Shown here: piece after piece, positions 1 to 64,000 of the stretch
Layout: every line of letters starts with the position of its first letter
How positions within the stretch are numbered: position 1 is the first letter of the stretch
Origin: an uncultured bacterium
Lineage (GTDB): Bacteria > Lernaellota > Lernaellaia > Lernaellales > Lernaellaceae
DNA: 64,000 nucleotides
Assembly (NCBI GenBank): GCA_964511015.1
Contig: CAZEDX010000014.1
Location: forward strand, 10,979-74,978
Direction: 5' to 3'
Notes under the pieces: model-generated
Databases searched by the model: none
Seen by the model: the letters and a program-made list of their open reading frames with translations, nothing else
What the model was told of the DNA's origin: nothing
Program-made: the position numbers and the translations under genes

Positions 1-656
1 TGCAGCAGCTTCGTGATCGAACCGCCTTCGATCACAATCCGGTAGTCGGAAAGCAGGGCGATGCGCGGGTCGTGTGTGACGAAGATGAAGATCTTGCGGT
101 GTTTGCGCAACAACTCCAACGCGCGCGTGCGGTGAATGCCGGCGTTTTCGACTTCGTCGAGCAACACGATTGGCGTATTGCAGATGATCGTCGCATCGGC
201 GATCAGCATGGCGCGCGTCTGGCCGCCCGACAATTCGGTCATCGTGTTTTCCATGATGATCGGCTCGCCGGTAAGCTGATTGGCGAAATCCACCGCTTCC
301 TGAACCAGCGAATCGACCTTTGACGGGTCGGTACAACGGATGCTCGCGTGCACCCGCAAGAACTCGCGCACTGACAGGTCTGAAAGAAAGTTGGTGTGCT
401 GAGTGATCAGCGCAATCGGGTTAGACGACGGGTTGTCACGATAAGCGGCCGGCGGACGTTGACCGTCGATCAATACGTTGCGGCCGGTGGGGGTGTCGCC
501 GGCAGCGAACAGCTCGATGTCATTGATCAGTGTCGTTTTGCCCGAACCGGTTGGCCCGACAATGCTGACGACATCGCCCATGTTCAGGTCGATGCGTTGC
601 ACGGCTTCGGGCTGGCCGTTCTTGCCGTGGCCACCCAGAATAGTAATGGTTTGCAT
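1..656 (-). CDS. ABC transporter ATP-binding protein (partial; C-terminus runs off the window start)
   Basis: Reverse-strand translation from ATG(656): MQTITILGGHGKNG... Walker A GPTGSGKTT, ABC signature LSGGQ, Walker B VLLDE, H-loop FVTHD. AAGGAGG RBS upstream. Confidence 0.85.
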   Translation of the reverse strand, partial: MQTITILGGHGKNGQPEAVQRIDLNMGDVVSIVGPTGSGKTTLINDIELFAAGDTPTGRNVLIDGQRPPAAYRDNPSSNPIALITQHTNFLSDLSVREFLRVHASIRCTDPSKVDSLVQEAVDFANQLTGEPIIMENTMTELSGGQTRAMLIADATIICNTPIVLLDEVENAGIHRTRALELLRKHRKIFIFVTHDPRIALLSDYRIVIEGGSITKLL

Positions 657-713
657 GTCGCTTTACCTCCTTGTCCGATCTGAAATATCGGAATAGTGGT
701 GAAAAAAAAGGAC

Positions 714-1115
714 TTATGACACATCCGCTAGCGTGGTTTCCTCCAATTTGCGGGCGGTGTAGTCGCGGATTTCCCGGAACACAGCCACCAGCTTTTCTTC
801 GGTTTCGATGGGGGTTGATTCGTAATAATGCTGGCTCACCGACTCTGTGGGGGCGAGGGCGCCGTCAAAAAATCGAATGATTTCCGCCACGGAAATCTCG
901 TGCGCATCTTTGGCCAAGCGAAACCCTCCGTGTTGTCCTTTGGAACTCATCAGGTAGCGGGCGCGCTTGAGGGCCAACAGAATCTGCTCCAAGAACCGGA
1001 GCGGGATCTTCTGTTCTTTGGCAATGTGCTCGGCGCTCACGTAACCTTCACCGTCGTGCCGCGCTAGATAGATCAGCGCCAGCAAAGCGTATTCGCTACG
1101 GGACGTGAGCTTCAT
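714..1115 (-). CDS. Rrf2-family transcriptional regulator (no Cys cluster, so non-Fe-S type)
   Basis: 133 aa. N-terminal wHTH typical of Rrf2 (LTSRSEYALLALIYLARH...VSAEHIAKEQKIPLRFLEQILLALKRARYLMSSKG). Lies upstream of, and co-oriented with, the ABC ATPase. GAGGTG RBS. Perfect palindrome TTGTCCGACAA at 1131-1141, immediately upstream of the start. Confidence 0.8.
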   Translation of the reverse strand: MKLTSRSEYALLALIYLARHDGEGYVSAEHIAKEQKIPLRFLEQILLALKRARYLMSSKGQHGGFRLAKDAHEISVAEIIRFFDGALAPTESVSQHYYESTPIETEEKLVAVFREIRDYTARKLEETTLADVS

Positions 1116-1214
1116 CGGGACAGCACCTCATGATTGTCCGACAAATCCGATGCAATTAGTGCTATAAACTCGATTGTTTGTCAAGAGGAAAATACAGGCG
1201 ACAATCCGGGATGG

Positions 1215-3239
1215 TTAGCAGCCGCACCCGCTGTCGGGTTTGGAACCTGTCATATCGTCGCTCGAACCGGTGCCGGGCAATCCGTCGTCGTCACTGTCAT
1301 CGTCGCCGATAAGATCATCATCGTCGTCGTCACCGTCATCATCGTCGGCATCATCGTCGTTGTCGTCATCGTTGTCGTCATCGCTATCATCATCACTGTC
1401 GTCATCGGCGTCGTCGTCCACATCGTCGTCCGCGTCATCGTCGCTGTCGTCGTCGGTCGAATCATCGTCCGGCAAAACGCACGAATCCGTGTTTTCGTTG
1501 CATTCTTCCCAGTCGTCACAGGGATTGCCGGTGGAGGCGCACTCGTCGGCGCCTTCATTACAGTATTCCACGCCGTTGCAAAATTCGCCGTCTTGTTCAC
1601 AACGGGGGCTGGCTTCGTCGTACTCGCTCACGCATATGTCGGCATCTTCGTCACACGATTCCTCGCCGTTGCACCACTGGCCGTCATCGGGGCAACGGGG
1701 ATTCGTCATCGGGTCATTGACGCTGTAACACTCGTCATTGTTTTCATCGCATTGCTCGATGCCGTTGCACCATAAGCCGTCATCCACGCACCGGATTCCG
1801 GCGTGAACGAGACACTCACCGAGATAGCAACTGTCGTCGCCGTTGCACCAGATTCCGTCGTCGCAGGGCAGGGTGTTGTTCTGGTAGCTGCAGAAACTGA
1901 CGTTGCACCATTGGTTGGTGCAACCGTTGTTGTCTTCGCATTGCTCGTCGTAGAAGCAGGCGTCGAGGAAGCGGCCTTTGACGAAGGTAACCGCGCCGCC
2001 CGCCTGTACCGATTCCCAAGCCACAAACATCTTGCCCTTCGGGCTCATGCTCACGGTCGAATGCCGTTGGTCGTCATAGACGTAGAAATTGATGATGTAC
2101 TCGTTCGTGAGGGTGGTTCCGTCGGCGAAAAACGGCCGGCCGTAGATCGCGGGCTGCTCGCCGTCGGTGGTTCCCTCCATGCGCCAGGTGACGACAAAAT
2201 CGCCGCTTTCGTCGCAGGCCACTGATTCCACCGCGACATCGGCGTAAGTAAACGTGTTGACCGCCAACTTGTTGCCTATTGCCGCGCCGGCCGCGGTGAA
2301 GCGCTGGGCGAAGGCCCGTGTGGTTTCGCCAGTCGCCGACTCATCCCACGCGACGACGAACGTGCCGTTTTCGGCCATTGCCACATGTGGATGGGCGGGT
2401 GTGCCGCCGCCGGTCGGGTTAATGCGGAACTCGCTTCCTTGCGCCACGCCGTCACCATCGTACAAACGGCCGAAGATGTTGCCGTCCTGCCCCAAGGACT
2501 GCCACACAACCACGGTGTCGCCGGTGGAGTTCATGGCGATTGCCGGGTCAATCTGATCGCCGGTCGTGGTGCTGTTGACGCGGAACTCGTCGCCCAGCAT
2601 CTCGCCGGACGCACTAAAACGCTGGCCGTAAATGCCCAAGCCGCTGCCGTCCTGGCCGGCAGACACCCAAATCACCAAATACGCGCCATTGTCGGCCATC
2701 TCAATCGCGGGAGCGGTCTGATCGGAACTGCTGTAGGTGTTGACCACATTGTCGGCCCCAAGCTGGCCGCCGGTGGCCGTGAAGCGCCGCATATAAATGT
2801 CGGAATCGCCGGTCTGGTTGGAGGCCCAAACCGCCGTGAATTTTCCATCTTCGTCCAACGCCACCGCCGGCGTTACCTGATCGCCGGCGGTATTCGAGTT
2901 GACGGCGAAGTCGCCGCCGACCGGTGAGCCGCCGACGCCGAATATCCGCGCGTAGACCTCCCAATCGCCTACGTTACCGGTGCCAGCAGACCAGACGACA
3001 ACCGACCGGCCGCCGGAACTGGTGGCGACCATCGGGTCGACATGCCGGCCGGTGGATGACGTGTTGATGCCCATCTCTGCGTTCTTGACTGAAGTCGCCG
3101 TAAGATCGACCGGGTTGTCGTTCGCCCCGGAGAGGGAATCAGAGATGATGCCCTCTTCGTCCGACTCGATTTCGCCGCAACCAGCGGCCAAATACGCCAC
3201 AACCAACACCAACATCATCAAGATTCTCTGCATCGGCAT
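1215..3239 (-). CDS. Secreted lipoprotein: 7-repeat beta-propeller-like domain + Myxococcus-type cysteine-rich repeats + poly-Asp linker + terminal GCGC
   Basis: Start assigned to MPMQRILMMLVLVVAYLAAGC (lipobox LAAGC; GGGAGG RBS). The ORF-track start at 3296 is probably too far upstream. About seven repeats of the form xVVxWxSxGxxG...IYGQRF. Then repeated CxDGxWCNGxExC units. Tail ...DDDSDDDGLPGTGSSDDMTGSKPDSGCGC then stop. Confidence 0.8.
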   Translation of the reverse strand: MPMQRILMMLVLVVAYLAAGCGEIESDEEGIISDSLSGANDNPVDLTATSVKNAEMGINTSSTGRHVDPMVATSSGGRSVVVWSAGTGNVGDWEVYARIFGVGGSPVGGDFAVNSNTAGDQVTPAVALDEDGKFTAVWASNQTGDSDIYMRRFTATGGQLGADNVVNTYSSSDQTAPAIEMADNGAYLVIWVSAGQDGSGLGIYGQRFSASGEMLGDEFRVNSTTTGDQIDPAIAMNSTGDTVVVWQSLGQDGNIFGRLYDGDGVAQGSEFRINPTGGGTPAHPHVAMAENGTFVVAWDESATGETTRAFAQRFTAAGAAIGNKLAVNTFTYADVAVESVACDESGDFVVTWRMEGTTDGEQPAIYGRPFFADGTTLTNEYIINFYVYDDQRHSTVSMSPKGKMFVAWESVQAGGAVTFVKGRFLDACFYDEQCEDNNGCTNQWCNVSFCSYQNNTLPCDDGIWCNGDDSCYLGECLVHAGIRCVDDGLWCNGIEQCDENNDECYSVNDPMTNPRCPDDGQWCNGEESCDEDADICVSEYDEASPRCEQDGEFCNGVEYCNEGADECASTGNPCDDWEECNENTDSCVLPDDDSTDDDSDDDADDDVDDDADDDSDDDSDDDNDDDNDDDADDDDGDDDDDDLIGDDDSDDDGLPGTGSSDDMTGSKPDSGCGC

Positions 3240-3422
3240 TGTCGAAGCCTCCCGTTTCCTCGCGTTTGAGAGGGGCCGCTTTCCCCGGTTCGGCAATCAC
3301 GTTTGTATAGCAGTTCCCCAACCACAAAAATTTTTGTTCGCCTCCAAGCTATCTAACATCTTTTTGCCCGTCAACCAACGAAAGCAGCGCCGGCGGCCGG
3401 TGTTGGCGGGGGTAAATAATAC

Positions 3423-3454
3423 TTGACAGTCAGTAATACGATTTATAAAATCGT
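3423..3454 (+). promoter_or_regulatory. sigma70-like promoter (TTGACA-17-TAAAAT) overlapped by a 7-3-7 palindrome, ACGATTT-ATA-AAATCGT, upstream of cbiM
   Basis: TTGACA at 3423-3428, TAAAAT at 3446-3451. Palindrome 3438-3454 overlaps the -10, which is the geometry expected of an operator. About 50 bp upstream of the cbiM ATG. Confidence 0.45.
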
Positions 3455-3503
3455 AACACAAGGTCTGGAGCAGACAACCAACGTTGGAAAGGACGGACAG
3501 CAA

Positions 3504-4151
3504 ATGCACATTCCCGATGGATTCGTCAGTGCTCCCATCAATTTTGTAACCTACGCCATTTCAACGGCGACGATGGGGTTTGCGATGGTGCGCGCCCGGC
3601 GCACCCTCGATGAACGAACGACCCCGTTGTTGGGCGTAACCGCCGCGTTCGTGTTCGCGGCGCAGATGTTGAACTTTCCCGTAGCCGGTGGTACGAGCGG
3701 GCATTTTCTCGGTGCGGTACTGGCCGGCATTCTACTCGGCCCGCTCAACGCCTGTCTGGTGTTGGGCCTGGTGCTGATCATTCAGTGTCTGGTGTTCGCC
3801 GACGGCGGCCTCACCGCGCTCGGGTCAAACATACTGATCATGGGGGTGGTCGGCGGCATCGGCGGAACCAGCCTTTATCTGCTGTTGCGGCGGGTATTGC
3901 CGCAAACAAAGCTGGGCTTTTCGCTGGCCACCGCCATCGCCTCTTGGGCGTCAGTAGTGGCGGCGTCGTTGGTCTGCGCGATGATGCTGGCTCTTTCCGG
4001 CACGTCGCCTGCCGGCTTGATCATCCCGGCGATGGGTGGCGTGCACGCACTAATCGGTGTGGGAGAAGCACTGATTACCACCACTGTGGTGAACATGGTT
4101 GCCTTGGCCAGGCCTGATCTTCTGCCGGCACCGGTGAGAGGTGTGCAATGA
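3504..4151 (+). CDS. cbiM: CbiM/NikM-family Co/Ni transporter substrate-capture subunit (ECF type)
   Basis: Begins MHIPDGF, the conserved N-terminus of CbiM/NikM, and has multiple TM helices. The ORF-track start at 3423 is upstream of the conserved Met. Confidence 0.8.
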   Translation: MHIPDGFVSAPINFVTYAISTATMGFAMVRARRTLDERTTPLLGVTAAFVFAAQMLNFPVAGGTSGHFLGAVLAGILLGPLNACLVLGLVLIIQCLVFADGGLTALGSNILIMGVVGGIGGTSLYLLLRRVLPQTKLGFSLATAIASWASVVAASLVCAMMLALSGTSPAGLIIPAMGGVHALIGVGEALITTTVVNMVALARPDLLPAPVRGVQ

Positions 4152-4462
4152 ACGATCGCACGAAGGCTTATCTTTGGATCGCCGTTGGCTTGTGTTTCTT
4201 CCTCGCCATTTTCATTTCGCCTTGGGCGTCGTCTTCTCCAGACGGCCTGGAACGTGTGGCAGAGGACCAGGGTTTTCTGAAAAAAGCTGAAGAACCGGGT
4301 ACCGTTGTTTGGGAACACGCGCCGGTAGCTGACTACGCAATGCCGGGCATCACCAACGAGAGTGTCGCCACGGCGGTTGCCGGCGGACTGGGCGTATTGG
4401 GTACGTTGTGCATCGGTTGGGGGCTGGCGCATGTGCTCCGGCGAAAGCCGACCTCGGCCTAG
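4148..4462 (+). CDS. PDGLE-domain small membrane protein (CbiN/NikN-like partner of CbiM)
   Basis: 104 aa. TM helix at each end, PDGLE motif (SSPDGLERVAEDQGF). ATGA start/stop overlap with cbiM. Confidence 0.65.
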   Translation: MNDRTKAYLWIAVGLCFFLAIFISPWASSSPDGLERVAEDQGFLKKAEEPGTVVWEHAPVADYAMPGITNESVATAVAGGLGVLGTLCIGWGLAHVLRRKPTSA

Positions 4463-4490
4463 GCCCGTAAGCACAAGTGGATTCTGCATA

Positions 4491-5330
4491 ATGACCGCCA
4501 AACGCGGCGCGAGGAGGGGAAAACTGTTGAAGAAGAGCGTCGGTGTAGTCTGTCTAGTGTTGCTTGTTGGGTGTACCGCCGCTTACGGCGCCGACACCGT
4601 CGAGACTTACGACCAAAATGCGGCAGACTTCGAATTCAGTATGGGGATCGACGGGCTGAACCTCGACAAATACGAGAAAGCGGTCTGTGGCAGTGTGCTG
4701 GTCGGCTATGGCCTGTTGCCGCGCTTTTCCGGCTACGTATCGCTGAGCGCCGCCGCCGACGAATACCTGACCTACGGTGAAAGCGGCTACTCGTTCGGCC
4801 TGTTCGGCACGCCCGTCGATACCGACCATTTCGATCTCGACCTTATGTTGGATATCGGCATGGGTGGGGAGGCGATGGGTGAAATGGGGGTGACCCCGGC
4901 GATCGAACTTAACTTCGATTTGCTGCCGGACCTCGGACGCTGGGGGCTGTACGCCCGGCTGGAGGATTCCATCGCTGGTCGCGATGAATCGACACCCGAC
5001 GATCCGGCGACGAACGCGGATGAGGCGGAGAAGAAGTACGAAATCAACCATGGCCTCAACCAGACCTACGGCACATACGTGACCATCGCCGAACGGCATC
5101 AGCTTCTTGCCGAATACTATCACCTGTCGAACACCAACGAGGCCGAGGGCGAACTGGCTTCCGATATCGGCGGATTCGCACTTGGCTACAACGTCATGCT
5201 GACCGACGACTTCGAATTGACCAGCCAGGTCAGCTACCATCCGAGCCACGACGACCAGGATGAGATCTGGGGCGCCGCGGTGGGCATCATCGTGGCGATT
5301 CCAGGCGCGCCTCCGGTAGCGGGGGAGTAG
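4491..5330 (+). CDS. Hypothetical lipoprotein
   Basis: Start chosen at MTAKRGARRGKLLKKSVGVVCLVLLVGC (lipobox LLVGC). Acidic, with no recognisable domain. Confidence 0.5.
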   Translation: MTAKRGARRGKLLKKSVGVVCLVLLVGCTAAYGADTVETYDQNAADFEFSMGIDGLNLDKYEKAVCGSVLVGYGLLPRFSGYVSLSAAADEYLTYGESGYSFGLFGTPVDTDHFDLDLMLDIGMGGEAMGEMGVTPAIELNFDLLPDLGRWGLYARLEDSIAGRDESTPDDPATNADEAEKKYEINHGLNQTYGTYVTIAERHQLLAEYYHLSNTNEAEGELASDIGGFALGYNVMLTDDFELTSQVSYHPSHDDQDEIWGAAVGIIVAIPGAPPVAGE

Positions 5331-5347
5331 AGCCGGCGTAACAGAAA

Positions 5348-5369
5348 GGGCGGAACCATGGTTCCGCCC
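5348..5369. terminator. Bidirectional hairpin (perfect 22-nt palindrome GGGCGGAACCATGGTTCCGCCC) between convergent genes
   Basis: Perfect palindrome followed by T-rich sequence on both strands (TTGTGTTTT on +, TTTCTGTT on -). Confidence 0.6.
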
Positions 5370-5434
5370 TTGTGTTTTGACCGAAGCCGGGTTCGAGAGG
5401 CTAGCCCCAAACCCTTGCCGGTTTTCGTTCTTCG

Positions 5435-7714
5435 TCAGCAGCCGCAGCCACTGTCATCGTCATCGTCGCCGCCGCCACCGTCCGCGGTGTCGTCATCATC
5501 ATCATCGTCGCTGTCGTCGTCGGTTACGTCGTCGTCGGTGATATCGTCGTCGGTGATATCGTCGTCGGTGACATCGTCATCGGCGTCGTCGTCGCTGTCG
5601 TCGTCGACGTTTTCCACGCATTCGTCATTGGTTTCGTCGCAAGTCTCGTCGGCATCGCACGGATCGCCCGAGCTGACGCATTGGTCGTTGGTTTCGTCGC
5701 ACGACTCGGTGCCGTTGCAGTACTCGCCGTCATCGCCGCAGGGATCGCCGGGCGAGGTGCACGCGCCGGCCGAGCAGATTTCCTCGCCGTCGCAATAGGT
5801 GCCGTTAGAGGTGCAGGCGATGCCGTCATGGTCGGACCAGCCGTCGGTGGCGACGGTAGTGTCGCACCACTGGCATTCGTTGTCGGGATTGACCGTGCCG
5901 TCGGGGTGGCACGTGTAGTCGATGTAGCATCCGTCGCAGGTCGGGAAGGTCGCTTCGGCGAAATATGCCGGGATCGGGGCAAAGATGTACGGCCATTGCC
6001 TTCCGTCGCCGATGTTTGTGTCGTGTGTGTAGAAGACGAAGCCTACCGCATCGCCCGGATTGGCCGAGAACTGTCCGCCGGCCATATCCATACGTACTTC
6101 GAATTGCACATGCGCCTCAGCGGTCGTGCCGAAAGCCCCCACGATGTCTTCCCCGGCGACAGGCGCGCAGAAAATACCCGCGCCGTAAATCGCCGTGAAC
6201 ATATAGGTCGGCCCGCCGGCTCCATAAATGAACGAAAGATAACCTTCATTGCCGCAAGAAGTCGGCCACGCTTCGTCGTTGTTGCTGTCGAAGTAGATGT
6301 CGATACGGTCGCCACTGCTCAGCGCGACATCGCCGAGGTCGTCAACGGCCAGGTACAGGTAGTCGCCGTTGGCCATCAGGTGCAGATCGTATTCGAGGTC
6401 GCCGATGACCGGAATCTCCAAGGCATCGTCCCACTCGCCGGCGTCCAGGTCGCCGTCAATGGTCGGCGGTTCCTCGGCCCATGGAATGGACACTTGCGGT
6501 CTCTCGAATTCCGGCAGATTTGCCCGTGCATACGTGCCCGGCCTCATCCACATGGCCTCTTCCGGCCACTGCGCCCAACCAAAGGTCGTCCAGTCGGTGT
6601 AGCCGGTGCGCAGACCGATGGAGTCTCCCAGGCCCACGTTCATCTCGGTGGAATTCGAGGCCACCCGGAACTCGAATACCACGTTGCCGTCGCCTTGGAA
6701 TGTGGTGGCCGAATAGACGTGTTCCGCCGGCACCGTGGAGCAGACGGAGTATTCTTGCCACGGCCGGAACATCGCCACGTTGCCGGCGGCGTGGTAGTCA
6801 AGCCAGTAGTTCCCTTCGTCACTGCAGTCAGCCGGCCAGCCGCCATTGTAGTCATTGTCGAAGTACACCATGACTTCGTCCGTATCCGTCAGCGTGGTGT
6901 CATTGGTCACGAACGCGCCATAGAGGAAGCCGGCGTCGGCGAGATAATAGGCCGTATAATCCACCCCGCCAGCCATGCTGGCGGCTTCGACCACCACCGC
7001 ATCGTTCCATTCTTCGTCCTCGAACACACCGTCGATCCGCGGCGGGATGTGAACATACGGGATGTCGATTTCCTCCGGCTCGGTGGCGAAGAACAGGTCG
7101 GCATACAGGGTCGGATCGCCGATCGACGCGTCGGTCGGGTAGAGCAGATACCCCGCGGCGTTGTCGAAATAATACATAGCGAAGCCGATGTCGGCCCCTT
7201 GATCGAGATTCATCGGGTCGACCGTAAAGTCGATCTTCGTTTCATACACCATATGACCGCTGGCGAAGGAGGCCGCGGTGGCCACGATCGCGGCCGGTCC
7301 GGTCACCGCTGTGCACGTGCCTTCGGTCGAGAATGGACGGAAATACGTGTTGTTGTTGCCGGCAACCGTGAACCGACCCTCGTTGCTGGTGACACAGGTC
7401 GACGGCCAAGTGTTGTCGTTGTTGGTGTCGAAATAGAACATCGCCTGGTCGTTCTGCCCGCTGTTGGTGGTATCTCCGGTAACGTCCCATGCCAAATACA
7501 AATATTGGCCGTCGGATTTCATGTAGAAGTAGGTCACCGGCGGCCCGGTCAAGTCGATGCGGTAGGCGCCGGCCCATTCGTCCCAGTCGATGGTTCCGTC
7601 GATGATCGGCGTGATCCGTTGCCAGTAGGTATAGTTGGTGTCCACCGCCCCCGCAGTCGCGACAACCAGCAATAGCACCGCCAGCCCCAAGGCTACTGTC
7701 ACCAGCTTTTTCAT
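5435..7714 (-). CDS. Secreted protein: three CBM9-like domains + Myxococcus-type Cys-rich repeats + poly-Asp linker + terminal GCGC
   Basis: Signal peptide MKKLVTVALGLAVLLLVVATAGA. Three repeats beginning IDGxxDxxEWxxA (CBM9-like). Then a CxxDGxxxxCxWC cluster. Tail ...DDDDDDDTADGGGGDDDDDSGCGC then stop. Confidence 0.75.
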   Translation of the reverse strand: MKKLVTVALGLAVLLLVVATAGAVDTNYTYWQRITPIIDGTIDWDEWAGAYRIDLTGPPVTYFYMKSDGQYLYLAWDVTGDTTNSGQNDQAMFYFDTNNDNTWPSTCVTSNEGRFTVAGNNNTYFRPFSTEGTCTAVTGPAAIVATAASFASGHMVYETKIDFTVDPMNLDQGADIGFAMYYFDNAAGYLLYPTDASIGDPTLYADLFFATEPEEIDIPYVHIPPRIDGVFEDEEWNDAVVVEAASMAGGVDYTAYYLADAGFLYGAFVTNDTTLTDTDEVMVYFDNDYNGGWPADCSDEGNYWLDYHAAGNVAMFRPWQEYSVCSTVPAEHVYSATTFQGDGNVVFEFRVASNSTEMNVGLGDSIGLRTGYTDWTTFGWAQWPEEAMWMRPGTYARANLPEFERPQVSIPWAEEPPTIDGDLDAGEWDDALEIPVIGDLEYDLHLMANGDYLYLAVDDLGDVALSSGDRIDIYFDSNNDEAWPTSCGNEGYLSFIYGAGGPTYMFTAIYGAGIFCAPVAGEDIVGAFGTTAEAHVQFEVRMDMAGGQFSANPGDAVGFVFYTHDTNIGDGRQWPYIFAPIPAYFAEATFPTCDGCYIDYTCHPDGTVNPDNECQWCDTTVATDGWSDHDGIACTSNGTYCDGEEICSAGACTSPGDPCGDDGEYCNGTESCDETNDQCVSSGDPCDADETCDETNDECVENVDDDSDDDADDDVTDDDITDDDITDDDVTDDDSDDDDDDDTADGGGGDDDDDSGCGC

Positions 7715-7856
7715 CGAATCCTCCTTCTCTTGTCGTCCTGCAAACGATTGCCCGACATCTTACGGTGATGCGCCATGTTTTGATGGATTGTCGGTTGCTG
7801 TTGGACAAGTCGTCCAAACGACTAATACCACACCTTGAAAAGGCGACGCAAAGGTC

Positions 7857-7888
7857 AAAAAAAAGGGGCGAAGCCGCAGCCCCGCCCC
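7857..7888 (-). terminator. Rho-independent terminator of the subtilase gene
   Basis: Minus strand reads GGGGCGGGGCTGCGGCTTCGCCCC followed by TTTTTTTT. Confidence 0.7.
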
Positions 7889-7917
7889 TATGGTTCGTCC
7901 GTTCTTCCGGCTAACGT

Positions 7918-10137
7918 TTAGCAGCCACAGCCGCCATCGTCGTCGTCATCGTCAACGTCGCCCGCGTCGTCATCGCTGCCGGCATCGTCGTCGCCAGCGT
8001 CATCGTCGCCGGCGGCGCAATCCGGATCTTCTTCGTCGAGCAGGTCGTCGCAGTTGTTGTCGATGCCGTCGTCGCAGATCTCGGTCGCTTCGGGGTTCAC
8101 GCTATCGTCGTTGTCGCGGCAGTCGTCACCGCCACAAGCCGTGTCGTCGAAGCCGTCGCCGTCGAGGTCGCAGCTCTCCAGGCCCGTGAACACCAAGCTC
8201 ATCGCCTGCGGACCCTGCGGCACGTCGGTCGCCTGCACCACGATTTCGTAGACCTCTTCTCCCGGTGATTCGATGTACACCTGTTCGACCGGATTGACGT
8301 GGTCCTCGCCCCTGGTCGCAGCCACGTTGGGTTGGTTCGGCTTAAGTACCCAGGGCAGGAACGTTTCGCCACCGCCGACCAGGGAAAGGTCGAGGTCGTT
8401 GACCAGTTCACGCTGAGCGAGAATCGGGCCCGGCGGGTCGGTCCATACCAGCGTGACCTTCACCGCGCCTGTGCCGCGGCGGAACTTCTGCCGCCAGGTT
8501 TCGCCTTGGTCGAGGGTGAGTTGCAGGTAGCTCTGGTTGAGGATCAAATCGAGCGAGTTCGGAATCTGCAGCAGACCGTAGCCGAAGGTGTAGTCCGGAC
8601 CAGGGCGGCCCAGATCCTTCACGCCGTGGATCATCAGCGCCTTCATGAGCGACGGCGGCGGATCGTCGCCGCCGACCACGTTCGCCCACTCCTCCAGCGC
8701 CAGCGCGGTCGCGCCGGTCACCACCGGGCAGGCCTGGCTGGTGCCGCTCATGTTCATGTAGCGCGGCTGGCCCATGTTCGACACGCAACTCTTGGTGCCG
8801 GTGTCGGCCATGCCGCCGCCGGTCTGGTGGCCGGGCGCGGCAACGTCGGGCTTCAAGCGGCCGTCGTCCGTCGGGCCACGGCTGGAAAAGTAGGCGATCT
8901 CGTTCGTCGTCACATCCGTCGCGCCGACGGTGATCGTGTTCTTCGCCGGCACCGGTGGCGGGATCAGGTGGAAGTCGCCCGCGCAGCCGCTGGTGCGCTC
9001 GTTGCCGGCGGCCCAGACGATGATCATCTCGCGGCCGAACTTGCCGCCGATGATCTCATCGATCAACGCCGCCGAGCCTTCGTAATCGCCCAGCCAATCG
9101 CAATCGTAGTTGTTCGGACCGATGTTTGCGCCGATGGAGTTGTTGGCCGTCTGGGCGCCGAGATCCTGAATCGCGTGTCCGTAGCTGGCCGCCATGTCGC
9201 CCGGGTTGTTGTAGAAGAGAATGAACCCGCTGGGCGTGAAGTCCATGGTGATGATGGAAGCCTGCGGGGCCATGCCGGCGTAGGTGCCGCCGGACAGCGA
9301 GCCGTCGCCGGCGACGGTGCACGAAACATGGTTGGCATGGCCGATCATGTCGGGCACGCCGGTCTGGCCGACCACCAGGCGGTCGCCCAGATCGGGGTGC
9401 TTGGCGTTGCCGGTGGTGCCCGGCACGATGCCGCCGTCGTAGACCAGCACCTTCACGCCGTTGCCGTTGACGCTGTACGGCGCCTGGTGCGCGATACCCG
9501 CGCCGACCACCGGCCGTACCGCGTTGTTGTAGAGGCCCCACGGCGGCGAAGGCTGCGTGACCCACATCACCGCGTCGGCCTGCGCCAGCACGTAGGCGTC
9601 TTCCGGCGAGTTGGCCCGCACGAAGGCCGCACCGACCTCAGGCAGGTACTGCAGCAACTCGCCGTCGGCCATTTCGATCGCGGCTTCGATGTCGTCGGCG
9701 CTCACGTCGTCAAAAAAGCGCACGTACAGATCGACACGGCCGTCGCCCACCAGCGCATAATCCTCGATCTTGCCCGCCTGCAGGCGCGGATGGATCTTGT
9801 CTTCCGGCGCCAGTTCCGCCACGTAGCGCAACGGCGAGGGCGATTTCATCGCCGCCCACTGCCGCGGCTGCACATAGGCGAGATAGGCGTGCTCCGGAAT
9901 CGGCACGAGCAACTCGAGCCCGGTGGCGGCCAGCGCCTCGCGCTCGGCCGCGTTGGGCGTGGCTTGGAACTGCACCAACACATGGCGGCCGTTGAACGGC
10001 GCCAGTTTGGCCCAGGCCAACGTCGTGGCGGGCGGCGTGATGGTGCGGCTGCGCAACAGAATCGACGGCCCGGTGGCCGCCGTGGCGACAGCGGTAAATG
10101 CCAGCAACAACAACAGGAGAAGGGTCAGACGTTTCAT
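7918..10137 (-). CDS. S8 subtilisin-like serine peptidase with a C-terminal MopE-like metal-binding motif, poly-Asp linker and terminal GCGC
   Basis: Start at MKRLTLLLLLLLAFTAVATAA (GAGGAG RBS). The ORF-track 987-aa ORF over-extends upstream. Catalytic triad blocks VLVYDGGI (Asp), HANHVSCTVAG (His), GTSQACPVVTGA (Ser). C-terminal CGGDDCRDNDDSVNPEATEICDDGIDNNCD. Ends DDDDDDGGCGC then TAA. Confidence 0.85.
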   Translation of the reverse strand: MKRLTLLLLLLLAFTAVATAATGPSILLRSRTITPPATTLAWAKLAPFNGRHVLVQFQATPNAAEREALAATGLELLVPIPEHAYLAYVQPRQWAAMKSPSPLRYVAELAPEDKIHPRLQAGKIEDYALVGDGRVDLYVRFFDDVSADDIEAAIEMADGELLQYLPEVGAAFVRANSPEDAYVLAQADAVMWVTQPSPPWGLYNNAVRPVVGAGIAHQAPYSVNGNGVKVLVYDGGIVPGTTGNAKHPDLGDRLVVGQTGVPDMIGHANHVSCTVAGDGSLSGGTYAGMAPQASIITMDFTPSGFILFYNNPGDMAASYGHAIQDLGAQTANNSIGANIGPNNYDCDWLGDYEGSAALIDEIIGGKFGREMIIVWAAGNERTSGCAGDFHLIPPPVPAKNTITVGATDVTTNEIAYFSSRGPTDDGRLKPDVAAPGHQTGGGMADTGTKSCVSNMGQPRYMNMSGTSQACPVVTGATALALEEWANVVGGDDPPPSLMKALMIHGVKDLGRPGPDYTFGYGLLQIPNSLDLILNQSYLQLTLDQGETWRQKFRRGTGAVKVTLVWTDPPGPILAQRELVNDLDLSLVGGGETFLPWVLKPNQPNVAATRGEDHVNPVEQVYIESPGEEVYEIVVQATDVPQGPQAMSLVFTGLESCDLDGDGFDDTACGGDDCRDNDDSVNPEATEICDDGIDNNCDDLLDEEDPDCAAGDDDAGDDDAGSDDDAGDVDDDDDDGGCGC

Positions 10138-10311
10138 CGGGATCTCCTCGTCAAACGGCCTGCGGTTCGGCATTCTAAAGGCGGCTTTTGCGGCTGGCAA
10201 ACCACCCCCGTCCGGTGGCCAGCCGCCGCAAAATCCGTTAATGTCACCCCAACGCGAACCGGCCCGGCCGGGTTCGCGCCGACGAATCAGTGAACATCCC
10301 GGGAGAATGGC

Positions 10312-11571
10312 GTGACCCAAGTAGCTCCGGCCGCCGCGCCGAAACGCGACGGCGATCTGGATTGGTTCCGCGGCGTCGGCTGCATTTTGATGTTTCTGTG
10401 CCACGTCGCGGTGATGATCGGCATGCCCACCAACTCGTGGGCCTACATCTACCATTTCGACGGCATCTATCAGCTCTATGCGTGGTTCTTCATCGCCTCG
10501 GGCATGAACGCCGCGCGCGCCGCCTGGAACGACAACGCGCGGCCGCACCCGGGCCGCACCACCGCCAACTACTTGCTGGGCAACCTCGTGCTGTTCGTGT
10601 TGGGCGTGATCTACAGCGTGAACCGCCGCACCTGGGGCCATATGGAACTCTTCTGCGGCGTCGCCGCCTGCTCGGCGGTAGCCTACCTGATCCAGCGCCG
10701 CCGTTGGCCGCATTGGGCTTCCATCATCATCGCCGTGCTGCTGATCGGCACGGTCGTGGACTACAACTACCTGTACTGGAACTACCCCCACCCCGAGATG
10801 TTCAAGCTGCGCGAATTCAACGCGCTGGTGCTCCAGATCATCAATTCCTTCAACCTGGGCGAGCGTTTCCTCTTTGTGCACTTCTCGCTGCTGCCCTGGG
10901 TTTCGTGGTTCATTCTCGGGGCGCCGATGCTGGCCTGGACCGGCACCAAACGCGAATGGATCATGTGGACGCTGTTCATCGGACTGTTCGCCGCGTCATT
11001 CCTTGTGCCGCACTACATGAACAAGATGTCGCTCGACTTCTACCTGCGGGCGAAGGTCGACTTCATGCTGCGGTCGACCGCGCTGGGCGGCGTGACCATT
11101 CTGGTCGTGCGCCGCTATTACAAGGGCACCTGGGCGATCAACAAGAAAATCGAGTTCCTCGGCCGCGAATCGTTGATGGCCTTTGTGCTGCAATGGTTCT
11201 TCGCCGACTGGTGCATGCTCCTGCGCGGCATGGGTCAAGCGACCGGCCGCCCGTTGTGGATGATCTTCCCGCTGATGCAGGTGTTCACCATCTTCGGCAC
11301 CTACTGGCTGACCAAGTTCTTCGCCGGTTGGCGTGACCGCACCATCCGCCACCCGCACTACCTGCGCAACTGGCTGACGGTGACGCTCGTGTTTTTCGCG
11401 CTGTCGCTGCTGACCTACAACCGCGCGGTGGCGATTTCCTACCTGGTTTCGTTCCCGGTCATTGTCGGCGTGGCGATGGTCTTCCCGGCGCTCCGCCTGG
11501 CCGTGCGGCAAAAGGTCATGCCGCGCAAGCCCGTGGCGCCGCCGGCCGCGCCGCCCGCCGTGACGGTTTAG
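10312..11571 (+). CDS. Polytopic membrane protein, DUF1624 / heparan-alpha-glucosaminide N-acetyltransferase-like
   Basis: GTG start with GGGAGA RBS. N-terminal DLDWFRGVGCILMFLCH block resembles the HGSNAT/DUF1624 signature. About 10 TM helices. Confidence 0.55.
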   Translation: MTQVAPAAAPKRDGDLDWFRGVGCILMFLCHVAVMIGMPTNSWAYIYHFDGIYQLYAWFFIASGMNAARAAWNDNARPHPGRTTANYLLGNLVLFVLGVIYSVNRRTWGHMELFCGVAACSAVAYLIQRRRWPHWASIIIAVLLIGTVVDYNYLYWNYPHPEMFKLREFNALVLQIINSFNLGERFLFVHFSLLPWVSWFILGAPMLAWTGTKREWIMWTLFIGLFAASFLVPHYMNKMSLDFYLRAKVDFMLRSTALGGVTILVVRRYYKGTWAINKKIEFLGRESLMAFVLQWFFADWCMLLRGMGQATGRPLWMIFPLMQVFTIFGTYWLTKFFAGWRDRTIRHPHYLRNWLTVTLVFFALSLLTYNRAVAISYLVSFPVIVGVAMVFPALRLAVRQKVMPRKPVAPPAAPPAVTV

Positions 11572-11573
11572 CC

Positions 11574-12347
11574 ATGCCCGGCCGGTCGGAAGTCACGCGC
11601 GCCATCGTGTTGCGACGCTACGACTTCCGCGAATCCGACCGCATCGTCGTGCTGCTCACCCCTGAGCTCGGCCTGGTGCGCACGCTGGCCAAGGGATTGC
11701 GCAAATCGCACAAGCGTTTCGGCGGCGTGGTCGACCTGCTCAACTGTCTGGAAGTCGAACTGACCCGCCGCAAGGGCGAGCTGATGCTGCTGACTGGCGC
11801 GCGATTGTTGGAGGCCTTCTCGCCGCTCAGCGCCTCGCCGATCTTGCTCGCCGCCGGCTGCCATCTGGCGGAAGTCGCCTCGTCGTTCGCGGCGGAAGAT
11901 GCGCCCGAGCCCGAGATTTTCGCCCTGCTGGCCGCGGCGTTGCGGCGGCTGGAGGAGGGGGCCGATCCGGCCCCGGTCAGCCGGGCGCTGGAGTTGCGGG
12001 TGTTGGCCGCCGCGGGGTTCGCGCCGCGCCTGACCGCTTGTGCAGTCACCAACCGGCCGCTAGCCGACGACGAAGTGGCCGCCTTCGACCCGCGCCACGG
12101 CGGTACCGTCGTGGCCGCCCGTGCCGACGCCACCGCGCCCCGCCTGTCGGGCGCCACGCGCCGCCGCATGCTGCAGGCGCTCAACGCTAGTCCCGACGAG
12201 TTGTGGACCGTGCCTTGGACGCGCGACGAACTGCTCGAGGCCCGCGCCGCCTTACAGGCCATGCTGCAGAGCCACCTGGGCCGTCAACTGCGCGCCCGCG
12301 CCTTCGCCGAGGAAGCGGCCCGGTACGCGCGGGAAAAGAAGTGTTAG
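11574..12347 (+). CDS. recO: DNA repair protein RecO
   Basis: N-terminal OB fold AIVLRRYDFRESDRIVVLLTPELGLVRTLAKGLRKSHKRFGG. 257 aa. Start lies 3 nt after the stop of the upstream gene. Confidence 0.85.
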   Translation: MPGRSEVTRAIVLRRYDFRESDRIVVLLTPELGLVRTLAKGLRKSHKRFGGVVDLLNCLEVELTRRKGELMLLTGARLLEAFSPLSASPILLAAGCHLAEVASSFAAEDAPEPEIFALLAAALRRLEEGADPAPVSRALELRVLAAAGFAPRLTACAVTNRPLADDEVAAFDPRHGGTVVAARADATAPRLSGATRRRMLQALNASPDELWTVPWTRDELLEARAALQAMLQSHLGRQLRARAFAEEAARYAREKKC

Positions 12348-12440
12348 AGCTTGGTGAGGAGAAAAAAGGCTTGCTCGATGGTCTGACCGAAAGGTAAAAT
12401 AAACACTTGAGTTCGTGAGTCGGCACCAGACGGAGGAAGC

Positions 12441-13010
12441 ATGAAAACGATGACCAAGAGCCCGATTCTGTTGTTCTTCCTGCTGCTCGCGCTCGCCTTT
12501 GGGTTGCAGGGGATATTCGCCTGCGACGACGACGATGATGACGACGACACCAGCGCCGATGATGACAACGATGATGACAATGATGATGACGATGACGACG
12601 ATGTCGCCGACGATGACAGCGACGACGACGGCACCGACGATGACGTGTCTGACGACGATGTCACCGACGACGATGTGACCGACGACGACGTCACCGACGA
12701 CGACGTCACCGACGACGATGCGGCCGACGACGACGTGGTGGCCGGTCCGGACTACCCGAAAAACCACGCCGCTACGTGGGACTGCTACCTGTGCCACGCC
12801 GCGGAGCTCATGAATTGCTCCACCGCCGAGCCGCACGGCCATGCGCACTCCGCGCCGGCCGATTGTGTCGCCTGCCATTCCGCCAGCGGCACGAATTACA
12901 ACGGCTGCACCGGCGAGCACGGCGACGACAATTGCACGCTCTGCCACGGCCGCAACATGCACGGGAAGAAGTTCGCCAACTCCGCCCAGTGCCGGGTGTG
13001 CCACCAGTAG
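12441..13010 (+). CDS. Tetraheme c-type cytochrome lipoprotein with a long poly-Asp tether
   Basis: Lipoprotein signal LLLALAFGLQGIFAC. About 80 aa of D-rich linker, DDDDDDDDTSADDDNDDD...DDDVTDDDVT. Four CxxCH motifs (CYLCH, CVACH, CTLCH, CRVCH) within ~90 aa. GGAGG RBS. Confidence 0.8.
   Translation: MKTMTKSPILLFFLLLALAFGLQGIFACDDDDDDDDTSADDDNDDDNDDDDDDDVADDDSDDDGTDDDVSDDDVTDDDVTDDDVTDDDVTDDDAADDDVVAGPDYPKNHAATWDCYLCHAAELMNCSTAEPHGHAHSAPADCVACHSASGTNYNGCTGEHGDDNCTLCHGRNMHGKKFANSAQCRVCHQ
12651..12737 (+). repeat. 15-bp tandem codon repeat (GACGACGAYGTSACC)x6 encoding (DDDVT)n
   Basis: Direct reading shows six consecutive 15-nt units with only wobble differences. Confidence 0.9.
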
Positions 13011-13275
13011 GTGGAGTCCCGGTTCAGGAACCCAAAACCAAACGAACCAGCCGTTCGCTCTGGCTCAGCGCGATTCACGCGACTGGGCCAGGGAGGTCTG
13101 GCGAGTGGCCACAGCCCTCTCTCCCCCTACTTAACGTAAATTGCATACCCCTTTTGGGTCGCATTCGTCCCGTCGGTTTTTCTAACTAGTCAGGAGAATG
13201 CGGGAATAAAAATTTTTCGGTCTGGCAAAAACGGGCCGAGGTAATTGCGGGTGGCAAAGCGCTGACGAGCCCGGC

Positions 13276-15222
13276 TCAGCCGTTACATCCGCCGCCGCCG
13301 TATACGCCGGTGTCGTTGTCGTCGTAGCCGATCAGGTCGTTGCCGTCGTCATCGTCATCGCCGCTGCTGCCGTCGTCATCATCGTCGTCATCGTCATCAC
13401 CACCGGAATCGTCATCGGTATCGTCGTCATCGGCTCCCGCAGTGACCGTCAGTTCCACCTCGTCGGGCGTGGCGGCCCAGGCGCAATCGTAGACGGTCAG
13501 CCGGAAACGGTAGACGCCGATTACGACCGGTTTGACGATCGGGTAGGCCGTGTCGGCTTCCTGAATCTCCAGGTCAACCGGCCCGTCAAGTTGTTCCCAA
13601 TCGTAGATCAGCAGCGCGTTTTCCGGATCGTTGGACCCGCTGCCGTCGAGCATGACCGGCTGGCCGGCGGACGATTCCAGATCGTCTCCCGCATCGGCGA
13701 TCGGCGGCTCGTTGACGTCGGGAGATAGAATCAGATACGCCATGCCAGACTCCACGCGAGCCGGGTCGGTCGCGTCGGCCGCGCGGGCGCCCAGCACCAG
13801 GTCGGCCGTGCCGGTGCCGTCGACATCCGCCGTGGCTACCGCGAAGCCGAGCTGATCTTCCGTCGTCGCGGCCACCACCTTGTGCAACGGTGCGTCCGTC
13901 GCCAGATTGACATGGTGCTCCAACGGGAAGTCATCGCTGCCGGCGATCACGTATACCAGCGCGCGCCCGGCGGTCAGGGTGCGCGGCGCGCCGATCACCA
14001 GATCCGCCGAGCAGTCGGCGTTCATGTCGCCGAAGGCCAGGGCGAAGCCGAAGCGTTCGCCCACCGTGGCGCCGGTGATGGTCACGTCGGCCGTCGCCAG
14101 ACTGACCACGCTCGCCCACTCGGCGCGGCCGTAAACCACGAACACCTGTCCCTGGTTGCCTTTGGCCGGTACGTTTGGGGCGGACAAGGCCAGGTCGGTG
14201 GCGCCGTCGCCGTCGAAATCGCCGCAAGCGACCGCCAGGCCGAGGTTGTCGAGCTGGTCGGCCCATTCGAATTCGATGTCGGGCGGGTCGTTGGCCAGGT
14301 CGAGCGAGAGTTCGTCGGACAACCACCGGCCGAAGATCGCGTAGACCGCGCCGTCGTTGCCTTCCTTGCCGCCCGGCAGCGGCAGCGATACGCCGGGCGC
14401 GCCGAGGATCAGATCGTCCTGGCCGTCGACGTTGATGTCGCCCAACGCCAGGCCGAGTCCGAGGCGCTGGCTGGTCGTGGCGCTGCTGATCTCGACGTCG
14501 GCCGTGACCGCGCGCAGGTCGATTTCGGTGACCCAGTCGCCGCCGCGGAAGCCGAACACCTTGCCGGCCGCCGGGTGGCCGACGTCCTCATAGTTGGGGG
14601 CCGCGGCAAACAGGTCGGTCTTGCCGTCGCCGTCGAAGTCGCCCACCGCCACGCGAGCGCCGAACTGGCCGTCGGCCTTGGCGCCCCAGATGGTCACGTC
14701 GGCATCGGCAGCCTGCAGCGTACCGGGCCACGTTTCGCCGCCGAAGTAGATCAGCACCACGCCGAGCAGCAGTTCGCCGTCCGGACCGGTCGCGCGCGGC
14801 GCGCCGATGGCCAGGTCGGCGATGCCGTCGTCGTTGAGGTCGCCGATGGCGATGCTCGAACCGAGGTACTGCTCGGCGGCGCCCAGCACCACCACGTCGG
14901 CCGCGTCGGCAGATAGGTCGAGATCGACACCCTGCACGCCTTGCCGCGAGAGCAACAAATACACGGCGCCGCGACGGTAGTTCACCGGCGCCAGGCCCAT
15001 GCCGGGCGCGCCGAAGGCGAGGTCGGGCGAGCCGTCGCCGTCGAGATCGCCGGCGGCCACGGCATAGCCTAGATTGGCGTCGTCTTGCGGGCCGAGCAGG
15101 GTGGACGAAGCCGTGCCTGCCTCGGCCAGATCGAAGGTGTCGGCTACCGCCGGCGTTGCCGCCGCGAGCCACAAAACCGCCCAGGCCAGCGCGAAACACG
15201 ATAGCCGAATCAAGCGCATCAT
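13276..15222 (-). CDS. FG-GAP (integrin-alpha-like) repeat protein; secreted; poly-Asp tail ending GGGGCNG
   Basis: Signal peptide MMRLIRLSCFALAWAVLWLAAATPAVA. Repeated FG-GAP cores (VGDFDGDGKTDL, GDLNDDGIADLAIGAP, CGDFDGDGATDLALSAP...). Tail DDDDTDDDSGGDDDDDDDDDGSSGDDDDDGNDLIGYDDNDTGVYGGGGCNG then stop. Confidence 0.8.
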   Translation of the reverse strand: MMRLIRLSCFALAWAVLWLAAATPAVADTFDLAEAGTASSTLLGPQDDANLGYAVAAGDLDGDGSPDLAFGAPGMGLAPVNYRRGAVYLLLSRQGVQGVDLDLSADAADVVVLGAAEQYLGSSIAIGDLNDDGIADLAIGAPRATGPDGELLLGVVLIYFGGETWPGTLQAADADVTIWGAKADGQFGARVAVGDFDGDGKTDLFAAAPNYEDVGHPAAGKVFGFRGGDWVTEIDLRAVTADVEISSATTSQRLGLGLALGDINVDGQDDLILGAPGVSLPLPGGKEGNDGAVYAIFGRWLSDELSLDLANDPPDIEFEWADQLDNLGLAVACGDFDGDGATDLALSAPNVPAKGNQGQVFVVYGRAEWASVVSLATADVTITGATVGERFGFALAFGDMNADCSADLVIGAPRTLTAGRALVYVIAGSDDFPLEHHVNLATDAPLHKVVAATTEDQLGFAVATADVDGTGTADLVLGARAADATDPARVESGMAYLILSPDVNEPPIADAGDDLESSAGQPVMLDGSGSNDPENALLIYDWEQLDGPVDLEIQEADTAYPIVKPVVIGVYRFRLTVYDCAWAATPDEVELTVTAGADDDDTDDDSGGDDDDDDDDDGSSGDDDDDGNDLIGYDDNDTGVYGGGGCNG

Positions 15223-16978
15223 TCCTCGGCCCCTCCCGGTTCTTCGGTGAGGATGAATTCCACACGCCGGTTGCGCTCGCGGCCCTCTTCGGTGTCGTTG
15301 GTCGCGATCGGACGGGTCTTGCCGAAGGCCCGCACTTCCAGGATCTGCGCGTCGATGCCGCGCCTGATCAGGTAGTCGCGCACGGCGTAGCCGCGGCGGC
15401 GCGAAAGTTCGAGGTTGTATTCGTCGCTGCCTTCCGCCGAACAGTGACCTTCGATCTCCACCCGCGTCGGCTTCAACGATTTGATCTGCACGGCGATATC
15501 GTCGAGCGTGGCATTGCTTTCCGGCCGCAGGACCGCGCTGTTCAGATCGAAGAAGATCTGTCCGCGCTTCACCAGCTTCTTGCGCAGGTGCACCGTCGCG
15601 GTGGTGATCTTGTCGGGCGCCACGTCGACCGTAGTCATTACCGCCTCGTGCGCGGCGGCCTCGGCGGTGAAGGTTATGGCGCCCGGTTCGAGCGGCTGGC
15701 TGTACTCGCCGCTTTCCGTGGTGACGGTGTTCTCGCCCGGCTGGCCGGGGTTGAAGATGATCTTCGCCGGCAAGTGCGCGCCGGTGGCGGAGTCAAGCAC
15801 GACGATGTTCAGGCGCGTCGGCGGTTTGTGCAGCACGATCGTCTCGATGGCCACCTGACCCGCGTTGACGTTCACCGACAGCACGCCGGTTTCGTAGTCG
15901 GGCCGCGAGGCGCGCGCGGTGTAGGTGCCGGGCGCCAGGTCGGTCAGCACGAACACGCCCTGCACGGTGCTGCCCATGCGCAGTTCGGGGCCTTCCAGCC
16001 CGATTTCCGCTTCCAACCGCTGGCCGTTTTCGTCCTGCACGACGATGCGCAGATCGCCGGCGCTGGGCGGGGGCGCGGCCACCGGCACCGGCTGGTAGTC
16101 GAGGCCGGCGAAGAGCCGGAAGTCGGGGCTGCCAACGCCGCTGGTCACGCCCGGTCCGCCGCCGGCCAGCAAGCGCAGTCCGCCGCCGAGCGCATAGCGG
16201 CCGACCAGGTCGAGTTCAAGCGGGCTGCCCGCGAAGCGGCGGCCGTTGTCGGATTCATAGGCCTCGCCATGCAGCTCGAGGCTCAGGTTGATGTTTTCCC
16301 ACACGTCGCGCGTCAGCGCCGCGCCGAGCGGGAAGCCGTTGCGCACGCGCGTACCGAGCACGTCGGACCCGCCGCGGTAGTGCCAGCCGCCGTTCAGACC
16401 CAGCCGCACCCAGGCCAGGTCGATTTCGTAGGTCGCCGTCAGACCGGCGGTGACGCGTCCCTCGCCGAGCAAGCGCGCGGCGTTGCCGGTGGGGAAGGTG
16501 ATGAACGGGGTAACCGCCACGCCCATCGGCCAGATGCCTTCTTCGAGCAGGCGTACCTTGGCCGCGAGTCGCAGATCGCCCAGCGCCGCGCCCCACTGCC
16601 GCGTCGTCGCGTCATCCGCATTGCCCAGGTCGCCGAACGAGCGGCCGCGCGTGAGCAGGTGCACCGGCAGGCCCGCGCCGATGCTGACCATGTCGTGCAC
16701 GCCGTAGCCGCCGAACGCGTCGAGCGTGAGCAGACTGTCGAGCACGCCGTTGGTCCGCTCGTTGTCGGTGCGGACCTCGACCGGCGCGTTGGCGTAGCCG
16801 AGCAGCGCCCCGGTCGCCCAAGCGCCCGGCAACAAGGTGCGCGCATCTTCAAAGGTGAGATAGCGTCCGCTGAAGTACGACGGTGTCAGCAGGTGAGCGT
16901 TGAACCCCTCCTGCGCCCAAACCGCCGCGGGCGCCAGCAGACACAGCAACACAAACAACCACAACCGGCGGCGCGGCA
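15219..16978 (-). CDS. OmpA-family outer-membrane protein: beta-barrel + CarboxypepD_reg-like domains + OmpA_C peptidoglycan-binding domain
   Basis: C-terminal OmpA domain (FDLNSAVLRPES...NLELSRRRGYAVRDYL...RNRRVEFIL). GTG start proposed at VPRRRLWLFVLLCLLAPAAVWA with a GGGAGG RBS. The ATG at 17039 has no RBS and no signal peptide. 4-nt overlap with the FG-GAP gene. Confidence 0.75.
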
Positions 16979-17115
16979 CGATATACCTCCCGCTTTCCCC
17001 GGCCGGGGAAACAGCGATTCTCCTTTTCGAGCCATTCAACAGGGTACCGGACGGCCAAACGATGTCAAGAACAAACCGCGAGATATGGCGGTCAGACAGG
17101 TCAAAATCTACCAGA

Positions 17116-17973
17116 TCATGGGGGTAGGTCGTCGGGTTGTAAAAGCTCTTTCAGGCCGAGATTTCGGATTGTATTCACCAGGTCGATCGCCAGTTGGATG
17201 GAACCCTTGTGATTGAGATGGCGGCTAGACCGGAGCCGCAGGATGGCCGGGGCGAAGATCTTGAACACCACGACCGGAACGGTGGCCGTTGCGCCGAGCT
17301 GCCGCAATCGATCCGGCATGCCCACGCTTTTTGGCGTACCGCCGTAAATAATGATCAACGGCACGCGGGCTCGTTCGGCCACCTTCACCATCTGTTGTGT
17401 GGCCGTGTACGTGTCCATGTTTCGCATGGTCGCCGGCGAGGGGCGGTTGATCTCGTAATTCAGAATCTGGGCCAGATGGCTGACCGCCAGCCATGGCCGC
17501 GCCGCATACACGTCGAGCGGAATAGGCGGATCGTCGTCGTTATTGCTGAGCTGGAATACGATCAGCCGCGGCGGCAGTGCGGCACACCACTGCGCTGCCT
17601 GCAAGTAGCTCTGCCAGGCGTTGAAACCGGCCATGTCAAAGTTCATGACGGTGACGGTACCATTCAGGTCTGTTTCCAGAGCCGCCGGAAAGGTCTCGTC
17701 GTTGTTGACGCCTTAGCCGAAGGTCATGGAATCGCCGAAGCACAAGACGAGATGATGGTGTCGCACGCGTGGTTCGACATCGAGCCGGTTGCGACGTTCT
17801 CCCCACGAGCCGATTTGATAGCGCACGATGCGGTGGTCTTTTATCAATGTCGTGTAGTCGCAGCAGTCGGCATACGGTTGGGCGCGCCAGCCCAGCACCG
17901 GATCCCGCATGACCAGCGGACCGATATCGGGCAACAGCAGCGGCACGGCGCAATCGAGCGCAATCAACGCCAC
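17116..17973 (-). pseudogene. SGNH/GDSL-family hydrolase gene interrupted by an in-frame TAA (complement of 17713-17715)
   Basis: Upstream ORF ends ...LVLCFGDSMTFG then stop (block I, GDSxxxG). Same frame continues GVNNDETFP...IVFQLSNNDDD (block III, GxND) to 17116. The hydrolase domain is therefore split by a single stop codon. Confidence 0.6.
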
Positions 17974-18057
17974 GGCGAGGGAGAATGCCGCTTTCCATCG
18001 GGTTTGCAGCCGAGTGGTCCGTCGCTGGATGGCGTCGTTCCTTTCCTTGTGGCGCGG

Positions 18058-19050
18058 TTACACGATGTAGCTGGCCCCCGCTTGCAGCACTTCGGTGCGG
18101 GCCCGGACCTGCCGCTCGATCCGGTCCAGCGCGAAATCACACGAGTCGTGTCCGGACAGCAGCAGGCGTTGCGGCCCCGCCTCGTTCAGGGCGGCGATGG
18201 CCGCGTCGAGATCCGCCACCGTGATCCGCTCCCACCACACCTTGCCGGTGCCGAGTATCTGTTGCAATTGGATGCCGGCGCGGGCGCCGCGCGATTCGGT
18301 CAGCGGAAAATGCAGCCCGCCGGCGAAGGTGTGAATCGGCACGGGCGACAGCCGCCGCACCAGCGCAAACAGCGCTTCGACGGTCTGGTGGCCGCAGCCG
18401 GTCAGCACGAACAACCCGCGGCCTTTGAGCCGCGCGACGATGGCTTGCTCGTCAGTCATCCCCATGAAGCACAACATGCGCGAGAGCGGGCCGGTCGAGG
18501 CGAAGCCGCCGGGCAGCAGTGTTGGCCGCTCGACTACCACCGGCTGCAGACCCGGCGCGTCGCTCGGCGCGGGCAGGTAGCAAGGCGTGCCGGGGCGCAA
18601 GACGATGTCCGGCGGCAGCGTTACCCGTTTGGCGCGGGTGGCGGACAGGCCGCCCATGTGGTCCAGGTGCAGATGCGAGATGAGCACGGCGTCGATCGAA
18701 TTCGCATCGATCGGCAAGCGTTGCCAGTTGTGGGAGAGGGCGGGGCGGTCGGGGCCGAAACCGACGTCCATCAACAGCGTGCCGCGTTCCGAACGCAGCA
18801 GATACGACACGCCGGCGTCGCCCAGGAACCCCGGCTCGTGGCGGTGATCCACCAGCACGGTGAGCTCGACGTGTTCCAACTCCGGCAACTCTAGCGGCGC
18901 GGCGGCGGCGAGACGTTCGTCGTTGCGCCGCGCGGCTTCGCCTTGTCCTTGATAAAACTTGCGCGCCTGCAGCGCCAGCACGGGGGCCAGCACCGGCGAC
19001 GCCGCGGCCATGACCGGCCACCACGCGGGGGAGATGCGAAAACGGGCCAT
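18058..19050 (-). CDS. MBL-fold metallo-hydrolase
   Basis: Start at MARFRISP with AAGGAGG RBS. HxHxDH motif ISHLHLDHMGG. 330 aa. Downstream of, and co-oriented with, the GH13 gene. Confidence 0.75.
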   Translation of the reverse strand: MARFRISPAWWPVMAAASPVLAPVLALQARKFYQGQGEAARRNDERLAAAAPLELPELEHVELTVLVDHRHEPGFLGDAGVSYLLRSERGTLLMDVGFGPDRPALSHNWQRLPIDANSIDAVLISHLHLDHMGGLSATRAKRVTLPPDIVLRPGTPCYLPAPSDAPGLQPVVVERPTLLPGGFASTGPLSRMLCFMGMTDEQAIVARLKGRGLFVLTGCGHQTVEALFALVRRLSPVPIHTFAGGLHFPLTESRGARAGIQLQQILGTGKVWWERITVADLDAAIAALNEAGPQRLLLSGHDSCDFALDRIERQVRARTEVLQAGASYIV

Positions 19051-19067
19051 CGGTATTGCTTTCCTCC

Positions 19068-20783
19068 TTACCCCAGAATCACGAACTGCATCGGCGCCAG
19101 CGGCAACTCGACGAAGAGCGACTTGTTGTTCGGGTCGGGATGCGCCTGGATCGTTACCTCGCCCGTGTCGCCATAGAGGTAGCGCAAGCGGTCGCCGGCC
19201 TGGTGCAGGCCGTAGTCGACGACCACGTGGTCGCAACGCGCGTCGGTGGTCGAGGTATTGAAGGCCACCAGCACTTCCTGGTCGGCCAGGATGCGCGAAA
19301 AGGCCAAGGTGCACGGGTGGCCGGTGGGCAGACCGAAGTCGGTTCCGTTGCCGGAGATCTCGCGGAAGTACATGCGCCCGAAACGCAGCGCCGGCTTCTC
19401 GCGGTTCACCTTGGCGATGGCCGCGATTTCGCGGTAGATGCGGCACTGCGGGTTGAGGTAGTTGCGCGTCGGGTTTTCCAGATCGAACATCGCCTCGCGC
19501 AGATACTCGTCGCCGCCGCCTTCGCCGGCGAAGCCCTGCTCGGTGCCGTAGTAGATGCACGGCGTGCCCAGTGCGCACAGTAGATAACCGATGCCGGCGA
19601 TGACCTGCTCGTCGCACGTCTGCGCCGCGAAACGCATCTTGCGCTGCTGGCCGATCTGATCGTGATTGTCCAGGAACGTGACCAGGTAGCGCCCCAGTTC
19701 GCCGCGGCTGAGGCCCTGTTCCTTCAGCGCCTCGTAGCGCGCGATCAGATTGCCGGGTGGCACGAAGCCCTTGATCACGCCGGGCAGGGTCCAGAACAGC
19801 GGGAAGTCGAGCACCGACGACAGGCCGTAATAGATCGTCTTGTCACCGCGGAAGCCGGCCGTGTTGGGGCCGGTGTAGCGGTGGATGGCGTTATCGCCGG
19901 CGACCAGTTCGCCGTACAGGAAGAACTCGCGCTTGCCCAGCTTGTAGGCGTATTCGCGCATCGCCTGGGCGAAGCGGGCCACGGCCATGTCGCCCATGTG
20001 CTTGACCGCGTCCATGCGGTAGCCGTCGATGTCGGCCTCACGGATCCAGTAGCGGTGCACGGCGATCATGATCTCCTGTGTGACAATACCTTCGGGCGTT
20101 TCGTCGTTGTTCAGTCCCTTGAGGGTGACGAAGTCGCCCCACTGCGTTTCGGGCACCGCGTCCCACGCCCAGGGGCGAATTTGCCCGCGGCGGTGGAAGC
20201 GCGCCGGGTCGCGCAGTTCGATCGGCACCGGATAGTGCGGATCGCGCCATTCGCCGATCTCATATTGGGCGCAGTCGTCGCGGAACCAGACCTCTTCGCC
20301 GTCGCGGTAGCGGAAGACATTGCCCGTGTGGTTGGCCACCGCGTCAAGGAAGACGCGCAGGCCGAGCTGATGCGCGCGGTCCACTAGCGCGATGAGGTCT
20401 TCTTTCGTGCCGAAGCGCGGATCGATGTTCAGGTAGTTGCGCGTCGCATAGCCGTGGTAGCTGCCGCTGTTGCGGTTGGGCGCCTCGTCGTTTTCGAAGA
20501 TCGGGCTCAGCCACACTGCCGTGCAGCCGAGGCCGGCGATGTAGTCGAGGTGCGCGGTCAGCCCCTTGAGCGTGCCGCCGCAGAAGCGCCGCAGTTGGTC
20601 GGGGTTGCCGCTGCCGCGCGAACGCTGCTCGCCGACGACCGGCTGCCGTTTCAAGTCGTCATGGAAGCGATCGACCAGCACGAAGTAGATGAACTCCTCG
20701 CGCCATTCGCGGTCGCACGACCAGTACTTTTTGCCGGGTTTCGGAGACAGATCGATTTCCTTGATGGATCGCGGTCCAGACAT
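19068..20783 (-). CDS. Glycoside hydrolase family 13 (alpha-amylase family) protein, cytoplasmic
   Basis: Start at MSGPRSIKEIDLS. GH13 regions: FIYFVLVDRF; GGTLKGLTAHLDYIAGLGCTAVWLSPIF; VFLDAVANHTG; GYRMDAVKHM; FLYGELV; FLDNHDQ. The ORF-track 767-aa ORF over-extends upstream. Confidence 0.8.
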   Translation of the reverse strand: MSGPRSIKEIDLSPKPGKKYWSCDREWREEFIYFVLVDRFHDDLKRQPVVGEQRSRGSGNPDQLRRFCGGTLKGLTAHLDYIAGLGCTAVWLSPIFENDEAPNRNSGSYHGYATRNYLNIDPRFGTKEDLIALVDRAHQLGLRVFLDAVANHTGNVFRYRDGEEVWFRDDCAQYEIGEWRDPHYPVPIELRDPARFHRRGQIRPWAWDAVPETQWGDFVTLKGLNNDETPEGIVTQEIMIAVHRYWIREADIDGYRMDAVKHMGDMAVARFAQAMREYAYKLGKREFFLYGELVAGDNAIHRYTGPNTAGFRGDKTIYYGLSSVLDFPLFWTLPGVIKGFVPPGNLIARYEALKEQGLSRGELGRYLVTFLDNHDQIGQQRKMRFAAQTCDEQVIAGIGYLLCALGTPCIYYGTEQGFAGEGGGDEYLREAMFDLENPTRNYLNPQCRIYREIAAIAKVNREKPALRFGRMYFREISGNGTDFGLPTGHPCTLAFSRILADQEVLVAFNTSTTDARCDHVVVDYGLHQAGDRLRYLYGDTGEVTIQAHPDPNNKSLFVELPLAPMQFVILG

Positions 20784-21138
20784 GATTGACCCCCCCAATG
20801 GATAGAATATCATTGTATCCCCCCGGGCGGTGAACTTCAATCGTGGGAGAGCGAGCTTTCCCATTCGAACTGGCCGGCTGGTTGGATGTTCTGGACAACG
20901 TGGCGACTCAGGCTGATATCGCCACGATACGGGCCAATCATGGCCGCGCGACTTCCGCATCAAGTTTCGCCGGTCATTGGGGTTGTTACGCGACGGGAAA
21001 CGGGGTCCGGCCTCCGTTTCCTTTTCGGGCGCCGTTTGCCGGCCGCCGCTCCCCTTGACGGCGCAGGCGCATTGAACGAAAAAGACAATATGCGGGGCTG
21101 GCTCAGCCCCTTTGCATTTGGTCAGGCAGGAGCGATAC

Positions 21139-23079
21139 AAATTGCCGGCAAAGCGTCCGCTTAAGATTACCGATACCACCCTCCGCGACGGGCACCAGAG
21201 CGCGCTGGCGACCCGCCTGCGGCTGCGCGACATGGAGCCGGTCGCCGAGTTGCTCGACTCGGTCGGCTTCCACTCGCTCGAGGTGTGGGGCGGCGCGACC
21301 TTCGACGTAGCCCACCGCTTCCTCGGCGAAGACCCGTGGGACCGCCTGCGTTGGATGAAAACCCGCGTCAAGAAGACGCCGCTCCAGATGCTGCTGCGCG
21401 GACAGAACCTGGTGGGCTACCGCAATTACGCCGACGACGTCGTGCGCGCGTTCTGCCACCACGCCGTCGAGTGCGGCATGGACATCTTCCGCGTGTTCGA
21501 CGCGCTCAACGATCCGCGCAACTGCGAGGCCTCGTTCAAGGCGCTGCAGGAAACCGGCGCGCACATCCAGGCGACCATCTGTTTCTCGCTGACCGAGCGG
21601 CGTGTCGGCGGCGAGGTTTTTCATCTCGACTACTACCGGCGCAAGGCGAAGGAATTCGTCGAGCTCGGCGCGCACTCGCTGTGCCTGAAGGACATGGCCG
21701 GCATCCTGTCGCCGGACGACGCCTACCTGCTGGTGCGCGAGCTGAAGAAGATCGTCAAAGTGCCGCTGCACCTGCACACGCACTACACCGCGGGCACCGG
21801 CGGCATCGCGTACTGGAAGGCCATTGAAGCGGGGGTGGATGTCATCGACTGCGCGCTCGCGCCCTTCGCGCTGCGCACCAGTCAGCCGGCGGCGGAACCC
21901 TTCGTCGCCGCGCTCGCCGGCACCGATCGCGATACCGGTCTGAACCTCGATCTGCTGGCCAAGGCGGGCGACTATATCGAGTCGATCGCGCCGAAGTACC
22001 GTCACTTCCTGGACACGTCCAAAATGGCGGTCATCGATACCGGCGTGATCCGCCACCAGATCCCCGGCGGCATGATCTCCAACCTGGTCAATCAGCTCAA
22101 GCAGGCCGACGCGCTCGACCGCTTGCCCGAGGTGTACGCCGAGCTGCCGCGCACGCGAGCCGACCTCGGTTATCCGCCGCTGGTCACGCCGACCAGCCAG
22201 ATTGTCGGCGTGCAGGCGGTAATGAACGTTCTGGGCCGCCACCGCTACGAGATGGTCAGCCAGGAAGTGAAGGACTACTGCTTCGGCCTCTACGGCCGCC
22301 CGCCGGCGCCGATCAACAAGAAGGTGCAGGCCAAGGTGCTCAAGGGCTACGAGCGCGGCGAGAAGCCGATCACCTGCCGCCCGGCCGACGTGCTCGAACC
22401 CGAAATGGACAAGGCCGCCGAGGCGGTCAAGGACCTGGCCAAAGGCGTCGGCGACGTGTTGCTTTACGCGCTGTATCCGCGCACCGGGCTGGCGTTCCTG
22501 CGCTACAAATACGGGCTCGATCCGCAGCCGCCGGGCGAGCCGGCGAAAACGCTGGAAGACGTGCAGCGCGAGGATGCGCTGATCAAGAAGGCGCTGTCCG
22601 GCGAGCTGACCACCAAGACCTACGCCGCCGATCTGAAGAACACGCGCACCTATCGCGTGGCGGTGGACGGCGAGGTGTTCGAAGTGGCCGTGGAGCTGAC
22701 CCCGCCGGTGCCTGGCCCGGCCTCGCGTCCGGCCGCGCCGCCGCCAAGCGCACCGCCAAGCGCTCCCTCGCCGAAGCCGATGCCGACGCCCCACCAGAGC
22801 AACCTCAAGCCCGGGCGCCACAGCGGCATCCGGCGGGTGCAGACGATGGACGAGAACGAATCGTCCGGCACCTCGGTGCTGGCTCCGATGCCGGGCACCG
22901 TCGTGCGCTATCTGGTTGCAGTCGGCGAGACGGTCAAGAAGGGCCAGACGGTTGTCATCCTCGAAGCCATGAAAATGGAAAACGCCTTGCCCGCGCCGGC
23001 CGCCGGCACCGTCGCCGCCCTCGGCCCGCCCCCCGGGGCGAACGTGAAGCGGGGGGAAACCCTGGTGACGTTGGGGTAG
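21139..23079 (+). CDS. Oxaloacetate decarboxylase alpha subunit / pyruvate carboxylase subunit B (carboxyltransferase + biotinyl domain)
   Basis: ITDTTLRDGHQS carboxyltransferase N-terminus and biotinylation site EAMKMEN near the C-terminus. TTG start at 21139 proposed, with AGGAG 9 nt upstream. The ORF-track alternative is TTG at 21112. Confidence 0.85.
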   Translation, partial: KLPAKRPLKITDTTLRDGHQSALATRLRLRDMEPVAELLDSVGFHSLEVWGGATFDVAHRFLGEDPWDRLRWMKTRVKKTPLQMLLRGQNLVGYRNYADDVVRAFCHHAVECGMDIFRVFDALNDPRNCEASFKALQETGAHIQATICFSLTERRVGGEVFHLDYYRRKAKEFVELGAHSLCLKDMAGILSPDDAYLLVRELKKIVKVPLHLHTHYTAGTGGIAYWKAIEAGVDVIDCALAPFALRTSQPAAEPFVAALAGTDRDTGLNLDLLAKAGDYIESIAPKYRHFLDTSKMAVIDTGVIRHQIPGGMISNLVNQLKQADALDRLPEVYAELPRTRADLGYPPLVTPTSQIVGVQAVMNVLGRHRYEMVSQEVKDYCFGLYGRPPAPINKKVQAKVLKGYERGEKPITCRPADVLEPEMDKAAEAVKDLAKGVGDVLLYALYPRTGLAFLRYKYGLDPQPPGEPAKTLEDVQREDALIKKALSGELTTKTYAADLKNTRTYRVAVDGEVFEVAVELTPPVPGPASRPAAPPPSAPPSAPSPKPMPTPHQSNLKPGRHSGIRRVQTMDENESSGTSVLAPMPGTVVRYLVAVGETVKKGQTVVILEAMKMENALPAPAAGTVAALGPPPGANVKRGETLVTLG

Positions 23080-23082
23080 GGG
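23008..23082 (+). repeat. Direct repeat copy A: last ~23 codons plus stop of the decarboxylase gene
   Basis: ~88% identical to 26134-26208. The differences are mostly synonymous (GETLVTLG stop versus GESLVTLD stop). Confidence 0.85.
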
Positions 23083-23446
23083 CGAAAGCCACCCATCTGA
23101 AGCGGCGGAACACGTTCATCCCGAATTCGGGACGCACATTCCCTTTAACAACTTGAAAAAAAAGTATCATCGGCATCGGAATTAGCAAAGTAACGTACTA
23201 CGCAACCATCTTGGAGGGAGGTTATCTTGGCTATTTACTATGTGGACAACGACTAGTCGGACGATTCGGGCAACGGCACTTTCCGGGCCAGCGTACTTCG
23301 ATAGGGGATTGAGTTGTTTTCGATCCTGGGAGAACACATGGTTATTTTTGCAATTTGGGAGGCGGCTGGAACATGTTGAACGAAGCCCGTCAAAAACAAT
23401 TCCGAATTTGGGACGAGAGTGAATCAATAACAAATCGTTTGGAGAA

Positions 23447-24295
23447 TTGAAGAGGGATTTCATGTGGCTAGTGGTTCCCCTTGGCCTTCTCCTCGTGACG
23501 TTGATAGCGACCGAATTGTCAGCTTCTTGGGACGTATACCATTTCAACAACGATAGCTACGAAATCGATTCGCGCTGCACGGCCAGCAACAACCTTCCGG
23601 GCGTAGCAATGCTGAGTCGCTATCGCGCCGAGATGGCCGACTGGGGATGGAGCAATTCCATCTTCTACCCCGTCCAGCATCCGATGTTCGTTGATCCCGA
23701 CCTATTTAGCGGTGGACAAGATTACGAATACATTGATGACGCGAGGATTGCCTGGATGACTGGGCACGGTGGTACGTCGGGGACGATTCCGGCTTTCTTT
23801 CGAATGAAATTGCAAACGTTCGAAAGCAGCGTCCTTGAGTCATGCTACTTGGCGCCCGAATTCACCATGCGGCTTGGCGACCAAGGGATGCACCTCGATT
23901 GGTTGCATGTCATTTCTTGCCATAGCTTGCAAACCGACGACAACTCATATCAGTCGTGGAGATCGGTTTTCACCGGAGTACACCAGATTCACGGGTTTCA
24001 TGGCCTGGCGTGGTTTAGGAGTGCGAATAGCAATCTGGCGTATGCGTACGAGGATTTTGCGCACGACTCTCACAGCGCTGCGCTTGCGTTAGAATGGGTG
24101 GCTGAACTATTTTTCCCGGAAGAATTCGAGGATCCATTCGGATCGGGGATATATCATGACCAATGTCCCGTAGCATATGTTGGCCGGGACACCGTCGCTT
24201 CTGCGTTGACGATCTTGAATAACGAGAAATACCCAATTCCTGACCGCGTGCCACCAAGCCTGACATATTCCGACGAATTCACACCAACTCACTAG
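23447..24295 (+). CDS. Hypothetical secreted protein (lower-GC island)
   Basis: Signal peptide MKRDFMWLVVPLGLLLVTLIATELSAS. 282 aa. Local GC visibly lower than flanks. No recognisable domain. Confidence 0.55.
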   Translation: MKRDFMWLVVPLGLLLVTLIATELSASWDVYHFNNDSYEIDSRCTASNNLPGVAMLSRYRAEMADWGWSNSIFYPVQHPMFVDPDLFSGGQDYEYIDDARIAWMTGHGGTSGTIPAFFRMKLQTFESSVLESCYLAPEFTMRLGDQGMHLDWLHVISCHSLQTDDNSYQSWRSVFTGVHQIHGFHGLAWFRSANSNLAYAYEDFAHDSHSAALALEWVAELFFPEEFEDPFGSGIYHDQCPVAYVGRDTVASALTILNNEKYPIPDRVPPSLTYSDEFTPTH

Positions 24296-24322
24296 TACCA
24301 ACTTGACTGTATCAGCAACCCT

Positions 24323-25054
24323 GTGGTTCTCCTGTACAACGACGCGGACACGCTCGGCCTAGATATCTCTGACGCCATTCTGGAAAAGGACCATTCCGGT
24401 TGGTCGATACTCACTAATGACCGTTTCGAGATCCGTCGCAGGGAAACCAGCGGCCATTTTACGTTCGTAGACAAAACGATTTCAGACCTGAAACATTTCC
24501 CAGAGGGCGAAGAGCCGGTGACTGAAGAAGACCTGACAAACAAATCGATCGATTTGTTGCAGTCGCTCGACGTTCCTTCAGACGAAATCCACGACATTTC
24601 GGTGAAGCGGATCATCGATCAAGCAGAGGATGAATTCGGCTTCGATGTCGGAGATCGTTTAACGGCCGCTTTTCTGGTGTATGTCGACCGCGTGATAGCA
24701 AACACACCGGTCGAAGGATCGTACGCCAAACTGTTGTTCACGACCGAAGGGCGCCTGATAAAAGTGAGCACTAGGTGGCGGAACGTGACCGGGCAAGCAA
24801 TTGACATATTGCCGATCATTGAAGAAGAACTACTTCGCAATACCGCATTGGCTGTTTCTGCCAAAAGCCTTCTTCATGGTAAGGTTGACGTGTTCTATGG
24901 TGGGTATGCCTATGTCGAGGAATTTGGTGAAGACGCGGTCGAACAAAAAACCTTTGACCTGCATTTCGTTTTTCGTTACGCGACGGCTGATTCGCCATTG
25001 ATGTCTGGCGTATTGAATGCGGTGATGGAATCCGCGCTTGCGGGAGGAGTCTGA
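24323..25054 (+). CDS. Hypothetical protein (island)
   Basis: 243-aa acidic ORF, with start/stop overlap with the next gene (ATGA at 25051-25054). Confidence 0.5.
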   Translation: MVLLYNDADTLGLDISDAILEKDHSGWSILTNDRFEIRRRETSGHFTFVDKTISDLKHFPEGEEPVTEEDLTNKSIDLLQSLDVPSDEIHDISVKRIIDQAEDEFGFDVGDRLTAAFLVYVDRVIANTPVEGSYAKLLFTTEGRLIKVSTRWRNVTGQAIDILPIIEEELLRNTALAVSAKSLLHGKVDVFYGGYAYVEEFGEDAVEQKTFDLHFVFRYATADSPLMSGVLNAVMESALAGGV

Positions 25055-25539
25055 TGAAAGCCCGGTGCAGCCTCATCCTTCTAGGTCTCGTACTTATGAT
25101 TGGACAAGAAGCCATCGGCAACCCGATCCAACTTGGCGTCATCGAGGACGCGTTCCAGTTCAAACAGAACGTGTGCCTGGTCTTCCAAGGCTATTTTTCC
25201 AGTGGACCCTACCGTTTGGAGCGTACGATGGACAGTCAGACAATACGCATCATGGACGACTGGGAGATACCGGCGGAAGATCCGCTGAAGGAATGCGGGG
25301 ACTACCGTCTCTATATCTTCGAAGACGCATGCGTACCAGCCGGCCAAGCGTTGTACACCCTGTTCCAGAAGATGCCCAGCGGCTGGGACAATGCCGGTTC
25401 CGAAACCATTCAAGTTGAAGACAGCGGTGAGGAATGCGGCAACGACGACGACTGCGCGGCGCTGATCGATCCGGACGAATACCTGCCGTGTAATTTGGAC
25501 GACGACGACAACGACAACGATGACGGGTGCGGGTGTTGA
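25054..25539 (+). CDS. Small secreted protein with poly-Asp/Asn tail ending GCGC (island copy of the tail family)
   Basis: Signal peptide MKARCSLILLGLVLMIGQEAIG. Tail ...CNLDDDDNDNDDGCGC then TGA. Confidence 0.65.
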   Translation: MKARCSLILLGLVLMIGQEAIGNPIQLGVIEDAFQFKQNVCLVFQGYFSSGPYRLERTMDSQTIRIMDDWEIPAEDPLKECGDYRLYIFEDACVPAGQALYTLFQKMPSGWDNAGSETIQVEDSGEECGNDDDCAALIDPDEYLPCNLDDDDNDNDDGCGC

Positions 25540-25548
25540 GGAAGCAAC

Positions 25549-25908
25549 GTGTCTGAATGGAATCCCATCGCCCTCTGGTTTGCCTTCTTCGTTTTCGGCC
25601 AAATGATCGAGACCCCAATCTACGTTGCGTTCGCGCGCGGCCGGGCTCCATGGTGGCGTGGGGCCTTGGGCGGCTTTGCCTGCACCACAATTACCCACCC
25701 GCTGCTTTGGTTCGTCTGGCCCACTGTCGTGCACCCGTGGCTTGCCTATGCAATCAGCGGCGAATTGATCACCTTCGCCGTCGAGTCGATCGTGTTCTAT
25801 CTTGTTGTCCGTTCGGTCTCTCTTGCTCGCGCGGCGTCGTCGTCGTTTGCCGCCAACCTAGCCAGCCTGCTGGCTGGGATAATAGTGCAGTGCGTGTTTC
25901 AATTATAA
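25549..25908 (+). CDS. Small polytopic membrane protein (3-4 TM), function unknown
   Basis: 119 aa, hydrophobic helices. Starts 10 nt after the GCGC-tail gene. Confidence 0.5.
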   Translation: MSEWNPIALWFAFFVFGQMIETPIYVAFARGRAPWWRGALGGFACTTITHPLLWFVWPTVVHPWLAYAISGELITFAVESIVFYLVVRSVSLARAASSSFAANLASLLAGIIVQCVFQL

Positions 25909-26133
25909 AATTTCAACATAGCCGGTTAGTCTCGTCCGAAATCGGGATTTGTCTTGGACAGTGATCACTCCGGAGCCCAAGTCCGTTTGCGACCTGCGCG
26001 CCGTGGCCGTCGATGTTGATGGCGACGTCTTCGCTGTCGGCGGGGCGGAAAACTCCTCGCGCATGATCACGGTCAAATACTCCCCCACCGGCGACGAGTT
26101 ATGGGTGGCCGAGTTCGACGCGGACAACCCATG

Positions 26134-26208
26134 ACCGTCGCCGCCCTCGGCCCGCCCCCCGGCGCGAACGTGAAGCGGGGCGAGAGCTTAGTCACGCTGG
26201 ATTAGGGG
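26134..26208 (+). repeat. Direct repeat copy B (displaced duplicate of the decarboxylase 3' end); att-like scar
   Basis: Encodes TVAALGPPPGANVKRGESLVTLD then stop, with no upstream gene body. Preceded by a high-GC SBBP-like beta-propeller fragment (25949-26134). Confidence 0.8.
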
Positions 26209-26981
26209 ACCGGGTTTCGGATATGGAAGAACGGGTCGCGGTACTGTGTGAATAACCACAAACCAATACCAATGTCTCCGTTCCTGTCGATCGTGCCTAT
26301 CCTGTGAAGCCTGTCCAAAAAGACGTTGTTGCCGAAAAACGCCACGTTTTCGTACAACCACGTCGCGCAAGTGTTTGATTTTAAAGACCCCCCTTTTCAG
26401 TTCATCGCCAAAAACCGCGCAAAACGAGTCGTTTTCGGCAGGCAAGTGCTTGTTTTCGTTAGGTCCGATTTCCGTCAAAAGAGCATTTTTCAACCGTGGT
26501 TTTTGCCGATTTCGTGCGTGCGGAGACGCGCCGCTGTAAGAGCGAAAATGCACATTTTGAATGACGGCTCGAAGGGGCTGAAATGGCCGTTCGAAATGCT
26601 GTGACAGATTTCACAAGGCGATGGATTTTACATCGGGGCCTGTTATCCCGACTGAAGCCCGAAGCGAACGCGACGGGCGAGCGGAAAGGATCCCTTCCCA
26701 GACCTGATCCCTTCCGCAAAATGGTTGCTGCGCAACTCAAGGAAGGAACCTCTGCTCGGCTCGCTCGTCGAACTCGTGCGCCTCGGTCGGAGTGACAATC
26801 GCCCCTCGGCTGCGCTCGAGCTATGCATATCCCCTTCGCTCACGCGTCCGACGACGTGGAGCACAAGGCCGGGTTCGACCTGCTGTGGATGACGTCGTTT
26901 CTGGCGGATCGTCAGTCGGCATGCGATTTGAACTGTCGGTTGACCTGATGGTATTTTGAGCCGTTGTAACAGAGGTAACCC

Positions 26982-27725
26982 GTGGGAAGGTCGATGCACG
27001 TCGTCTGGCAAACCTGGCACGAGCCCATCGGCGCGGCTGTCGCGTTGAACGAAGACCCCGATGGCGACGGCACGGCGGTGACGATGAACATTAGAATGCC
27101 GGGCCAGTACTTCGACGCGGAGACCGGCCTCCACTACAACTGGCACCGGTACTACGATCCGGCGGTGGGGAGGTATGTGCAGGCGGAGGTGCCACACCAC
27201 GATCAATCAGTGATCAATCCGTTCATCTATACGGGCAACAATCCGTTGAATTGGGCAGACAAGAGCGGATGGAGAGTACAACCAGGCTATGATTGCGTTA
27301 CCTTTTTGAAAGCCGGCAATCCCGATTCCTTCTGGGCGCTGTTTCCTCTTCTAAGTGACCCAACTCTTGATGCTTATGCCTGCAGTTGGGATTGTCCAAA
27401 AGGACTCACCGTCACTGTTTGCGATGACATCTATCCAAATAATCGACCTGATCCGGCTGCTTCTGCACTAAGATTACCCGACGGAAGTTGTGAGTTGAAC
27501 CTCAGCCGCGATTTCTTCCGGGAACGCACCAATCTAGATGAAGTCGAACGGTCTTGTCTAATCATGCACGAACAATGTCACCTATCAAAGTACACTAGGG
27601 AGGACACGGAGTGTTGGGCGGATGCGGTCCAAGCCGGGTGTCTTACCAGCCGCGTCGAAGTGTTTCAGGAACGCTTGGCTAAATGCCTAATTGGTGGTCC
27701 ACCGGGTCCTCCTTGTGTGCGTTAG
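26982..27725 (+). CDS. Orphan RHS-repeat core C-terminus fused to a variable C-terminal toxin domain
   Basis: PGQYFDAETGLHYNWHRYYDPAVGRYVQAEV...NPFIYTGNNPLNWADKSG matches the end of the RHS repeat-associated core domain. It is followed by a ~150-aa Cys-rich unique domain. The ORF opens just after a stop, with no upstream RHS body. Confidence 0.7.
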   Translation: MGRSMHVVWQTWHEPIGAAVALNEDPDGDGTAVTMNIRMPGQYFDAETGLHYNWHRYYDPAVGRYVQAEVPHHDQSVINPFIYTGNNPLNWADKSGWRVQPGYDCVTFLKAGNPDSFWALFPLLSDPTLDAYACSWDCPKGLTVTVCDDIYPNNRPDPAASALRLPDGSCELNLSRDFFRERTNLDEVERSCLIMHEQCHLSKYTREDTECWADAVQAGCLTSRVEVFQERLAKCLIGGPPGPPCVR

Positions 27726-27753
27726 TCGGTGGAGAACGTGCGAATGAGCAATC

Positions 27754-28251
27754 ATGATGACTGACTTACGAGTTCTAGTCCGCCATCTCTGTGAATCGGC
27801 GTGCTGGGGTCCCTCGGAACCGGCGGCGTGGTTCTGTCGGTATTTTATCCGAAACTATGGCTGGCAACTGGTGCTCGCGGGGCTGGCGACCGGAGTGTTT
27901 GTGCATACGCTGGTCTGCACCGGGTGGATAGTTGGCAGGCGCCAACGTCCGTATGTTCGATGGCACTATTTCATTCTCAAACTGGTGACCTGGCTGGTTG
28001 TGCCCTACGGAGCGACCAATGTCTTTGGCTTTCTTGTTCCGGACCAACATCGTCCGTGGTTTGGTCCGAACAATGAGCTGCTGATTTGCGCTGTCTATCT
28101 CGCGGTCAGGGTGCCGGTCGTCTTGTTCGTCCTGCGCAAAAAGGATGTGGTTCCTTTCGAGTTCGCGGCGGCGATGGTCGAGCCATTTCTGATGTTGTCG
28201 ATCATGAAATGGATCATTGCCAATGTCTTCCCGGCGTGGGGTCTGACCTAG
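27754..28251 (+). CDS. Small membrane protein, putative RHS-toxin immunity protein
   Basis: 165 aa, 4 TM. Immediately downstream of the RHS C-terminal gene. Paralog of the next gene. Confidence 0.55.
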   Translation: MMTDLRVLVRHLCESACWGPSEPAAWFCRYFIRNYGWQLVLAGLATGVFVHTLVCTGWIVGRRQRPYVRWHYFILKLVTWLVVPYGATNVFGFLVPDQHRPWFGPNNELLICAVYLAVRVPVVLFVLRKKDVVPFEFAAAMVEPFLMLSIMKWIIANVFPAWGLT

Positions 28252-28275
28252 CGGATGCTGTTCAAGGAGTGACCT

Positions 28276-28713
28276 TTGTTCGATTGGCTATATTTTTGGT
28301 TCATTCGTAGCGACGGTTGGCAAGCCATGGTCGCCGGTGTGATGGGTGGTCTGGCGGTCCAGGCATTGGTCAACGGTATGTGGCGGGCTTACCACCGCAG
28401 TTGGCCGAAAATCGGGTGCGTTTTCTATTTTGCCAAGCTGACAACTTGGCTTCTTGTCCCGTACAACCTTCTCTCCTGGTACGCGTTGGGGATTGGGACC
28501 ATTGCGAACTACTACGATGGCTACCGAGGTTTCTTTCTTATCCTCCAATACGCACTCATTCGAATTCCTGTGCTAGCGTTCGTTGCGAAGCGAAAAGACT
28601 TTGTTGTTTTCGATCTGATTTCCATCGTGTTCGAAGCGGCAATCGTTCATGCCTTGTACGGTTGGATACTGGTTCACATCTATCACTTCAACGTCGCGTC
28701 TTTGATGCAGTGA
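28276..28713 (+). CDS. Small membrane protein, paralog of 27754-28251 (second immunity-like gene)
   Basis: Shared blocks KL[VT]TWL[VL]VPY and RKKDVVPFEF / KRKDFVVFDL. Same TM topology. Confidence 0.55.
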   Translation: MFDWLYFWFIRSDGWQAMVAGVMGGLAVQALVNGMWRAYHRSWPKIGCVFYFAKLTTWLLVPYNLLSWYALGIGTIANYYDGYRGFFLILQYALIRIPVLAFVAKRKDFVVFDLISIVFEAAIVHALYGWILVHIYHFNVASLMQ

Positions 28714-28991
28714 TTGCCTAGCGGAACTTCTGACTTCCTGACCACCCACCTGGCCGACGGGGTGGGGGAGATCATCGACCCGCTGGCGGCGCGGTAGGGG
28801 GCGCCCACCGATCTTGCCGCTTTTTCGGCCCCCGGGGGGCTTGCCGTAAGCCCTCGGGATGTGTACCTTTCGCACGCCCGGAGAGGTCTAAACTTTCCAC
28901 CGAGAAGGGGTGTCGGATAGGCACCGGGTGAGGTGGAACGTAGGGATTTTCCAGCAACGGCCGACGGGCGAACGAGAAGGAATAGCGGACG

Positions 28992-30470
28992 ATGAAGACA
29001 AAAGCTTTGTATGTGTTTGTGTTATTGGTGGTTTTCGTTGCATCGGCAGCGGTGGTCGGCGGCTGCGGTGGGAAGTCGGAAAAGCCGAAAGACCTGAAGC
29101 CCACCCCCGAAGTGGTCGAGGGCGAGGGCGGCCCGCAGATCCCCGGCGCGACCGGCTATTCGGACATTGCCGAACGGGCGGTGAAAAGCGTGGTCAATAT
29201 TTCCTCGACCAAGGTGATCCGCCAGCAGGGCCAGCCCAATCCGCTGTTCAATGACCCTGTGTTTCGGCGCTTTTTCGGCAACCCGTCATTTGGCGGCCCG
29301 CGCGAGCGGCGCGAGCGCGCACTGGGTTCGGGCGTGATCGTCAGCAAGGACGGCTACATCCTGACCAACAACCACATGGTCGCCGACGCGACCAAGGTAA
29401 TGGTGCAGTTCAATGACGGCCGCGAGGTCGAGGCGAAAATCGTCGGCACCGACGAGAAGACCGACCTGGCCGTGATTAAGGTGGAAGAGAAAGAACTCGA
29501 ACCGCTCCCGCTAGGCGATTCCGACCAGCTTCGCCTGGGCGAGGTCGTGCTGGCTATCGGCAATCCGTTCGGCCTGGGCAACACGGTGACCATGGGCATC
29601 GTCAGCGCCAAGGGCCGCACGAACATGGACATTCTCGACTACGAGGACTTCATTCAGACCGACGCGGCGATCAACGTCGGCAACTCCGGCGGCGCGCTGA
29701 TAAACACGCGCGGCCAGCTCGTCGGCATCAACACCGCGATCTTCTCGCGCAGCGGCGGTTCGGAAGGCGTCGGCTTCGCCATTCCGATCAACCTGGCGCG
29801 TTCGGTGATGAACGACCTGGTGCAGTACGGCGAAGTCCGGCGCGGCTACGTCGGCATCTTCGTGCAAGACGTCAATCCGGGCCTGGCCGAACACTTCGGG
29901 CTCGACAAGCCGACCGGCGCGCTGGTCAGCGATGTGGCGGCCAACAGCCCCGCGGCCGAGGGCGGCCTGCAGCGCGGCGACATCATTCTCGAATACAACG
30001 GCAAAGAAGTGCCGAACGCGACGCAGTTGCGCAACACCGTGGCGCAAACCGAAATCGGCAGTGAGGTGGCGCTGGTGGTGCTGCGCAACAAGAACAAGAT
30101 CGATCTGAAGGTGAAGGTGGCCCGCCGTCCGGCCGATGAGGCGACCGCCAACCGCCAGCCGCAGATCGAACCGCCGTCGAACGCCAACGTGCGCGTTGGC
30201 TTCGACGTGACCGATCTGTCGCCGTTCATCATTCAGCGCTTCCAGTTGCCGCCGAACCTGCGCGGCGTGGTGGTGACCAACGTGGTGCCGGACAGCCCCG
30301 CCGCCGAGGCCGGGCTGGAAACGCGCGACGTGATCACCGAAGTGAACGGCCGCCCGGTCAACGACGGCCGCGAGTTCTCGCAGATGCTCAAGAACGCCGG
30401 CAAGCATGCCGTGCTGCTGGTCTACCGCGAAGGCGGCACGATCTACGTCGATCTGCCGCTGGCGCAGTAA
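28992..30470 (+). CDS. degP: DegP/HtrA-family periplasmic serine endoprotease with two PDZ domains
   Basis: Trypsin-like domain with catalytic block GNSGGALIN and two PDZ domains. Signal/lipobox MKTKALYVFVLLVVFVASAAVVGGC. Confidence 0.9.
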   Translation: MKTKALYVFVLLVVFVASAAVVGGCGGKSEKPKDLKPTPEVVEGEGGPQIPGATGYSDIAERAVKSVVNISSTKVIRQQGQPNPLFNDPVFRRFFGNPSFGGPRERRERALGSGVIVSKDGYILTNNHMVADATKVMVQFNDGREVEAKIVGTDEKTDLAVIKVEEKELEPLPLGDSDQLRLGEVVLAIGNPFGLGNTVTMGIVSAKGRTNMDILDYEDFIQTDAAINVGNSGGALINTRGQLVGINTAIFSRSGGSEGVGFAIPINLARSVMNDLVQYGEVRRGYVGIFVQDVNPGLAEHFGLDKPTGALVSDVAANSPAAEGGLQRGDIILEYNGKEVPNATQLRNTVAQTEIGSEVALVVLRNKNKIDLKVKVARRPADEATANRQPQIEPPSNANVRVGFDVTDLSPFIIQRFQLPPNLRGVVVTNVVPDSPAAEAGLETRDVITEVNGRPVNDGREFSQMLKNAGKHAVLLVYREGGTIYVDLPLAQ

Positions 30471-30477
30471 GCGGTCC

Positions 30478-31137
30478 TTGACCATTCGCGCCACGAAGAT
30501 CCAGAGCCGGGCGGAAGAGGTCGTCAACGGCATCACGCACGGGCTCGGCGCCGCTCTCGCTGTCGTCGCGCTCGTGCTGTTGATCGTGTATGCCGTCTGG
30601 TACGGCGACACCTGGCGCGTGGTCGCGGTGAGCATCTACGGCGCGACGTTGGTGCTGTTGTTTCTCGCTTCGACGCTCTACCATCTGTTCACTCGCCCGC
30701 GCGCTAAAGAGGCGCTGCACCTGGCCGATCACGCAGCGATCTATGCGCTGATCGCCGGCACGTATACGCCGTTTCTGCTGGTCAACATGCGCGGGGCCTG
30801 GGGTTGGTCGATGCTTGGCGTGATCTGGGGCCTGGCCGTGACCGGCATCACGCTCACGCTGGCGCAGATCAAACGCCTGCAGAAGGCCCCGGTGCTGATC
30901 TATCTCGGCATGGGCTGGCTGATGATCGTCGCGATCGTGCCGCTGATGCGTTCGGTGGCCAGAGGCGGACTGCTCTGGCTCGCTGCCGGCGGCCTGCTCT
31001 ACAGCTTGGGCGTGATCTTCTATCGCTGGAAAGGCCTGCGCTTCAATCATGCCGTCTGGCATGTCTTCGTGCTGGCCGCCAGCGCCTGCCATTTCTTCGC
31101 CGTGCTGGGCTACGTGGTGCTTGCGCCGGGGGTATAG
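30478..31137 (+). CDS. Hemolysin-III / PAQR-family membrane protein
   Basis: 7 TM. Conserved VNGITHGLGAAL and HAVWHVFVLAASACHF blocks. TTG start proposed just after the degP stop, because the in-frame ATG at 30406 would overlap degP by 65 nt. Confidence 0.7.
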   Translation: MTIRATKIQSRAEEVVNGITHGLGAALAVVALVLLIVYAVWYGDTWRVVAVSIYGATLVLLFLASTLYHLFTRPRAKEALHLADHAAIYALIAGTYTPFLLVNMRGAWGWSMLGVIWGLAVTGITLTLAQIKRLQKAPVLIYLGMGWLMIVAIVPLMRSVARGGLLWLAAGGLLYSLGVIFYRWKGLRFNHAVWHVFVLAASACHFFAVLGYVVLAPGV

Positions 31138-31204
31138 GGCGGCGGCAACAAACGGCCTGCATTGGCCATCAGCCACACTCCCCATACCTACGTTTTTACC
31201 GCTC

Positions 31205-31227
31205 CATTACGAAACGTGATGTTTCGT
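31205..31227 (+). promoter_or_regulatory. Conserved upstream element CATTACGAAACGTGA with dyad ACGAAAC-GTGAT-GTTTCGT; putative enhancer-binding-protein site for the pilin-like gene
   Basis: Same 15-mer recurs at 32253-32267, upstream of the paralog. Each lies ~105 bp upstream of a sigma54-type promoter. Confidence 0.45.
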
Positions 31228-31310
31228 CGATTTCGTCTCGGGTGGCGGACGCGGTGCCGGCGGCGCGCAACCTTCTGACATCAGGTGACAAATTCCTCCG
31301 AAACGGTGTT

Positions 31311-31327
31311 TGGCACGGGTCCTGCTT
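31311..31327 (+). promoter_or_regulatory. sigma54-type promoter TGGCACgggtccTGCtt (GG-N10-GC)
   Basis: Matches TGGCAC-N5-TTGCW with correct spacing. 33 bp upstream of the ATG at 31360. Confidence 0.55.
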
Positions 31328-31359
31328 TTATTCCCCGCACAACACGGAGGAGCGAGAAA

Positions 31360-32145
31360 ATGAGGCAGCGTCGATCGGACCGAAACGGTCAAAAAGGTTT
31401 CACTTTGACTGAACTTCTGGTGGTGATCGCGGTGATCGGCATTCTCGCCGGCATCGCGCTTCCGCGCCTGGTCGGTTATCGCGACGAGGCGGACAAGGTG
31501 TTTGCCCTCGACCAGCTCCGCGATTTGCAGGCGCTGGCGACGGTGTATTACCACGAACACGAGCAGCCGCCGACGATCGAGGAGCTGAGCGCGCAATACA
31601 ACCGCTCGCACAACGACAAGATCATCGGCCGGTGGGCCGTGATGTCGGTCGGCTACGGGCAGAGCTCGGTAAAGTTGGCTGAAGGAGGCGTCAACGGTTA
31701 CCAGCCGGCTTACATCATCTGCAGCACGTACGAGATCCGTAACGTGGCGTATGTGTACGGCCTCGACGACAAACCGCCTGAGGTGGCGAAGGTGGGCTCC
31801 GACCCGATCGGTATCGGCCAGTGCGGACCGAGCACGGGGTCGGCGCCTGCCCAACCGGCGGCCCCGGTACCGACGCCCGAGCCGCCGGCCAACCCCCCGG
31901 CCAGTCCGCCGCCGACCAACAATCCGCCGGAGCAGCCCCCCGGCAATCCGTCTGGCGGCAACCCGCTGTCGAACGAATGCAACGTCGACGAGCAGTGCCC
32001 GTGTGAAAACAATTGGCCGAACCATGGTCAGTACGAGAACTGTGTGGTCCACTTGGCCAACGAATGCTGGAAAGCCGGCAAGATCAGCAAGGAAACCCGC
32101 CAGCAGTGGGTCACCGATGCAGCCCATAGCATTTGCGGGATGTAG
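31360..32145 (+). CDS. Type IV pilin-like / pseudopilin protein with Pro-rich linker and a Cys-rich C-terminal module
   Basis: Prepilin cleavage/methylation motif KG|FTLTELLVVIAVIGILAGIAL. GGAGG RBS. C-terminus CPCENNWPNHGQYENCVVHLANECWKAGKISKETRQQWVTDAAHSICGM. Confidence 0.8.
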   Translation: MRQRRSDRNGQKGFTLTELLVVIAVIGILAGIALPRLVGYRDEADKVFALDQLRDLQALATVYYHEHEQPPTIEELSAQYNRSHNDKIIGRWAVMSVGYGQSSVKLAEGGVNGYQPAYIICSTYEIRNVAYVYGLDDKPPEVAKVGSDPIGIGQCGPSTGSAPAQPAAPVPTPEPPANPPASPPPTNNPPEQPPGNPSGGNPLSNECNVDEQCPCENNWPNHGQYENCVVHLANECWKAGKISKETRQQWVTDAAHSICGM

Positions 32146-32357
32146 CGCGGCGAGAGTATACCTCCCACGGTACGGCCACTGGGTCTGGAGGGAGACCCGG
32201 TGGCCGTCGCGTTTTTGTTTCCGATAGCCCATTCCGTCGGAAAGAAACGATGCATTACGAAACGTGAGACTGTTTCCCGCGCTTCGACGGGCACGGATAC
32301 TCGCCTTTCATGGCCAACCTGCCGAAATTTCTATATCGGATGGACGACTCCGATGTT

Positions 32358-32373
32358 TGGCATGAGTTCTGCC
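32358..32373 (+). promoter_or_regulatory. sigma54-type promoter TGGCATgagttcTGCca
   Basis: GG-N10-GC spacing. ~25 bp upstream of the paralog start. Confidence 0.5.
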
Positions 32374-32396
32374 ATACATAGCCACTGGAGGGGCAG

Positions 32397-33173
32397 GTGT
32401 TGTTGAAATGTTGCCAGGGGCAGAAAAGAGCTAGCGGCTTCACATTGGTGGATGTCCTGCTGGCCATCACGGTGGTGGGGATCATCACCGCCGGCGCGCT
32501 GAACCAGGGATTGGTCCAGCGTTTGCGGGCGAGTACCCGGTCTGCTGTGAGCGAATTGAATGCCTTGCGCGATTTGGCCGACCAGCACTATCTCCTCAAC
32601 GGCCGGGCTCCGACGGTCGGCCAGTTGCGCACCATGTACCACAACCGCCACCACAAACCGGTGGTCGGCCGCTGGGTCGTGCTCGATGGCAAATCGCTGC
32701 CGCTGCCCGAAGACGGCATCCGCGGCTACCACCCGGCTTACGTCATCTGCAGCACGTTTCGGATCCCGAACGCCGACTACGTCTACGTGATGGACGGGCA
32801 CCAGCCGGAATTCGCCGGCGTCGGCGACGACCCGCTCGGCGTCGGCCAGTGCGGACCGGCGGCGTGGGCCTATGCCGAGGGCGTCGATCCTTACCAGCCC
32901 GAGCCGGAAGTGCTTCGCCCGTCGGTAACCGTGTACAAGGCGGAGCCGCTGCCGAAGGTCAAACCGCGGCTGCTGGAAGAGCCGAAGGTCGAGGAAGTCG
33001 ACGTATGCGCCCTCGACCGCCGCTGCCCCTGCCAGTCCACCTGGGCCAACCGCGGCGAATACGAAGACTGCGTGAAGGACGTGGCTCGCGAATGCAACGA
33101 ATCGGGCCGCATCGGTCAGGACGTCCGCGAGCAGTGGCTCGCCGAAGCACGCGCCAGCATCTGCGGTCTGTGA
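32397..33173 (+). CDS. Type IV pilin-like protein, paralog of 31360-32145
   Basis: SG|FTLVDVLLAITVVGIITAGAL. Shares GYHPAYVICSTF and the C-terminal CPCQSTWANRGEYEDCV...ECNESGRIGQDVREQWLAEARASICGL module. Start is GTG at 32397 or TTG at 32403, with a GGAGGGG RBS. Confidence 0.75.
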   Translation: MLLKCCQGQKRASGFTLVDVLLAITVVGIITAGALNQGLVQRLRASTRSAVSELNALRDLADQHYLLNGRAPTVGQLRTMYHNRHHKPVVGRWVVLDGKSLPLPEDGIRGYHPAYVICSTFRIPNADYVYVMDGHQPEFAGVGDDPLGVGQCGPAAWAYAEGVDPYQPEPEVLRPSVTVYKAEPLPKVKPRLLEEPKVEEVDVCALDRRCPCQSTWANRGEYEDCVKDVARECNESGRIGQDVREQWLAEARASICGL

Positions 33174-33323
33174 GCGCGGAAAGAGTCCGGGGGATCCGAG
33201 ACCCGGCGCCCGGCACCTGATTCCCCAAGCCTCAAGTCCTCATCTCTTCGTCATGCCGTCCATCCGTTGACACCGCCTCCGGCATGACCGAATCTGAAGC
33301 CTGAACCACCGGCGAGGAAGACG

Positions 33324-34706
33324 ATGAATCCGGCGATCTATGCGGGTCGGCGCGCGAAGCTGCGCGAGTTGGTGAGCGAGGGAGCGATTCTGTTGTTGGG
33401 CAACGCGGAGGCGCCGCGGAACTACGCGGCCAACGCGTATCCGTTTCGACAGGATGCGACGTTCCTCTACTACACCGGGCTGGCGGTGCCGCAGCAGGCG
33501 CTGCTGATTCTGCCCGACGGCCACGAGATTCTGTTCGGCGAGCCGGTGACGATGGACGACGTGATCTGGATGGGGCCGCAGCCGGCGGTGCACGAGTATG
33601 CGGAAACGGCGAACATCGGCGACATCGGCAACCTCGAGTGGCTCAAGCAGACACTCGACAAACTGCGCGCACAGAACGTGACGATCCACTATCTGCCGCC
33701 CTATCGCGGCGAGCGCACGCTGTGGCTGGCGAAGCTGCTCGACTATGCGCCGGCGCACGTGGCCGAGGGCGTGTCGACGGCGCTGGTGCAGGCGGTGGTG
33801 AAGCAGCGCAGTCTCAAGTCGCCGGAGGAGATCGTCGAGATCGAAAACGCGATCGGCGCGACGGCGGCGATGATGCAGGTGGCGTTGCAAACCATTCGGC
33901 CGGGCGTGCCCGAATCGATGGTCGCCGGGTTGATGCAGGGCGTGGCCCTGGCGTTGGGCCGGCAACAGGCGTTCCTGCCGATCGTTTCGGTGCGCGGCGA
34001 GGTGCTGCACAACAACTACTACGGCAACGTCATGCAGCCCGGGCATCTGCTGCTGATCGACTGCGGCGCCGAATCGCCGCGCGGCTACGCCGGCGACATC
34101 ACGCGCACCTTCCCGGTCAGCGGCCAGTTCACCGAGCCGCAGCGCGAGATTTACGAAGTCGTGCTGCGTGCGCAACAGGCGGTCATCGACACCGCCTCGC
34201 CCCGTGTGACCAACCGCGATCTGCATTTCGTCGCCGCGCGCGCCATCGCCGCCGGGCTGAAAGACCTCGGCCTGATGCGGGGCGATGTCGACGAAGCGGT
34301 GCAGGCCGGCGCGCACGCGCTGTTCTTCCCGCACGGCATCGGCCACATGCTGGGGCTGGACGTGCACGACATGGAAGACCTGGGCGACGCGGTGGGCTAC
34401 GCGCCGGGCGACGAGCGCTCGCCGCAGTTCGGGCTGTCGTTCCTGCGCCTGGCCCGCGCGCTCGAGCCGGGCTTCGTCATCACCGACGAGCCGGGTGTCT
34501 ACTTCATTCCGCCGCTCATCGACCAGTGGACCACGGAGAAACGCCACGAGTCGTTCATCAACTACGAGCTGCTCGCGCGGTACCGCGACTTCGGCGGCAT
34601 CCGTATCGAAGACGATCTGCTGATCACCGACACCGGCGCGCGCGTGCTCGGCACCGGCATTGTCAAAGCGGTGAAAGACATCGAAGCGGCGATGAAGAGG
34701 GGGTAG
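33324..34706 (+). CDS. pepP: Xaa-Pro aminopeptidase (M24B)
   Basis: 460 aa. M24 metal-ligand blocks including HGIGHMLGLDVHD. Confidence 0.85.
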   Translation: MNPAIYAGRRAKLRELVSEGAILLLGNAEAPRNYAANAYPFRQDATFLYYTGLAVPQQALLILPDGHEILFGEPVTMDDVIWMGPQPAVHEYAETANIGDIGNLEWLKQTLDKLRAQNVTIHYLPPYRGERTLWLAKLLDYAPAHVAEGVSTALVQAVVKQRSLKSPEEIVEIENAIGATAAMMQVALQTIRPGVPESMVAGLMQGVALALGRQQAFLPIVSVRGEVLHNNYYGNVMQPGHLLLIDCGAESPRGYAGDITRTFPVSGQFTEPQREIYEVVLRAQQAVIDTASPRVTNRDLHFVAARAIAAGLKDLGLMRGDVDEAVQAGAHALFFPHGIGHMLGLDVHDMEDLGDAVGYAPGDERSPQFGLSFLRLARALEPGFVITDEPGVYFIPPLIDQWTTEKRHESFINYELLARYRDFGGIRIEDDLLITDTGARVLGTGIVKAVKDIEAAMKRG

Positions 34707-34726
34707 GGGCTGCGGCCGCCGCCGGG

Positions 34727-35077
34727 CTATTTCTTTTCCGCCACGCAGCCATCCGCCGGCGTACACACCAAGGGCGAAGTTTCGCCGCCGCGTTGCACGG
34801 TCAGGCGGTAACCTTCGTTGACCGCGTCAAAACGGAAGGTGATCTGCGGATCGTCGGTCAACGTGGCGTCCAGCGCCAGCAGTTCCTCGAGCGAAGACGC
34901 AAAGCGCGCCTCGCCGCCGGGCGCCGATTGATAGAGCATCTCCTGCGCCGTGGCCGCGCGCTGCGCGTGTTGCCGCACCGCATCGGGCACGTTGGCGGCC
35001 GGCGCGGATTTGCCGCAGCCCGTCGCACACGCCAGGCAGCAGATCAAGCAGACGGTAAATTTCAGGTGGCGAAACAT
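34727..35077 (-). CDS. Hypothetical lipoprotein
   Basis: Signal/lipobox MFRHLKFTVCLICCLACATGC. 116 aa. Confidence 0.5.
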   Translation of the reverse strand: MFRHLKFTVCLICCLACATGCGKSAPAANVPDAVRQHAQRAATAQEMLYQSAPGGEARFASSLEELLALDATLTDDPQITFRFDAVNEGYRLTVQRGGETSPLVCTPADGCVAEKK

Positions 35078-35385
35078 CGGCGCTTTCTAGCACAGGGACG
35101 TCGTCGAACTCAACCGGTCAAGACTCTTCGGCGGCGGTGTGCGGATGCGAGAAAATCCGGAGGCATCGCCCCGCGAACCCCTCCTCCCCTTGCAAGGGGT
35201 TCATTCAGTTTGGTTCCTCCGGACGATAGATCAATCTAGCAAAACCTTTGCCATCTTTCGGGTAAAACGCTAAGTCCAATAAGCGACTGACTTTTTCTCC
35301 GAATCGGTTTTCGCAATCGTCCAAGAATGGCCTACCGTGACGACATTTCGCGCGACGAAATGCCGCTTTTTGTCACTGTGTGTTG

Positions 35386-36033
35386 CTAAAAGAAACGATA
35401 GGAAACGCGTAATAGACCGGTGAAGTTGTTGATGCGCCGTTCGAGCGTGTGTTTCTGGCCGGCGACGATAACGTCTTCGTACACCGGCACCGGGTTGGCC
35501 AGTTCGGCGTCGGCGCCGAGGCCGAGGTAGAAGCCGGGCGTGAAGAGCTGCAGGTCGCAACCGAGCGAGGCGCCGAAGAGGAAGTAGTAGTTTTTGTCGA
35601 TCTTGTCCTTGAAGGTCAGCCACGCCCCCGGGCCGATCCAGGGCTCGATCGTCGGCGCGGTCGCGCTGGGCAGCGCGAAGATCATCCGGTAGCGTGACAC
35701 CAGACCGATGTCGTAGTAGATGTCGGGGAAGCTGTAGTAGAACGAGCCCAGCAGACCGAAGTTGCCCGGGCCGATGTCGACCAGCGAAAAGTCGACGAAG
35801 CCGCCGGTCGCCATGCCGGAGTCGCTATAGACCGACTCGTCGAGTTCTTTGCTCGCGCCCGACTGGGCGTCGACTTCCAGCGCGCGGCCGCTGTGGTAGT
35901 TTAGGCCGGTTACGATGCCGACGATGAGATTGGGCGACCGGTCTTCATCGGTTTCGCCATCGGTGGCGAAGATCACGCCCGACAGCGGCACCAGCAACAA
36001 TCCTAGCAGCAGCAACAGGGCTCGCGCTTTCAT
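35386..36033 (-). CDS. Putative outer-membrane beta-barrel protein
   Basis: Signal peptide MKARALLLLLGLLLVPLSGVIFA. Alternating amphipathic strands. C-terminal ...LLRVSYRFF with terminal Phe. Confidence 0.55.
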   Translation of the reverse strand: MKARALLLLLGLLLVPLSGVIFATDGETDEDRSPNLIVGIVTGLNYHSGRALEVDAQSGASKELDESVYSDSGMATGGFVDFSLVDIGPGNFGLLGSFYYSFPDIYYDIGLVSRYRMIFALPSATAPTIEPWIGPGAWLTFKDKIDKNYYFLFGASLGCDLQLFTPGFYLGLGADAELANPVPVYEDVIVAGQKHTLERRINNFTGLLRVSYRFF

Positions 36034-36160
36034 CGCCAGGCCTCCACGCCGACAAACCGTTGCCGCGGACGCTATCGCGTCGGCCGGGTCATGTCAACAA
36101 ACGGCGCCGCCGCCGAGCCACCGCGTTGAAATCGGAGCGTCAACATGCCTAACATGCCGC

Positions 36161-37609
36161 ATGCGCCTGATGGTCGTCATGCTGTTATGCTTGCTGTCTG
36201 CCGCTGCGCTCGCGGCCTGCGCCGGTTCGCCGGACGACGATGACGCCGCCGCCGCGCCCGACGACGATACCGACGACGATCAATCCGTCGATGACGACAC
36301 GCTTGATGACGATGCGATCGATGACGACGCCGTTGACGACGACCTGACGGATGACGACACGGCCGATGATGATGTGGCCGGTCCGTTCTGCGCCGACTTC
36401 GAGCGCTACTGGCATACGCTGGACGAGCGATATGCCTATTTCATCGAGAAGAACATCGATTGGGACGCGGTATACAGTGCCCAGCGCGACGCCGCGTGCG
36501 CCGAGGTTGATGTCGCCGCCTTTCAACTGCGGTTGGCGGCCGTCACTGCGGCGCTCGGCGACAGTCATACGTGGTCGAGCCTCAACCGCGTGCCCGCCGC
36601 GCGGCAGCCGGCGCGGGACGCGACCGGCGTGTGTCTGCAGCGCGACGCGGCCGGCGTGCATCTGTCTCATCTGACTGCTGAAGCACAAAGCGCGGGGTTG
36701 TGGTTGGGTGATCGTGTGGTTGCTTTGGACGGCGAAGCGGTCGACGCGGTACTCGCCCGCGCCCGTTCGTGGGAAGGCTGCTCGACCGATCAATGTTGTG
36801 ACCGCTGGGTGCTGCCGTATGTCGATCGCTACGCGCGCGGGCCGCAACAGGTGGTCTATACGGTCGAACGCGACGGCGAGCAAATGGAAATTCCACTCGC
36901 GCGAAATGGATCGGCCTGGTACGGCACATGCCAGAGCGACCCCTTGCGCGAGTTTCTCGCCGACGCCGCCGGCACCTATGTCCATGCCAAGCCGATCGGC
37001 GACGATTTGGCGTACGTGCAACTGACCAATCTCAACGACGGCTATCAAGAGGCGATTCTGCGGGAGCTCGACGCCGCGCTGGCGGCGTTTGCCGATCGCG
37101 ATGGACTCGTGTTCGACGTGCGCGACAACCATGGCGGCTCGGATCTGGTGGCCATGGCCGTGCTGGCCCGGTTTCTGGGCGAGGTGATCTGGCCCGTGCA
37201 TGTGCGCTACAAACTCGGCCCAGCGCACGACTCGTTCACGCCGTGGATTCCGGAACCGATTCTTCCTGGCCTGGCGCCGACCAGCCAACCGGTGGTGTTG
37301 CTCGTCAACGGCGGCTGCCTCAGCGCGGCCGACTTTTTTGTCGCCGGCGCATCGCTGGTCCCTTCGTTTACCCTGCTAGGCACTACTTCCTGTGGCGGCA
37401 CCGGCGCGCCCGACCATGACGTGCTGCCGATCTCGCAGACTACGTATTACTTCTCTCAGATGCAGCGGCGGTATGTACCGACCTGGGAACAGATCGAAGG
37501 GCGCGGCATCGATCCCGACATTGTTGTCGAACCCGATCCGGCTGATCTGGCCGCCGGTATCGACACCCAACTAGCCGCCGCGATCGCATGGTTGCGGGCC
37601 GGTCGCTAG
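36161..37609 (+). CDS. Lipoprotein with poly-Asp tether and S41-family (tail-specific-protease-like) peptidase domain
   Basis: Start at MRLMVVMLLCLLSAAALAAC. Linker DDDDAAAAPDDDTDDDQSVDDDTLDDDAIDDDAVDDDLTDDDTADDD. S41-like blocks VFDVRDNHGG and VVLLVNGGCLSAADFF. Confidence 0.6.
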   Translation: MRLMVVMLLCLLSAAALAACAGSPDDDDAAAAPDDDTDDDQSVDDDTLDDDAIDDDAVDDDLTDDDTADDDVAGPFCADFERYWHTLDERYAYFIEKNIDWDAVYSAQRDAACAEVDVAAFQLRLAAVTAALGDSHTWSSLNRVPAARQPARDATGVCLQRDAAGVHLSHLTAEAQSAGLWLGDRVVALDGEAVDAVLARARSWEGCSTDQCCDRWVLPYVDRYARGPQQVVYTVERDGEQMEIPLARNGSAWYGTCQSDPLREFLADAAGTYVHAKPIGDDLAYVQLTNLNDGYQEAILRELDAALAAFADRDGLVFDVRDNHGGSDLVAMAVLARFLGEVIWPVHVRYKLGPAHDSFTPWIPEPILPGLAPTSQPVVLLVNGGCLSAADFFVAGASLVPSFTLLGTTSCGGTGAPDHDVLPISQTTYYFSQMQRRYVPTWEQIEGRGIDPDIVVEPDPADLAAGIDTQLAAAIAWLRAGR

Positions 37610-37623
37610 GCGGCGGAGGTAGC

Positions 37624-38160
37624 GTGACTCTCTACTACGCGCTCGATCTGATGATTGGTTTCGGCGCGCCGCTGGCCGTGTACGCACTCTGGCGTCGCGG
37701 TTACATCGATCCGCGGCTGTGGCGAATGTTCTGGTTCGGCTGCTTCCTCGGTCTGTTCTGGGAAGTGCCGGTCTTCGTGCTGAGCAAACACGGGTCGGTT
37801 CCGTTCATCACCTGGGAGCGACCGCTGCCGGCGCACTACCTCGTTTTTCTCGTCGCGCACACGTTGTGGGACGGCGGGCTGTTCGTCGTCGGCGTGTGGC
37901 TGGTGAAACTCCTATGCCCGGCGCCGGCGCTAACGCGTTTCCGTTGGGACGAGTTGGCGGTGCTGGTGGCATGGGGGCAGGTGTCGTCGGTCGGCGTGGA
38001 GGTATCCAGCGTGTGGAACGATGCCTGGGTATACGTTGCGGGCTACTGGTGGAACCCGACGCTGGCCACGCTCAACGGCCACCCGCTTACCTTGTGGCCG
38101 CAAATCCCCTGGCTGGTGGCGCCGGTCGTGTTCTACCTGGTGTTCGTCCGCCGCCGGTAA
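37624..38160 (+). CDS. Hypothetical polytopic membrane protein
   Basis: GTG start with GGAGG 7 nt upstream. 5-6 TM helices. Trp-rich. Confidence 0.5.
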   Translation: MTLYYALDLMIGFGAPLAVYALWRRGYIDPRLWRMFWFGCFLGLFWEVPVFVLSKHGSVPFITWERPLPAHYLVFLVAHTLWDGGLFVVGVWLVKLLCPAPALTRFRWDELAVLVAWGQVSSVGVEVSSVWNDAWVYVAGYWWNPTLATLNGHPLTLWPQIPWLVAPVVFYLVFVRRR

Positions 38161-38192
38161 AAAAGGGGCCCGGGGCGGCGCGACCCGGGCCC
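38158..38192. terminator. Hairpin GGGCCCGGG-N9-CCCGGGCCC with an A/T run; terminator for the minus-strand gene, possibly bidirectional
   Basis: Perfect 9-bp GC stem. Preceded on + by AAAAAA, which is a T-run on the minus strand after the hairpin. Confidence 0.6.
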
Positions 38193-38212
38193 TGGTGCGA
38201 TGGCTGCGTCAA

Positions 38213-40249
38213 CTAGCAGCCGCACCCACCACTATCGTCATCGTCGTCACCAGCCGCGTCATCGTCATCCGCGTCGGTGTCGTCGTCTGCGCTGTCGTCG
38301 TCTGTCGCCTCGCCCGCCTGCAGATACTCGATCACGTTGACGAGTAGGCGTTGCGCCGGCATGGAATAGGCGTCGGGCGCCTGGACGCCGAAGGCCCACA
38401 GGGCGTACTTCCCGTCTTGGATCGCCAGCGGATAGTGACTCAGATAGGTCAGGTCGCGGCCCAGGAATTCCACGCCTGCCGGCGAACTGGCGTCGTCGTG
38501 CAACCCGAGATACGCGGCCGCCGCGGCCAGCACGTCGAAATCGCTGCCGTCGAGACCCAATTCAAACGGGTCATGCCACACCGCATGATCCAGCGACTGC
38601 GGCGCAAACCCTACGGCCGGATCCAGCTCCAAGCAGTTCTCCGCCGACAGGTACTGCTCGGTGTAGTCGAACACGTGCACGCCGCCGTTGTTGGCAACGA
38701 TCGGTTTGCCGGAGTTGATCAACAGCTTGGCTTTGTCTTCGGTCCACGCCTCCGCGCCGGCGTTGTCGTCGACCATGAACAGCTCGTATTTCGCCAGATC
38801 GGCTTTGCCGCCGAGCGCGCCGATCTCCAGCAAATCCACCGTATAGCCGACGCTGGCCAGGAACTGCTGGAACAGCAGCGCCTGCACATCGTCGCCGGCG
38901 TACACGTAGCCGATGTCCACCGGCTCGCTCTGCACGTATTCGATCAGGTTGACCAACAGGCGCTGGCCGGCGGAGGTGTACATCGACGGACCCATCACCG
39001 CGTAGGCCCATACGGCGTAGTGGATGTTTTCAACCGCCACCGCGTAGTAGTCGGTGTAGCTCTCGCACTGACCGAGGAACTGCACGCCGGCCGGATTCGA
39101 GCCGTCGTTCTGCAGACCCCGAATCGTCATCGGCGAGATGAGCATGGGGAGCGGACCGCCGTTATCGGACTGGTCGACCTCATACGGCTCGTGCCAGATC
39201 GGGTGCGCATCGGCCGCCGGTTCCACTGCCTGCTGGTCGACGACGCCGGCAAAGTGATTCGCGCCGAGGTAGCCGTCGGCGTACGCCAGCAACGACAGGC
39301 CGTCGCCGTCGCCGATGATCGGCTTGCCGGTGTTGAGCACGAGCGCAGCGCGCTCCGCCGTCCAGTCCAGCGTGGTGTCGCTGTCCATAAAGAACACTTC
39401 GATTTCCGCCAGGTCGGGCGCGGCGTCGAGTTCGGCGATTTGCAGCAGTGACACGCGGTAGCCTTCGCCATTGAGAAAGAGGGCGAAGTCTTCCGCGCGC
39501 GAAAGGTTGACGCTGTAGACGTAGGCGATGTCGGTTTCCTCGTCGCCCGTGTCGTCGTCAGCCGCGTCATCGTCGGCCGCGTCATCGTCGGCCGCGTCAT
39601 CGTCGGTCACATCATCATCCGCCGTATCGTCGTCGGCGGTGTCGTCGTCGATCACGTCGTCGTCGATGGAATCGTCGTCGATCACGTCGTCGTCGACCGA
39701 GTCGTCATCCACCAGCGGTGACGCCTCCACCGTCACATCGTCGACGCCCCAGCTCGAAGCCAGCGCGCCGCCGTAGTATGAGAAATAGAAACGGATGCGC
39801 ACGTCGGGCTCGCCGTCCGCCTGCGGAATGGCGATGGTCTGGATCTCGCCGGTCACCGTGCCGTCGGTGGTGTAGACCGGCTGCCAGGTTTCGCCGCCGT
39901 CCAGCGAGATGCTCGCCTGGCCCATGCTGATGGCGCCGGTCTGGGTGAAGTAGTGGTTGAACGACAGCTCCGCGCCGGTGTAGCCGGTCAGATCGATCGC
40001 GTCGGATTCGATTGCCGCGTTCCATACCGGCAGGACACAGCCGGAGCGAACGACTTCGGCGTATTGATCGTCACCGAAATAGGCAATCAGGGCGCTGGCC
40101 GTACCAGGCGTGTGCCACTTGCAGGATGAGGTTTGAAAACCGGTGAATTGCCCCGCGCCGTCAGAGAAATTTTCGAGAAAAACGGTTTCCGCGGAAGCCG
40201 AAATGGCAGTAACCAGGATGACAATCAGGGCGAACCACAGATTTCTCAT
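38213..40249 (-). CDS. Secreted protein with an internally duplicated domain, an internal poly-Asp linker, and a C-terminal poly-Asp + GCGC tail
   Basis: Signal peptide MRNLWFALIVILVTAISASA. Central DDDSVDDDVIDDDSIDDDVIDDDTADDD... separates an N-terminal domain from two homologous domains (SGKPIIGDGDG... / SGKPIVANNGG...). Tail ...DDDDAAGDDDDDSGGCGC then TAG. Confidence 0.7.
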   Translation of the reverse strand: MRNLWFALIVILVTAISASAETVFLENFSDGAGQFTGFQTSSCKWHTPGTASALIAYFGDDQYAEVVRSGCVLPVWNAAIESDAIDLTGYTGAELSFNHYFTQTGAISMGQASISLDGGETWQPVYTTDGTVTGEIQTIAIPQADGEPDVRIRFYFSYYGGALASSWGVDDVTVEASPLVDDDSVDDDVIDDDSIDDDVIDDDTADDDTADDDVTDDDAADDDAADDDAADDDTGDEETDIAYVYSVNLSRAEDFALFLNGEGYRVSLLQIAELDAAPDLAEIEVFFMDSDTTLDWTAERAALVLNTGKPIIGDGDGLSLLAYADGYLGANHFAGVVDQQAVEPAADAHPIWHEPYEVDQSDNGGPLPMLISPMTIRGLQNDGSNPAGVQFLGQCESYTDYYAVAVENIHYAVWAYAVMGPSMYTSAGQRLLVNLIEYVQSEPVDIGYVYAGDDVQALLFQQFLASVGYTVDLLEIGALGGKADLAKYELFMVDDNAGAEAWTEDKAKLLINSGKPIVANNGGVHVFDYTEQYLSAENCLELDPAVGFAPQSLDHAVWHDPFELGLDGSDFDVLAAAAAYLGLHDDASSPAGVEFLGRDLTYLSHYPLAIQDGKYALWAFGVQAPDAYSMPAQRLLVNVIEYLQAGEATDDDSADDDTDADDDDAAGDDDDDSGGCGC
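39541..39720 (-). repeat. 15-bp tandem codon repeats encoding (DDDxx)n internal linker
   Basis: e.g. GCCGCGTCATCGTCG x3 followed by related units. Confidence 0.85.
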
Positions 40250-40655
40250 TTCTCGTTCCCTCCTTCTCGGTAGTGACGGGACCCGCCACCAGCCGACCCG
40301 ACTCGAAGGGAACCAGTACCCGGCGGTGGTTTTTGCATCTGGCGTGCCGTTCGATCTTGCTTAGTCATTTCGTGAAGTTACAAAAAATCAGTTTCCGTGG
40401 CGGAATCAAAATTCTCACCATTGGTCTCAGAATTTTGTAATAAATAGAAGATTTCGATCCAAAAGTGGCATGTGTCGAATCGGGTTTGAGCGGCTCCGGT
40501 CAGGTGTGAAAAAGCACCGTCACGCCAAGAACCTTGTCCTAATGCAGAAAAATTTTTGGTATAATGCACCTTATTTCAGAATTGAAAACCGACGGTCGGA
40601 TAAAAGGTCTGGGCTCGTTTGGGCCTTACCAACACGGCAACACGGGGGAGGAAAC

Positions 40656-41450
40656 ATGAGTCAAGAGTTGCTGAAGAGACTGGTACTGCTGGTCGCGGTA
40701 CTGGCGGCCTGCGCGCTGGTGGTGGGTTGCGGGGGAGATGACGACGACAATGACGACAGCACAGCCGATGACGACGCGGGCGACGACGACGCGGGCGACG
40801 ATGATGATGATATCGTCGATGACGACGACAATGTCGACGATGATGCCGATGACGACGCCGACGACGACGCGGATGACGATGCCGATGATGACGATTCGCA
40901 TGGGGACGGCGACCAGGCGACCAACGGCGGGTTCGAAACCGGCGATACCACCGGCTGGGATGGCGAATGGCCGTGGGACCAGTTGGTCTATTCCGCCGAC
41001 CCTGGCGACGACGACTCAACGCCCGACGACGACAGCGAATGGTACGTCACGCCGCACACCGGCAACTACGCCGCGTGGTTCGGCCAGACCTTCCAGGAAG
41101 GCACCGCGTGGCTGGGCCAAACGTTCGACGTGCCGGACAACCTGATGGCGGGCACGGTTGGGTTCTGGTACTACATGTCGAAGTTCGGCAACTGCCAGTT
41201 TACCTTCAACGCGACGCTGGTGGATGCCAATGACACCGACCTGGTGCTGGCCAACCTCGGCGCGTGGACAGAAGCCGATGCGGCGTTCATTGCCCACTAC
41301 CAGGAATTGAGCTATCCCCTGTCGGGGACGGAGATTGCCGACCTGGCCGGCCGGGACACGATGTTGCGCTTCGACTGGGCCGGCTCCGGTGCGCTCATCA
41401 GTGCGTGCTACATCTACCTGGACGACGTGACTTTCAACATGACTTGGTAA
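40656..41450 (+). CDS. Lipoprotein with poly-Asp tether and C-terminal domain of unknown function
   Basis: Start at MSQELLKRLVLLVAVLAACALVVGCGGDDDD with GGAGG RBS. About 70 aa of D-rich linker. Confidence 0.65.
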   Translation: MSQELLKRLVLLVAVLAACALVVGCGGDDDDNDDSTADDDAGDDDAGDDDDDIVDDDDNVDDDADDDADDDADDDADDDDSHGDGDQATNGGFETGDTTGWDGEWPWDQLVYSADPGDDDSTPDDDSEWYVTPHTGNYAAWFGQTFQEGTAWLGQTFDVPDNLMAGTVGFWYYMSKFGNCQFTFNATLVDANDTDLVLANLGAWTEADAAFIAHYQELSYPLSGTEIADLAGRDTMLRFDWAGSGALISACYIYLDDVTFNMTW

Positions 41451-41479
41451 CGCGCGTCATTTGCAAATACACGGCAGGT

Positions 41480-41513
41480 GGGGCGGAGCGCAATCCGCCC
41501 CTATTTTTTCTTC
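41480..41513 (+). terminator. Rho-independent terminator
   Basis: GGGGCGGA-gcgcaa-TCCGCCCC followed by TATTTTTTCTT. Confidence 0.8.
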
Positions 41514-41565
41514 GGTCCAATGCGCTTGTCGATTCTGCCCATCCGTGCGATAGTCCGTAGCTGGA

Positions 41566-43407
41566 GTGGGGCTGGTCGTCAGGGAACGGTCGTCCGTGAA
41601 CAAACCCGGAGCGAATCTCGCCTGGTTTTCCCGCCGGCAGATCGGCCGTCTGATTGTCGCGCTCATGCTCGTGACGGTTGGCTTTCTGGCCGGTTTTCTG
41701 TATTGGCAATCCGGTGACATCGCCGGGCCGTCCACCTTGAAGAATTTTCCGCTCGGTGACCTCGGCGATATGACCGCTTTGGTGCGTCGACGCTTTCTAA
41801 AAAACAAAATGACTCCCATCACGCCGGAGATGGCCGATCGTCAACAGGCGCTGTGGGAACGCTTTCGTAAAGACCTGTTCTTCGATCCGCCGCCGACCGT
41901 CCCGTCACCTTCCGGCTATGGCCCTGGGGATCCGATGCAAGCGCGCGTGGTGGTGCTCGGCTTGGACGGCGCGACCTGGAAAGTACTAAACGCGTTGTTG
42001 GCGGCGGATTTGATGCCGAACCTCGAACGCTTTCTCGTCGATTCCAGCTTCGGCCTGTTGCAGACGGACGAAGCCTACTCGCCGATTTCCTGGACCACTA
42101 TTGCGACCGGCAAGCTAGTGAACAAGACGTTGCACTACCAGAATCGCGGCGATGTCTGGGGCTATCAGTCGTCTGCCGTATTGGCCAAGCGATGGTGGGA
42201 GATCCTGGGTGCGCGCGACGGCGGCGACGTCGCGCTGGTGGACTACTACTACACCCCCTCGGCCGCCGAACTGCCGAAGGCGGAGTTGTACCAGATGGAT
42301 CCGCCGGTGGTGCATCCGGACAATCTGTTGGCGGGGGTGGCCAACTCGGATCTGCAGGTGCGGATTCCCATCGTTCTTACCGAGAAGATCTTGCGGGAGG
42401 GACGTCGGCGGTACATTGCGACCATCATTCGCGAAACCGACAGCGAGCAACACGAGTGCCTGCCGTTTTTCTACCTCGACTACGTCCCGCGTTTCCGGCG
42501 GTTGCGCATTCTCGACCATGCCCTGGTTGATGCCTTCCGCGCTGACGTCGAACAAATGGTACAGACCTATCAGGCCATCGACCGCCTGATCGGTTTGCTG
42601 AGGCAGTACTACAGCCGCGACTATGTGTTCATCGTTTCCGACCACGGGTTCCGCGCCGATGTGCCGCGAGTCCTCATCGAGCCGACCGACGAACTATGGC
42701 AGGCGGCCGGCTTTACCGCGACGAACGTCCAACCGAATGGCGTGGCGACCTGGATGGCGGGTGACGAACCGTTTGAGGTGCGCTGGTTCGAGGAAGAGTG
42801 GGGTACGCCGCTCTTCCGTTGGCGCGAAAACGAACGGGACATAGTCTACTACACCGTCGCCTCCCGGCGCTACACGTTCCGCTCGCTTCGCGGTGACCCG
42901 GACGTCGCGAAAACCCTCTACCACCGGCTGTTGACGGCGACCTTCAAGTGGAACAGCGCGGGATTGAGTCTGTTCGATATCGGCCAACGTGGCGATCAGG
43001 TCGCGCTGCGACTGTCGCCGGAAACCATTTCGCTGGCGCGCCTGTTCACCGGCAGCGAGGTGCAAGGGCCGTTGCGGCTGCGCCAGGTCGGCAATCATCA
43101 TGAAAAGGACGACCCGGGCGTGATCATCATGCGTGGCCCGGGCATCGCTTTGGACGGCCAAGTGCCGTCCACCGCCACCGTGGCCGACATCGTGCCGACC
43201 TTGCTCTACTTGAAAAACTATCCGGTCGGGGCCGACATGGACGGGCGGGTGCTGCAGAGTGTCATCAATCCGGCCTGGCTGGCTTCCCGACCGGTGCGTA
43301 CCATTCACACCCACGACGACGATGCATTTCTGGCCACCCGGGTCATTCGGTCTGTTCCTCTGTCTGCGGAAATGTTGCAGCGCCTGCGAACGCTCGGCTA
43401 TCTCTGA
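41566..43407 (+). CDS. Alkaline-phosphatase-superfamily protein (type I phosphodiesterase / nucleotide pyrophosphatase-like), membrane-anchored
   Basis: N-terminal TM anchor. VVVLGLDGATWKVL metal-site block and FIVSDHGF block. Confidence 0.65.
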   Translation: MGLVVRERSSVNKPGANLAWFSRRQIGRLIVALMLVTVGFLAGFLYWQSGDIAGPSTLKNFPLGDLGDMTALVRRRFLKNKMTPITPEMADRQQALWERFRKDLFFDPPPTVPSPSGYGPGDPMQARVVVLGLDGATWKVLNALLAADLMPNLERFLVDSSFGLLQTDEAYSPISWTTIATGKLVNKTLHYQNRGDVWGYQSSAVLAKRWWEILGARDGGDVALVDYYYTPSAAELPKAELYQMDPPVVHPDNLLAGVANSDLQVRIPIVLTEKILREGRRRYIATIIRETDSEQHECLPFFYLDYVPRFRRLRILDHALVDAFRADVEQMVQTYQAIDRLIGLLRQYYSRDYVFIVSDHGFRADVPRVLIEPTDELWQAAGFTATNVQPNGVATWMAGDEPFEVRWFEEEWGTPLFRWRENERDIVYYTVASRRYTFRSLRGDPDVAKTLYHRLLTATFKWNSAGLSLFDIGQRGDQVALRLSPETISLARLFTGSEVQGPLRLRQVGNHHEKDDPGVIIMRGPGIALDGQVPSTATVADIVPTLLYLKNYPVGADMDGRVLQSVINPAWLASRPVRTIHTHDDDAFLATRVIRSVPLSAEMLQRLRTLGYL

Positions 43408-43437
43408 TTTGGCTTTGCCCGACGGGCGGATTCGCGG

Positions 43438-43866
43438 CTAGGCCAATCCCTCGACCAATTGATCGTCCCACGCTTGTGCGCCTTCGCCGCGCCGGCAAAT
43501 CGCGCGGCGGTTGGCGAAATCGACCACGGCCTGAAAAGCACCGTGATAGAAGAGCCCGGCCTTCTTCAGCCGGCGGTGCCAGACCAGCACGGCCGGTTCA
43601 CCGGCGAAGAGTTGGCCGCGGCTGTTGCGATCATACAAGTGCAAGGATTGGAAGACATAGGTGTGCGTCTCGTTGGTGACATGGAGATACGCCGACTGGC
43701 CGTCATCATCCAACACCAGACCGCACCCGGTGCCCGGCAGCGGAAAGCGGTAGACGTTCGGGCCGGAGAAGTCCAACACCTGGACGGTGATTTGAGCTTC
43801 GGGCTGCAGCGCGCAACCCACATGAACATCGCGATCCGTGGCACTAGTCATGTCGGTTGTTTGCAT
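43438..43866 (-). CDS. Hypothetical protein
   Basis: Start at MQTTDMTSA with AAGGAGG RBS. 142 aa. Downstream of glnN. Confidence 0.5.
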   Translation of the reverse strand: MQTTDMTSATDRDVHVGCALQPEAQITVQVLDFSGPNVYRFPLPGTGCGLVLDDDGQSAYLHVTNETHTYVFQSLHLYDRNSRGQLFAGEPAVLVWHRRLKKAGLFYHGAFQAVVDFANRRAICRRGEGAQAWDDQLVEGLA

Positions 43867-43889
43867 GTGGCCTCCTTGGTGTGCGGCAC

Positions 43890-46013
<2,124 letters not shown>

Positions 46014-46069
46014 TTTTTTGCTCCCTCTTCAGGGTCGTTGTTGGTAAGTCAATACCACAAAGTTGACCT

Positions 46070-46121
46070 TTGCACAAGCAAAAGGTGAAAAATGTGAAAA
46101 TTCACCACTTCGACAGTGCAA
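46070..46121. promoter_or_regulatory. Nested dyad symmetry TTGCAC-N8-GGTGAA-N11-TTCACC-N9-GTGCAA upstream of glnN
   Basis: 52-bp symmetric element in an AT-rich 300-bp intergenic region, ~60-110 bp upstream of the glnN start. The half-sites resemble NtrC-type TGCAC sites. Confidence 0.4.
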
Positions 46122-46267
46122 AAAATTACGAAATCTAAGTTTTATGCATACGAGAATGCGTCCAAAAACGAAATATTGCGTTACGACGACGGAAAAGCAA
46201 TATAGAATTCACCAAGATTGCCCAATATTGGAACATTCGTCCGGGAAGAGGGTATTTGAAATGCAAC

Positions 46268-46287
46268 GGGCCCGGAAAACCGGGCCC
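46268..46287 (-). terminator. Putative terminator hairpin GGGCCCGG-aaaa-CCGGGCCC after gene 46309-48423
   Basis: Perfect 8-bp GC stem 20 bp past the stop. The downstream T-content is only moderate. Confidence 0.4.
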
Positions 46288-46308
46288 GCAGACGATGTGA
46301 TTACCCTT

Positions 46309-48423
46309 TTAATTGGCAGCCGCAGCAGGTGTCGCGGGGCCTAGTAGAACGACGGCTTCCGCCGCTTCGCGCCGCGCCTTCAACAGTGCCCGAAACGCGA
46401 CAAAACCCGACGCCGGCATCGTCGTGCTGGTGTACTCCGTTATGTCTTCAAAGGTCAGGGTGTTGCCTTCGAGTTTCCATGCCGCGCGGTAGCGGCACCA
46501 GGGGCTGTCGGCGCTGGTCGGCGGCGGCAGGGATTCGACCTTCATCGACGCCGGCAGATGGAAGCGGTAGGTGTTCTTCACCTGGTGCAATCCCGACCGT
46601 TCGAAGGGGTAGAGTCGTTCCGGATTTACCTCGGCCAGATCGCCGAAACGTAGGTCGAACAGCCGGATGATGGAATACGTCCCGCCCGAGCCTACGGCCA
46701 GCATCGGCGTTTCCGAAACGCGGTGCAAGATGACCGGGTCGCGCAACTCGTTTATGCCGTCGACGCGGAATTCCATCAGCCGGTTGCGAAATGCGAACGA
46801 ACGCACCGCGCGGGTCATGCGGTCGCGTATCTGTTCGGCTTCCAGATGGCGATAGCCGCGGTACGGGGTCGCAAAGCCGCCGACGAGACGATGCTCCTCG
46901 GTGATGCGGGCGCCGCCGTCAGGTTGAAGTTGAATGTCATACACGTAGTCGGCCGCGTTGGCCGAAGCGGGCAATGCCGGCGTCCGCTGCAGCCGGCCGC
47001 TGTCAAGATCGACGTAGAACGAATCGTTTTCGGCGACATCGAGCATGCCGAAGATGCGGTTGCTGTCACCCAACGACGCGAATACCGGTTCCGCCCCAGG
47101 CAGGTCGAAGCGCAACATGGGCGTGTCGGCCAAACCCAACGTGGGAATCTGCTCCACCGGAAGATGGCTGATCCGGCTCGACAACAGTCCGAGGTGAACC
47201 GGCAGCCCAACGGCCTTGGCCAGCGCATAGAGCAATACCGTGCGATCCAACTGATTGCCGTGCCGATCGGCCAGGGTGGATGCCGGCGGCTTGGGCAGGC
47301 CGTCACGGTCCCACATGCTGACTTCGCCGTCGCGCACCTCGCGCAGCACGAAGGCATACAACGCCGCCGCAGCTTCGGCCCCTTGCCGGCCTTCGGTCAA
47401 TTTCTTGGCTTGCGCCTCCACGGCGGGGTCGTCCGCCAACCGCGGCGTCAACGCCTGACGGTAGTTCGCAGCCAATGTGCCCCAGTCGACCTTCCGGCCC
47501 ACGGCGAACATTGGCGCGACTTCCGACCAGGGCACCATCATCGGTTCCGACAGCAACTGCGGCAGCGCCGTCGCCTGGTACATCAACGTGCGGCGGCCGG
47601 CGGCGGTTTCGTCGGTCTTGGTGACCTGGTCGCCGAGGTTGCGCTCCAACAACGCCAGCGGCATGCCGGCGGGCACATCGATGATCGACCGGATGACCTT
47701 GGTCGGCCCTTCGAAAGCAAACACCCGCTGCGTGTAGAGGTTCCAGAGGTCATCGACCTTGTTCTCGGCGGAAAACTGGAAATAGATGAAGCCGCCGACC
47801 TTGCCGCCCGGAATGGCGATCTGCACCAGCCGCTGCTGGCTGCCGTCGGGCCGGCCGTCGCCCAGCGCACTGTCCTTCACCGAACCGGCGGACAGAATGC
47901 TGATCGAGCCCTGAGGCGAGATCGAGTAACCGAAGTCGACCTTCGCGCGCCCCCGCAGAGCGTTGTAGGTGTAGGTGACGTTAGCGTTGTCCAGGCCGGC
48001 CTGGGTGTTGATGCGCTCGAGGCGGCGCCAGAACGTGGTGACCTTGCCGGCGTCGAGGCGGGTGACGCGTTCATCGAGCAGAATCGACGTGGGATAGCGC
48101 TGGTCGGTCGGTGTCGTGCCGGCTTGCTCGATCAGGCGCAGGACCTCGCGGTCGCGCAGATCGGCCAGGCGCGATAGCGTCGTATCGCCAACGCGCTGGC
48201 CCAGGTCGATGCGCACGACGTGGCCGGCGGGGAAGATCTTCTCCTCGCCGGAAAGAGTCACGAAGCGCACTTCGTTGAAGCCGACTTCCACCAGTCGGCC
48301 CGGCAATTCCTCACCGTTTTGCAACACCAGATTGTCCGGACAGGCCGGATCGACGCGATAGGCCGGCGTAGCGCACGCGGCCAACGTGAGCAGCAGCGCC
48401 AGCAGCAATAAACGGCGTTTCAT
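46309..48423 (-). CDS. DUF3857-type lipoprotein with degenerate (Cys-less) transglutaminase-like core
   Basis: Lipobox LLTLAAC. Paralog of the next gene, but the catalytic block is RHGNQLDRT where the paralog has YGDCTDKA. Confidence 0.55.
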   Translation of the reverse strand: MKRRLLLLALLLTLAACATPAYRVDPACPDNLVLQNGEELPGRLVEVGFNEVRFVTLSGEEKIFPAGHVVRIDLGQRVGDTTLSRLADLRDREVLRLIEQAGTTPTDQRYPTSILLDERVTRLDAGKVTTFWRRLERINTQAGLDNANVTYTYNALRGRAKVDFGYSISPQGSISILSAGSVKDSALGDGRPDGSQQRLVQIAIPGGKVGGFIYFQFSAENKVDDLWNLYTQRVFAFEGPTKVIRSIIDVPAGMPLALLERNLGDQVTKTDETAAGRRTLMYQATALPQLLSEPMMVPWSEVAPMFAVGRKVDWGTLAANYRQALTPRLADDPAVEAQAKKLTEGRQGAEAAAALYAFVLREVRDGEVSMWDRDGLPKPPASTLADRHGNQLDRTVLLYALAKAVGLPVHLGLLSSRISHLPVEQIPTLGLADTPMLRFDLPGAEPVFASLGDSNRIFGMLDVAENDSFYVDLDSGRLQRTPALPASANAADYVYDIQLQPDGGARITEEHRLVGGFATPYRGYRHLEAEQIRDRMTRAVRSFAFRNRLMEFRVDGINELRDPVILHRVSETPMLAVGSGGTYSIIRLFDLRFGDLAEVNPERLYPFERSGLHQVKNTYRFHLPASMKVESLPPPTSADSPWCRYRAAWKLEGNTLTFEDITEYTSTTMPASGFVAFRALLKARREAAEAVVLLGPATPAAAAN

Positions 48424-50495
48424 TGCGGCACCTCCCTGGCGAACGCCCGGCGGGCAAAGAAGGATTCAATATCGATCAACGTCTGGCGGTAGGCGGTGTA
48501 CTGATCCGGGCTGACCCGCGTGTCGCGATTGACGAAGCGGTAGACCAAGCGGAACCCGTCGGCGGTCCGCTCGTAGCGGCCGTCGAAATCGAGCAGCGGC
48601 GTGCGTACGACCTTGGGCTGCGGCATGTCCTCCAGTTTCCAATTCGGTGGCAGGTGCACGTTGAACACCTGGCTTTCGGTGTACTGGGTCGGCGTCAGCA
48701 ATGCCGTCCGCCGCGTCTCGTTGTCCACCTGTGCGAAGCGGTCAGGCAGTTCCGGCAGATCCACCACCCACATGCCGCCGGTCTTTTTGGCCAGCATCGG
48801 CAAGCGGTAGACCAACGTGGTGCGCAACGGCTTGTCCGGATCCTGCACGTTCTCGTCGTTGAAGCTAATCAGTTCCGCGCCCGGGCCGCGATCGAGCACC
48901 TGCTCGCGCAGATCCTTTTCCCGCGTGCGTGGATCGATCGATTCGAGATAGCCGCGGTTGGCGGCTTCGAAGATGCCCATCGAGGTGTCGACGCGGGTTA
49001 CGGTCGCCGCGCCCTGCGCGTCGAATCTCACATCGATTTCGATGTTCGATCGGCTGCTGTCAGGCGGCGGCATGTCAATCCAACCCACCGTCCGGCCTAG
49101 CGCATCGACGTAAGGCTGGCCGTGGTCGTCCCAGCGGAAGAAAGGGTAGCGGAAGGTTTCGGCGGTGGCGTCGAGGAAGAACGACCGCCCGTTGAGGAAG
49201 ACCTTGGTGATCGCGTGGTTGCCGGCGAGGTTGGGCACGGCGTAGAGTTCGTGCGCAAAGCCGAAGGTGCCCAGCACCACTGGATGGGCTTCCACGCCGA
49301 TTGCCTTGAGCATCGTCGCCATCAGAATGGCCTTGTCGGTGCAATCGCCGTAGCCGTTGGCGAGGGTCACTTCGGCCGGATGACCGGTGAAACCGGTACC
49401 GAAGTCGGTCTTGATCGAGATGTACCGGATCTTGCGCTGCGCATACTGGTAGATGCGCGCGATCTTCTGTTCGACGTCCGTCGCGTCGCCGACTGCGGCC
49501 GCCACCGCGCGCTTGACCGAGTCGGTTACCACGATCCGGGTGCGGTAGAACTCGGTCAGCAGGTCGAAGATCGGGTCCCACGTTTCGATTACCCGCGCGC
49601 GCAGGGTGGGGGCATATTCCAACTCCGGCGCCATGTGCGGTTCGGTTTCCAGCGGTGCCACGTCGGTCATCGCCCAACGGTAGGTGGTGGAACCGTCGGG
49701 GTTGTCGGTGACCGTCGGCGGCTGCTGGGCGGCGGGCATGTTGCGCGTTTCCCAGAACAGCTTTTTCGCGGCCGGCACGACGATATCGACGCTCGAGAGC
49801 GCCACCGGCGAGGTCGACTGGAAGTAGTATTCGGGAAAGAAGAAGTCGGGATGGATCGGCTTGACCGTTTTGTTGCGGTACCAGTACTCGACGATGTCGC
49901 CGAGGCGCACCTCGGGGATCATAAGCTGGTAGGAGACGCCGCGGTTGAAGAACAGCGTGCCGGCGTAAGGTTCGGTCTTGGTCACGAATTTCGCCCCGGC
50001 CGCCTGGAATGTGCCGTCAGGGTGCACCACCACGCCGAACGGCCCGGTCAGGCGCTCGCGGTTCGGATCGACCCAGTTGCTGGTGCGCGCCCAGGCCCGG
50101 GTCTTTTCTTTCAACACCAAGCCGGTGAAGTGGTAGTCGTACCAGTTGGTGCCGTCGGTTTCGAGCCGGTAGACCCCGATGTCTTCCAAAATGACGCCGG
50201 GCCGGTCGGGGTACTTCTGCGCCAGTTCCCGTCCCTGGGCGAACAGCTTGGCGTACCGCGCCGGGTCGTAGCGCCAATTGATCTCACCGATTTCCACCGG
50301 CGCGGAGAACCGCACTTCGTTCACCGTTTCACGGGCAATACGGCGCCCGTCGGGCAGCGTAAACAGCTTGCCGTCAAAGGAAACGGCCGGCACCCGCAAT
50401 TCATCGCCGTTTTGCAGAACGATGACGGTCTCGGCCAAGGCCGGCAGTACCGCCAGCACCAAAATCAGCAAGAGGAAGCGAAATCCGCGTCGCAT
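48420..50495 (-). CDS. DUF3857 + transglutaminase-like cysteine-protease superfamily protein
   Basis: Signal peptide. Transglutaminase-core-like GYGDCTDKAILMATMLKAIG. 4-nt overlap with the downstream paralog. Confidence 0.6.
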   Translation of the reverse strand: MRRGFRFLLLILVLAVLPALAETVIVLQNGDELRVPAVSFDGKLFTLPDGRRIARETVNEVRFSAPVEIGEINWRYDPARYAKLFAQGRELAQKYPDRPGVILEDIGVYRLETDGTNWYDYHFTGLVLKEKTRAWARTSNWVDPNRERLTGPFGVVVHPDGTFQAAGAKFVTKTEPYAGTLFFNRGVSYQLMIPEVRLGDIVEYWYRNKTVKPIHPDFFFPEYYFQSTSPVALSSVDIVVPAAKKLFWETRNMPAAQQPPTVTDNPDGSTTYRWAMTDVAPLETEPHMAPELEYAPTLRARVIETWDPIFDLLTEFYRTRIVVTDSVKRAVAAAVGDATDVEQKIARIYQYAQRKIRYISIKTDFGTGFTGHPAEVTLANGYGDCTDKAILMATMLKAIGVEAHPVVLGTFGFAHELYAVPNLAGNHAITKVFLNGRSFFLDATAETFRYPFFRWDDHGQPYVDALGRTVGWIDMPPPDSSRSNIEIDVRFDAQGAATVTRVDTSMGIFEAANRGYLESIDPRTREKDLREQVLDRGPGAELISFNDENVQDPDKPLRTTLVYRLPMLAKKTGGMWVVDLPELPDRFAQVDNETRRTALLTPTQYTESQVFNVHLPPNWKLEDMPQPKVVRTPLLDFDGRYERTADGFRLVYRFVNRDTRVSPDQYTAYRQTLIDIESFFARRAFAREVPQ

Positions 50496-50676
50496 CCGAT
50501 CCTCCCAGACATGAAGAGAAGTTTATCTTGAACGCGCCGAAAGCAACTTGCAATGACCGCGGCCGCACCGTAACGTACGCCCGACCCCGGCGCCGGCGGG
50601 GCGTTGGTCTTCATTCAGACCGCCGGCCGCGGCGAAGGTTCAGAACCGGAACGACGGCGGGTCGAAAGGAACCGAG

Positions 50677-51582
50677 GTGACTGCTCAACCCCAGGTGTAT
50701 GTTGTCGGCGCGGAGCACACGGACCAGCGGCTCGACCAGTTCGTGGCCGAGGTGACCGGTGTTTCGCGCAAACGGGCGATGGCGCTGATCGCCGACGGGG
50801 CGGTGCGGGTCGACGGGCGCGTCTTGCCCAAAGGCACGACGCTGGCGGCCGGTCAGCAGGTGGCGGTGGTCGTGGCCGAATTCGGCGCCGCGTCGCCCGA
50901 CCACGAGCTCGCGCCGGCCGTACTGTACCTCGACGACGACCTGGTCGCGGTCGACAAACCGGCGGGCCGCCACAGTGCGCCGCAACGGGCCCACGAAACC
51001 GGCGCGGTGGCGCAGGCGCTGCTGGCGCGTTTCCCCGAGATGGACGGTGTCGGCTTCTCGCCGCTGGAGCCCGGTATCTGCCACCGGCTGGATTTCTGGA
51101 CCTCCGGCGTGCTGCTGGCCGCGCGCAATCAATCGGCCTTTCGCGCGGTGCGCGACGCGTTCGACCGCCATGCGGTGCGCAAGGAATACCTGGCGCTGGT
51201 GGCCGGCGAGCCGCCGCGCGCGTTTCAGGTGGATGCGCCGATCGCCCATCCGTCGCGCCGCGCCGCGCGGGTGGTGGTCGGCGATGAAAAGGGACGGGGC
51301 GTCGTGCCGGCACGCACCGAGTTCGAGGTGCTCGACCAGCGGCCCGGCTATGCCTTGCTCCGGGCCGACTGCGCCACCGGCGCAATGCACCAGATCCGTG
51401 CCCATGCCGCTCACGCCGGCTTCCCGCTGCTCGGCGACGAACTCTACGGCGGCCCGCCCGAACCGAGCGGCCGTTTCTGGCTGCACGCTTCCCAACTCGT
51501 ACTGCCCTGGCGCGGCCAATCGCTGCGCATCCGGGCCGAGTTGGGACCCGACTTCGAGCACCGGTTGGGCCGCGGCGATTGA
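50677..51582 (+). CDS. RluA-family pseudouridine synthase (S4 + catalytic domain)
   Basis: Catalytic motif HRLDFWTSGVLL. N-terminal S4-like domain. GTG start. Confidence 0.8.
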   Translation: MTAQPQVYVVGAEHTDQRLDQFVAEVTGVSRKRAMALIADGAVRVDGRVLPKGTTLAAGQQVAVVVAEFGAASPDHELAPAVLYLDDDLVAVDKPAGRHSAPQRAHETGAVAQALLARFPEMDGVGFSPLEPGICHRLDFWTSGVLLAARNQSAFRAVRDAFDRHAVRKEYLALVAGEPPRAFQVDAPIAHPSRRAARVVVGDEKGRGVVPARTEFEVLDQRPGYALLRADCATGAMHQIRAHAAHAGFPLLGDELYGGPPEPSGRFWLHASQLVLPWRGQSLRIRAELGPDFEHRLGRGD

Positions 51583-51669
51583 CGTCGGCCGGCCGGGCCG
51601 CATTTTCCATTTTTTTCGCTTCATTCTATGATAGCCGCCGGTGTTTCCCCGCTCGCAAAGGAGAACCCC

Positions 51670-53745
51670 ATGCGCCGTGCATTGTTGACCACGATTATAC
51701 TGTTTCTGCTCAGCGCTCAGGCGTGGGCCGACGAAATTGCGCTCACCTACCGCTTTGCCGAACCGATGTTGGTTGAGCACGTGGACGGCACAGTCGAGCC
51801 GGTGCTCGCCGGCCTGAATCAGTTCCTGGTGCCCGGCTACCCGATCGTGCCGGCGCAGACGGCGTGGGTCGCGTTGCCGCAGGGCCACGAAGTGGTGGCG
51901 GTGCGCGTCGAGGCGGCCAAGGCGCGCGTGGTGGCGCAGGCCACCGCGGCGTGGTGCCCCAATTTCGGGCCGTGGGGCGAACCGATCGAACATGAAGCCC
52001 AACCGAATTACGACATCTATGCCGGTACGGCACCGTATCCGAGTGCGCGTTTTCAGCCATTGTCGGTGCAGCACAAGCGCGGCGTGGCGATTCTGCCGGT
52101 CGTGCTCTACCCGGTGCAATACGTGCCGGGGAACGAAGAGCTAACCTTTACCAGCGAGTTGACCGTGCGCGTAACCACGCGGCCGCAGCGGCGGGCGGAG
52201 GCAGAGCTGTTGCCGTTCCGCGGCCTGCCCGACGATCTGCGCGAACTGCGCGCGCGCGTCGACAATCCGGAACTTCTCTCCCGGTACGAGGTCGAAACGA
52301 TACCGATGCGCGTCGAAATCGACTACCTGGTCATCACCCCGCAGAAATGGGTGAACGCGCTGCAAGACTACGTGCAGCACAAAGCCGATCTGTTTGGCCT
52401 GCGTTGTGAGATTGTCCCGTTGGAAGACATCCTGGCGCAGATGGCGGGCCAGACCGATCAGAAGAAGATTCGCGACTACATCGTGCAGCGTTACAACGAC
52501 GGACTCCAGTGGGTGCTGATCGTCGGTGACGCCGACCGCGACCGGGAAGTCATCAAGCTGCGTGGTCTGTACGTTTCCGGCACCGACCCCGACGACGGCT
52601 CGACCTACACCGATTCCCGCATGGCCGCCGACCAGTATTATGGCTGTCTGGACGGCAACTACAACCAGAACGGCAACAACTTTTGGGGCGAGCCCAATGA
52701 CGGTCCCGGCGGCGGCGAAGTCGACTTGCTCTATGACGTGCACGTGGGGCGTTTCGCGGTCGAACATTTGTGGGAAGTGAAGATCATGGCCGGCAAGACC
52801 ACGGCGTTCGAAGACGACTACCAAATGCCGCAGCGCCTACTGTTCGTCGGCGAGGAAGCGGACGAAGTCAGCTCCGGCGGCGAGATGAAAGACAAGGTCT
52901 ACGAATATTGTGGCGACCAGACCATGCCGATCACGCGGCTGTACGATTACAACAACCTGTTCAGCCACCAGCACGTCGTAACGGCGATCAATTCCAATCA
53001 GTTCCAGTGGCTGAACCACATGGGCCACGCCGACGTCACCGTCAACATGACGTTCTACCCGTCGACCGTCAACGAGCTGACCAACACGCGTTTCTACCTC
53101 GGCCTGTCGCAGGGCTGCTACTCGGGCAGCGTCGACAGCGTTAGCCTCTATGGGCAGGAATCGGTCGACTGCATGGCCGAGCAGTTCACCGCGAAGACGC
53201 AGCACGCGGCCTTTGCCTACTTCATGAACACGCGCTACGGATTCTACCTGCGCGGCCGGCTCGACGGCCCAAGCAACGTCTATGACTGGGAGTTCGCCGA
53301 TGCGCTGTTCAACGACGGCATCCCGAACATCGGCGCGGCGATGGACAAGGGCAAGGAAGACTGCATCGGCTTGCTCTCGCCGCAGAACATGATGCGCTGG
53401 TCGTGGTACACGCTCTTCCTGTTCGGTGATCCGCAAACGCCGATGCGCCTGAACTGTGACAACGACGGCGACGGTTACATGTCGGCCTACTGCGGCGGGC
53501 TGGGCGAAGACTGCAACGACGTCGACGGCGCGGTGAATCCGGACGCGGCCGAAACGTGCGACGACGGCGTCGACAACAACTGCAACGGCCTGGCCGACGC
53601 CGAGGATCCGGCTTGCGCGGTGGCCGACGACGACGCCGATGACGACGCGGTCGACGACGATGCCGTCGGCGACGACGACGCGGCCGGTGACGACGACGGG
53701 GCGGACGACGATGACAACAACGACGACGGCGGGTGTGGCTGCTGA
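51670..53745 (+). CDS. C25 (gingipain-like) cysteine peptidase with MopE-like metal-binding motif, poly-Asp linker and terminal GCGC
   Basis: Start at MRRALLTTIILFLLSAQAWA with AGGAG RBS. C25 blocks EIDYLVITP, WVLIVGDADRD, DQYYGCLDGNYN, HVGRFAV. Putative catalytic His/Cys in NHMGHADVT and GLSQGCYSG. MopE-like motif YCGGLGEDCNDVDGAVNPDAAETCDDGVDNNCNGLADAEDPAC. Ends DDDDNNDDGGCGC then TGA. Confidence 0.75.
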   Translation: MRRALLTTIILFLLSAQAWADEIALTYRFAEPMLVEHVDGTVEPVLAGLNQFLVPGYPIVPAQTAWVALPQGHEVVAVRVEAAKARVVAQATAAWCPNFGPWGEPIEHEAQPNYDIYAGTAPYPSARFQPLSVQHKRGVAILPVVLYPVQYVPGNEELTFTSELTVRVTTRPQRRAEAELLPFRGLPDDLRELRARVDNPELLSRYEVETIPMRVEIDYLVITPQKWVNALQDYVQHKADLFGLRCEIVPLEDILAQMAGQTDQKKIRDYIVQRYNDGLQWVLIVGDADRDREVIKLRGLYVSGTDPDDGSTYTDSRMAADQYYGCLDGNYNQNGNNFWGEPNDGPGGGEVDLLYDVHVGRFAVEHLWEVKIMAGKTTAFEDDYQMPQRLLFVGEEADEVSSGGEMKDKVYEYCGDQTMPITRLYDYNNLFSHQHVVTAINSNQFQWLNHMGHADVTVNMTFYPSTVNELTNTRFYLGLSQGCYSGSVDSVSLYGQESVDCMAEQFTAKTQHAAFAYFMNTRYGFYLRGRLDGPSNVYDWEFADALFNDGIPNIGAAMDKGKEDCIGLLSPQNMMRWSWYTLFLFGDPQTPMRLNCDNDGDGYMSAYCGGLGEDCNDVDGAVNPDAAETCDDGVDNNCNGLADAEDPACAVADDDADDDAVDDDAVGDDDAAGDDDGADDDDNNDDGGCGC

Positions 53746-53789
53746 CCACGCGCCGGCGACGGGCAACGAAACTACCGAGGGGGAGTGCG

Positions 53790-54671
53790 ATGTTCCAGGG
53801 CATCTATGTCGCGACAGCCACGCCGATGCGGGCGGACGGCTCGTTTGACGAAGCCGCCTACGCGGCGCACGTGCAGCGGCTGGTGGCCGCCGGCGTGCAC
53901 GGCTTGGTGCCGGCCGGCACCACCGGCGAAGGTCCGACGATGAACGCGGGCGAGAAACAGGCGATGATCCGCATCTGCCGCGACGCCGCGCAGGGCCGGG
54001 CGAAGGTGGTCGCGGGCGCGGGCAGCAACAGCACCACGGCCAGCGTCGAAGCGGCGCAGGCGGCAAAGGAAGCCGGGGCCGACGGCGTGCTCGCGGTCGT
54101 GCCGTACTACAACAAGCCGATGCAAACCGGCATGATCAAGCACTTCCAGGCCATCGCCGAGGTCGGTCTGCCGGTGATGATCTACAACATCCCCGGACGC
54201 ACCAGCATCAACATGACCTCCGAAAGCATCGCCGAAGCGGCGAAACACCCGAACATCGTCGCGGTCAAGGAAGCGACCGGCACGGTCACCGCCACCGCGG
54301 AGATCGTCGCGCTCGCCCCGCGGCTCGACGTGCTGGCCGGCGACGACGCGCTGTTCCTGCCGTGTCTATCGGTGGGCGGCGCGGGCGTGGTCAGCGTTGC
54401 CGCCAACGTCGACCCGGCGCGCATGGTCGCGCTCTGGAACGCGTGGCAGGCCGGCGACCTGCAAGGCGCGCAGAAGATCCATCGGCAGCTCTGGCCGCTA
54501 TTCCGCGCGCTGTTCATTGAAACCAACCCGATCCCGGTCAAGGCGGCGCTGCACCTGCTCGGCCACAGCGGGCCGACGATGAGGCTGCCGATGACCGAAG
54601 CGGCCGAAACGACCGTCGCGCGGCTGTCCGTCGTGTTGCGCGAGCTCGGCCTGTTGGGCGGCGGAAAATGA
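53790..54671 (+). CDS. dapA: 4-hydroxy-tetrahydrodipicolinate synthase
   Basis: MFQGIYVATATPMRADGSFD...GLVPAGTTGEG. Typical DapA. Confidence 0.9.
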   Translation: MFQGIYVATATPMRADGSFDEAAYAAHVQRLVAAGVHGLVPAGTTGEGPTMNAGEKQAMIRICRDAAQGRAKVVAGAGSNSTTASVEAAQAAKEAGADGVLAVVPYYNKPMQTGMIKHFQAIAEVGLPVMIYNIPGRTSINMTSESIAEAAKHPNIVAVKEATGTVTATAEIVALAPRLDVLAGDDALFLPCLSVGGAGVVSVAANVDPARMVALWNAWQAGDLQGAQKIHRQLWPLFRALFIETNPIPVKAALHLLGHSGPTMRLPMTEAAETTVARLSVVLRELGLLGGGK

Positions 54672-55480
54672 ACAATCTGAGACTTATCGTCACCGGCGCG
54701 ATGGGCCGCGTGGGGCAGGCGCTGGTGCGCTATATCGCCACGCACGACGGCTACGAGCTGCTCGGCGCGGTCGAGCGGCACGATCACCCCGATCTGGCGC
54801 GCGACATCGGCGGCATGCTGCTTGGGCGCAACCTCGGCGTCGCACTCGAGAACGACGTGCGCAACGTCATTCTGGGCGCGCATGCGGTGATCGATTTCAC
54901 GCTGCCCGAGGCGGCGCTGCGGCACGCCGAGTGGGTGGCGCCGCGCGGGGTGCCGCTGGTGATCGGCACAACCGGCCTGTCGGCTGAACAGAAGGAACTG
55001 CTGGCCAAACTGGCCGAGCAGGCGCCGATCGTGCTCGCGCCGAATATGAGCGTCGGCGTCAATCTGCTGTTTCATCTGGCGCGGCGGGCGGCGCAGGTGC
55101 TCGATGAGGAATACGACGTCGAGATCGTCGAGACGCACCATCGCAACAAAGTCGACGCGCCATCGGGCACGGCGCTACGGCTGGCGGAGGTCGTCGCGAC
55201 GCAGTGGGGCCGCGAGGAACCAGCGGAGTTTTACGACCACGGCCGGGAGGGGCAGGTCGGCGTGCGCGAGTACGGCCGCATCGGTCTGCACGCGGTGCGC
55301 GGCGGCGATATCGTCGGCGACCACGATCTGCATTTCTACGGCTTAGGTGAGGTGCTGACGTTATCGCATCGCGCGACCACTCGCGACAACTTCGTCAAAG
55401 GGGCGTTGCGCGCGGCGCGGTGGTTGCAGGGGCGCGAACCGGGTCTGTACGACATGCAGGATGTGCTGGGCCTGCGCTGA
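54668..55480 (+). CDS. dapB: 4-hydroxy-tetrahydrodipicolinate reductase
   Basis: MNNLRLIVTGAMGRVGQALV (Rossmann) and EIVETHHRNKVDAPSGTA blocks. Start overlaps the dapA stop. Confidence 0.9.
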   Translation: MNNLRLIVTGAMGRVGQALVRYIATHDGYELLGAVERHDHPDLARDIGGMLLGRNLGVALENDVRNVILGAHAVIDFTLPEAALRHAEWVAPRGVPLVIGTTGLSAEQKELLAKLAEQAPIVLAPNMSVGVNLLFHLARRAAQVLDEEYDVEIVETHHRNKVDAPSGTALRLAEVVATQWGREEPAEFYDHGREGQVGVREYGRIGLHAVRGGDIVGDHDLHFYGLGEVLTLSHRATTRDNFVKGALRAARWLQGREPGLYDMQDVLGLR

Positions 55481-55501
55481 CGCGGCGAGGCGGGACGCAA
55501 C

Positions 55502-56281
55502 ATGAAAATCGCCAGATATCAGTTGGGCCACAGCGTGCGCATCGGGCGGCTCGAAGGCGACGGCGTGCGCGACATGGGCGCCGATCTGTTCGCGCACCTG
55601 CAGGTCTTCGGCCAGACCCACACCCTCGACCAGGTGAAGCTGCTGGCGCCGTTGGTGCCACGCAAGATCGTCGGCGTCGGCAACAACTACTTCGAGCATG
55701 CGCGCGAGATGGGGCACGAGCCGCCGGCGCAACCCGACATCTTCCTCAAACCGGGCACGGCGGTGATCGGGCCGGACGACGCGATCGAGATACCGGCGGC
55801 TTCCCAGCAGGTCGAGCTGGAAGCGGAGCTGGCGGTGATCGTCGGCCGCACGCTGCGCGACGCAACGGTCGAAGAGGCCGCGATCGCCGTGCTCGGCTAC
55901 ACCTGCATCAACGACGTCACCGCGCGCGATCTGCAGCGCAGCGACCGCACCTGGACGCGCGGCAAAGGGCACGACACCTTCGCGCCGCTGGGTCCGTTCA
56001 TCGCCACCGACCTCGACCCGGGCAACCTGTTGATCGAAAGCTACGTCAACGGCGTGCGCAAGCAGTACGCGCGCACGCGCCAGATGCTGCACCACGTGCC
56101 GCAATTGCTGTCGTACATTTCGTCCATCATGACGCTCGAACCCGGCGACGTGGTGGCCACCGGCACCCCGGCCGGCGTCGCGCGCATCCAACCCGGCGAC
56201 GTGGTCGAGGTTGTCCTCGAAGGCATCGGCCGCCTGCGCAACCCGGTGGTGGCGCGGGGCGCATCGCCGGATATCGCCTAG
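55502..56281 (+). CDS. Fumarylacetoacetate-hydrolase (FAH) family protein
   Basis: 259 aa. FAH-family blocks (KIVGVGNNYFEHAREMG, ELEAELAVIVGR, HDTFAPLGP). Confidence 0.8.
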   Translation: MKIARYQLGHSVRIGRLEGDGVRDMGADLFAHLQVFGQTHTLDQVKLLAPLVPRKIVGVGNNYFEHAREMGHEPPAQPDIFLKPGTAVIGPDDAIEIPAASQQVELEAELAVIVGRTLRDATVEEAAIAVLGYTCINDVTARDLQRSDRTWTRGKGHDTFAPLGPFIATDLDPGNLLIESYVNGVRKQYARTRQMLHHVPQLLSYISSIMTLEPGDVVATGTPAGVARIQPGDVVEVVLEGIGRLRNPVVARGASPDIA

Positions 56282-56295
56282 GCCGGAGCGGCGGG

Positions 56296-56640
56296 GTGGA
56301 ACCGGCCACCGCCGTTGCCCGCGCCGCCAACGAATTCGGTTTCCGCCTACTGGTCCAACTCGCGCCCACCCAGGATCAACGCAATCTGATGATCTCGCCA
56401 TTGGGCGTGTCGATGTGTCTGACGATGTTGCATCACGCCGCCGGCGGGGCCACGCGCGAGGCGCTCGCCAGTGCGCCTGGCCTGACCGGCCTCGCGGACG
56501 AGACGATCGCCGCCGGCTATGACACGCTGGGCCGGCGGCGCGTCTGGTCGTCGACCGTCCGTTCCTGTTCGCCATCGCCGGCACGATGCCCGGCGGCGAA
56601 CGGACCATTCTCTTTCTCGGCTGGTTGGTCGATCCGGTTT
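56296..56640 (+). pseudogene. Serpin relic: N-terminal ~80 aa and C-terminal ~32 aa joined by an internal deletion with frame change
   Basis: Frame 1 gives ANEFGFRLLVQL...NLMISPLGVSMCLTMLHHAAGGATREALASA, a serpin N-terminus. Frame 3 from ~56544 gives LVVDRPFLFAIAGTMPGGERTILFLGWLVDPV then stop, a serpin C-terminal signature. About 300 aa of serpin body is absent. Confidence 0.6.
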
Positions 56641-56644
56641 AGTC

Positions 56645-57616
56645 CTACTCGAACAGCTCAGTCGGTCCGCGCTCGGCGGTGACGATCAGGCGGCCATCCT
56701 GACGCGCAAAGAGCAGTTGGCGGCCGAAGAACGGGATATGGATACGGTTGCCGTCCACCCGCTCGCGGACCAAGGCGGCGAATTCGCGGCGCGGGGCGTG
56801 CAGCCGGTCGTAGCTCTGGATGAACGTCGAATGGTGGGTGGCGATCATGTGCCGCGCGCGCAGGTCGTCGAAGGCGCGCAGCACATCGTCGGCGTCGAGG
56901 TGGTTGCGGCGCATGATCCAGCGCGGCCGGTACGGGCCGACCGGCAACAGCGCGACGTCGATATTCCACCGTCGGCCGATCTCGCGGAACAGTTCGCCGT
57001 CGTAGGCGGTGTCGCCGGCGTAATAGACGACAAACCCGTTGCCCTCGATGACCAGTCCGCCGCAAGCGCGATCCCACAAGCCGTCCAGTCCCCACCGGCC
57101 GCCCCAATGTTTGGCGCCGACAACGGTGACCCGCAGGCCGCGGTAAGACGTCGACTGCCCGATGCCCAGACCAAAGCGCTCGCCGAACGGCAGTCCGCGC
57201 GGTAGCCGTCGGCCCACGCCGTGCGGCGTGACTACCGCGCCATCGCCGGGCACGTTCCGTAGGCTGCCGGAATCGAGGTGATCGAGGTGCGGGTGCGACA
57301 CGAAGGTCAGATCGATCGCCGGCAGGTGCTCGGGTGCGACACCGACCTCCACCAACCGCCGTTGCAGGCGGCCGATGTGATCGAATAGCACCGGGTCGGT
57401 GAGCACGAACCGCTCGCCGAGTTGGATCAATACGGTCGCGTGGCCGAGCCAGGTGATCGCCAGCGGCGCTTCGGCTTTCAATTCGTTGAGACGGCCGGCA
57501 ACGCGTCGCGGGGGTTGCAACGAGTGATATAACGCGCGGGCGCCGATGCGGATCATGAACAGGCGAGACAATAAAAGCAGCGCCACGAGGCCAACCAGCC
57601 ATGGCAGGAAATCCAT
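56645..57616 (-). CDS. MBL-fold metallo-hydrolase (NAPE-PLD / Zn-dependent hydrolase-like), membrane-anchored
   Basis: HxHxDH motif VSHPHLDHLD. N-terminal TM helix. Confidence 0.75.
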   Translation of the reverse strand: MDFLPWLVGLVALLLLSRLFMIRIGARALYHSLQPPRRVAGRLNELKAEAPLAITWLGHATVLIQLGERFVLTDPVLFDHIGRLQRRLVEVGVAPEHLPAIDLTFVSHPHLDHLDSGSLRNVPGDGAVVTPHGVGRRLPRGLPFGERFGLGIGQSTSYRGLRVTVVGAKHWGGRWGLDGLWDRACGGLVIEGNGFVVYYAGDTAYDGELFREIGRRWNIDVALLPVGPYRPRWIMRRNHLDADDVLRAFDDLRARHMIATHHSTFIQSYDRLHAPRREFAALVRERVDGNRIHIPFFGRQLLFARQDGRLIVTAERGPTELFE

Positions 57617-57635
57617 TGTCGCGACTGCTCCATGG

Positions 57636-58289
57636 TTACAGGGGCTGAACGGCGTAGAGCACCTTCAGGTCAGCCACCAGGCGCCGCGCCAAGCGGCGGT
57701 CGCCATCGTCGGTCAAGGGATAGTCCAAAAAATAGGCTTCGGATCGCGCTTGGTAGAGCGCGTGAACCCGGCGCGCCATCATCAGCCGCGTCAGGTCGTG
57801 AATGTGGTAGGCGATGAACACCGGATTGAAATCATTGCGAACCGCGCCTTCTTTGATGCCGGTGCTGGTCAGATTGAGGTAGAACATCGCCGCGCGTTTC
57901 TCGTAACGGTCGGCCGCGGCCCGGATCACGTCGGTCAATCCGGAGGCACCGATGTTGAGATACACGTTGACGAACGCACCCAGCCGGCTGCCTTTTTCGG
58001 CAGCCAGTTCGAACAAGCCGGAAACGCGTTCCCAGAACGGCACGTTTTCGCCGCCGATGGCAATGTAGGTTTCGTTGAAGTACTGCAGACCGCGCCCGAG
58101 CACCAGGCCGATCAGGTCGGGCATGCCTTCGAAATACTGCTGGATGGCTTCCGGCGGCACATTCGCCTGCTCGGCCACGTCGGCTAAGGTCGCATAGCGC
58201 AGGCCTTTGCTGCGCAAGGCCTCCGCGCCGGCGAGCAGCACGCGGTCCTGAACATCAGACGGCAGACTCAAGAAGAGGGGTGTTGGCAA
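57636..58289 (-). CDS. TetR/AcrR-family transcriptional regulator
   Basis: N-terminal HTH RYATLADVAEQANVPPEAIQQYF. ~217 aa. Confidence 0.7.
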   Translation of the reverse strand: MPTPLFLSLPSDVQDRVLLAGAEALRSKGLRYATLADVAEQANVPPEAIQQYFEGMPDLIGLVLGRGLQYFNETYIAIGGENVPFWERVSGLFELAAEKGSRLGAFVNVYLNIGASGLTDVIRAAADRYEKRAAMFYLNLTSTGIKEGAVRNDFNPVFIAYHIHDLTRLMMARRVHALYQARSEAYFLDYPLTDDGDRRLARRLVADLKVLYAVQPL

Positions 58290-58292
58290 CGT

Positions 58293-58967
58293 CTACTCCG
58301 CCGCCGGCGCCGGAGCGGCCGGTTCGACCGCGGGTTCGCTTTCCGCCATCGGCTCGGGTGGCGGCGGGGGGAGTTCCCGCGGGTTTTCTTTCAACGTGGC
58401 CAGCAACACCAGTTCCCACAGGTTGTTGTCTTCCAGCGGCGCTTCCGACCGCTGCAACGCGGCAGTATGACTCTGCACGAGCAAACGGCCGGCCATTGCC
58501 GCGCGGTAGTCTTTCTTAAAGCCCTTCTTGGTGACCAGCAGCTTGCGGAACACCTTGTCGCACTTCTCTACGAACTCGTCGGTTACCAGCGGTTCGAGCA
58601 CCGTGCGCCGTTTGCCGTGCCAGTATTCCTCGAACTCCTCGGCGTAGGCCGGCAAGTCGTCGCGCTTGGCATAGAGGTCGGCCAGGGGCGCACGATCGGC
58701 CGCCAGGTCGAACTGCGCATACGTCTGTTCGGGATCGTAACGCAGCGTTTGCAGGTCGGGATCGGACTTGAACAACTCCGCCAAGTGTAGCACGTTGCGC
58801 ATAAAGTTCTGGACGTTGCCGAACTCACTGAGCATTTGGTGCTGGACGGCGTTTTCGCTGACAGCCAGATGTACCTTGGCTTGCTTCCGCTGCTTTTCCT
58901 TCTGATGCTTTTTCATCGCCTGGCGTGCCCGACGCTGCGCCGCGGCTTTTGCTGTCTTTTTCGCCAT
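58293..58967 (-). CDS. Hypothetical protein with highly basic N-terminus
   Basis: MAKKTAKAAAQRRARQAMKKHQKEKQRKQAK..., with Pro-rich C-terminus. Confidence 0.5.
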   Translation of the reverse strand: MAKKTAKAAAQRRARQAMKKHQKEKQRKQAKVHLAVSENAVQHQMLSEFGNVQNFMRNVLHLAELFKSDPDLQTLRYDPEQTYAQFDLAADRAPLADLYAKRDDLPAYAEEFEEYWHGKRRTVLEPLVTDEFVEKCDKVFRKLLVTKKGFKKDYRAAMAGRLLVQSHTAALQRSEAPLEDNNLWELVLLATLKENPRELPPPPPEPMAESEPAVEPAAPAPAAE

Positions 58968-59029
58968 GATGCACCTCGCTGCAAATTGAACAACCCATTA
59001 TTAACACGCGAGCGGCCGAGAATAAAGTA

Positions 59030-59051
59030 GGGGCGCGGCCGGCCGCGCCCC
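59030..59051 (-). terminator. Perfect 22-nt palindrome GGGGCGCGGCCGGCCGCGCCCC; terminator of the CRTAC1-like gene
   Basis: Followed on the minus strand by TACTTTATTCTC. Confidence 0.55.
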
Positions 59052-59077
59052 GGAGGTTTGATTGATCGAAATGGGCG

Positions 59078-61429
59078 CTATTCGTAGGCGATGGTCGGGT
59101 CGCCCTCGGTCAGCGTGATGAACGAATTGACGTTCGCCGCGTTCCAGGTTTCGACTTCGCCGGTCGGCCATTGCACTTCGATCGAGTCGATCGCGCCTTC
59201 GGTGCGCAGGCCGAAGTGCTGGCGGAGCTGCGGCGTGGCGCCGTAATGGCCGCGCGGACCCTGCACATAACGTACCTGCACCAGGCTGCCGGCGGTCACG
59301 GTGATCTTCGCGCCGATTGCGTCGCGGTTCGAATCCGTGCCGACCAGGCGGATCTGCACCCAGTTGTAACCGGTGTCCAGGTCGTTGCGGAACAGGAACA
59401 CGCCGCCGCCCGGGCTGCGGTAAGCGGCGAGCAGGTCGAGGTCGCCGTCGGCGTCGAAGTCCGCCCAGGCGTTGCCGGTGCAATCGTGAACGGCCACGCC
59501 CGCCCAGTAGGTCGTGTCCATGAGCGTGCCGTCTTCCTGCTGCTCGTAGATGCGGCTGTAGTGGCCGTCGTAGAGGGCCGACATGAACAGGTCGAGGCGG
59601 CCGTCGTTGTTGTAGTCGATGAAGCTCGGATCGACGTCGCCTTCGTCCACGCCGAAGCCCAGTTCTTCGTTGGCGATGGTGTAGACGTAGTCTTCTTCCG
59701 GGCCGCCGTTCAAGCTGATGCTCGATGGGCCGGAATCGGGCTGATAGCGCGGGTGGGCAATCATCGACAACACGGCGTCGAAGTAGCCGTCGTTGTTGAT
59801 GTCGCCGAAGTCGCTGCCGAAGCCGTTGCCCGCTTGGCGATCGCGCGCGGCGTCGAGGTGCTTTTCGTGGCCGACTTCGTCGAACGTGCCGTCGCCGTTG
59901 TTTTCGAACAGGAAGCTGCGCATGCGGCCGTAGTTGGAGACGAAGATGTCGTACCAACCGTCGTTGTTGTAGTCGACCCAGTTCACGCCGTAGCAGGCGG
60001 CCGGGCTGCCTTCGTTGACGCCGGATGCGGCGGAGACGTCGGTGAAGGTGCCGTCGCCTTCATTGTGGAACAGGTAGTCCGGATCGCAAGGCGAATACGG
60101 ATACTCTTTCAACCAGGCGCCGACGTAGAGGTCGAGCCAGCCGTCGCGGTCGTAGTCGCCGAGCGACGCACTCGACAGGTTGCCGTACACCGCCAGGCCG
60201 GAATCGGTCTTTGGCGTGAAGTGTCCGCTGCCGTCGTTTTCGAGAATCAGGCTGAAGTGCTCTTCCACTGTGTCGTCGTCCGCGGTGGTATCGTCGTCGG
60301 CCGTGTCGTCGTCGGCCGTATCATCGTCCGCCGTATCGTCGTCCGCCGTGTTTTTGTCGGCCTTGTCGCCGCCGCGGGCCGTGGGCCACGGCACCGGCGC
60401 GATGATGATTGCGTCCTGGTCGCCGTCGTTGTCGTAGTCGACCATGGCCGTGGTTTGCGAATAGTATTCGCCGTTCAGCCCGCTTTCGGCCGACAGGTCG
60501 GTGAACGTGCCGTCGCCGTTGTTGTCGTAGTACACGATGCGGCTGCCGAGCGTCGCGTCGCCCAGCTTGGTCAGGATCATGTCGTAGTCGCCATCGCCGT
60601 CGATGTCGGACCACGCGGTGCGGTGCTGGCCGGTCACGTTGATGCCGGCATCGATGGTGACGTCGGTGAAGTATGACGGCTTGTCCCACACGCAAAAGCG
60701 GTTACCGACCAGGTGAATCATGTAGTAGTAGGAGGCATAGCCCCACTCGAACGGCTCGTTCTCGATGGCCCATTCTTCCTGGTAGTAGCGGCTGCGCAGG
60801 TAGGTGTTGGGCGCGTGGCTGTAGGCCAGCGTGGGCAAGCCGTTGTCGGACAGATGCTCGTAGATGACCCAGAACTTCGTGCTGGGCATGAACATCAAAC
60901 CCTTGTCGGAGACGTCGACTTCGACCCAACCTTCTTGGGTTACGTCGACGGTGACCGGTTCCATGTATTCGACCGGCGTCACGTCTTCGTTCAGCGGCTG
61001 CAGCGTCGGTTCCGAACCCAGCAGGTCGGCGTATACGTGGATCTTCGCCTGGCCGCCCGGTTCCATGAAGTACATCTTGATCTTCTGCACGTGGAAGGGT
61101 GTGTCGAGAATGAACTGCGTGCCTTCCATTTCGCCATTGAGGTATTCGTCTTCGCCGTACAACGGGTCGTTGTCGTCGATGTAGAACTCGCCGGCTTCGG
61201 CTGCGCAAGGATTGTCGTACCAGCTGCAATGTGCCGCGTACTGGTCGAGCAACGGATCGCCGCACTGGCCGGAGGTGTCGTCATCGGCCGTGTCGTCGTC
61301 GCTGTCGTCGTCGCCGCCGCCATTGTCGTCATCGTCGTCACCGCCGCCGCAATCACAACCGGCCGCGGCGATCAACGCGAGAAAGGACAAAAACAAAAGA
61401 AAACCCAACCCAAAACGTTTCATGATCAA
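59078..61429 (-). CDS. CRTAC1-family lipoprotein (FG-GAP/VCBS-like repeats + ASPIC/UnbV C-terminal domain) with N-terminal poly-Asp tether and internal (TADDD)n insert
   Basis: Lipobox FLALIAAAGCDCGGGDDDDDNGGGDDDSDDD. Repeats DIDGDGDYDMIL, VDYDNDGDQDAII, DYDRDGWLDLYVG. UnbV_ASPIC-like end NRDAIGAKITVTAG...QLRQHFGLRTEGAIDSIEVQWPTGE. Confidence 0.75.
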   Translation of the reverse strand: MIMKRFGLGFLLFLSFLALIAAAGCDCGGGDDDDDNGGGDDDSDDDTADDDTSGQCGDPLLDQYAAHCSWYDNPCAAEAGEFYIDDNDPLYGEDEYLNGEMEGTQFILDTPFHVQKIKMYFMEPGGQAKIHVYADLLGSEPTLQPLNEDVTPVEYMEPVTVDVTQEGWVEVDVSDKGLMFMPSTKFWVIYEHLSDNGLPTLAYSHAPNTYLRSRYYQEEWAIENEPFEWGYASYYYMIHLVGNRFCVWDKPSYFTDVTIDAGINVTGQHRTAWSDIDGDGDYDMILTKLGDATLGSRIVYYDNNGDGTFTDLSAESGLNGEYYSQTTAMVDYDNDGDQDAIIIAPVPWPTARGGDKADKNTADDDTADDDTADDDTADDDTTADDDTVEEHFSLILENDGSGHFTPKTDSGLAVYGNLSSASLGDYDRDGWLDLYVGAWLKEYPYSPCDPDYLFHNEGDGTFTDVSAASGVNEGSPAACYGVNWVDYNNDGWYDIFVSNYGRMRSFLFENNGDGTFDEVGHEKHLDAARDRQAGNGFGSDFGDINNDGYFDAVLSMIAHPRYQPDSGPSSISLNGGPEEDYVYTIANEELGFGVDEGDVDPSFIDYNNDGRLDLFMSALYDGHYSRIYEQQEDGTLMDTTYWAGVAVHDCTGNAWADFDADGDLDLLAAYRSPGGGVFLFRNDLDTGYNWVQIRLVGTDSNRDAIGAKITVTAGSLVQVRYVQGPRGHYGATPQLRQHFGLRTEGAIDSIEVQWPTGEVETWNAANVNSFITLTEGDPTIAYE
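60286..60350 (-). repeat. 15-bp tandem codon repeat encoding (TADDD)x4 inside the CRTAC1-like gene
   Basis: GTCGTCGGCCGTRTC-type units repeated four times. Confidence 0.85.
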
Positions 61430-61525
61430 TCGCTCCTTATTGCGGTTCGCAGCGCGGATTATTGCCGATTCAGGCGGTCTTGGGAAGCGGCGGGCGTGTA
61501 CGGCACCCGCCTCAAAATCGCCTGT

Positions 61526-62773
61526 CTATTCCCACACATACAACTGTACGGACAGAAGCTCGATTGGCGTGGTGTGGTAACTGCCGTTGTAGTCGCAGTT
61601 GCCGGGCTGATCGTCGAACACACAGCCTTCGCAGTAATTGTTTTCGTCTCCGGCGCCGGGGCGGCAGGTGTTTTCGTAGGCCACGCCCTCGTCCACTACG
61701 ATGTCGTAGCCAATGACGTTTTCCACGCCGGCCAACACGTCGTCGGTCACGTCGACGATTTGCGGCTCCACCGGCGCGCCCGGGCACCAGCCGTTGCGGT
61801 TGTAGGGCCAGGTGCCGTCCTGGTCCTTCAACGGATTGTGCGCGCAGTCGCCGCGCCAGGGATTGAACCAATACGAAGTGCCGTTGACCAGCACCTGATG
61901 GTCGAGCGAGCAGAACTCGCCGCAGTTGCTTCGGTTGCCTTGGCCGTGGCCGGTGGCGACCACGCGCAGTTCCGCGCGCGAAACGGTGGCTGGCAGCAGG
62001 GCCGTCGCCTCGCCGAGCTGCGTGGGCACGGAATTGTCGGGGTTGCCGAGCTCCAGCACGACCCACGGCCAAAGATTGAAGATCTGGTCGGGCGTGTTTT
62101 CGTCCTTCGCCGGGTGGAAGATGAACTTGAGCGTCACGCGCCAACCATGGCCGGAGGACGAGTCGGGCCCAACCCAGGTGTCGATCAGCGAGCGGATCGT
62201 TTGCGTGCCGACCAGCAGGTTTTTGTAGGCCGTCACGTCGACCAGCATGCACATGCCGATGTTGTACGGCGTGATGTAACGCCACAACTCCATCACCTCT
62301 TCGTCGACCGTACCCGGATCGTTGACCAGATAAACGCTGGCCAGGCGGTCCCAATCGTCGCAATCGCCGTCGGCGGGGCAGGACAGTTCCAGGCGCATGG
62401 TCACCTGCTCCCAATCGCCGGAGGTCGGGAAATTCACCTCGGCATTGATCGTGCGCAGGTCGGGGTCGCCGTAGTACTGATCGGCCAGGTCGAAGGCCGT
62501 GATCACCGTGGCGTCGGCCGGCTCGTCTTCCTCGGTGCAGCCGTACCACGGCGGACCGGGCCATTCTTCTTCAACCGTGTCATCGTCGGCGGTGTCGTCG
62601 TCGGCGGTGTCGTCATCCACGTCGTCGTCGTCGCCGTCATCGTCATCGTCATCACCGGCATCGTCATCAATCGCGTCGTCGTCGGCCCCATCGTCGTTGT
62701 CGTCGTCGTCGCCGACGCACGCGGTGAAGGAAAACAACGCCAGCAACAAAGCCAGCAGCAACCACTGTTTCAT
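61526..62773 (-). CDS. Lipoprotein with poly-Asp tether and Cys-rich C-terminal domain of unknown function
   Basis: MKQWLLLALLLALFSFTACVGDDDDNDDGADDD... C-terminal domain has conserved Cys pairs. 4-nt overlap with corA upstream. Confidence 0.6.
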   Translation of the reverse strand: MKQWLLLALLLALFSFTACVGDDDDNDDGADDDAIDDDAGDDDDDDGDDDDVDDDTADDDTADDDTVEEEWPGPPWYGCTEEDEPADATVITAFDLADQYYGDPDLRTINAEVNFPTSGDWEQVTMRLELSCPADGDCDDWDRLASVYLVNDPGTVDEEVMELWRYITPYNIGMCMLVDVTAYKNLLVGTQTIRSLIDTWVGPDSSSGHGWRVTLKFIFHPAKDENTPDQIFNLWPWVVLELGNPDNSVPTQLGEATALLPATVSRAELRVVATGHGQGNRSNCGEFCSLDHQVLVNGTSYWFNPWRGDCAHNPLKDQDGTWPYNRNGWCPGAPVEPQIVDVTDDVLAGVENVIGYDIVVDEGVAYENTCRPGAGDENNYCEGCVFDDQPGNCDYNGSYHTTPIELLSVQLYVWE

Positions 62774-63912
62774 TGTCTGTTCTCCTTTGTTTTCTCGGCG
62801 GTGGAGGCGGGCCGCTTGTGGCTACCGATCCACCCGCTGGCCCAGAAGTAGCCCAGCAGGCCCAGGGTGACCGCGGCCATCAGCCCGAGCGCGAACAGGT
62901 AACCATAGCGCCAGCGAAGCTCGGGCATGTTTAGCGGCCCGGCGTCGGGGCTGAAGTTCATGCCGTAGATGCTGGCGATAAATGACAGCGGAATGAAAAT
63001 CGTGGCAATGATGGTGAGCACCGTCATGATCTCGTTGAGGCGGCTGGTGAACGAGGCGTGATAAACGTCCATCAACCCCAATGCGTTTTCGCGGAACGAC
63101 TCGACGCGATCGATGATCGTCGACACGTGATCGTGGCAGTCGCGCAGATGGGTGCGCGTTTCGTCCGACAACAGCGGGTTGTCGTCGCGCAGCAGTTGAT
63201 AGATTGCCTCCTTCAACGGCGCCACTAGGCGGCGCATGCCGATAGCTTCCTGTTTGATCTGGTAGATGCGCGCACCGGCGGTCTTATCGGCTTGAGCCAA
63301 AATCGATTCCTCCAGCCGGTCGAGCCGATCCTCGAGTTCGTCCATCACCGGGAAGTAGCGGTCGATCGTCGCGTCCAACAGGGCATAGGCCAGGTAGTCG
63401 GCACCCATCTGGCGAATGCGTCCGCGCCCCTGGCGGATCCGGTCGCGCACCGGCTCGAAGCAATCGCCCGGGCGTTCCTGGAACATCAACACAAAGCCGT
63501 CGCCGACGAACAGGCTGATCTGCTCGTTGTCCCATTCCGGGTTGACGTCGAGCATACGCGCCACGATGAAGTAGCCGCTCTGGTAGGTCTCGATCTTCGG
63601 CCGTTGCGCGGTGCTGGTCACGTCCTCCAGCGCCAGCCGATGGAGGTGGAAGACCTGGCCCAACTCCTCGATTGTGGTGGCGTCGCCCAGGCCCGCGACA
63701 TTCACCCACATCACCGGCCACCGGCTCTGCAGCGCCGGCAAGGCTTTCGGATCGGTGATCGCCTGTTCGACAAAACCGTCCGGTCCATAGGCCAGCACAT
63801 CAATGACCGGACGGGGTGAAGTCGGATCGGCGACGATCGTGCCCGGCGACATGCCGGGCGCATGGGCGGTGGGCCGGTGCTTGCGCCGGCGACCGCGATG
63901 GTGAGTGGCCAT
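62770..63912 (-). CDS. corA: CorA-family Mg2+/Co2+ transporter
   Basis: C-terminal two TM helices with the YGMNF (GMN) motif. Start at MATHHRG with GGAG RBS. The longer ORF to 63996 is possible. Confidence 0.8.
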   Translation of the reverse strand: MATHHRGRRRKHRPTAHAPGMSPGTIVADPTSPRPVIDVLAYGPDGFVEQAITDPKALPALQSRWPVMWVNVAGLGDATTIEELGQVFHLHRLALEDVTSTAQRPKIETYQSGYFIVARMLDVNPEWDNEQISLFVGDGFVLMFQERPGDCFEPVRDRIRQGRGRIRQMGADYLAYALLDATIDRYFPVMDELEDRLDRLEESILAQADKTAGARIYQIKQEAIGMRRLVAPLKEAIYQLLRDDNPLLSDETRTHLRDCHDHVSTIIDRVESFRENALGLMDVYHASFTSRLNEIMTVLTIIATIFIPLSFIASIYGMNFSPDAGPLNMPELRWRYGYLFALGLMAAVTLGLLGYFWASGWIGSHKRPASTAEKTKENRQ

Positions 63913-64000
63913 GACGACTCCGGTAGGTATTTCGTTTGCGCCATCATCCTCCGTGCGCCGGGCCGCGTCAAGAAAAGCATGCTCGGCAGCGAGCATCCAT

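Follow-up and report, generated by a model that had tools for sequence, protein, structure and literature searches.

In this uncultured bacterium the housekeeping genes pycB and htrA, which are as a rule neighbours, are separated by two consecutive islands of DNA, and between the islands the terminal 75 nt of pycB occur once more (Table 1). Coordinates refer to the window, that is, the whole 64-kb stretch (64,000 nucleotides) that was analysed. The nearest named relative of the lineage is Candidatus Lernaella. Island 1 consists of a non-coding leader, a four-gene cassette (the DUF6345 cassette) and a fragment resembling beta-propeller repeats; island 2, which begins after a ~108-nt segment adjoining the second repeat copy, holds filler, a fragment of an rhs gene and two genes for membrane proteins.

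Table 1. Features of the pycB–htrA locus, in window coordinates.
Feature	Coordinates	Strand	Remarks
pycB (oadA-type carboxyltransferase), intact target gene	21142..23079	+	Pfam HMGL-like, PYC_OADA, Biotin_lipoyl; C-terminal biotinyl domain
Repeat copy A	23008..23082	+	last 24 codons of pycB, stop and GGG
Island 1 leader, non-coding	23083..23446	+	
Imperfect 30-nt inverted repeat, left arm	23389..23418		24/30; borderline significance by own estimate
Cassette gene 1, secreted DUF6345 protein	23447..24295	+	Pfam DUF6345, E 1e-15
Cassette gene 2, 5'-truncated	24296..25054	+	38% identity to L087 gene 2
Cassette gene 3, secreted protein	25054..25539	+	ends in poly-Asp, then GCGC and stop
Cassette gene 4, 119-aa membrane protein	25549..25908	+	
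Imperfect 30-nt inverted repeat, right arm	25930..25959		includes motif CCGAAATCGGGA
Beta-propeller-repeat-like gene, internal fragment	25961..26133	+	cut at both ends
Repeat copy B, displaced older pycB 3' end	26134..26208	+	24-codon relic without gene body
~108-nt post-B segment	26209..26316	+	also after the pycB stop in L001, 89% identity
Filler, non-coding or degraded	26317..26981		divergence from L001 begins here
rhs fragment, 5'-truncated	26982..27725	+	TIGR03696 Rhs_assc_core E 9e-20, residues 33-96
Putative immunity-like membrane protein 1, 165 aa	27754..28251	+	30% identical paralogue of next gene
Putative immunity-like membrane protein 2, 145 aa	28276..28713	+	
Right border and native htrA upstream region	28714..28991	+	GC rises at ~28740
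htrA/degQ-type serine protease, trypsin-PDZ-PDZ	28992..30470	+	directly after pycB in relatives

An earlier note on this DNA had called the first gene an oxaloacetate decarboxylase beginning at 21139. The gene is indeed oadA-like, but homologues of its product carry the name pyruvate carboxylase subunit B; and since the product in the public record has 645 residues, the start is the TTG at 21142. The stretch from 23.1 to 28.75 kb is compositionally foreign. Its GC content (0.535 for 23083–28750) compares with 0.633 in the rest of the window, where the lowest value of any 5.7-kb span is 0.585; GC3 is 0.57–0.70 in the island genes and 0.75–0.90 in the flanking genes; and tetranucleotide distance – a k-mer profile being one of the checks the note had proposed – peaks across 22–30 kb (0.30–0.42 vs. 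0.14–0.26 elsewhere). Thus the drop in GC that had been described from 23100 to ~28750 is real, but it is not uniform: the propeller-like fragment (0.62), copy B with the adjoining 108 nt (0.61) and the core part of the rhs fragment (0.60) are all host-like.

Gene content of the islands

The leader of island 1 contains a perfect palindrome, TCCCGAATTCGGGA, at 23119–23132, of which a second motif copy lies at 23402–23413. At 23110–23140 Rfam gives a match to glutamine-II RNA that stays below threshold (22 bits vs. 33). The four genes of the cassette occur in the same order in a low-GC contig of an unrelated genome (L087), where they do not adjoin pycB; this shared order suggests that the cassette is a transferable unit. 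Gene 1 is 56% identical to its L087 homologue and ~17 C-terminal residues shorter. Gene 2 has lost its signal peptide and ~33 residues: the alignment begins at residue 34 of the L087 protein, and homology reaches back, in the same frame, to the stop codon of gene 1. The frame of the propeller-like fragment stops at a TGA which includes the first nucleotide of copy B; the label of SBBP propeller previously given to it holds as a resemblance only, there being no Pfam match to 25961–26133 and no paralogue within the window. Pfam searches at lax thresholds gave nothing for cassette genes 2–4, the propeller-like fragment, the toxin domain or the membrane proteins, and PDB sequence searches with the cargo were empty. 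A single-sequence AlphaFold model of the DUF6345 protein reached a pLDDT of 35, and a metagenome search with an alignment of DUF6345 proteins returned two short, distant contigs that offer no gene context.

The rhs fragment of island 2 comprises the last ~95 residues of an Rhs core and a C-terminal domain of ~150 residues with an HEQCH motif, for which one homologue was found (P0245). Stop codons lie upstream, homology to P0245 starts at about codon 5, and there is no credible start. The fragment had been described as an orphan RHS toxin, which is apt for its combination of core end and variable C-terminal domain; there is no full-length rhs gene upstream, that position being occupied by pycB, and no other Rhs-like sequence in the 64-kb window. 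The two paralogous membrane proteins downstream match no known family and are putatively immunity-like. An identical copy of the 145-aa protein, together with the same right junction, is present in an independent read assembly (L095, a 1.1-kb contig, 100%); it is the only match among the window proteins looked up exactly, the pycB, DUF6345, HtrA and gene 3 products having none. The missing 5' end of cassette gene 2 and the fragmentary state of the rhs and propeller-like genes show that the cargo has decayed.

Domains of integrases, excisionases, relaxases or transposases (Pfam, NCBIfam) were found neither in the island nor among the 57 ORFs scanned across the 64-kb window (the earlier note, too, had seen no integrase), and the window has no tRNA gene that might serve as an integration target.

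The repeated pycB tail

Copies A and B are identical at 65 of 75 nt (87%), and in a blastn search of copy A against the whole window copy B is the sole real match (E = 1.1e-21; all others have E of at least 0.14): the 75-bp duplication that had been reported at ~88% identity is thus real and unique within the window. Both copies translate in frame as the end of a biotinyl domain (TVAALGPPPGANVKRGETLVTLG and stop in copy A, TVAALGPPPGANVKRGESLVTLD and stop in copy B). Eight codons have changed, six of them synonymously, which bears out the previous description of the changes as mostly synonymous and indicates that each of the tails has functioned as a genuine end of a gene. The differences are unevenly placed. 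One mismatch falls in the first 47 nt, which the copies have in common, and nine in the last 28 nt (Fisher p 0.0004), which in copy A form a replacement (“surrogate”) tail; the longest exact match is 29 nt. By comparison, the divergence of either copy from the tail of a sister strain (L001) is even along its length. The mosaic arrangement of the A/B differences fits a single crossover inside the 47-nt block, while later gene conversion between the copies could be an alternative source. The reading frame of pycB stays open to the normal end of the biotinyl domain, so that the replacement end restores the target gene.

No third copy was found at the right border of the foreign stretch. The sequence at 28779–28800, which shares TAGGGG with the repeat, was rejected as a candidate, local alignments being no better than those of shuffled sequences (p 0.25–0.72). 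Scanning the 29-nt core of the repeat against viral contigs gave 0 matches, and 89 other pycB loci hold no second example of a tail duplication. Two of these loci (L067 and L072) have tandem biotinyl domains internal to the gene.

The locus in related genomes

In four relatives, whose proteins are 66–70% identical, pycB is followed by htrA after 119–190 bp (L002, L005 and L007, which are independent of one another) or 1.06 kb (L090); a scan of the genome collection gave, among the matches listed, none closer than 66%. This adjacency – the empty site to which the earlier note had proposed an alignment – indicates that ~5.9 kb has been inserted here, and the relatives do not share the present arrangement with a paralogous second copy, the scenario that had been named as contrary to insertion. 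The sister strain L001, which is 97.75% identical at the DNA level over 8.27 kb, is more informative about copy B: its pycB runs into a B-type tail and then into the ~108-nt segment, and island 1 is missing. This identifies copy B as the older gene end, now displaced, and not as a paralogue. Since the L001 tail differs by 16–19% from A and from B alike, B is ancestral in arrangement and not in exact sequence.

In this lineage the ~108-nt segment probably belongs to pycB as its native 3' flank, judging from its place in both strains. As a candidate for a known RNA it was rejected (no Rfam family; a two-sequence fold without covariation), and a 25-mer from it had 0 matches in a scan of JGI metagenome contigs. 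Beyond 26316 the two strains differ, and the L001 contig ends 267 bp past the pycB stop; a search for the HtrA orthologue of that strain found none, only an 82% relative on a 2.5-kb contig with a four-helix-bundle gene upstream. The content of the spot between pycB and htrA differs among close strains and relatives (L001, L088, L090). Because the junction at B is also found without island 1, and the sequence beyond 26316 is not the same in the two strains, the tandem accretion that the note had offered as one possibility agrees with the data.

The body of pycB is also informative. Relative to L001 it is ~99.5% identical except in patches of ~17% divergence at 21783–22100 and from 22986 onward, a pattern which shows the gene to be a mosaic produced by homologous recombination.

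Origin of the islet

The islet is an ordinary, decayed and tandemly accreted one at a variable pycB–htrA junction. We propose, with a probability of about 0.55, that a circle of ~3.1 kb was inserted in the manner of Campbell on top of an older layer. According to this proposal the junction is a variable spot into which foreign DNA came on two or more occasions. The older layer (~26317 to ~28740), with its broken rhs toxin end and two immunity-like genes, would have come to lie downstream of the ~108-nt flank that follows the original pycB tail. Afterwards, a DNA circle carrying the leader, the four-gene cassette, the propeller-like fragment and a pycB tail of its own would have undergone one single crossover with the chromosome, inside the 47-nt block that opens the 75-nt tail of the gene. 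The gene would thereby have acquired a new 28-nt end, still encoding a proper terminus of the biotinyl domain, and its old 75-nt end would have been stranded 3.1 kb downstream; the cargo has since decayed, and the islet would now be immobile. The recombinase may have been a site-specific integrase, since lost or acting in trans, or host homologous recombination may have used the 47-nt identity; given the homologous-recombination mosaicism of pycB, the route without integrase is about equally likely. In this account the circle, the sequence of events and the enzyme are inferred, whereas the insertion, the duplication, the displaced tail, the mosaic, the decay and the lack of recombinase genes are direct results. 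Weighing against it are the lack of mobility domains among the ORFs scanned, the lack of another tail duplication in the 89 other pycB loci, and the absence of the core from the viral contigs and of the 108-nt segment from the JGI contigs searched. Site-specific integration, as the earlier note read the locus, accordingly stands as an insertion into the 3' end of a gene with a working replacement tail, and not as the act of an integrase: the arm adjoining copy B on the left consists of a truncated gene fragment of host-like character, with no recognisable element end, and the joint there looks like an illegitimate one rather than an evolved attachment site.

A linear import from another strain is a tenable though not probable alternative. 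Here the donor's pycB end (tail A), followed by leader, cassette and a portion of the neighbouring propeller-like gene, would have replaced recipient DNA through a homologous crossover inside pycB and an illegitimate joint 75 nt before the recipient stop, that is, by homology-facilitated illegitimate recombination and with no mobile element. The ~17% patches in an otherwise ~99.5% identical pycB, the absence of mobility genes, the abrupt joint beside a truncated gene fragment of host-like GC, and the likeness of tail A, whose changes are mainly synonymous, to a true pycB allele all fit such an event. A donor tail should, however, differ from B over all 75 nt, whereas 46 of 47 positions are identical before 9 of 28 differ; for the mosaic to arise, moreover, the illegitimate joint would have to lie left of the homologous crossover, an order that a linear double exchange cannot produce, and a donor with such an arrangement was not found. 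It is decidedly unlikely that the cassette alone moved into DNA already present, as a non-autonomous transposon-like unit between the 30-nt inverted repeats, with the tail duplication having a separate cause. These repeats are the longest inverted pair in the region and bracket exactly the four genes, every exact match to CCGAAWTYGGGA in the window falls inside island 1, and the cassette recurs in the unrelated L087 genome; yet the arms agree at 24 of 30 positions only (by our own estimate, a chance expectation of ~0.05), there are no flanking target-site duplications and no other copies within the window, the L087 cassette lacks comparable terminal repeats, and the 75-nt repeat is left unexplained. 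The motif shared by the arms is palindromic and may therefore be an operator-like site.

Two further explanations concern copy B itself. It is very unlikely to be what remains of a paralogous biotinyl-domain gene, or of a pycB copy that arose by local tandem duplication and then lost its body: biotinyl domains do duplicate, as the internal tandem copies mentioned above attest, but the 108 nt after B match the flank of the single pycB in L001, the relatives hold one pycB directly before htrA, and the window holds no other pycB-like sequence, so that the idea is largely refuted. An assembly chimera, in which two strain variants of the locus were joined through their common tail sequence, would suit the metagenomic source of the contig and the break in L001 267 bp past the stop, which is as expected for a strain-variable spot. 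We nevertheless regard it as highly improbable: the longest exact A/B match (29 nt) is, in our judgement, too short for an assembler to stitch, the joint of the propeller-like fragment with copy B needs reads covering it, and the right junction is reproduced at 100% in the independent assembly.

A wider though unlikely reading is that the pycB tail is a docking site for small recombinase-free cassettes, each bringing a replacement gene end (“tail-swap” mobility). Circles may pass from strain to strain, leaving and re-entering the chromosome solely through the 47-nt identity or with the help of a recombinase whose gene lies elsewhere; the three tails in two near-identical strains (A, B and that of L001) and the bracketed DUF6345 cassette may be traces of it. 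Such mobility, here of a housekeeping gene's end, would have a parallel in the C-terminal displacement of polymorphic toxin loci.

The finding otherwise follows a well-known pattern and demonstrates neither an active mobile element nor a new mechanism. It extends gene-end displacement, familiar for many years from coliphage relics, to an uncultured lineage that has hardly been studied, adds the biotinyl-domain end of pycB as a new target, and marks the pycB–htrA junction as a strain-variable spot in this lineage. For annotation, the 75-nt relic should be recorded as a fragment of a pseudogene, and both cassette gene 2 and the rhs piece as truncated genes.

Island 2 is like the orphan rhs-CT/rhsI modules of Enterobacteriaceae in that a startless Rhs-core end with a variable C-terminal domain is followed by small genes (PMC3967940). 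Unlike those modules, which lie downstream of a full-length rhs gene, the fragment stands behind a metabolic gene, and what follows it here is the pair of paralogous membrane proteins with a putative immunity role. By analogy, the signature of the islet as a whole resembles that of e14 in icd of E. coli K-12. There, according to PMC13626634 (citing Hill et al. 1989), e14 – like phage 21 – inserts into the final codons of a gene for a housekeeping enzyme, provides a substitute 3' end that differs mostly by synonymous changes and in a few conservatively replaced residues, and leaves the former end (icdC) as a short remnant beyond the insert. Unlike e14, a ~15-kb prophage relic that excises after SOS induction, the insert described here is 3.1 kb long. 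In addition, e14 encodes its own integrase, whereas here a recombinase is absent and the arm beside the relic is a broken gene. Integrase-free islets are also known from hot spots between conserved core genes, where they are swapped by homologous recombination in the flanks. The present locus is like these in its syntenic core-gene position, its strain-variable content, the recombination tracts in its flank and its lack of mobility genes; replacement mediated by flanks, however, proceeds without duplication of a gene end, whereas here there is the additional 75-nt repeat.

The pycB–htrA junction

The gene upstream of the insert, which ends at 23079, carries HMGL-like, PYC_OADA and Biotin_lipoyl domains and has homologues named pyruvate carboxylase subunit B (pycB); its product in the public record is 645 aa long, a length that puts the start codon at TTG 21142. 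The first gene past the low-GC stretch (htrA) encodes an HtrA/DegQ-type protease with a trypsin-PDZ-PDZ architecture. The closest named relative for both is Candidatus Lernaella stagnicola (phylum Lernaellota; 64% and 50% identity), which puts the uncultured source organism within that lineage or next to it. In four independent relatives htrA lies downstream of, and in the same orientation as, a pycB 66–70% identical to that of the window. The empty site was looked for in relatives and is seen in three (L002, L005 and L007), where 119–190 bp separate the two genes; the gap is 1.06 kb, with two small ORFs, in the fourth (L090), and 5,912 bp in the window. Judged by these junctions, the stretch between pycB and htrA in the window is an insertion. 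In a further relative (L088/L089, HtrA 82% identical), htrA is preceded by a four-helix-bundle gene and short repeats: given these contents and those of the L090 gap, the junction is variable within the clade. The repeats (L088 228–400, between the four-helix-bundle gene and htrA) are tandem-like CCAGTTGTCCAGTTGA units followed by many AACCGG/ATAACCGG units.

The drop in GC past pycB described in the earlier note is borne out. GC content of 23083–28750 is 0.535, compared to 0.633 for the remainder of the window and a minimum of 0.585 for any 5.7-kb window elsewhere; tetranucleotide distance to the average of the window is highest, at 0.30–0.42, over 22–30 kb (elsewhere 0.14–0.26), and GC3 is 0.57–0.70 in island ORFs and 0.75–0.90 in flanking genes.

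A displaced pycB end

The two copies of the pycB end, A and B, share 65 of 75 nucleotides. Both are in frame and encode the end of the biotinyl domain (TVAALGPPPGANVKRGETLVTLG and TVAALGPPPGANVKRGESLVTLD, each followed by a stop); six of the eight codons that differ are synonymous, in line with the ~88% identity and mostly synonymous changes noted earlier. When copy A was compared to the whole 64-kb window (blastn) the sole match was copy B (E = 1.1e-21), with no further copies (remaining matches E of at least 0.14). A candidate third copy at the right border (28779–28800) was no better than chance.

Contig L001 (NCBI GCA_020047475.1) is 97.75% identical to window positions 14812–23082, across 8.27 kb, and is thus a sister strain. 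Right after its pycB stop lies a segment matching window 26205–26313 (the ~108 nt after copy B; 89% identity), with no match to the sequence after copy A; in L001, therefore, pycB, tail and 108-nt flank follow one another and island 1 is absent. Were copy B the relic of a paralogue, this post-B-type segment would not be expected behind the L001 pycB: that reading is unlikely, and copy B is, on this arrangement, a displaced gene end. Beyond the ~108 nt the two sequences diverge, and L001 stops 267 bp past the pycB stop, as expected of a strain-variable spot. Straight after that stop (L001 8254–8282) is a 15-nt tandem duplication (GGGGACCGGGGAATC GGGGACCGGG), single-copy in the window's post-B segment.

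Mismatches between A and B are clustered, with 1/47 in the first part and 9/28 in the last (Fisher p = 0.0004), whereas differences of either copy from L001 are spread evenly along the tail. The simplest reading is that one crossover, or a subsequent conversion, was limited to the 47-nt block, and that the distal 28 nt of A came with the insert while those of B are the older end. The L001 tail is a third version of the sequence, with 81% identity to A and 84% to B. Near-identity of the L001 and window pycB genes has three exceptions: an indel of 12 nt, the final ~97 nt (from 22986 on, with 17 differences) and a ~300-nt patch at 21783–22100. The pycB end and its flank behave as an exchangeable, recombining module. 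The patch differs at 53 positions (~17% divergence) in a gene otherwise almost identical, and is clearly a homologous-recombination tract from a diverged allele.

Contents of the two layers

Features of the pycB–htrA stretch and five host genes elsewhere (window coordinates)
Feature	Position (strand)	Description
Copy A	23008–23082	pycB end
Island 1	23083–26133	between copies A and B
Leader	 	non-coding, 364 nt, start of island 1
CCGAAWTYGGGA sites	23119–23132, 23402–23413, 25936–25947	near-palindromic
Cassette	23447–25908	four co-oriented genes
Gene 1	 	secreted DUF6345 protein
Gene 2	 	243-aa protein
Gene 3	25054–25539 (+)	secreted, poly-Asp and GCGC end
Gene 4	 	119-aa membrane protein
Beta-propeller-repeat-like gene	 	internal fragment, 57 codons, after cassette; TGA overlaps first base of copy B
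Copy B	26134–26208	pycB end
Older layer	~26317 to ~28740	 
rhs ORF	26982–27725	 
Rhs C-terminal domain	27255–27722	~150 aa
htrA	28992–30470	protease
Poly-Asp-(S/G)GCGC host proteins	1215–3296 (-), 5435–7714 (-), 7918–10881 (-), 38213–40249 (-), 51628–53745 (+)	 

The four cassette genes recur in the same order (56, 38, 40 and 36% identity) in L087, a low-GC Logan contig in which they do not adjoin pycB; the cassette is thus a transferable unit. It is conserved between one 63%-GC genome and one low-GC genome (L087 629–3379). The copy in the window is damaged. The match between gene 2 and the corresponding L087 gene starts at residue 34 of the L087 protein and extends, in the same frame, to the stop codon of gene 1; gene 2 has lost its signal peptide and gene 1 its ~17 C-terminal residues. 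The gene 2 type is a secreted protein of ~270 aa. Invariant motifs of DUF6345 (MTGHG and VxSCHS) resemble putative His/Cys catalytic pairs. The four genes lie between the arms of an imperfect inverted repeat of 30 nt (24/30), with no target duplication and no equivalent repeat in L087. The motif CCGAAWTYGGGA (at its best TCCCGAATTCGGGA) has no exact match in the window outside island 1, and two of its sites lie within the inverted repeat. Repeat and motif are unexplained and not counted as evidence for transposition. The propeller-like fragment is host-like in GC (0.62); its earlier SBBP label found no confirmation in Pfam.

Gene 3 ends in DDGCGC and its L087 homologue (2451–2975) in DDDGGCCG. 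Five large secreted host proteins, a subtilase and a C25/PorU-like peptidase among them, have long poly-Asp and then exactly (S/G)GCGC before the stop. No C-terminal sorting-signal model (Pfam, NCBIfam) matched this tail, which looks like a lineage-specific C-terminal tag.

The first 665 nt of the older layer hold no credible ORF. Residues 33–96 of the rhs ORF, which has stop codons just upstream, match the Rhs repeat-associated core end (TIGR03696, E 9e-20). The C-terminal domain is very rare: a search of 1.84 billion representative proteins gave a single real homologue (39% identity), which is an Rhs fragment whose core end is nearly identical. Its HEQCH motif, being of HExxH form, suggests a metallopeptidase-type toxin. 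Next come two small membrane proteins, paralogues with 30% identity between them.

Origin of the insert and known counterparts

The best-supported account has two steps. An older variable islet would first have lain downstream of the native pycB tail and its 108-nt flank; later, a ~3.1-kb circle with a pycB-tail homologue would have entered by a single recombination inside the 47-nt block, so that pycB regained an intact ORF through a new 28-nt end and its old end stayed behind as a relic. We infer that the mosaic topology is the product of a circular donor and one crossover (Campbell-type). The main rival is linear import with one illegitimate joint; the A/B mosaic would then need a homologous crossover to the right of that joint, which should be impossible in a linear double exchange. 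An assembly chimera is unlikely, the right junction into htrA being identical base for base in L095, an independent read assembly.

For the second step of the two-step account, two drivers are about equally likely. The classical signature, known from e14 in icd and its icdC relic, would fit a site-specific recombinase that has been lost or that acted in trans. Host homologous recombination on short identity would fit the lack of a recombinase gene, the demonstrable recombination mosaic of pycB, and an arm left of copy B that is a broken, host-like gene and not an element end. No integrase, excisionase, resolvase, transposase or relaxase was found in any island ORF or in the total of 57 ORFs scanned across the whole window (Pfam, NCBIfam), and no tRNA gene in the window. 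Of the site-specific integration previously proposed, an insertion at the 3' end of the gene that displaced its tail is supported by the relatives' junctions and L001, and tandem accretion is supported too; for an integrase-driven event the scans gave no support.

We know of no report of the 3' end of pycB as an insertion target. The islet, now decayed, is a further example of a known pattern, from a lineage that has received little study. Its rhs fragment and two membrane proteins are like orphan rhs-CT/immunity modules as described (PMC3967940), although, unlike those, a full-length rhs gene is absent from the 64-kb window. The pycB insert with its displaced tail resembles e14 in icd, which leaves the icdC relic (PMC13626634).

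Follow-up and report, generated by a model that had tools for sequence, protein, structure and literature searches.

The 64-kb stretch of DNA from an uncultured bacterium analysed here (the window) carries two genes on the same strand, A and B, each encoding a prepilin-like protein with a Cys-rich C-terminal module and each preceded by a sigma-54-type promoter and, further upstream, by a copy of the same 15-mer (Table 1). The two proteins are 38% identical over their full length (E 1e-59), their leaders end in G/FTLTE (A) and ...RASG/FTLVD (B; the slash marks the predicted cleavage point), and the predicted fold is pilin-like. An initial annotation, made from the sequence, had described paralogous type-IV-pilin-like genes with these very leader motifs, and on both counts it is borne out. 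Since an intrinsic terminator follows gene A, we regard A and B as separate transcription units; both are monocistronic orphans.

Table 1 Features of the locus, with positions in the window
Feature	Position	Residues	Strand	Detail or basis
Upstream element of gene A, putative enhancer-binding-protein site	31205..31219		+	CATTACGAAACGTGA, 106 bp before the -24 element
Perfect inverted repeat overlapping the 15-mer of A	31209..31227		.	ACGAAAC-N5-GTTTCGT; repeat search
Sigma-54-type -24/-12 promoter, gene A	31311..31325		+	TGGCACGGGTCCTGC
Gene A, modular prepilin, 261 aa	31360..32145		+	ORF, Pfam/NCBIfam, AF2 model
Leader of A		1-13		MRQRRSDRNGQKG/FTLTE
Pilin part of A		up to ~158		with C121-C155
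Disordered Pro-rich linker of A	31834-31968	159-203
C-terminal module of A	31972-32142	205-261
Intrinsic terminator after gene A	32172..32217		+	15-bp stem (10 GC pairs), 6-nt loop, T tract
Upstream element of gene B	32253..32267		+	same 15-mer, 105 bp before the -24 element
Sigma-54-type -24/-12 promoter, gene B	32358..32372		+	TGGCATGAGTTCTGC
Gene B, diverged paralogue of A, 258 aa	32397..33173		+	ORF, paralogy, module match
C-terminal module of B	33000-33170	202-258

We examined the pilin signature of the two proteins against profile and structure databases. Gene A scored above the cut-offs of both PF07963 (N_methyl; 36 bits, cut-off 21.2) and TIGR02532 (35.6 bits, cut-off 16.3). Gene B, which has Asp rather than Glu at +5 and lacks Pro22, scored under both (19.5 and 12.1 bits, respectively). 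A has Phe1, Glu5, Gly14 and Pro22, which are canonical in the alpha-1 helix of major pilins, and its residues 10-112 matched the solved pilins Geobacter PilA-N (1.9e-11), GspG (1.3e-6) and PilE (1.5e-5). In the AF2 model, a 52-residue alpha-1 helix (residues 16-67) is followed by a second helix (73-84) and a four-stranded sheet with its strands in residues 92-143, all at pLDDT 80-92; Cys121 and Cys155 are invariant across eight family members. A fold search with the full-length model returned a weak pilin match (5vxx_A, PilE; E 0.11); the floppy linker made this search uninformative. Judged by profiles and model, A and B are type-IV-pilin-like paralogues, with A inside the pilin profiles and B borderline.

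The shared Cys-rich C-terminal module is real: in both genes it comprises 57 residues with six invariant Cys. Modelled alone, the module of A gave a confident helical structure (pLDDT 90.7, pTM 0.76) made up of three short helices. The module contains a conserved W-x-N-H-G-x-Y patch, whose near-invariant His is replaced by Arg in gene B (NRGEY). Having Asp5, no Pro22 and no such His, B is probably a sub-functionalised or specialised copy. The linker that precedes the module in A was modelled at pLDDT <50. It is Pro-rich, as had been described for both proteins (18 Pro in 45 residues), whereas that of B is less so (8 in 46) and is rich in Glu, Lys and Val. The "new disulfide-rich head" of the initial annotation has to be redrawn as a module that is borne by a long disordered tether instead of packing against the pilin.

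Cys residues of the module vary in pairs across its relatives. Those at profile positions 10 and 30 were found together in 170 of 175 modules and those at positions 12 and 61 in 270 of 275, and Cys at position 38 was seen only alongside position 4. This covariation gives a predicted disulfide map of C213-C228, C215-C259 and C207-C236. We also considered a metal-binding CPC site and dropped it in favour of disulfides, because the Cys are gained or lost pairwise in a domain that lies outside the cytoplasm.

The module has no counterpart among Pfam or NCBIfam models or PDB folds, in line with the impression first recorded for it. When A, B and ten module proteins were compared with Pfam and NCBIfam, the module drew only partial overlaps below threshold, one with the end of PF20091 and one with NF053612. 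A PDB profile search with the module gave no significant match (best E 0.29), a Foldseek search of the module model against the PDB gave generic helix hairpins only (best E 3.1), and a literature search on the module motif returned nothing relevant.

An exhaustive profile search (E<=1e-3) retrieved 1614 representative proteins that carry the module, the majority of them secreted and ending in it, behind thrombospondin-type-3 (TSP3) repeats. The profile was built from three sequences, A, B and P0002, so that their own scores of 107-121 bits are partly self-matching. Among 259 of the proteins that were examined, 195 have the module at the C-terminus and some have up to six copies, at times in tandem; of 310 modules, 192 sit behind TSP3-like repeats. 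Pilins account for seven of these 259 proteins and non-pilins for 252, the module being carried elsewhere by ordinary secreted proteins and lipoproteins; the secreted TSP3 proteins are annotated as 'hypothetical' or 'thrombospondin type 3 repeat-containing protein'. By these sequence matches, the module is a widespread, undescribed domain of ~55 aa that is not pilin-specific; it is not a novelty of these two genes, as had been supposed, but a member of a large unannotated family that is carried by many secreted non-pilin proteins. Since it stands at the C-termini of many unrelated secreted proteins, it is most likely a portable binding or docking domain. The pilin-module fusion, by contrast, is rare, with about eight members, all metagenomic, and none among the GTDB species genomes scanned. 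Word-indexed homologue searches returned only A, B and four relatives and overlooked members present in the exhaustive search. An exact-sequence look-up of A gave no match, and those of B and of the M24 peptidase gene gave contigs of 2.6-3.5 kb only. No other ORF of the window or of the related loci carries the module.

The pilin modules clearly belong with the C-terminal 'WxNHGxYVSxV...AAQSDCG' domain of the secreted TSP3 proteins, with which they have the helices, the NHG motif and the PC...CG disulfide in common. They differ in that no TSP3 repeat precedes them and in that an internal third disulfide (positions 4-38), as predicted, takes the place of the disulfide that links the secreted domain to its TSP3 segment; gene B, in addition, is without the conserved His.

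Each gene is preceded by the annotated GG-N10-GC sigma-54 promoter, and this arrangement is conserved in homologous loci of other organisms. The pattern TGGCAY-N6-TGC occurs in the window only at the two promoters listed in Table 1 (31311 and 32358), a count that is by itself not significant against an expectation of 1.42. Both copies have the 10-nt GG/GC spacing (TGGCAC-N5-TTGC-like) and lie upstream on the coding strand, as annotated, at 49 (A) and 39 (B) nt before the start codons; the original placement at "about -30" was approximate. A TGGC-N8-TGC -24/-12 element is present in all eight family upstream regions, which represent six distinct loci. In a shuffle test, seven of the seven sampled family genes had the element, and three or more of seven were reached in 0 of 20,000 shuffles; the extra paralogue at locus L008 is also preceded by one. 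No sigma-70-like site was found within 30900-33500. These observations suggest that A and B depend on sigma-54.

The 15-mer CATTACGAAACGTGA, reported to lie ~105 bp upstream of each promoter, indeed does so. It occurs in the 64 kb only at 31205 and 32253, even when two mismatches are allowed (chance expectation 0.11; two matches in 0 of 100 shuffles), so that within the window it is confined to the two pilin upstream regions and not scattered at random. Its dyad symmetry is present but imperfect (TTACG-AAA-CGTGA). The perfect inverted repeat of gene A has no counterpart in B; a third TTTCGT lies near it, at 31231-31236. Across seven family upstream regions, CATTACGAAA was the best shared 10-mer, with a score of 50 (null 42.9 +/- 0.9) that was reached by 0 of 200 shuffles, and it stands about 101-106 bp upstream of the -24/-12 element. 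Two copies of TTACGAAA in the window, and those of loci L003 and L008, precede TGGC by 101-104 bp. Three of the seven loci (P0016, P0142 and P0140) have a weak or altered motif. We also considered an IHF site in the stretch from the upstream element to the promoter and dropped it, as inspection by eye gave no convincing match.

We then looked at the genomic surroundings by motif search and by Pfam scans of 20 of the ~50 crudely called ORFs. In the 64-kb window, these found no pilus or type II secretion machinery, prepilin peptidase, rpoN or bEBP gene; specifically, the motif search found no pilD, pilB, pilC or pilQ-like gene and no GAFTGA or RpoN-box protein, and pilS/pilR were absent from both the window and the related loci. 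The flanks of six family loci likewise contained no pilus machinery, rpoN or activator gene, with 10 kb on both sides covered only in L095, the one long context gained from a metagenome scan and itself free of pilus or activator genes. Given these surroundings, assembly and sigma-54 dependence are proposed here from motifs. Scans of the window for Rfam families and for tRNAs gave no hits. Peptidase, PilZ and GGDEF/EAL genes lie near some family members; as candidates for a conserved neighbouring gene they were dropped, none being consistent across members.

We consider it probable that A and B are independently transcribed modular type IV pilins, controlled by sigma-54 and a bEBP, that display a ligand-binding domain. 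In the mechanism that we infer, which involves activator binding, leader processing, filament incorporation and ligand binding, each gene would be read from its own sigma-54 (-24 GG / -12 GC) promoter, a type that requires an ATP-dependent enhancer-binding protein. This activator would most likely be bound to the CATTACGAAA-containing element ~100 bp upstream and be encoded elsewhere in the genome. To go by the motifs and the model, a prepilin peptidase would cut after the leader Gly, the hydrophobic alpha-1 helix would insert into a type IV filament, the compact one-disulfide pilin domain would form the filament surface and the ~45-residue disordered linker would keep the module off the filament. 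On the pilus, the module could then mediate adhesion to whatever its ligand is.

The design itself is already known. Modular type IV pilins have been described in Streptococcus sanguinis, where PilB carries a vWA module and PilC a lectin module, a design that presumably equips the filament for binding (Raynaud et al. 2021, PMC8179133). A and B are a new example of it, and it is the tethered domain that is undescribed. As in those modular pilins, the pilin part leads into an additional domain that is likewise present in proteins unconnected with pili (252 of the 259 proteins above). Unlike the modules of S. sanguinis PilB and PilC, however, that of A and B is tiny (~55 aa) and helical, with three predicted disulfides and no database signature; it hangs on ~45 disordered residues instead of a short loop; and its genes are putatively sigma-54-driven orphans of an uncultured bacterium without close sequenced relatives (a scan with the type III glutamine synthetase reached at best 51% identity, to an unclassified MAG). 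As to regulation, pilA is under sigma-54 and PilS-PilR control in Pseudomonas, Xanthomonas, Myxococcus and Geobacter (PMC7170775). Like these pilA genes, A and B have a GG-N10-GC promoter directly upstream and a site at activator distance. They differ in that no pilR/pilS adjoins them, the CATTACGAAA-core motif has no known cognate activator and each paralogue has its own copy of promoter and site.

A rather unlikely alternative, close to the initial annotation, is that A and B are low-abundance minor pilins of the filament tip, with the Cys-rich domain as a new adhesin head and control of the PilS/PilR type. Gene B, without Glu5 and Pro22, would suit such a role, loss of Glu5 being typical of some initiating minor pilins, for example GspK. 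Moreover, the modular pilins described to date belong to the minor pilins and have a presumed place at the exposed tip (PMC8179133), and a sigma-54 promoter is a classical feature of pilin genes under PilR control (PMC7170775). Against this, A and B are orphans outside any minor-pilin operon, A retains Phe1, Glu5, Gly14 and Pro22 and finds its best matches in solved major subunits, and a flexible 45-residue tether would permit display along the filament body. Furthermore, no pilR/pilS lies nearby, and the CATTACGAAA element does not appear to resemble the PilR sites of P. aeruginosa. A minor or tip pilin role is not indicated for A or B.

It is improbable that A and B are pseudopilins of type II secretion or belong to another type IV filament (Com, MSH or Tad-like). 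GspG (TIGR01710), the major pseudopilin of type II secretion, is the top NCBIfam match of both A and B, but at 39 and 22.6 bits, respectively, against a cut-off of 88.85, and the match is confined to profile positions 1-64, the alpha-1 helix, short of a full-length equivalog match. The likeness to GspG lies in the leader and the alpha-1 helix (residues 12-75); in the globular domain the sequences are unrelated, and a C-terminal module is absent from GspG. NCBI nr lists one homologue as 'type II secretion system protein', apparently a catch-all name given to proteins that start like a prepilin. In addition, a long-tethered module of extracellular type fits a periplasmic pseudopilus poorly.

We give only a slim chance to the 15-mer being a leftover of gene duplication, or a site for a repressor or other regulator and not for an enhancer-binding protein. 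A and B are paralogues, and the two L008 copies have upstream DNA that is 82% identical, so that repeats inside one locus are not independent. Outside the 15-mer, however, the upstream DNA of A and B has diverged, and another organism has an exact CATTACGAAA, in a locus of 42% GC, at the same distance to its -24 element; GTTACGAAA is found again in a third. The ~100 bp to the -24/-12 promoter is also the typical distance of activator sites. It is very improbable that the class III signal peptide serves export or anchoring only, making A and B unpolymerised envelope carriers of the module: machinery genes are absent near A and B and the module elsewhere rides on ordinary secreted proteins and lipoproteins, but all members keep the full pilin globular domain with its conserved disulfide, and A keeps an alpha-1 helix with Glu5, Gly14 and Pro22.

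Read as sigma-54-controlled modular pilins, A and B would provide a clean case, supported by comparison, of pili gaining functions through portable domains grafted onto pilins. The route would be unusual, in that the length and disorder of the tether could let a small domain cover the filament all along. The search also brings to light many small extracytoplasmic domains of one large family that has no annotation (>1600 sequence clusters), which the module boundary, the confident model and the predicted disulfide map make ready for structural and binding studies, and the conserved pair of promoter and site offers a handle for tracing, in a lineage that is uncultured, the activator that goes with it and the regulon of that activator. 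As a long shot, the ~55-aa domain might be a general extracellular docking tag, which pili would show on flexible tethers either to bind the surface or matrix ligand by which dozens of secreted enzymes are retained (pilus-mediated kin or matrix cohesion) or to recruit secreted proteins with the module to the filament (a display scaffold), with a dedicated sigma-54 activator and a heteropair of one subunit with the His and one without. Pairs of a 'canonical His' and a 'His-lost' paralogue occur in two independent loci.

Proteins A and B, encoded by two genes on the same strand of the window, are 38% identical over their full length (E 1e-59). The N-terminus of A (MRQRRSDRNGQKG|FTLTELLVVIAVIGILAGIALP) scores above the curated cut-offs of PF07963 and TIGR02532; that of B (...QKRASG|FTLVDVLLAITVVGII) has Asp at +5, is without Pro22 and falls slightly under the two thresholds. 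The C-terminus of each protein is a 57-residue module whose six Cys are invariant, preceded by a linker of about 45 low-complexity residues (in A, Pro makes up 18 of 45; B has 8 Pro with many E, K and V). The initial annotation's observation of paralogous type-IV-pilin-like genes with a shared Cys-rich C-terminus is confirmed. No further prepilin is encoded in the window.

We modelled A with AlphaFold2 on a three-sequence alignment. In this model the N-terminal region is a small pilin fold, made of two helices, the first (alpha-1) 52 residues long, and a four-stranded sheet (pLDDT 80-92), residues 159-203 are disordered (pLDDT <50), and the C-terminal module is helical. Compared with solved subunits, the N-terminal 60-100 residues of A matched Geobacter PilA-N (1.9e-11), GspG (1.3e-6) and Neisseria PilE (1.5e-5), and the sole Foldseek match of the whole model was a weak one to PilE (E 0.11). 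Modelled alone, with 44 aligned homologues, the module consisted of one short helix and two longer helices (pLDDT 90.7, pTM 0.76).

This C-terminus had been described as a novel Cys-rich pilin head. That it was not recognised there is fair: Pfam-A and NCBIfam hold no model of it, giving only sub-threshold overlaps (PF20091, last 35 positions; NF053612, TSP3 part), profile and Foldseek searches of the PDB returned no match, and a text search found no paper on the motif. However, a three-sequence profile retrieved 1614 representative proteins at E<=1e-3 (78 at E<=1e-10), and just 7 of the 259 proteins examined, with 310 modules, were pilins. The module is therefore not a new pilin head but a domain that is widespread and undescribed, and a tethered widespread domain replaces the earlier structural and functional reading. 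It lay 12 or fewer residues from the C-terminus in 195 of the 259 proteins, 161 had a signal-like N-terminus and 29 carried two to six copies; a thrombospondin-type-3-like DxDxDG repeat preceded 192 of the 310 modules, and the N-terminal parts were varied (beta-propellers, DUF642, CarboxypepD_reg, PKD or nothing recognisable). In the consensus, GCSxxQL(C)PC...WKNHGQYVS(C)V....GLIT....IV..AAQSDCG, the His is found in 243 of 257 modules and is Arg in B; the motif is also lost in an additional pilin paralogue at L008, a relative's locus. An unannotated domain family is delineated as a side product.

Cys co-occurrence was counted over 275 aligned modules. Profile positions 10 and 30 (C213-C228 in A) were both Cys in 170 modules, one only in 5 and neither in 100, and positions 12 and 61 (C215-C259) were both Cys in 270; in the 10 modules with Cys at position 38, position 4 was always Cys too (C207-C236). 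Since Cys are gained and lost in pairs and the setting is extracytoplasmic, disulfides are favoured over a metal site. In non-pilin proteins, the partner of Cys 4 is presumably the Cys of a preceding CPxT segment.

The initial annotation had also placed sigma-54 promoters and a shared 15-mer with dyad symmetry ahead of both genes. With up to two mismatches tolerated, the 15-mer CATTACGAAACGTGA occurs in the window only there (expected 0.11), 106 bp (A) and 105 bp (B) from a downstream TGGCAY-N6-TGC. The latter is likewise confined to these two sites, a count that by itself is not significant (expected 1.42), and lies on the coding strand 49 (A) and 39 (B) nt ahead of the start codons. When the upstream regions of A and B were aligned, the 15-mer and the -24/-12 element were the sole contiguous conserved blocks; no sigma-70-like promoter was found in 30900-33500. 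A hairpin and T tract after gene A make A and B separate transcription units. The 15-mer is common to both genes, but its dyad is conserved only in part, since the perfect ACGAAAC-N5-GTTTCGT repeat overlapping it in A is absent from B. Proteins with a GAFTGA motif or an RpoN box are not encoded in the window.

When 5.8 billion proteins were searched by word index, only A, one B-like protein and a few relatives matched. Searching exhaustively with HMMER and the module profile added P0002, P0014, P0016, P0140 and P0142, which share the architecture of leader, pilin domain, low-complexity linker and six-Cys module, and the fragment P0019. All recovered members come from metagenomes, and NCBI nr lists one as 'type II secretion system protein [bacterium]'; none turned up in a pattern scan across 185,579 GTDB species, each represented by one genome. 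All family members keep the pilin-domain disulfide Cys, C121 and C155, as well as the six Cys of the module. Each family gene is a stand-alone unit with a long intergenic region ahead (L003, L005/L092, L006, L008, L009/L093/L095), and the flanks, which reach 10 kb on both sides in L095 only, hold no pilus/T2SS machinery, rpoN or enhancer-binding protein. In L008 a further pair of family genes, independent of A and B, lies in tandem; these are 68% identical, both with the identical 21-mer CATCATTACGAAAAGTTATCT 101 bp upstream of TGGCATGAAT(A/T)GTGC; one copy has lost the NHG motif of the module, as has gene B.

A -24/-12 element was present in all seven sampled family upstream regions, those of A (TGGCACGGGTCCTGC), B (TGGCATGAGTTCTGC), P0002 (TGGCACGGGAACTGC), P0016 (TGGCACGTTTAATGC), P0142 (TGGCCCAAAAGTTGC), P0014 (TGGCATGAATTGTGC) and P0140 (TGGCATAGTCCCTGC), and also upstream of the additional L008 paralogue; matches in at least three of seven regions arose in 0 of 20000 shuffles. 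In A, B, L003 and both L008 genes, TGGC is preceded at 101-104 bp by the octamer TTACGAAA, whose three other occurrences in 201 kb of both-strand sequence are at chance level. In an unbiased search of the -150 to -60 region the best shared 10-mer was CATTACGAAA, with a score of 50 against a null of 42.9 +/- 0.9 (maximum 45; 0/200 shuffles). P0016, P0142 and P0140 have a weaker or altered form of the upstream element; overall GC of the loci ranges from 42% to 62%. The regulatory reading is strengthened by these results, which provide good phylogenetic-footprint evidence for a predicted sigma-54 promoter and activator site at family genes, the footprint itself not naming the activator.

The best-supported reading is that A and B are a pair of modular type IV pilins controlled by sigma-54 and an enhancer-binding protein, in which a small pilin would carry a portable binding domain on a long flexible tether; we infer processing, assembly, activator binding and a ligand of the module. 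A may be either a major or a minor subunit. An alpha-1 helix with the canonical residues Phe1, Glu5, Gly14 and Pro22, its own predicted strong promoter, ribosome-binding site and terminator, and the matches to major subunits speak for a major or shaft-compatible subunit, while a minor one is suggested by its orphan location and by the precedent that the modular pilins already known set. Protein B, given Asp5 and the lost His, looks like a specialised or degenerating partner, and a canonical and a His-lost copy are also paired in L008. The 'minor/tip' and 'PilR' labels are putative. A and B would be modular in the same sense as the modular pilins of Raynaud et al. 2021 (PMC8179133), who point out that a linker with enough flexibility could permit display not just at the tip but also along the filament body. 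For pilin genes, control by sigma-54 is classical (PMC7170775). Modular pilins under such control are of a known kind, of which A and B are a further case.

Coordinates of genes and elements in the window and in related loci
Feature	Location	Strand
Gene A (ORF, 261 aa)	31360-32145	same as B
Gene B (ORF, 258 aa)	32397-33173	same as A
15-mer	31205; 32253	
TGGCAY-N6-TGC	31311; 32358	coding
15-bp GC-rich hairpin + T tract, 3' of gene A	32172-32217	
HtrA-like protease gene, flanking A/B	28992-30470	
Hemolysin-III family gene, flanking A/B	30406-31137	
M24 aminopeptidase gene, flanking A/B	33324-34706	
116-aa lipoprotein gene	34727-35077	minus
Third sigma-54-like element	35239-35253	minus
CATTTCG-N5-CGAAATG	35344-35362	
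Extra TTACGAAA	46126-46133	
Type III glutamine synthetase gene	43890-46013	minus
Tandem family pilin genes	L008 3063-4083; 4336-5342	
Two PilZ-domain genes	L005 1264-4375 / L092 11021-14132	
GAF-GGDEF-EAL and REC-HD-GYP genes	L095 3111-5639 and 19087-20241	
FHA-GGDEF gene	L092 1981-2916	
GCGC-tail proteins	1215-3296; 5435-7714; 7918-10881; 38213-40249	minus
GCGC-tail proteins (51628-53745: C25 peptidase)	25054-25539; 51628-53745	plus
GCGC-tail proteins, homologous lineage	L095 8007-9572; L093 2213-3733; L009 2905-4422; L008 10136-10942	
Rhs-like ORF	26982-27725	
Small membrane proteins	27754-28251; 28276-28713	
DUF3857/transglutaminase-like tandem paralogues	46309-48423; 48420-50495	minus

A third sigma-54-like element, TGGCAAAGGTTTTGC, and a perfect palindrome about 100 bp upstream of it point at a lipoprotein gene with no Pfam match. 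Since the CATTTCG half-site is similar to the CATTACG core found ahead of the pilin genes, the same putative activator may have the lipoprotein gene as its third target. The intergenic DNA upstream of the glutamine synthetase gene contains an extra TTACGAAA; no -24/-12 element was seen near it by eye, and additional sites of this kind are as many as expected by chance. The glutamine synthetase (GlnN) itself reaches 51% identity at best with a protein of any GTDB species genome. Genes related to c-di-GMP lie close to several family members, in a pattern inconsistent between loci; they include the two PilZ-domain genes immediately downstream of P0016/P0266.

At least six secreted proteins or lipoproteins of the window have a long Asp-rich low-complexity tail and then the extreme C-terminal tetrapeptide GCGC (ACGC in one). 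No transmembrane segment follows it, unlike in Cys-containing CTERM sorting signals, and neither NCBIfam nor Pfam has a model that matched. The ending has the look of an undescribed tag or modification site at the C-terminus; as a finding it may be more unusual than the pilins. The additional L008 pilin paralogue ends in ...NGCGCGW.

The Rhs-like ORF combines a C-terminal domain with a 'YDPAVGRYVQAE...NPLNWADKSGW' junction like that of an Rhs core, and is followed by two paralogous small membrane proteins (30% identical, no Pfam match). These genes, in a lower-GC patch (53-56% vs 62%), resemble a putative orphan Rhs toxin tip with immunity-like genes. The C25 (gingipain-like) peptidase adjoins the DUF3857 paralogues and has weak similarity to the T9SS sortase PorU; secreted peptidases (HtrA, M24, S41, C25) are abundant across the window.
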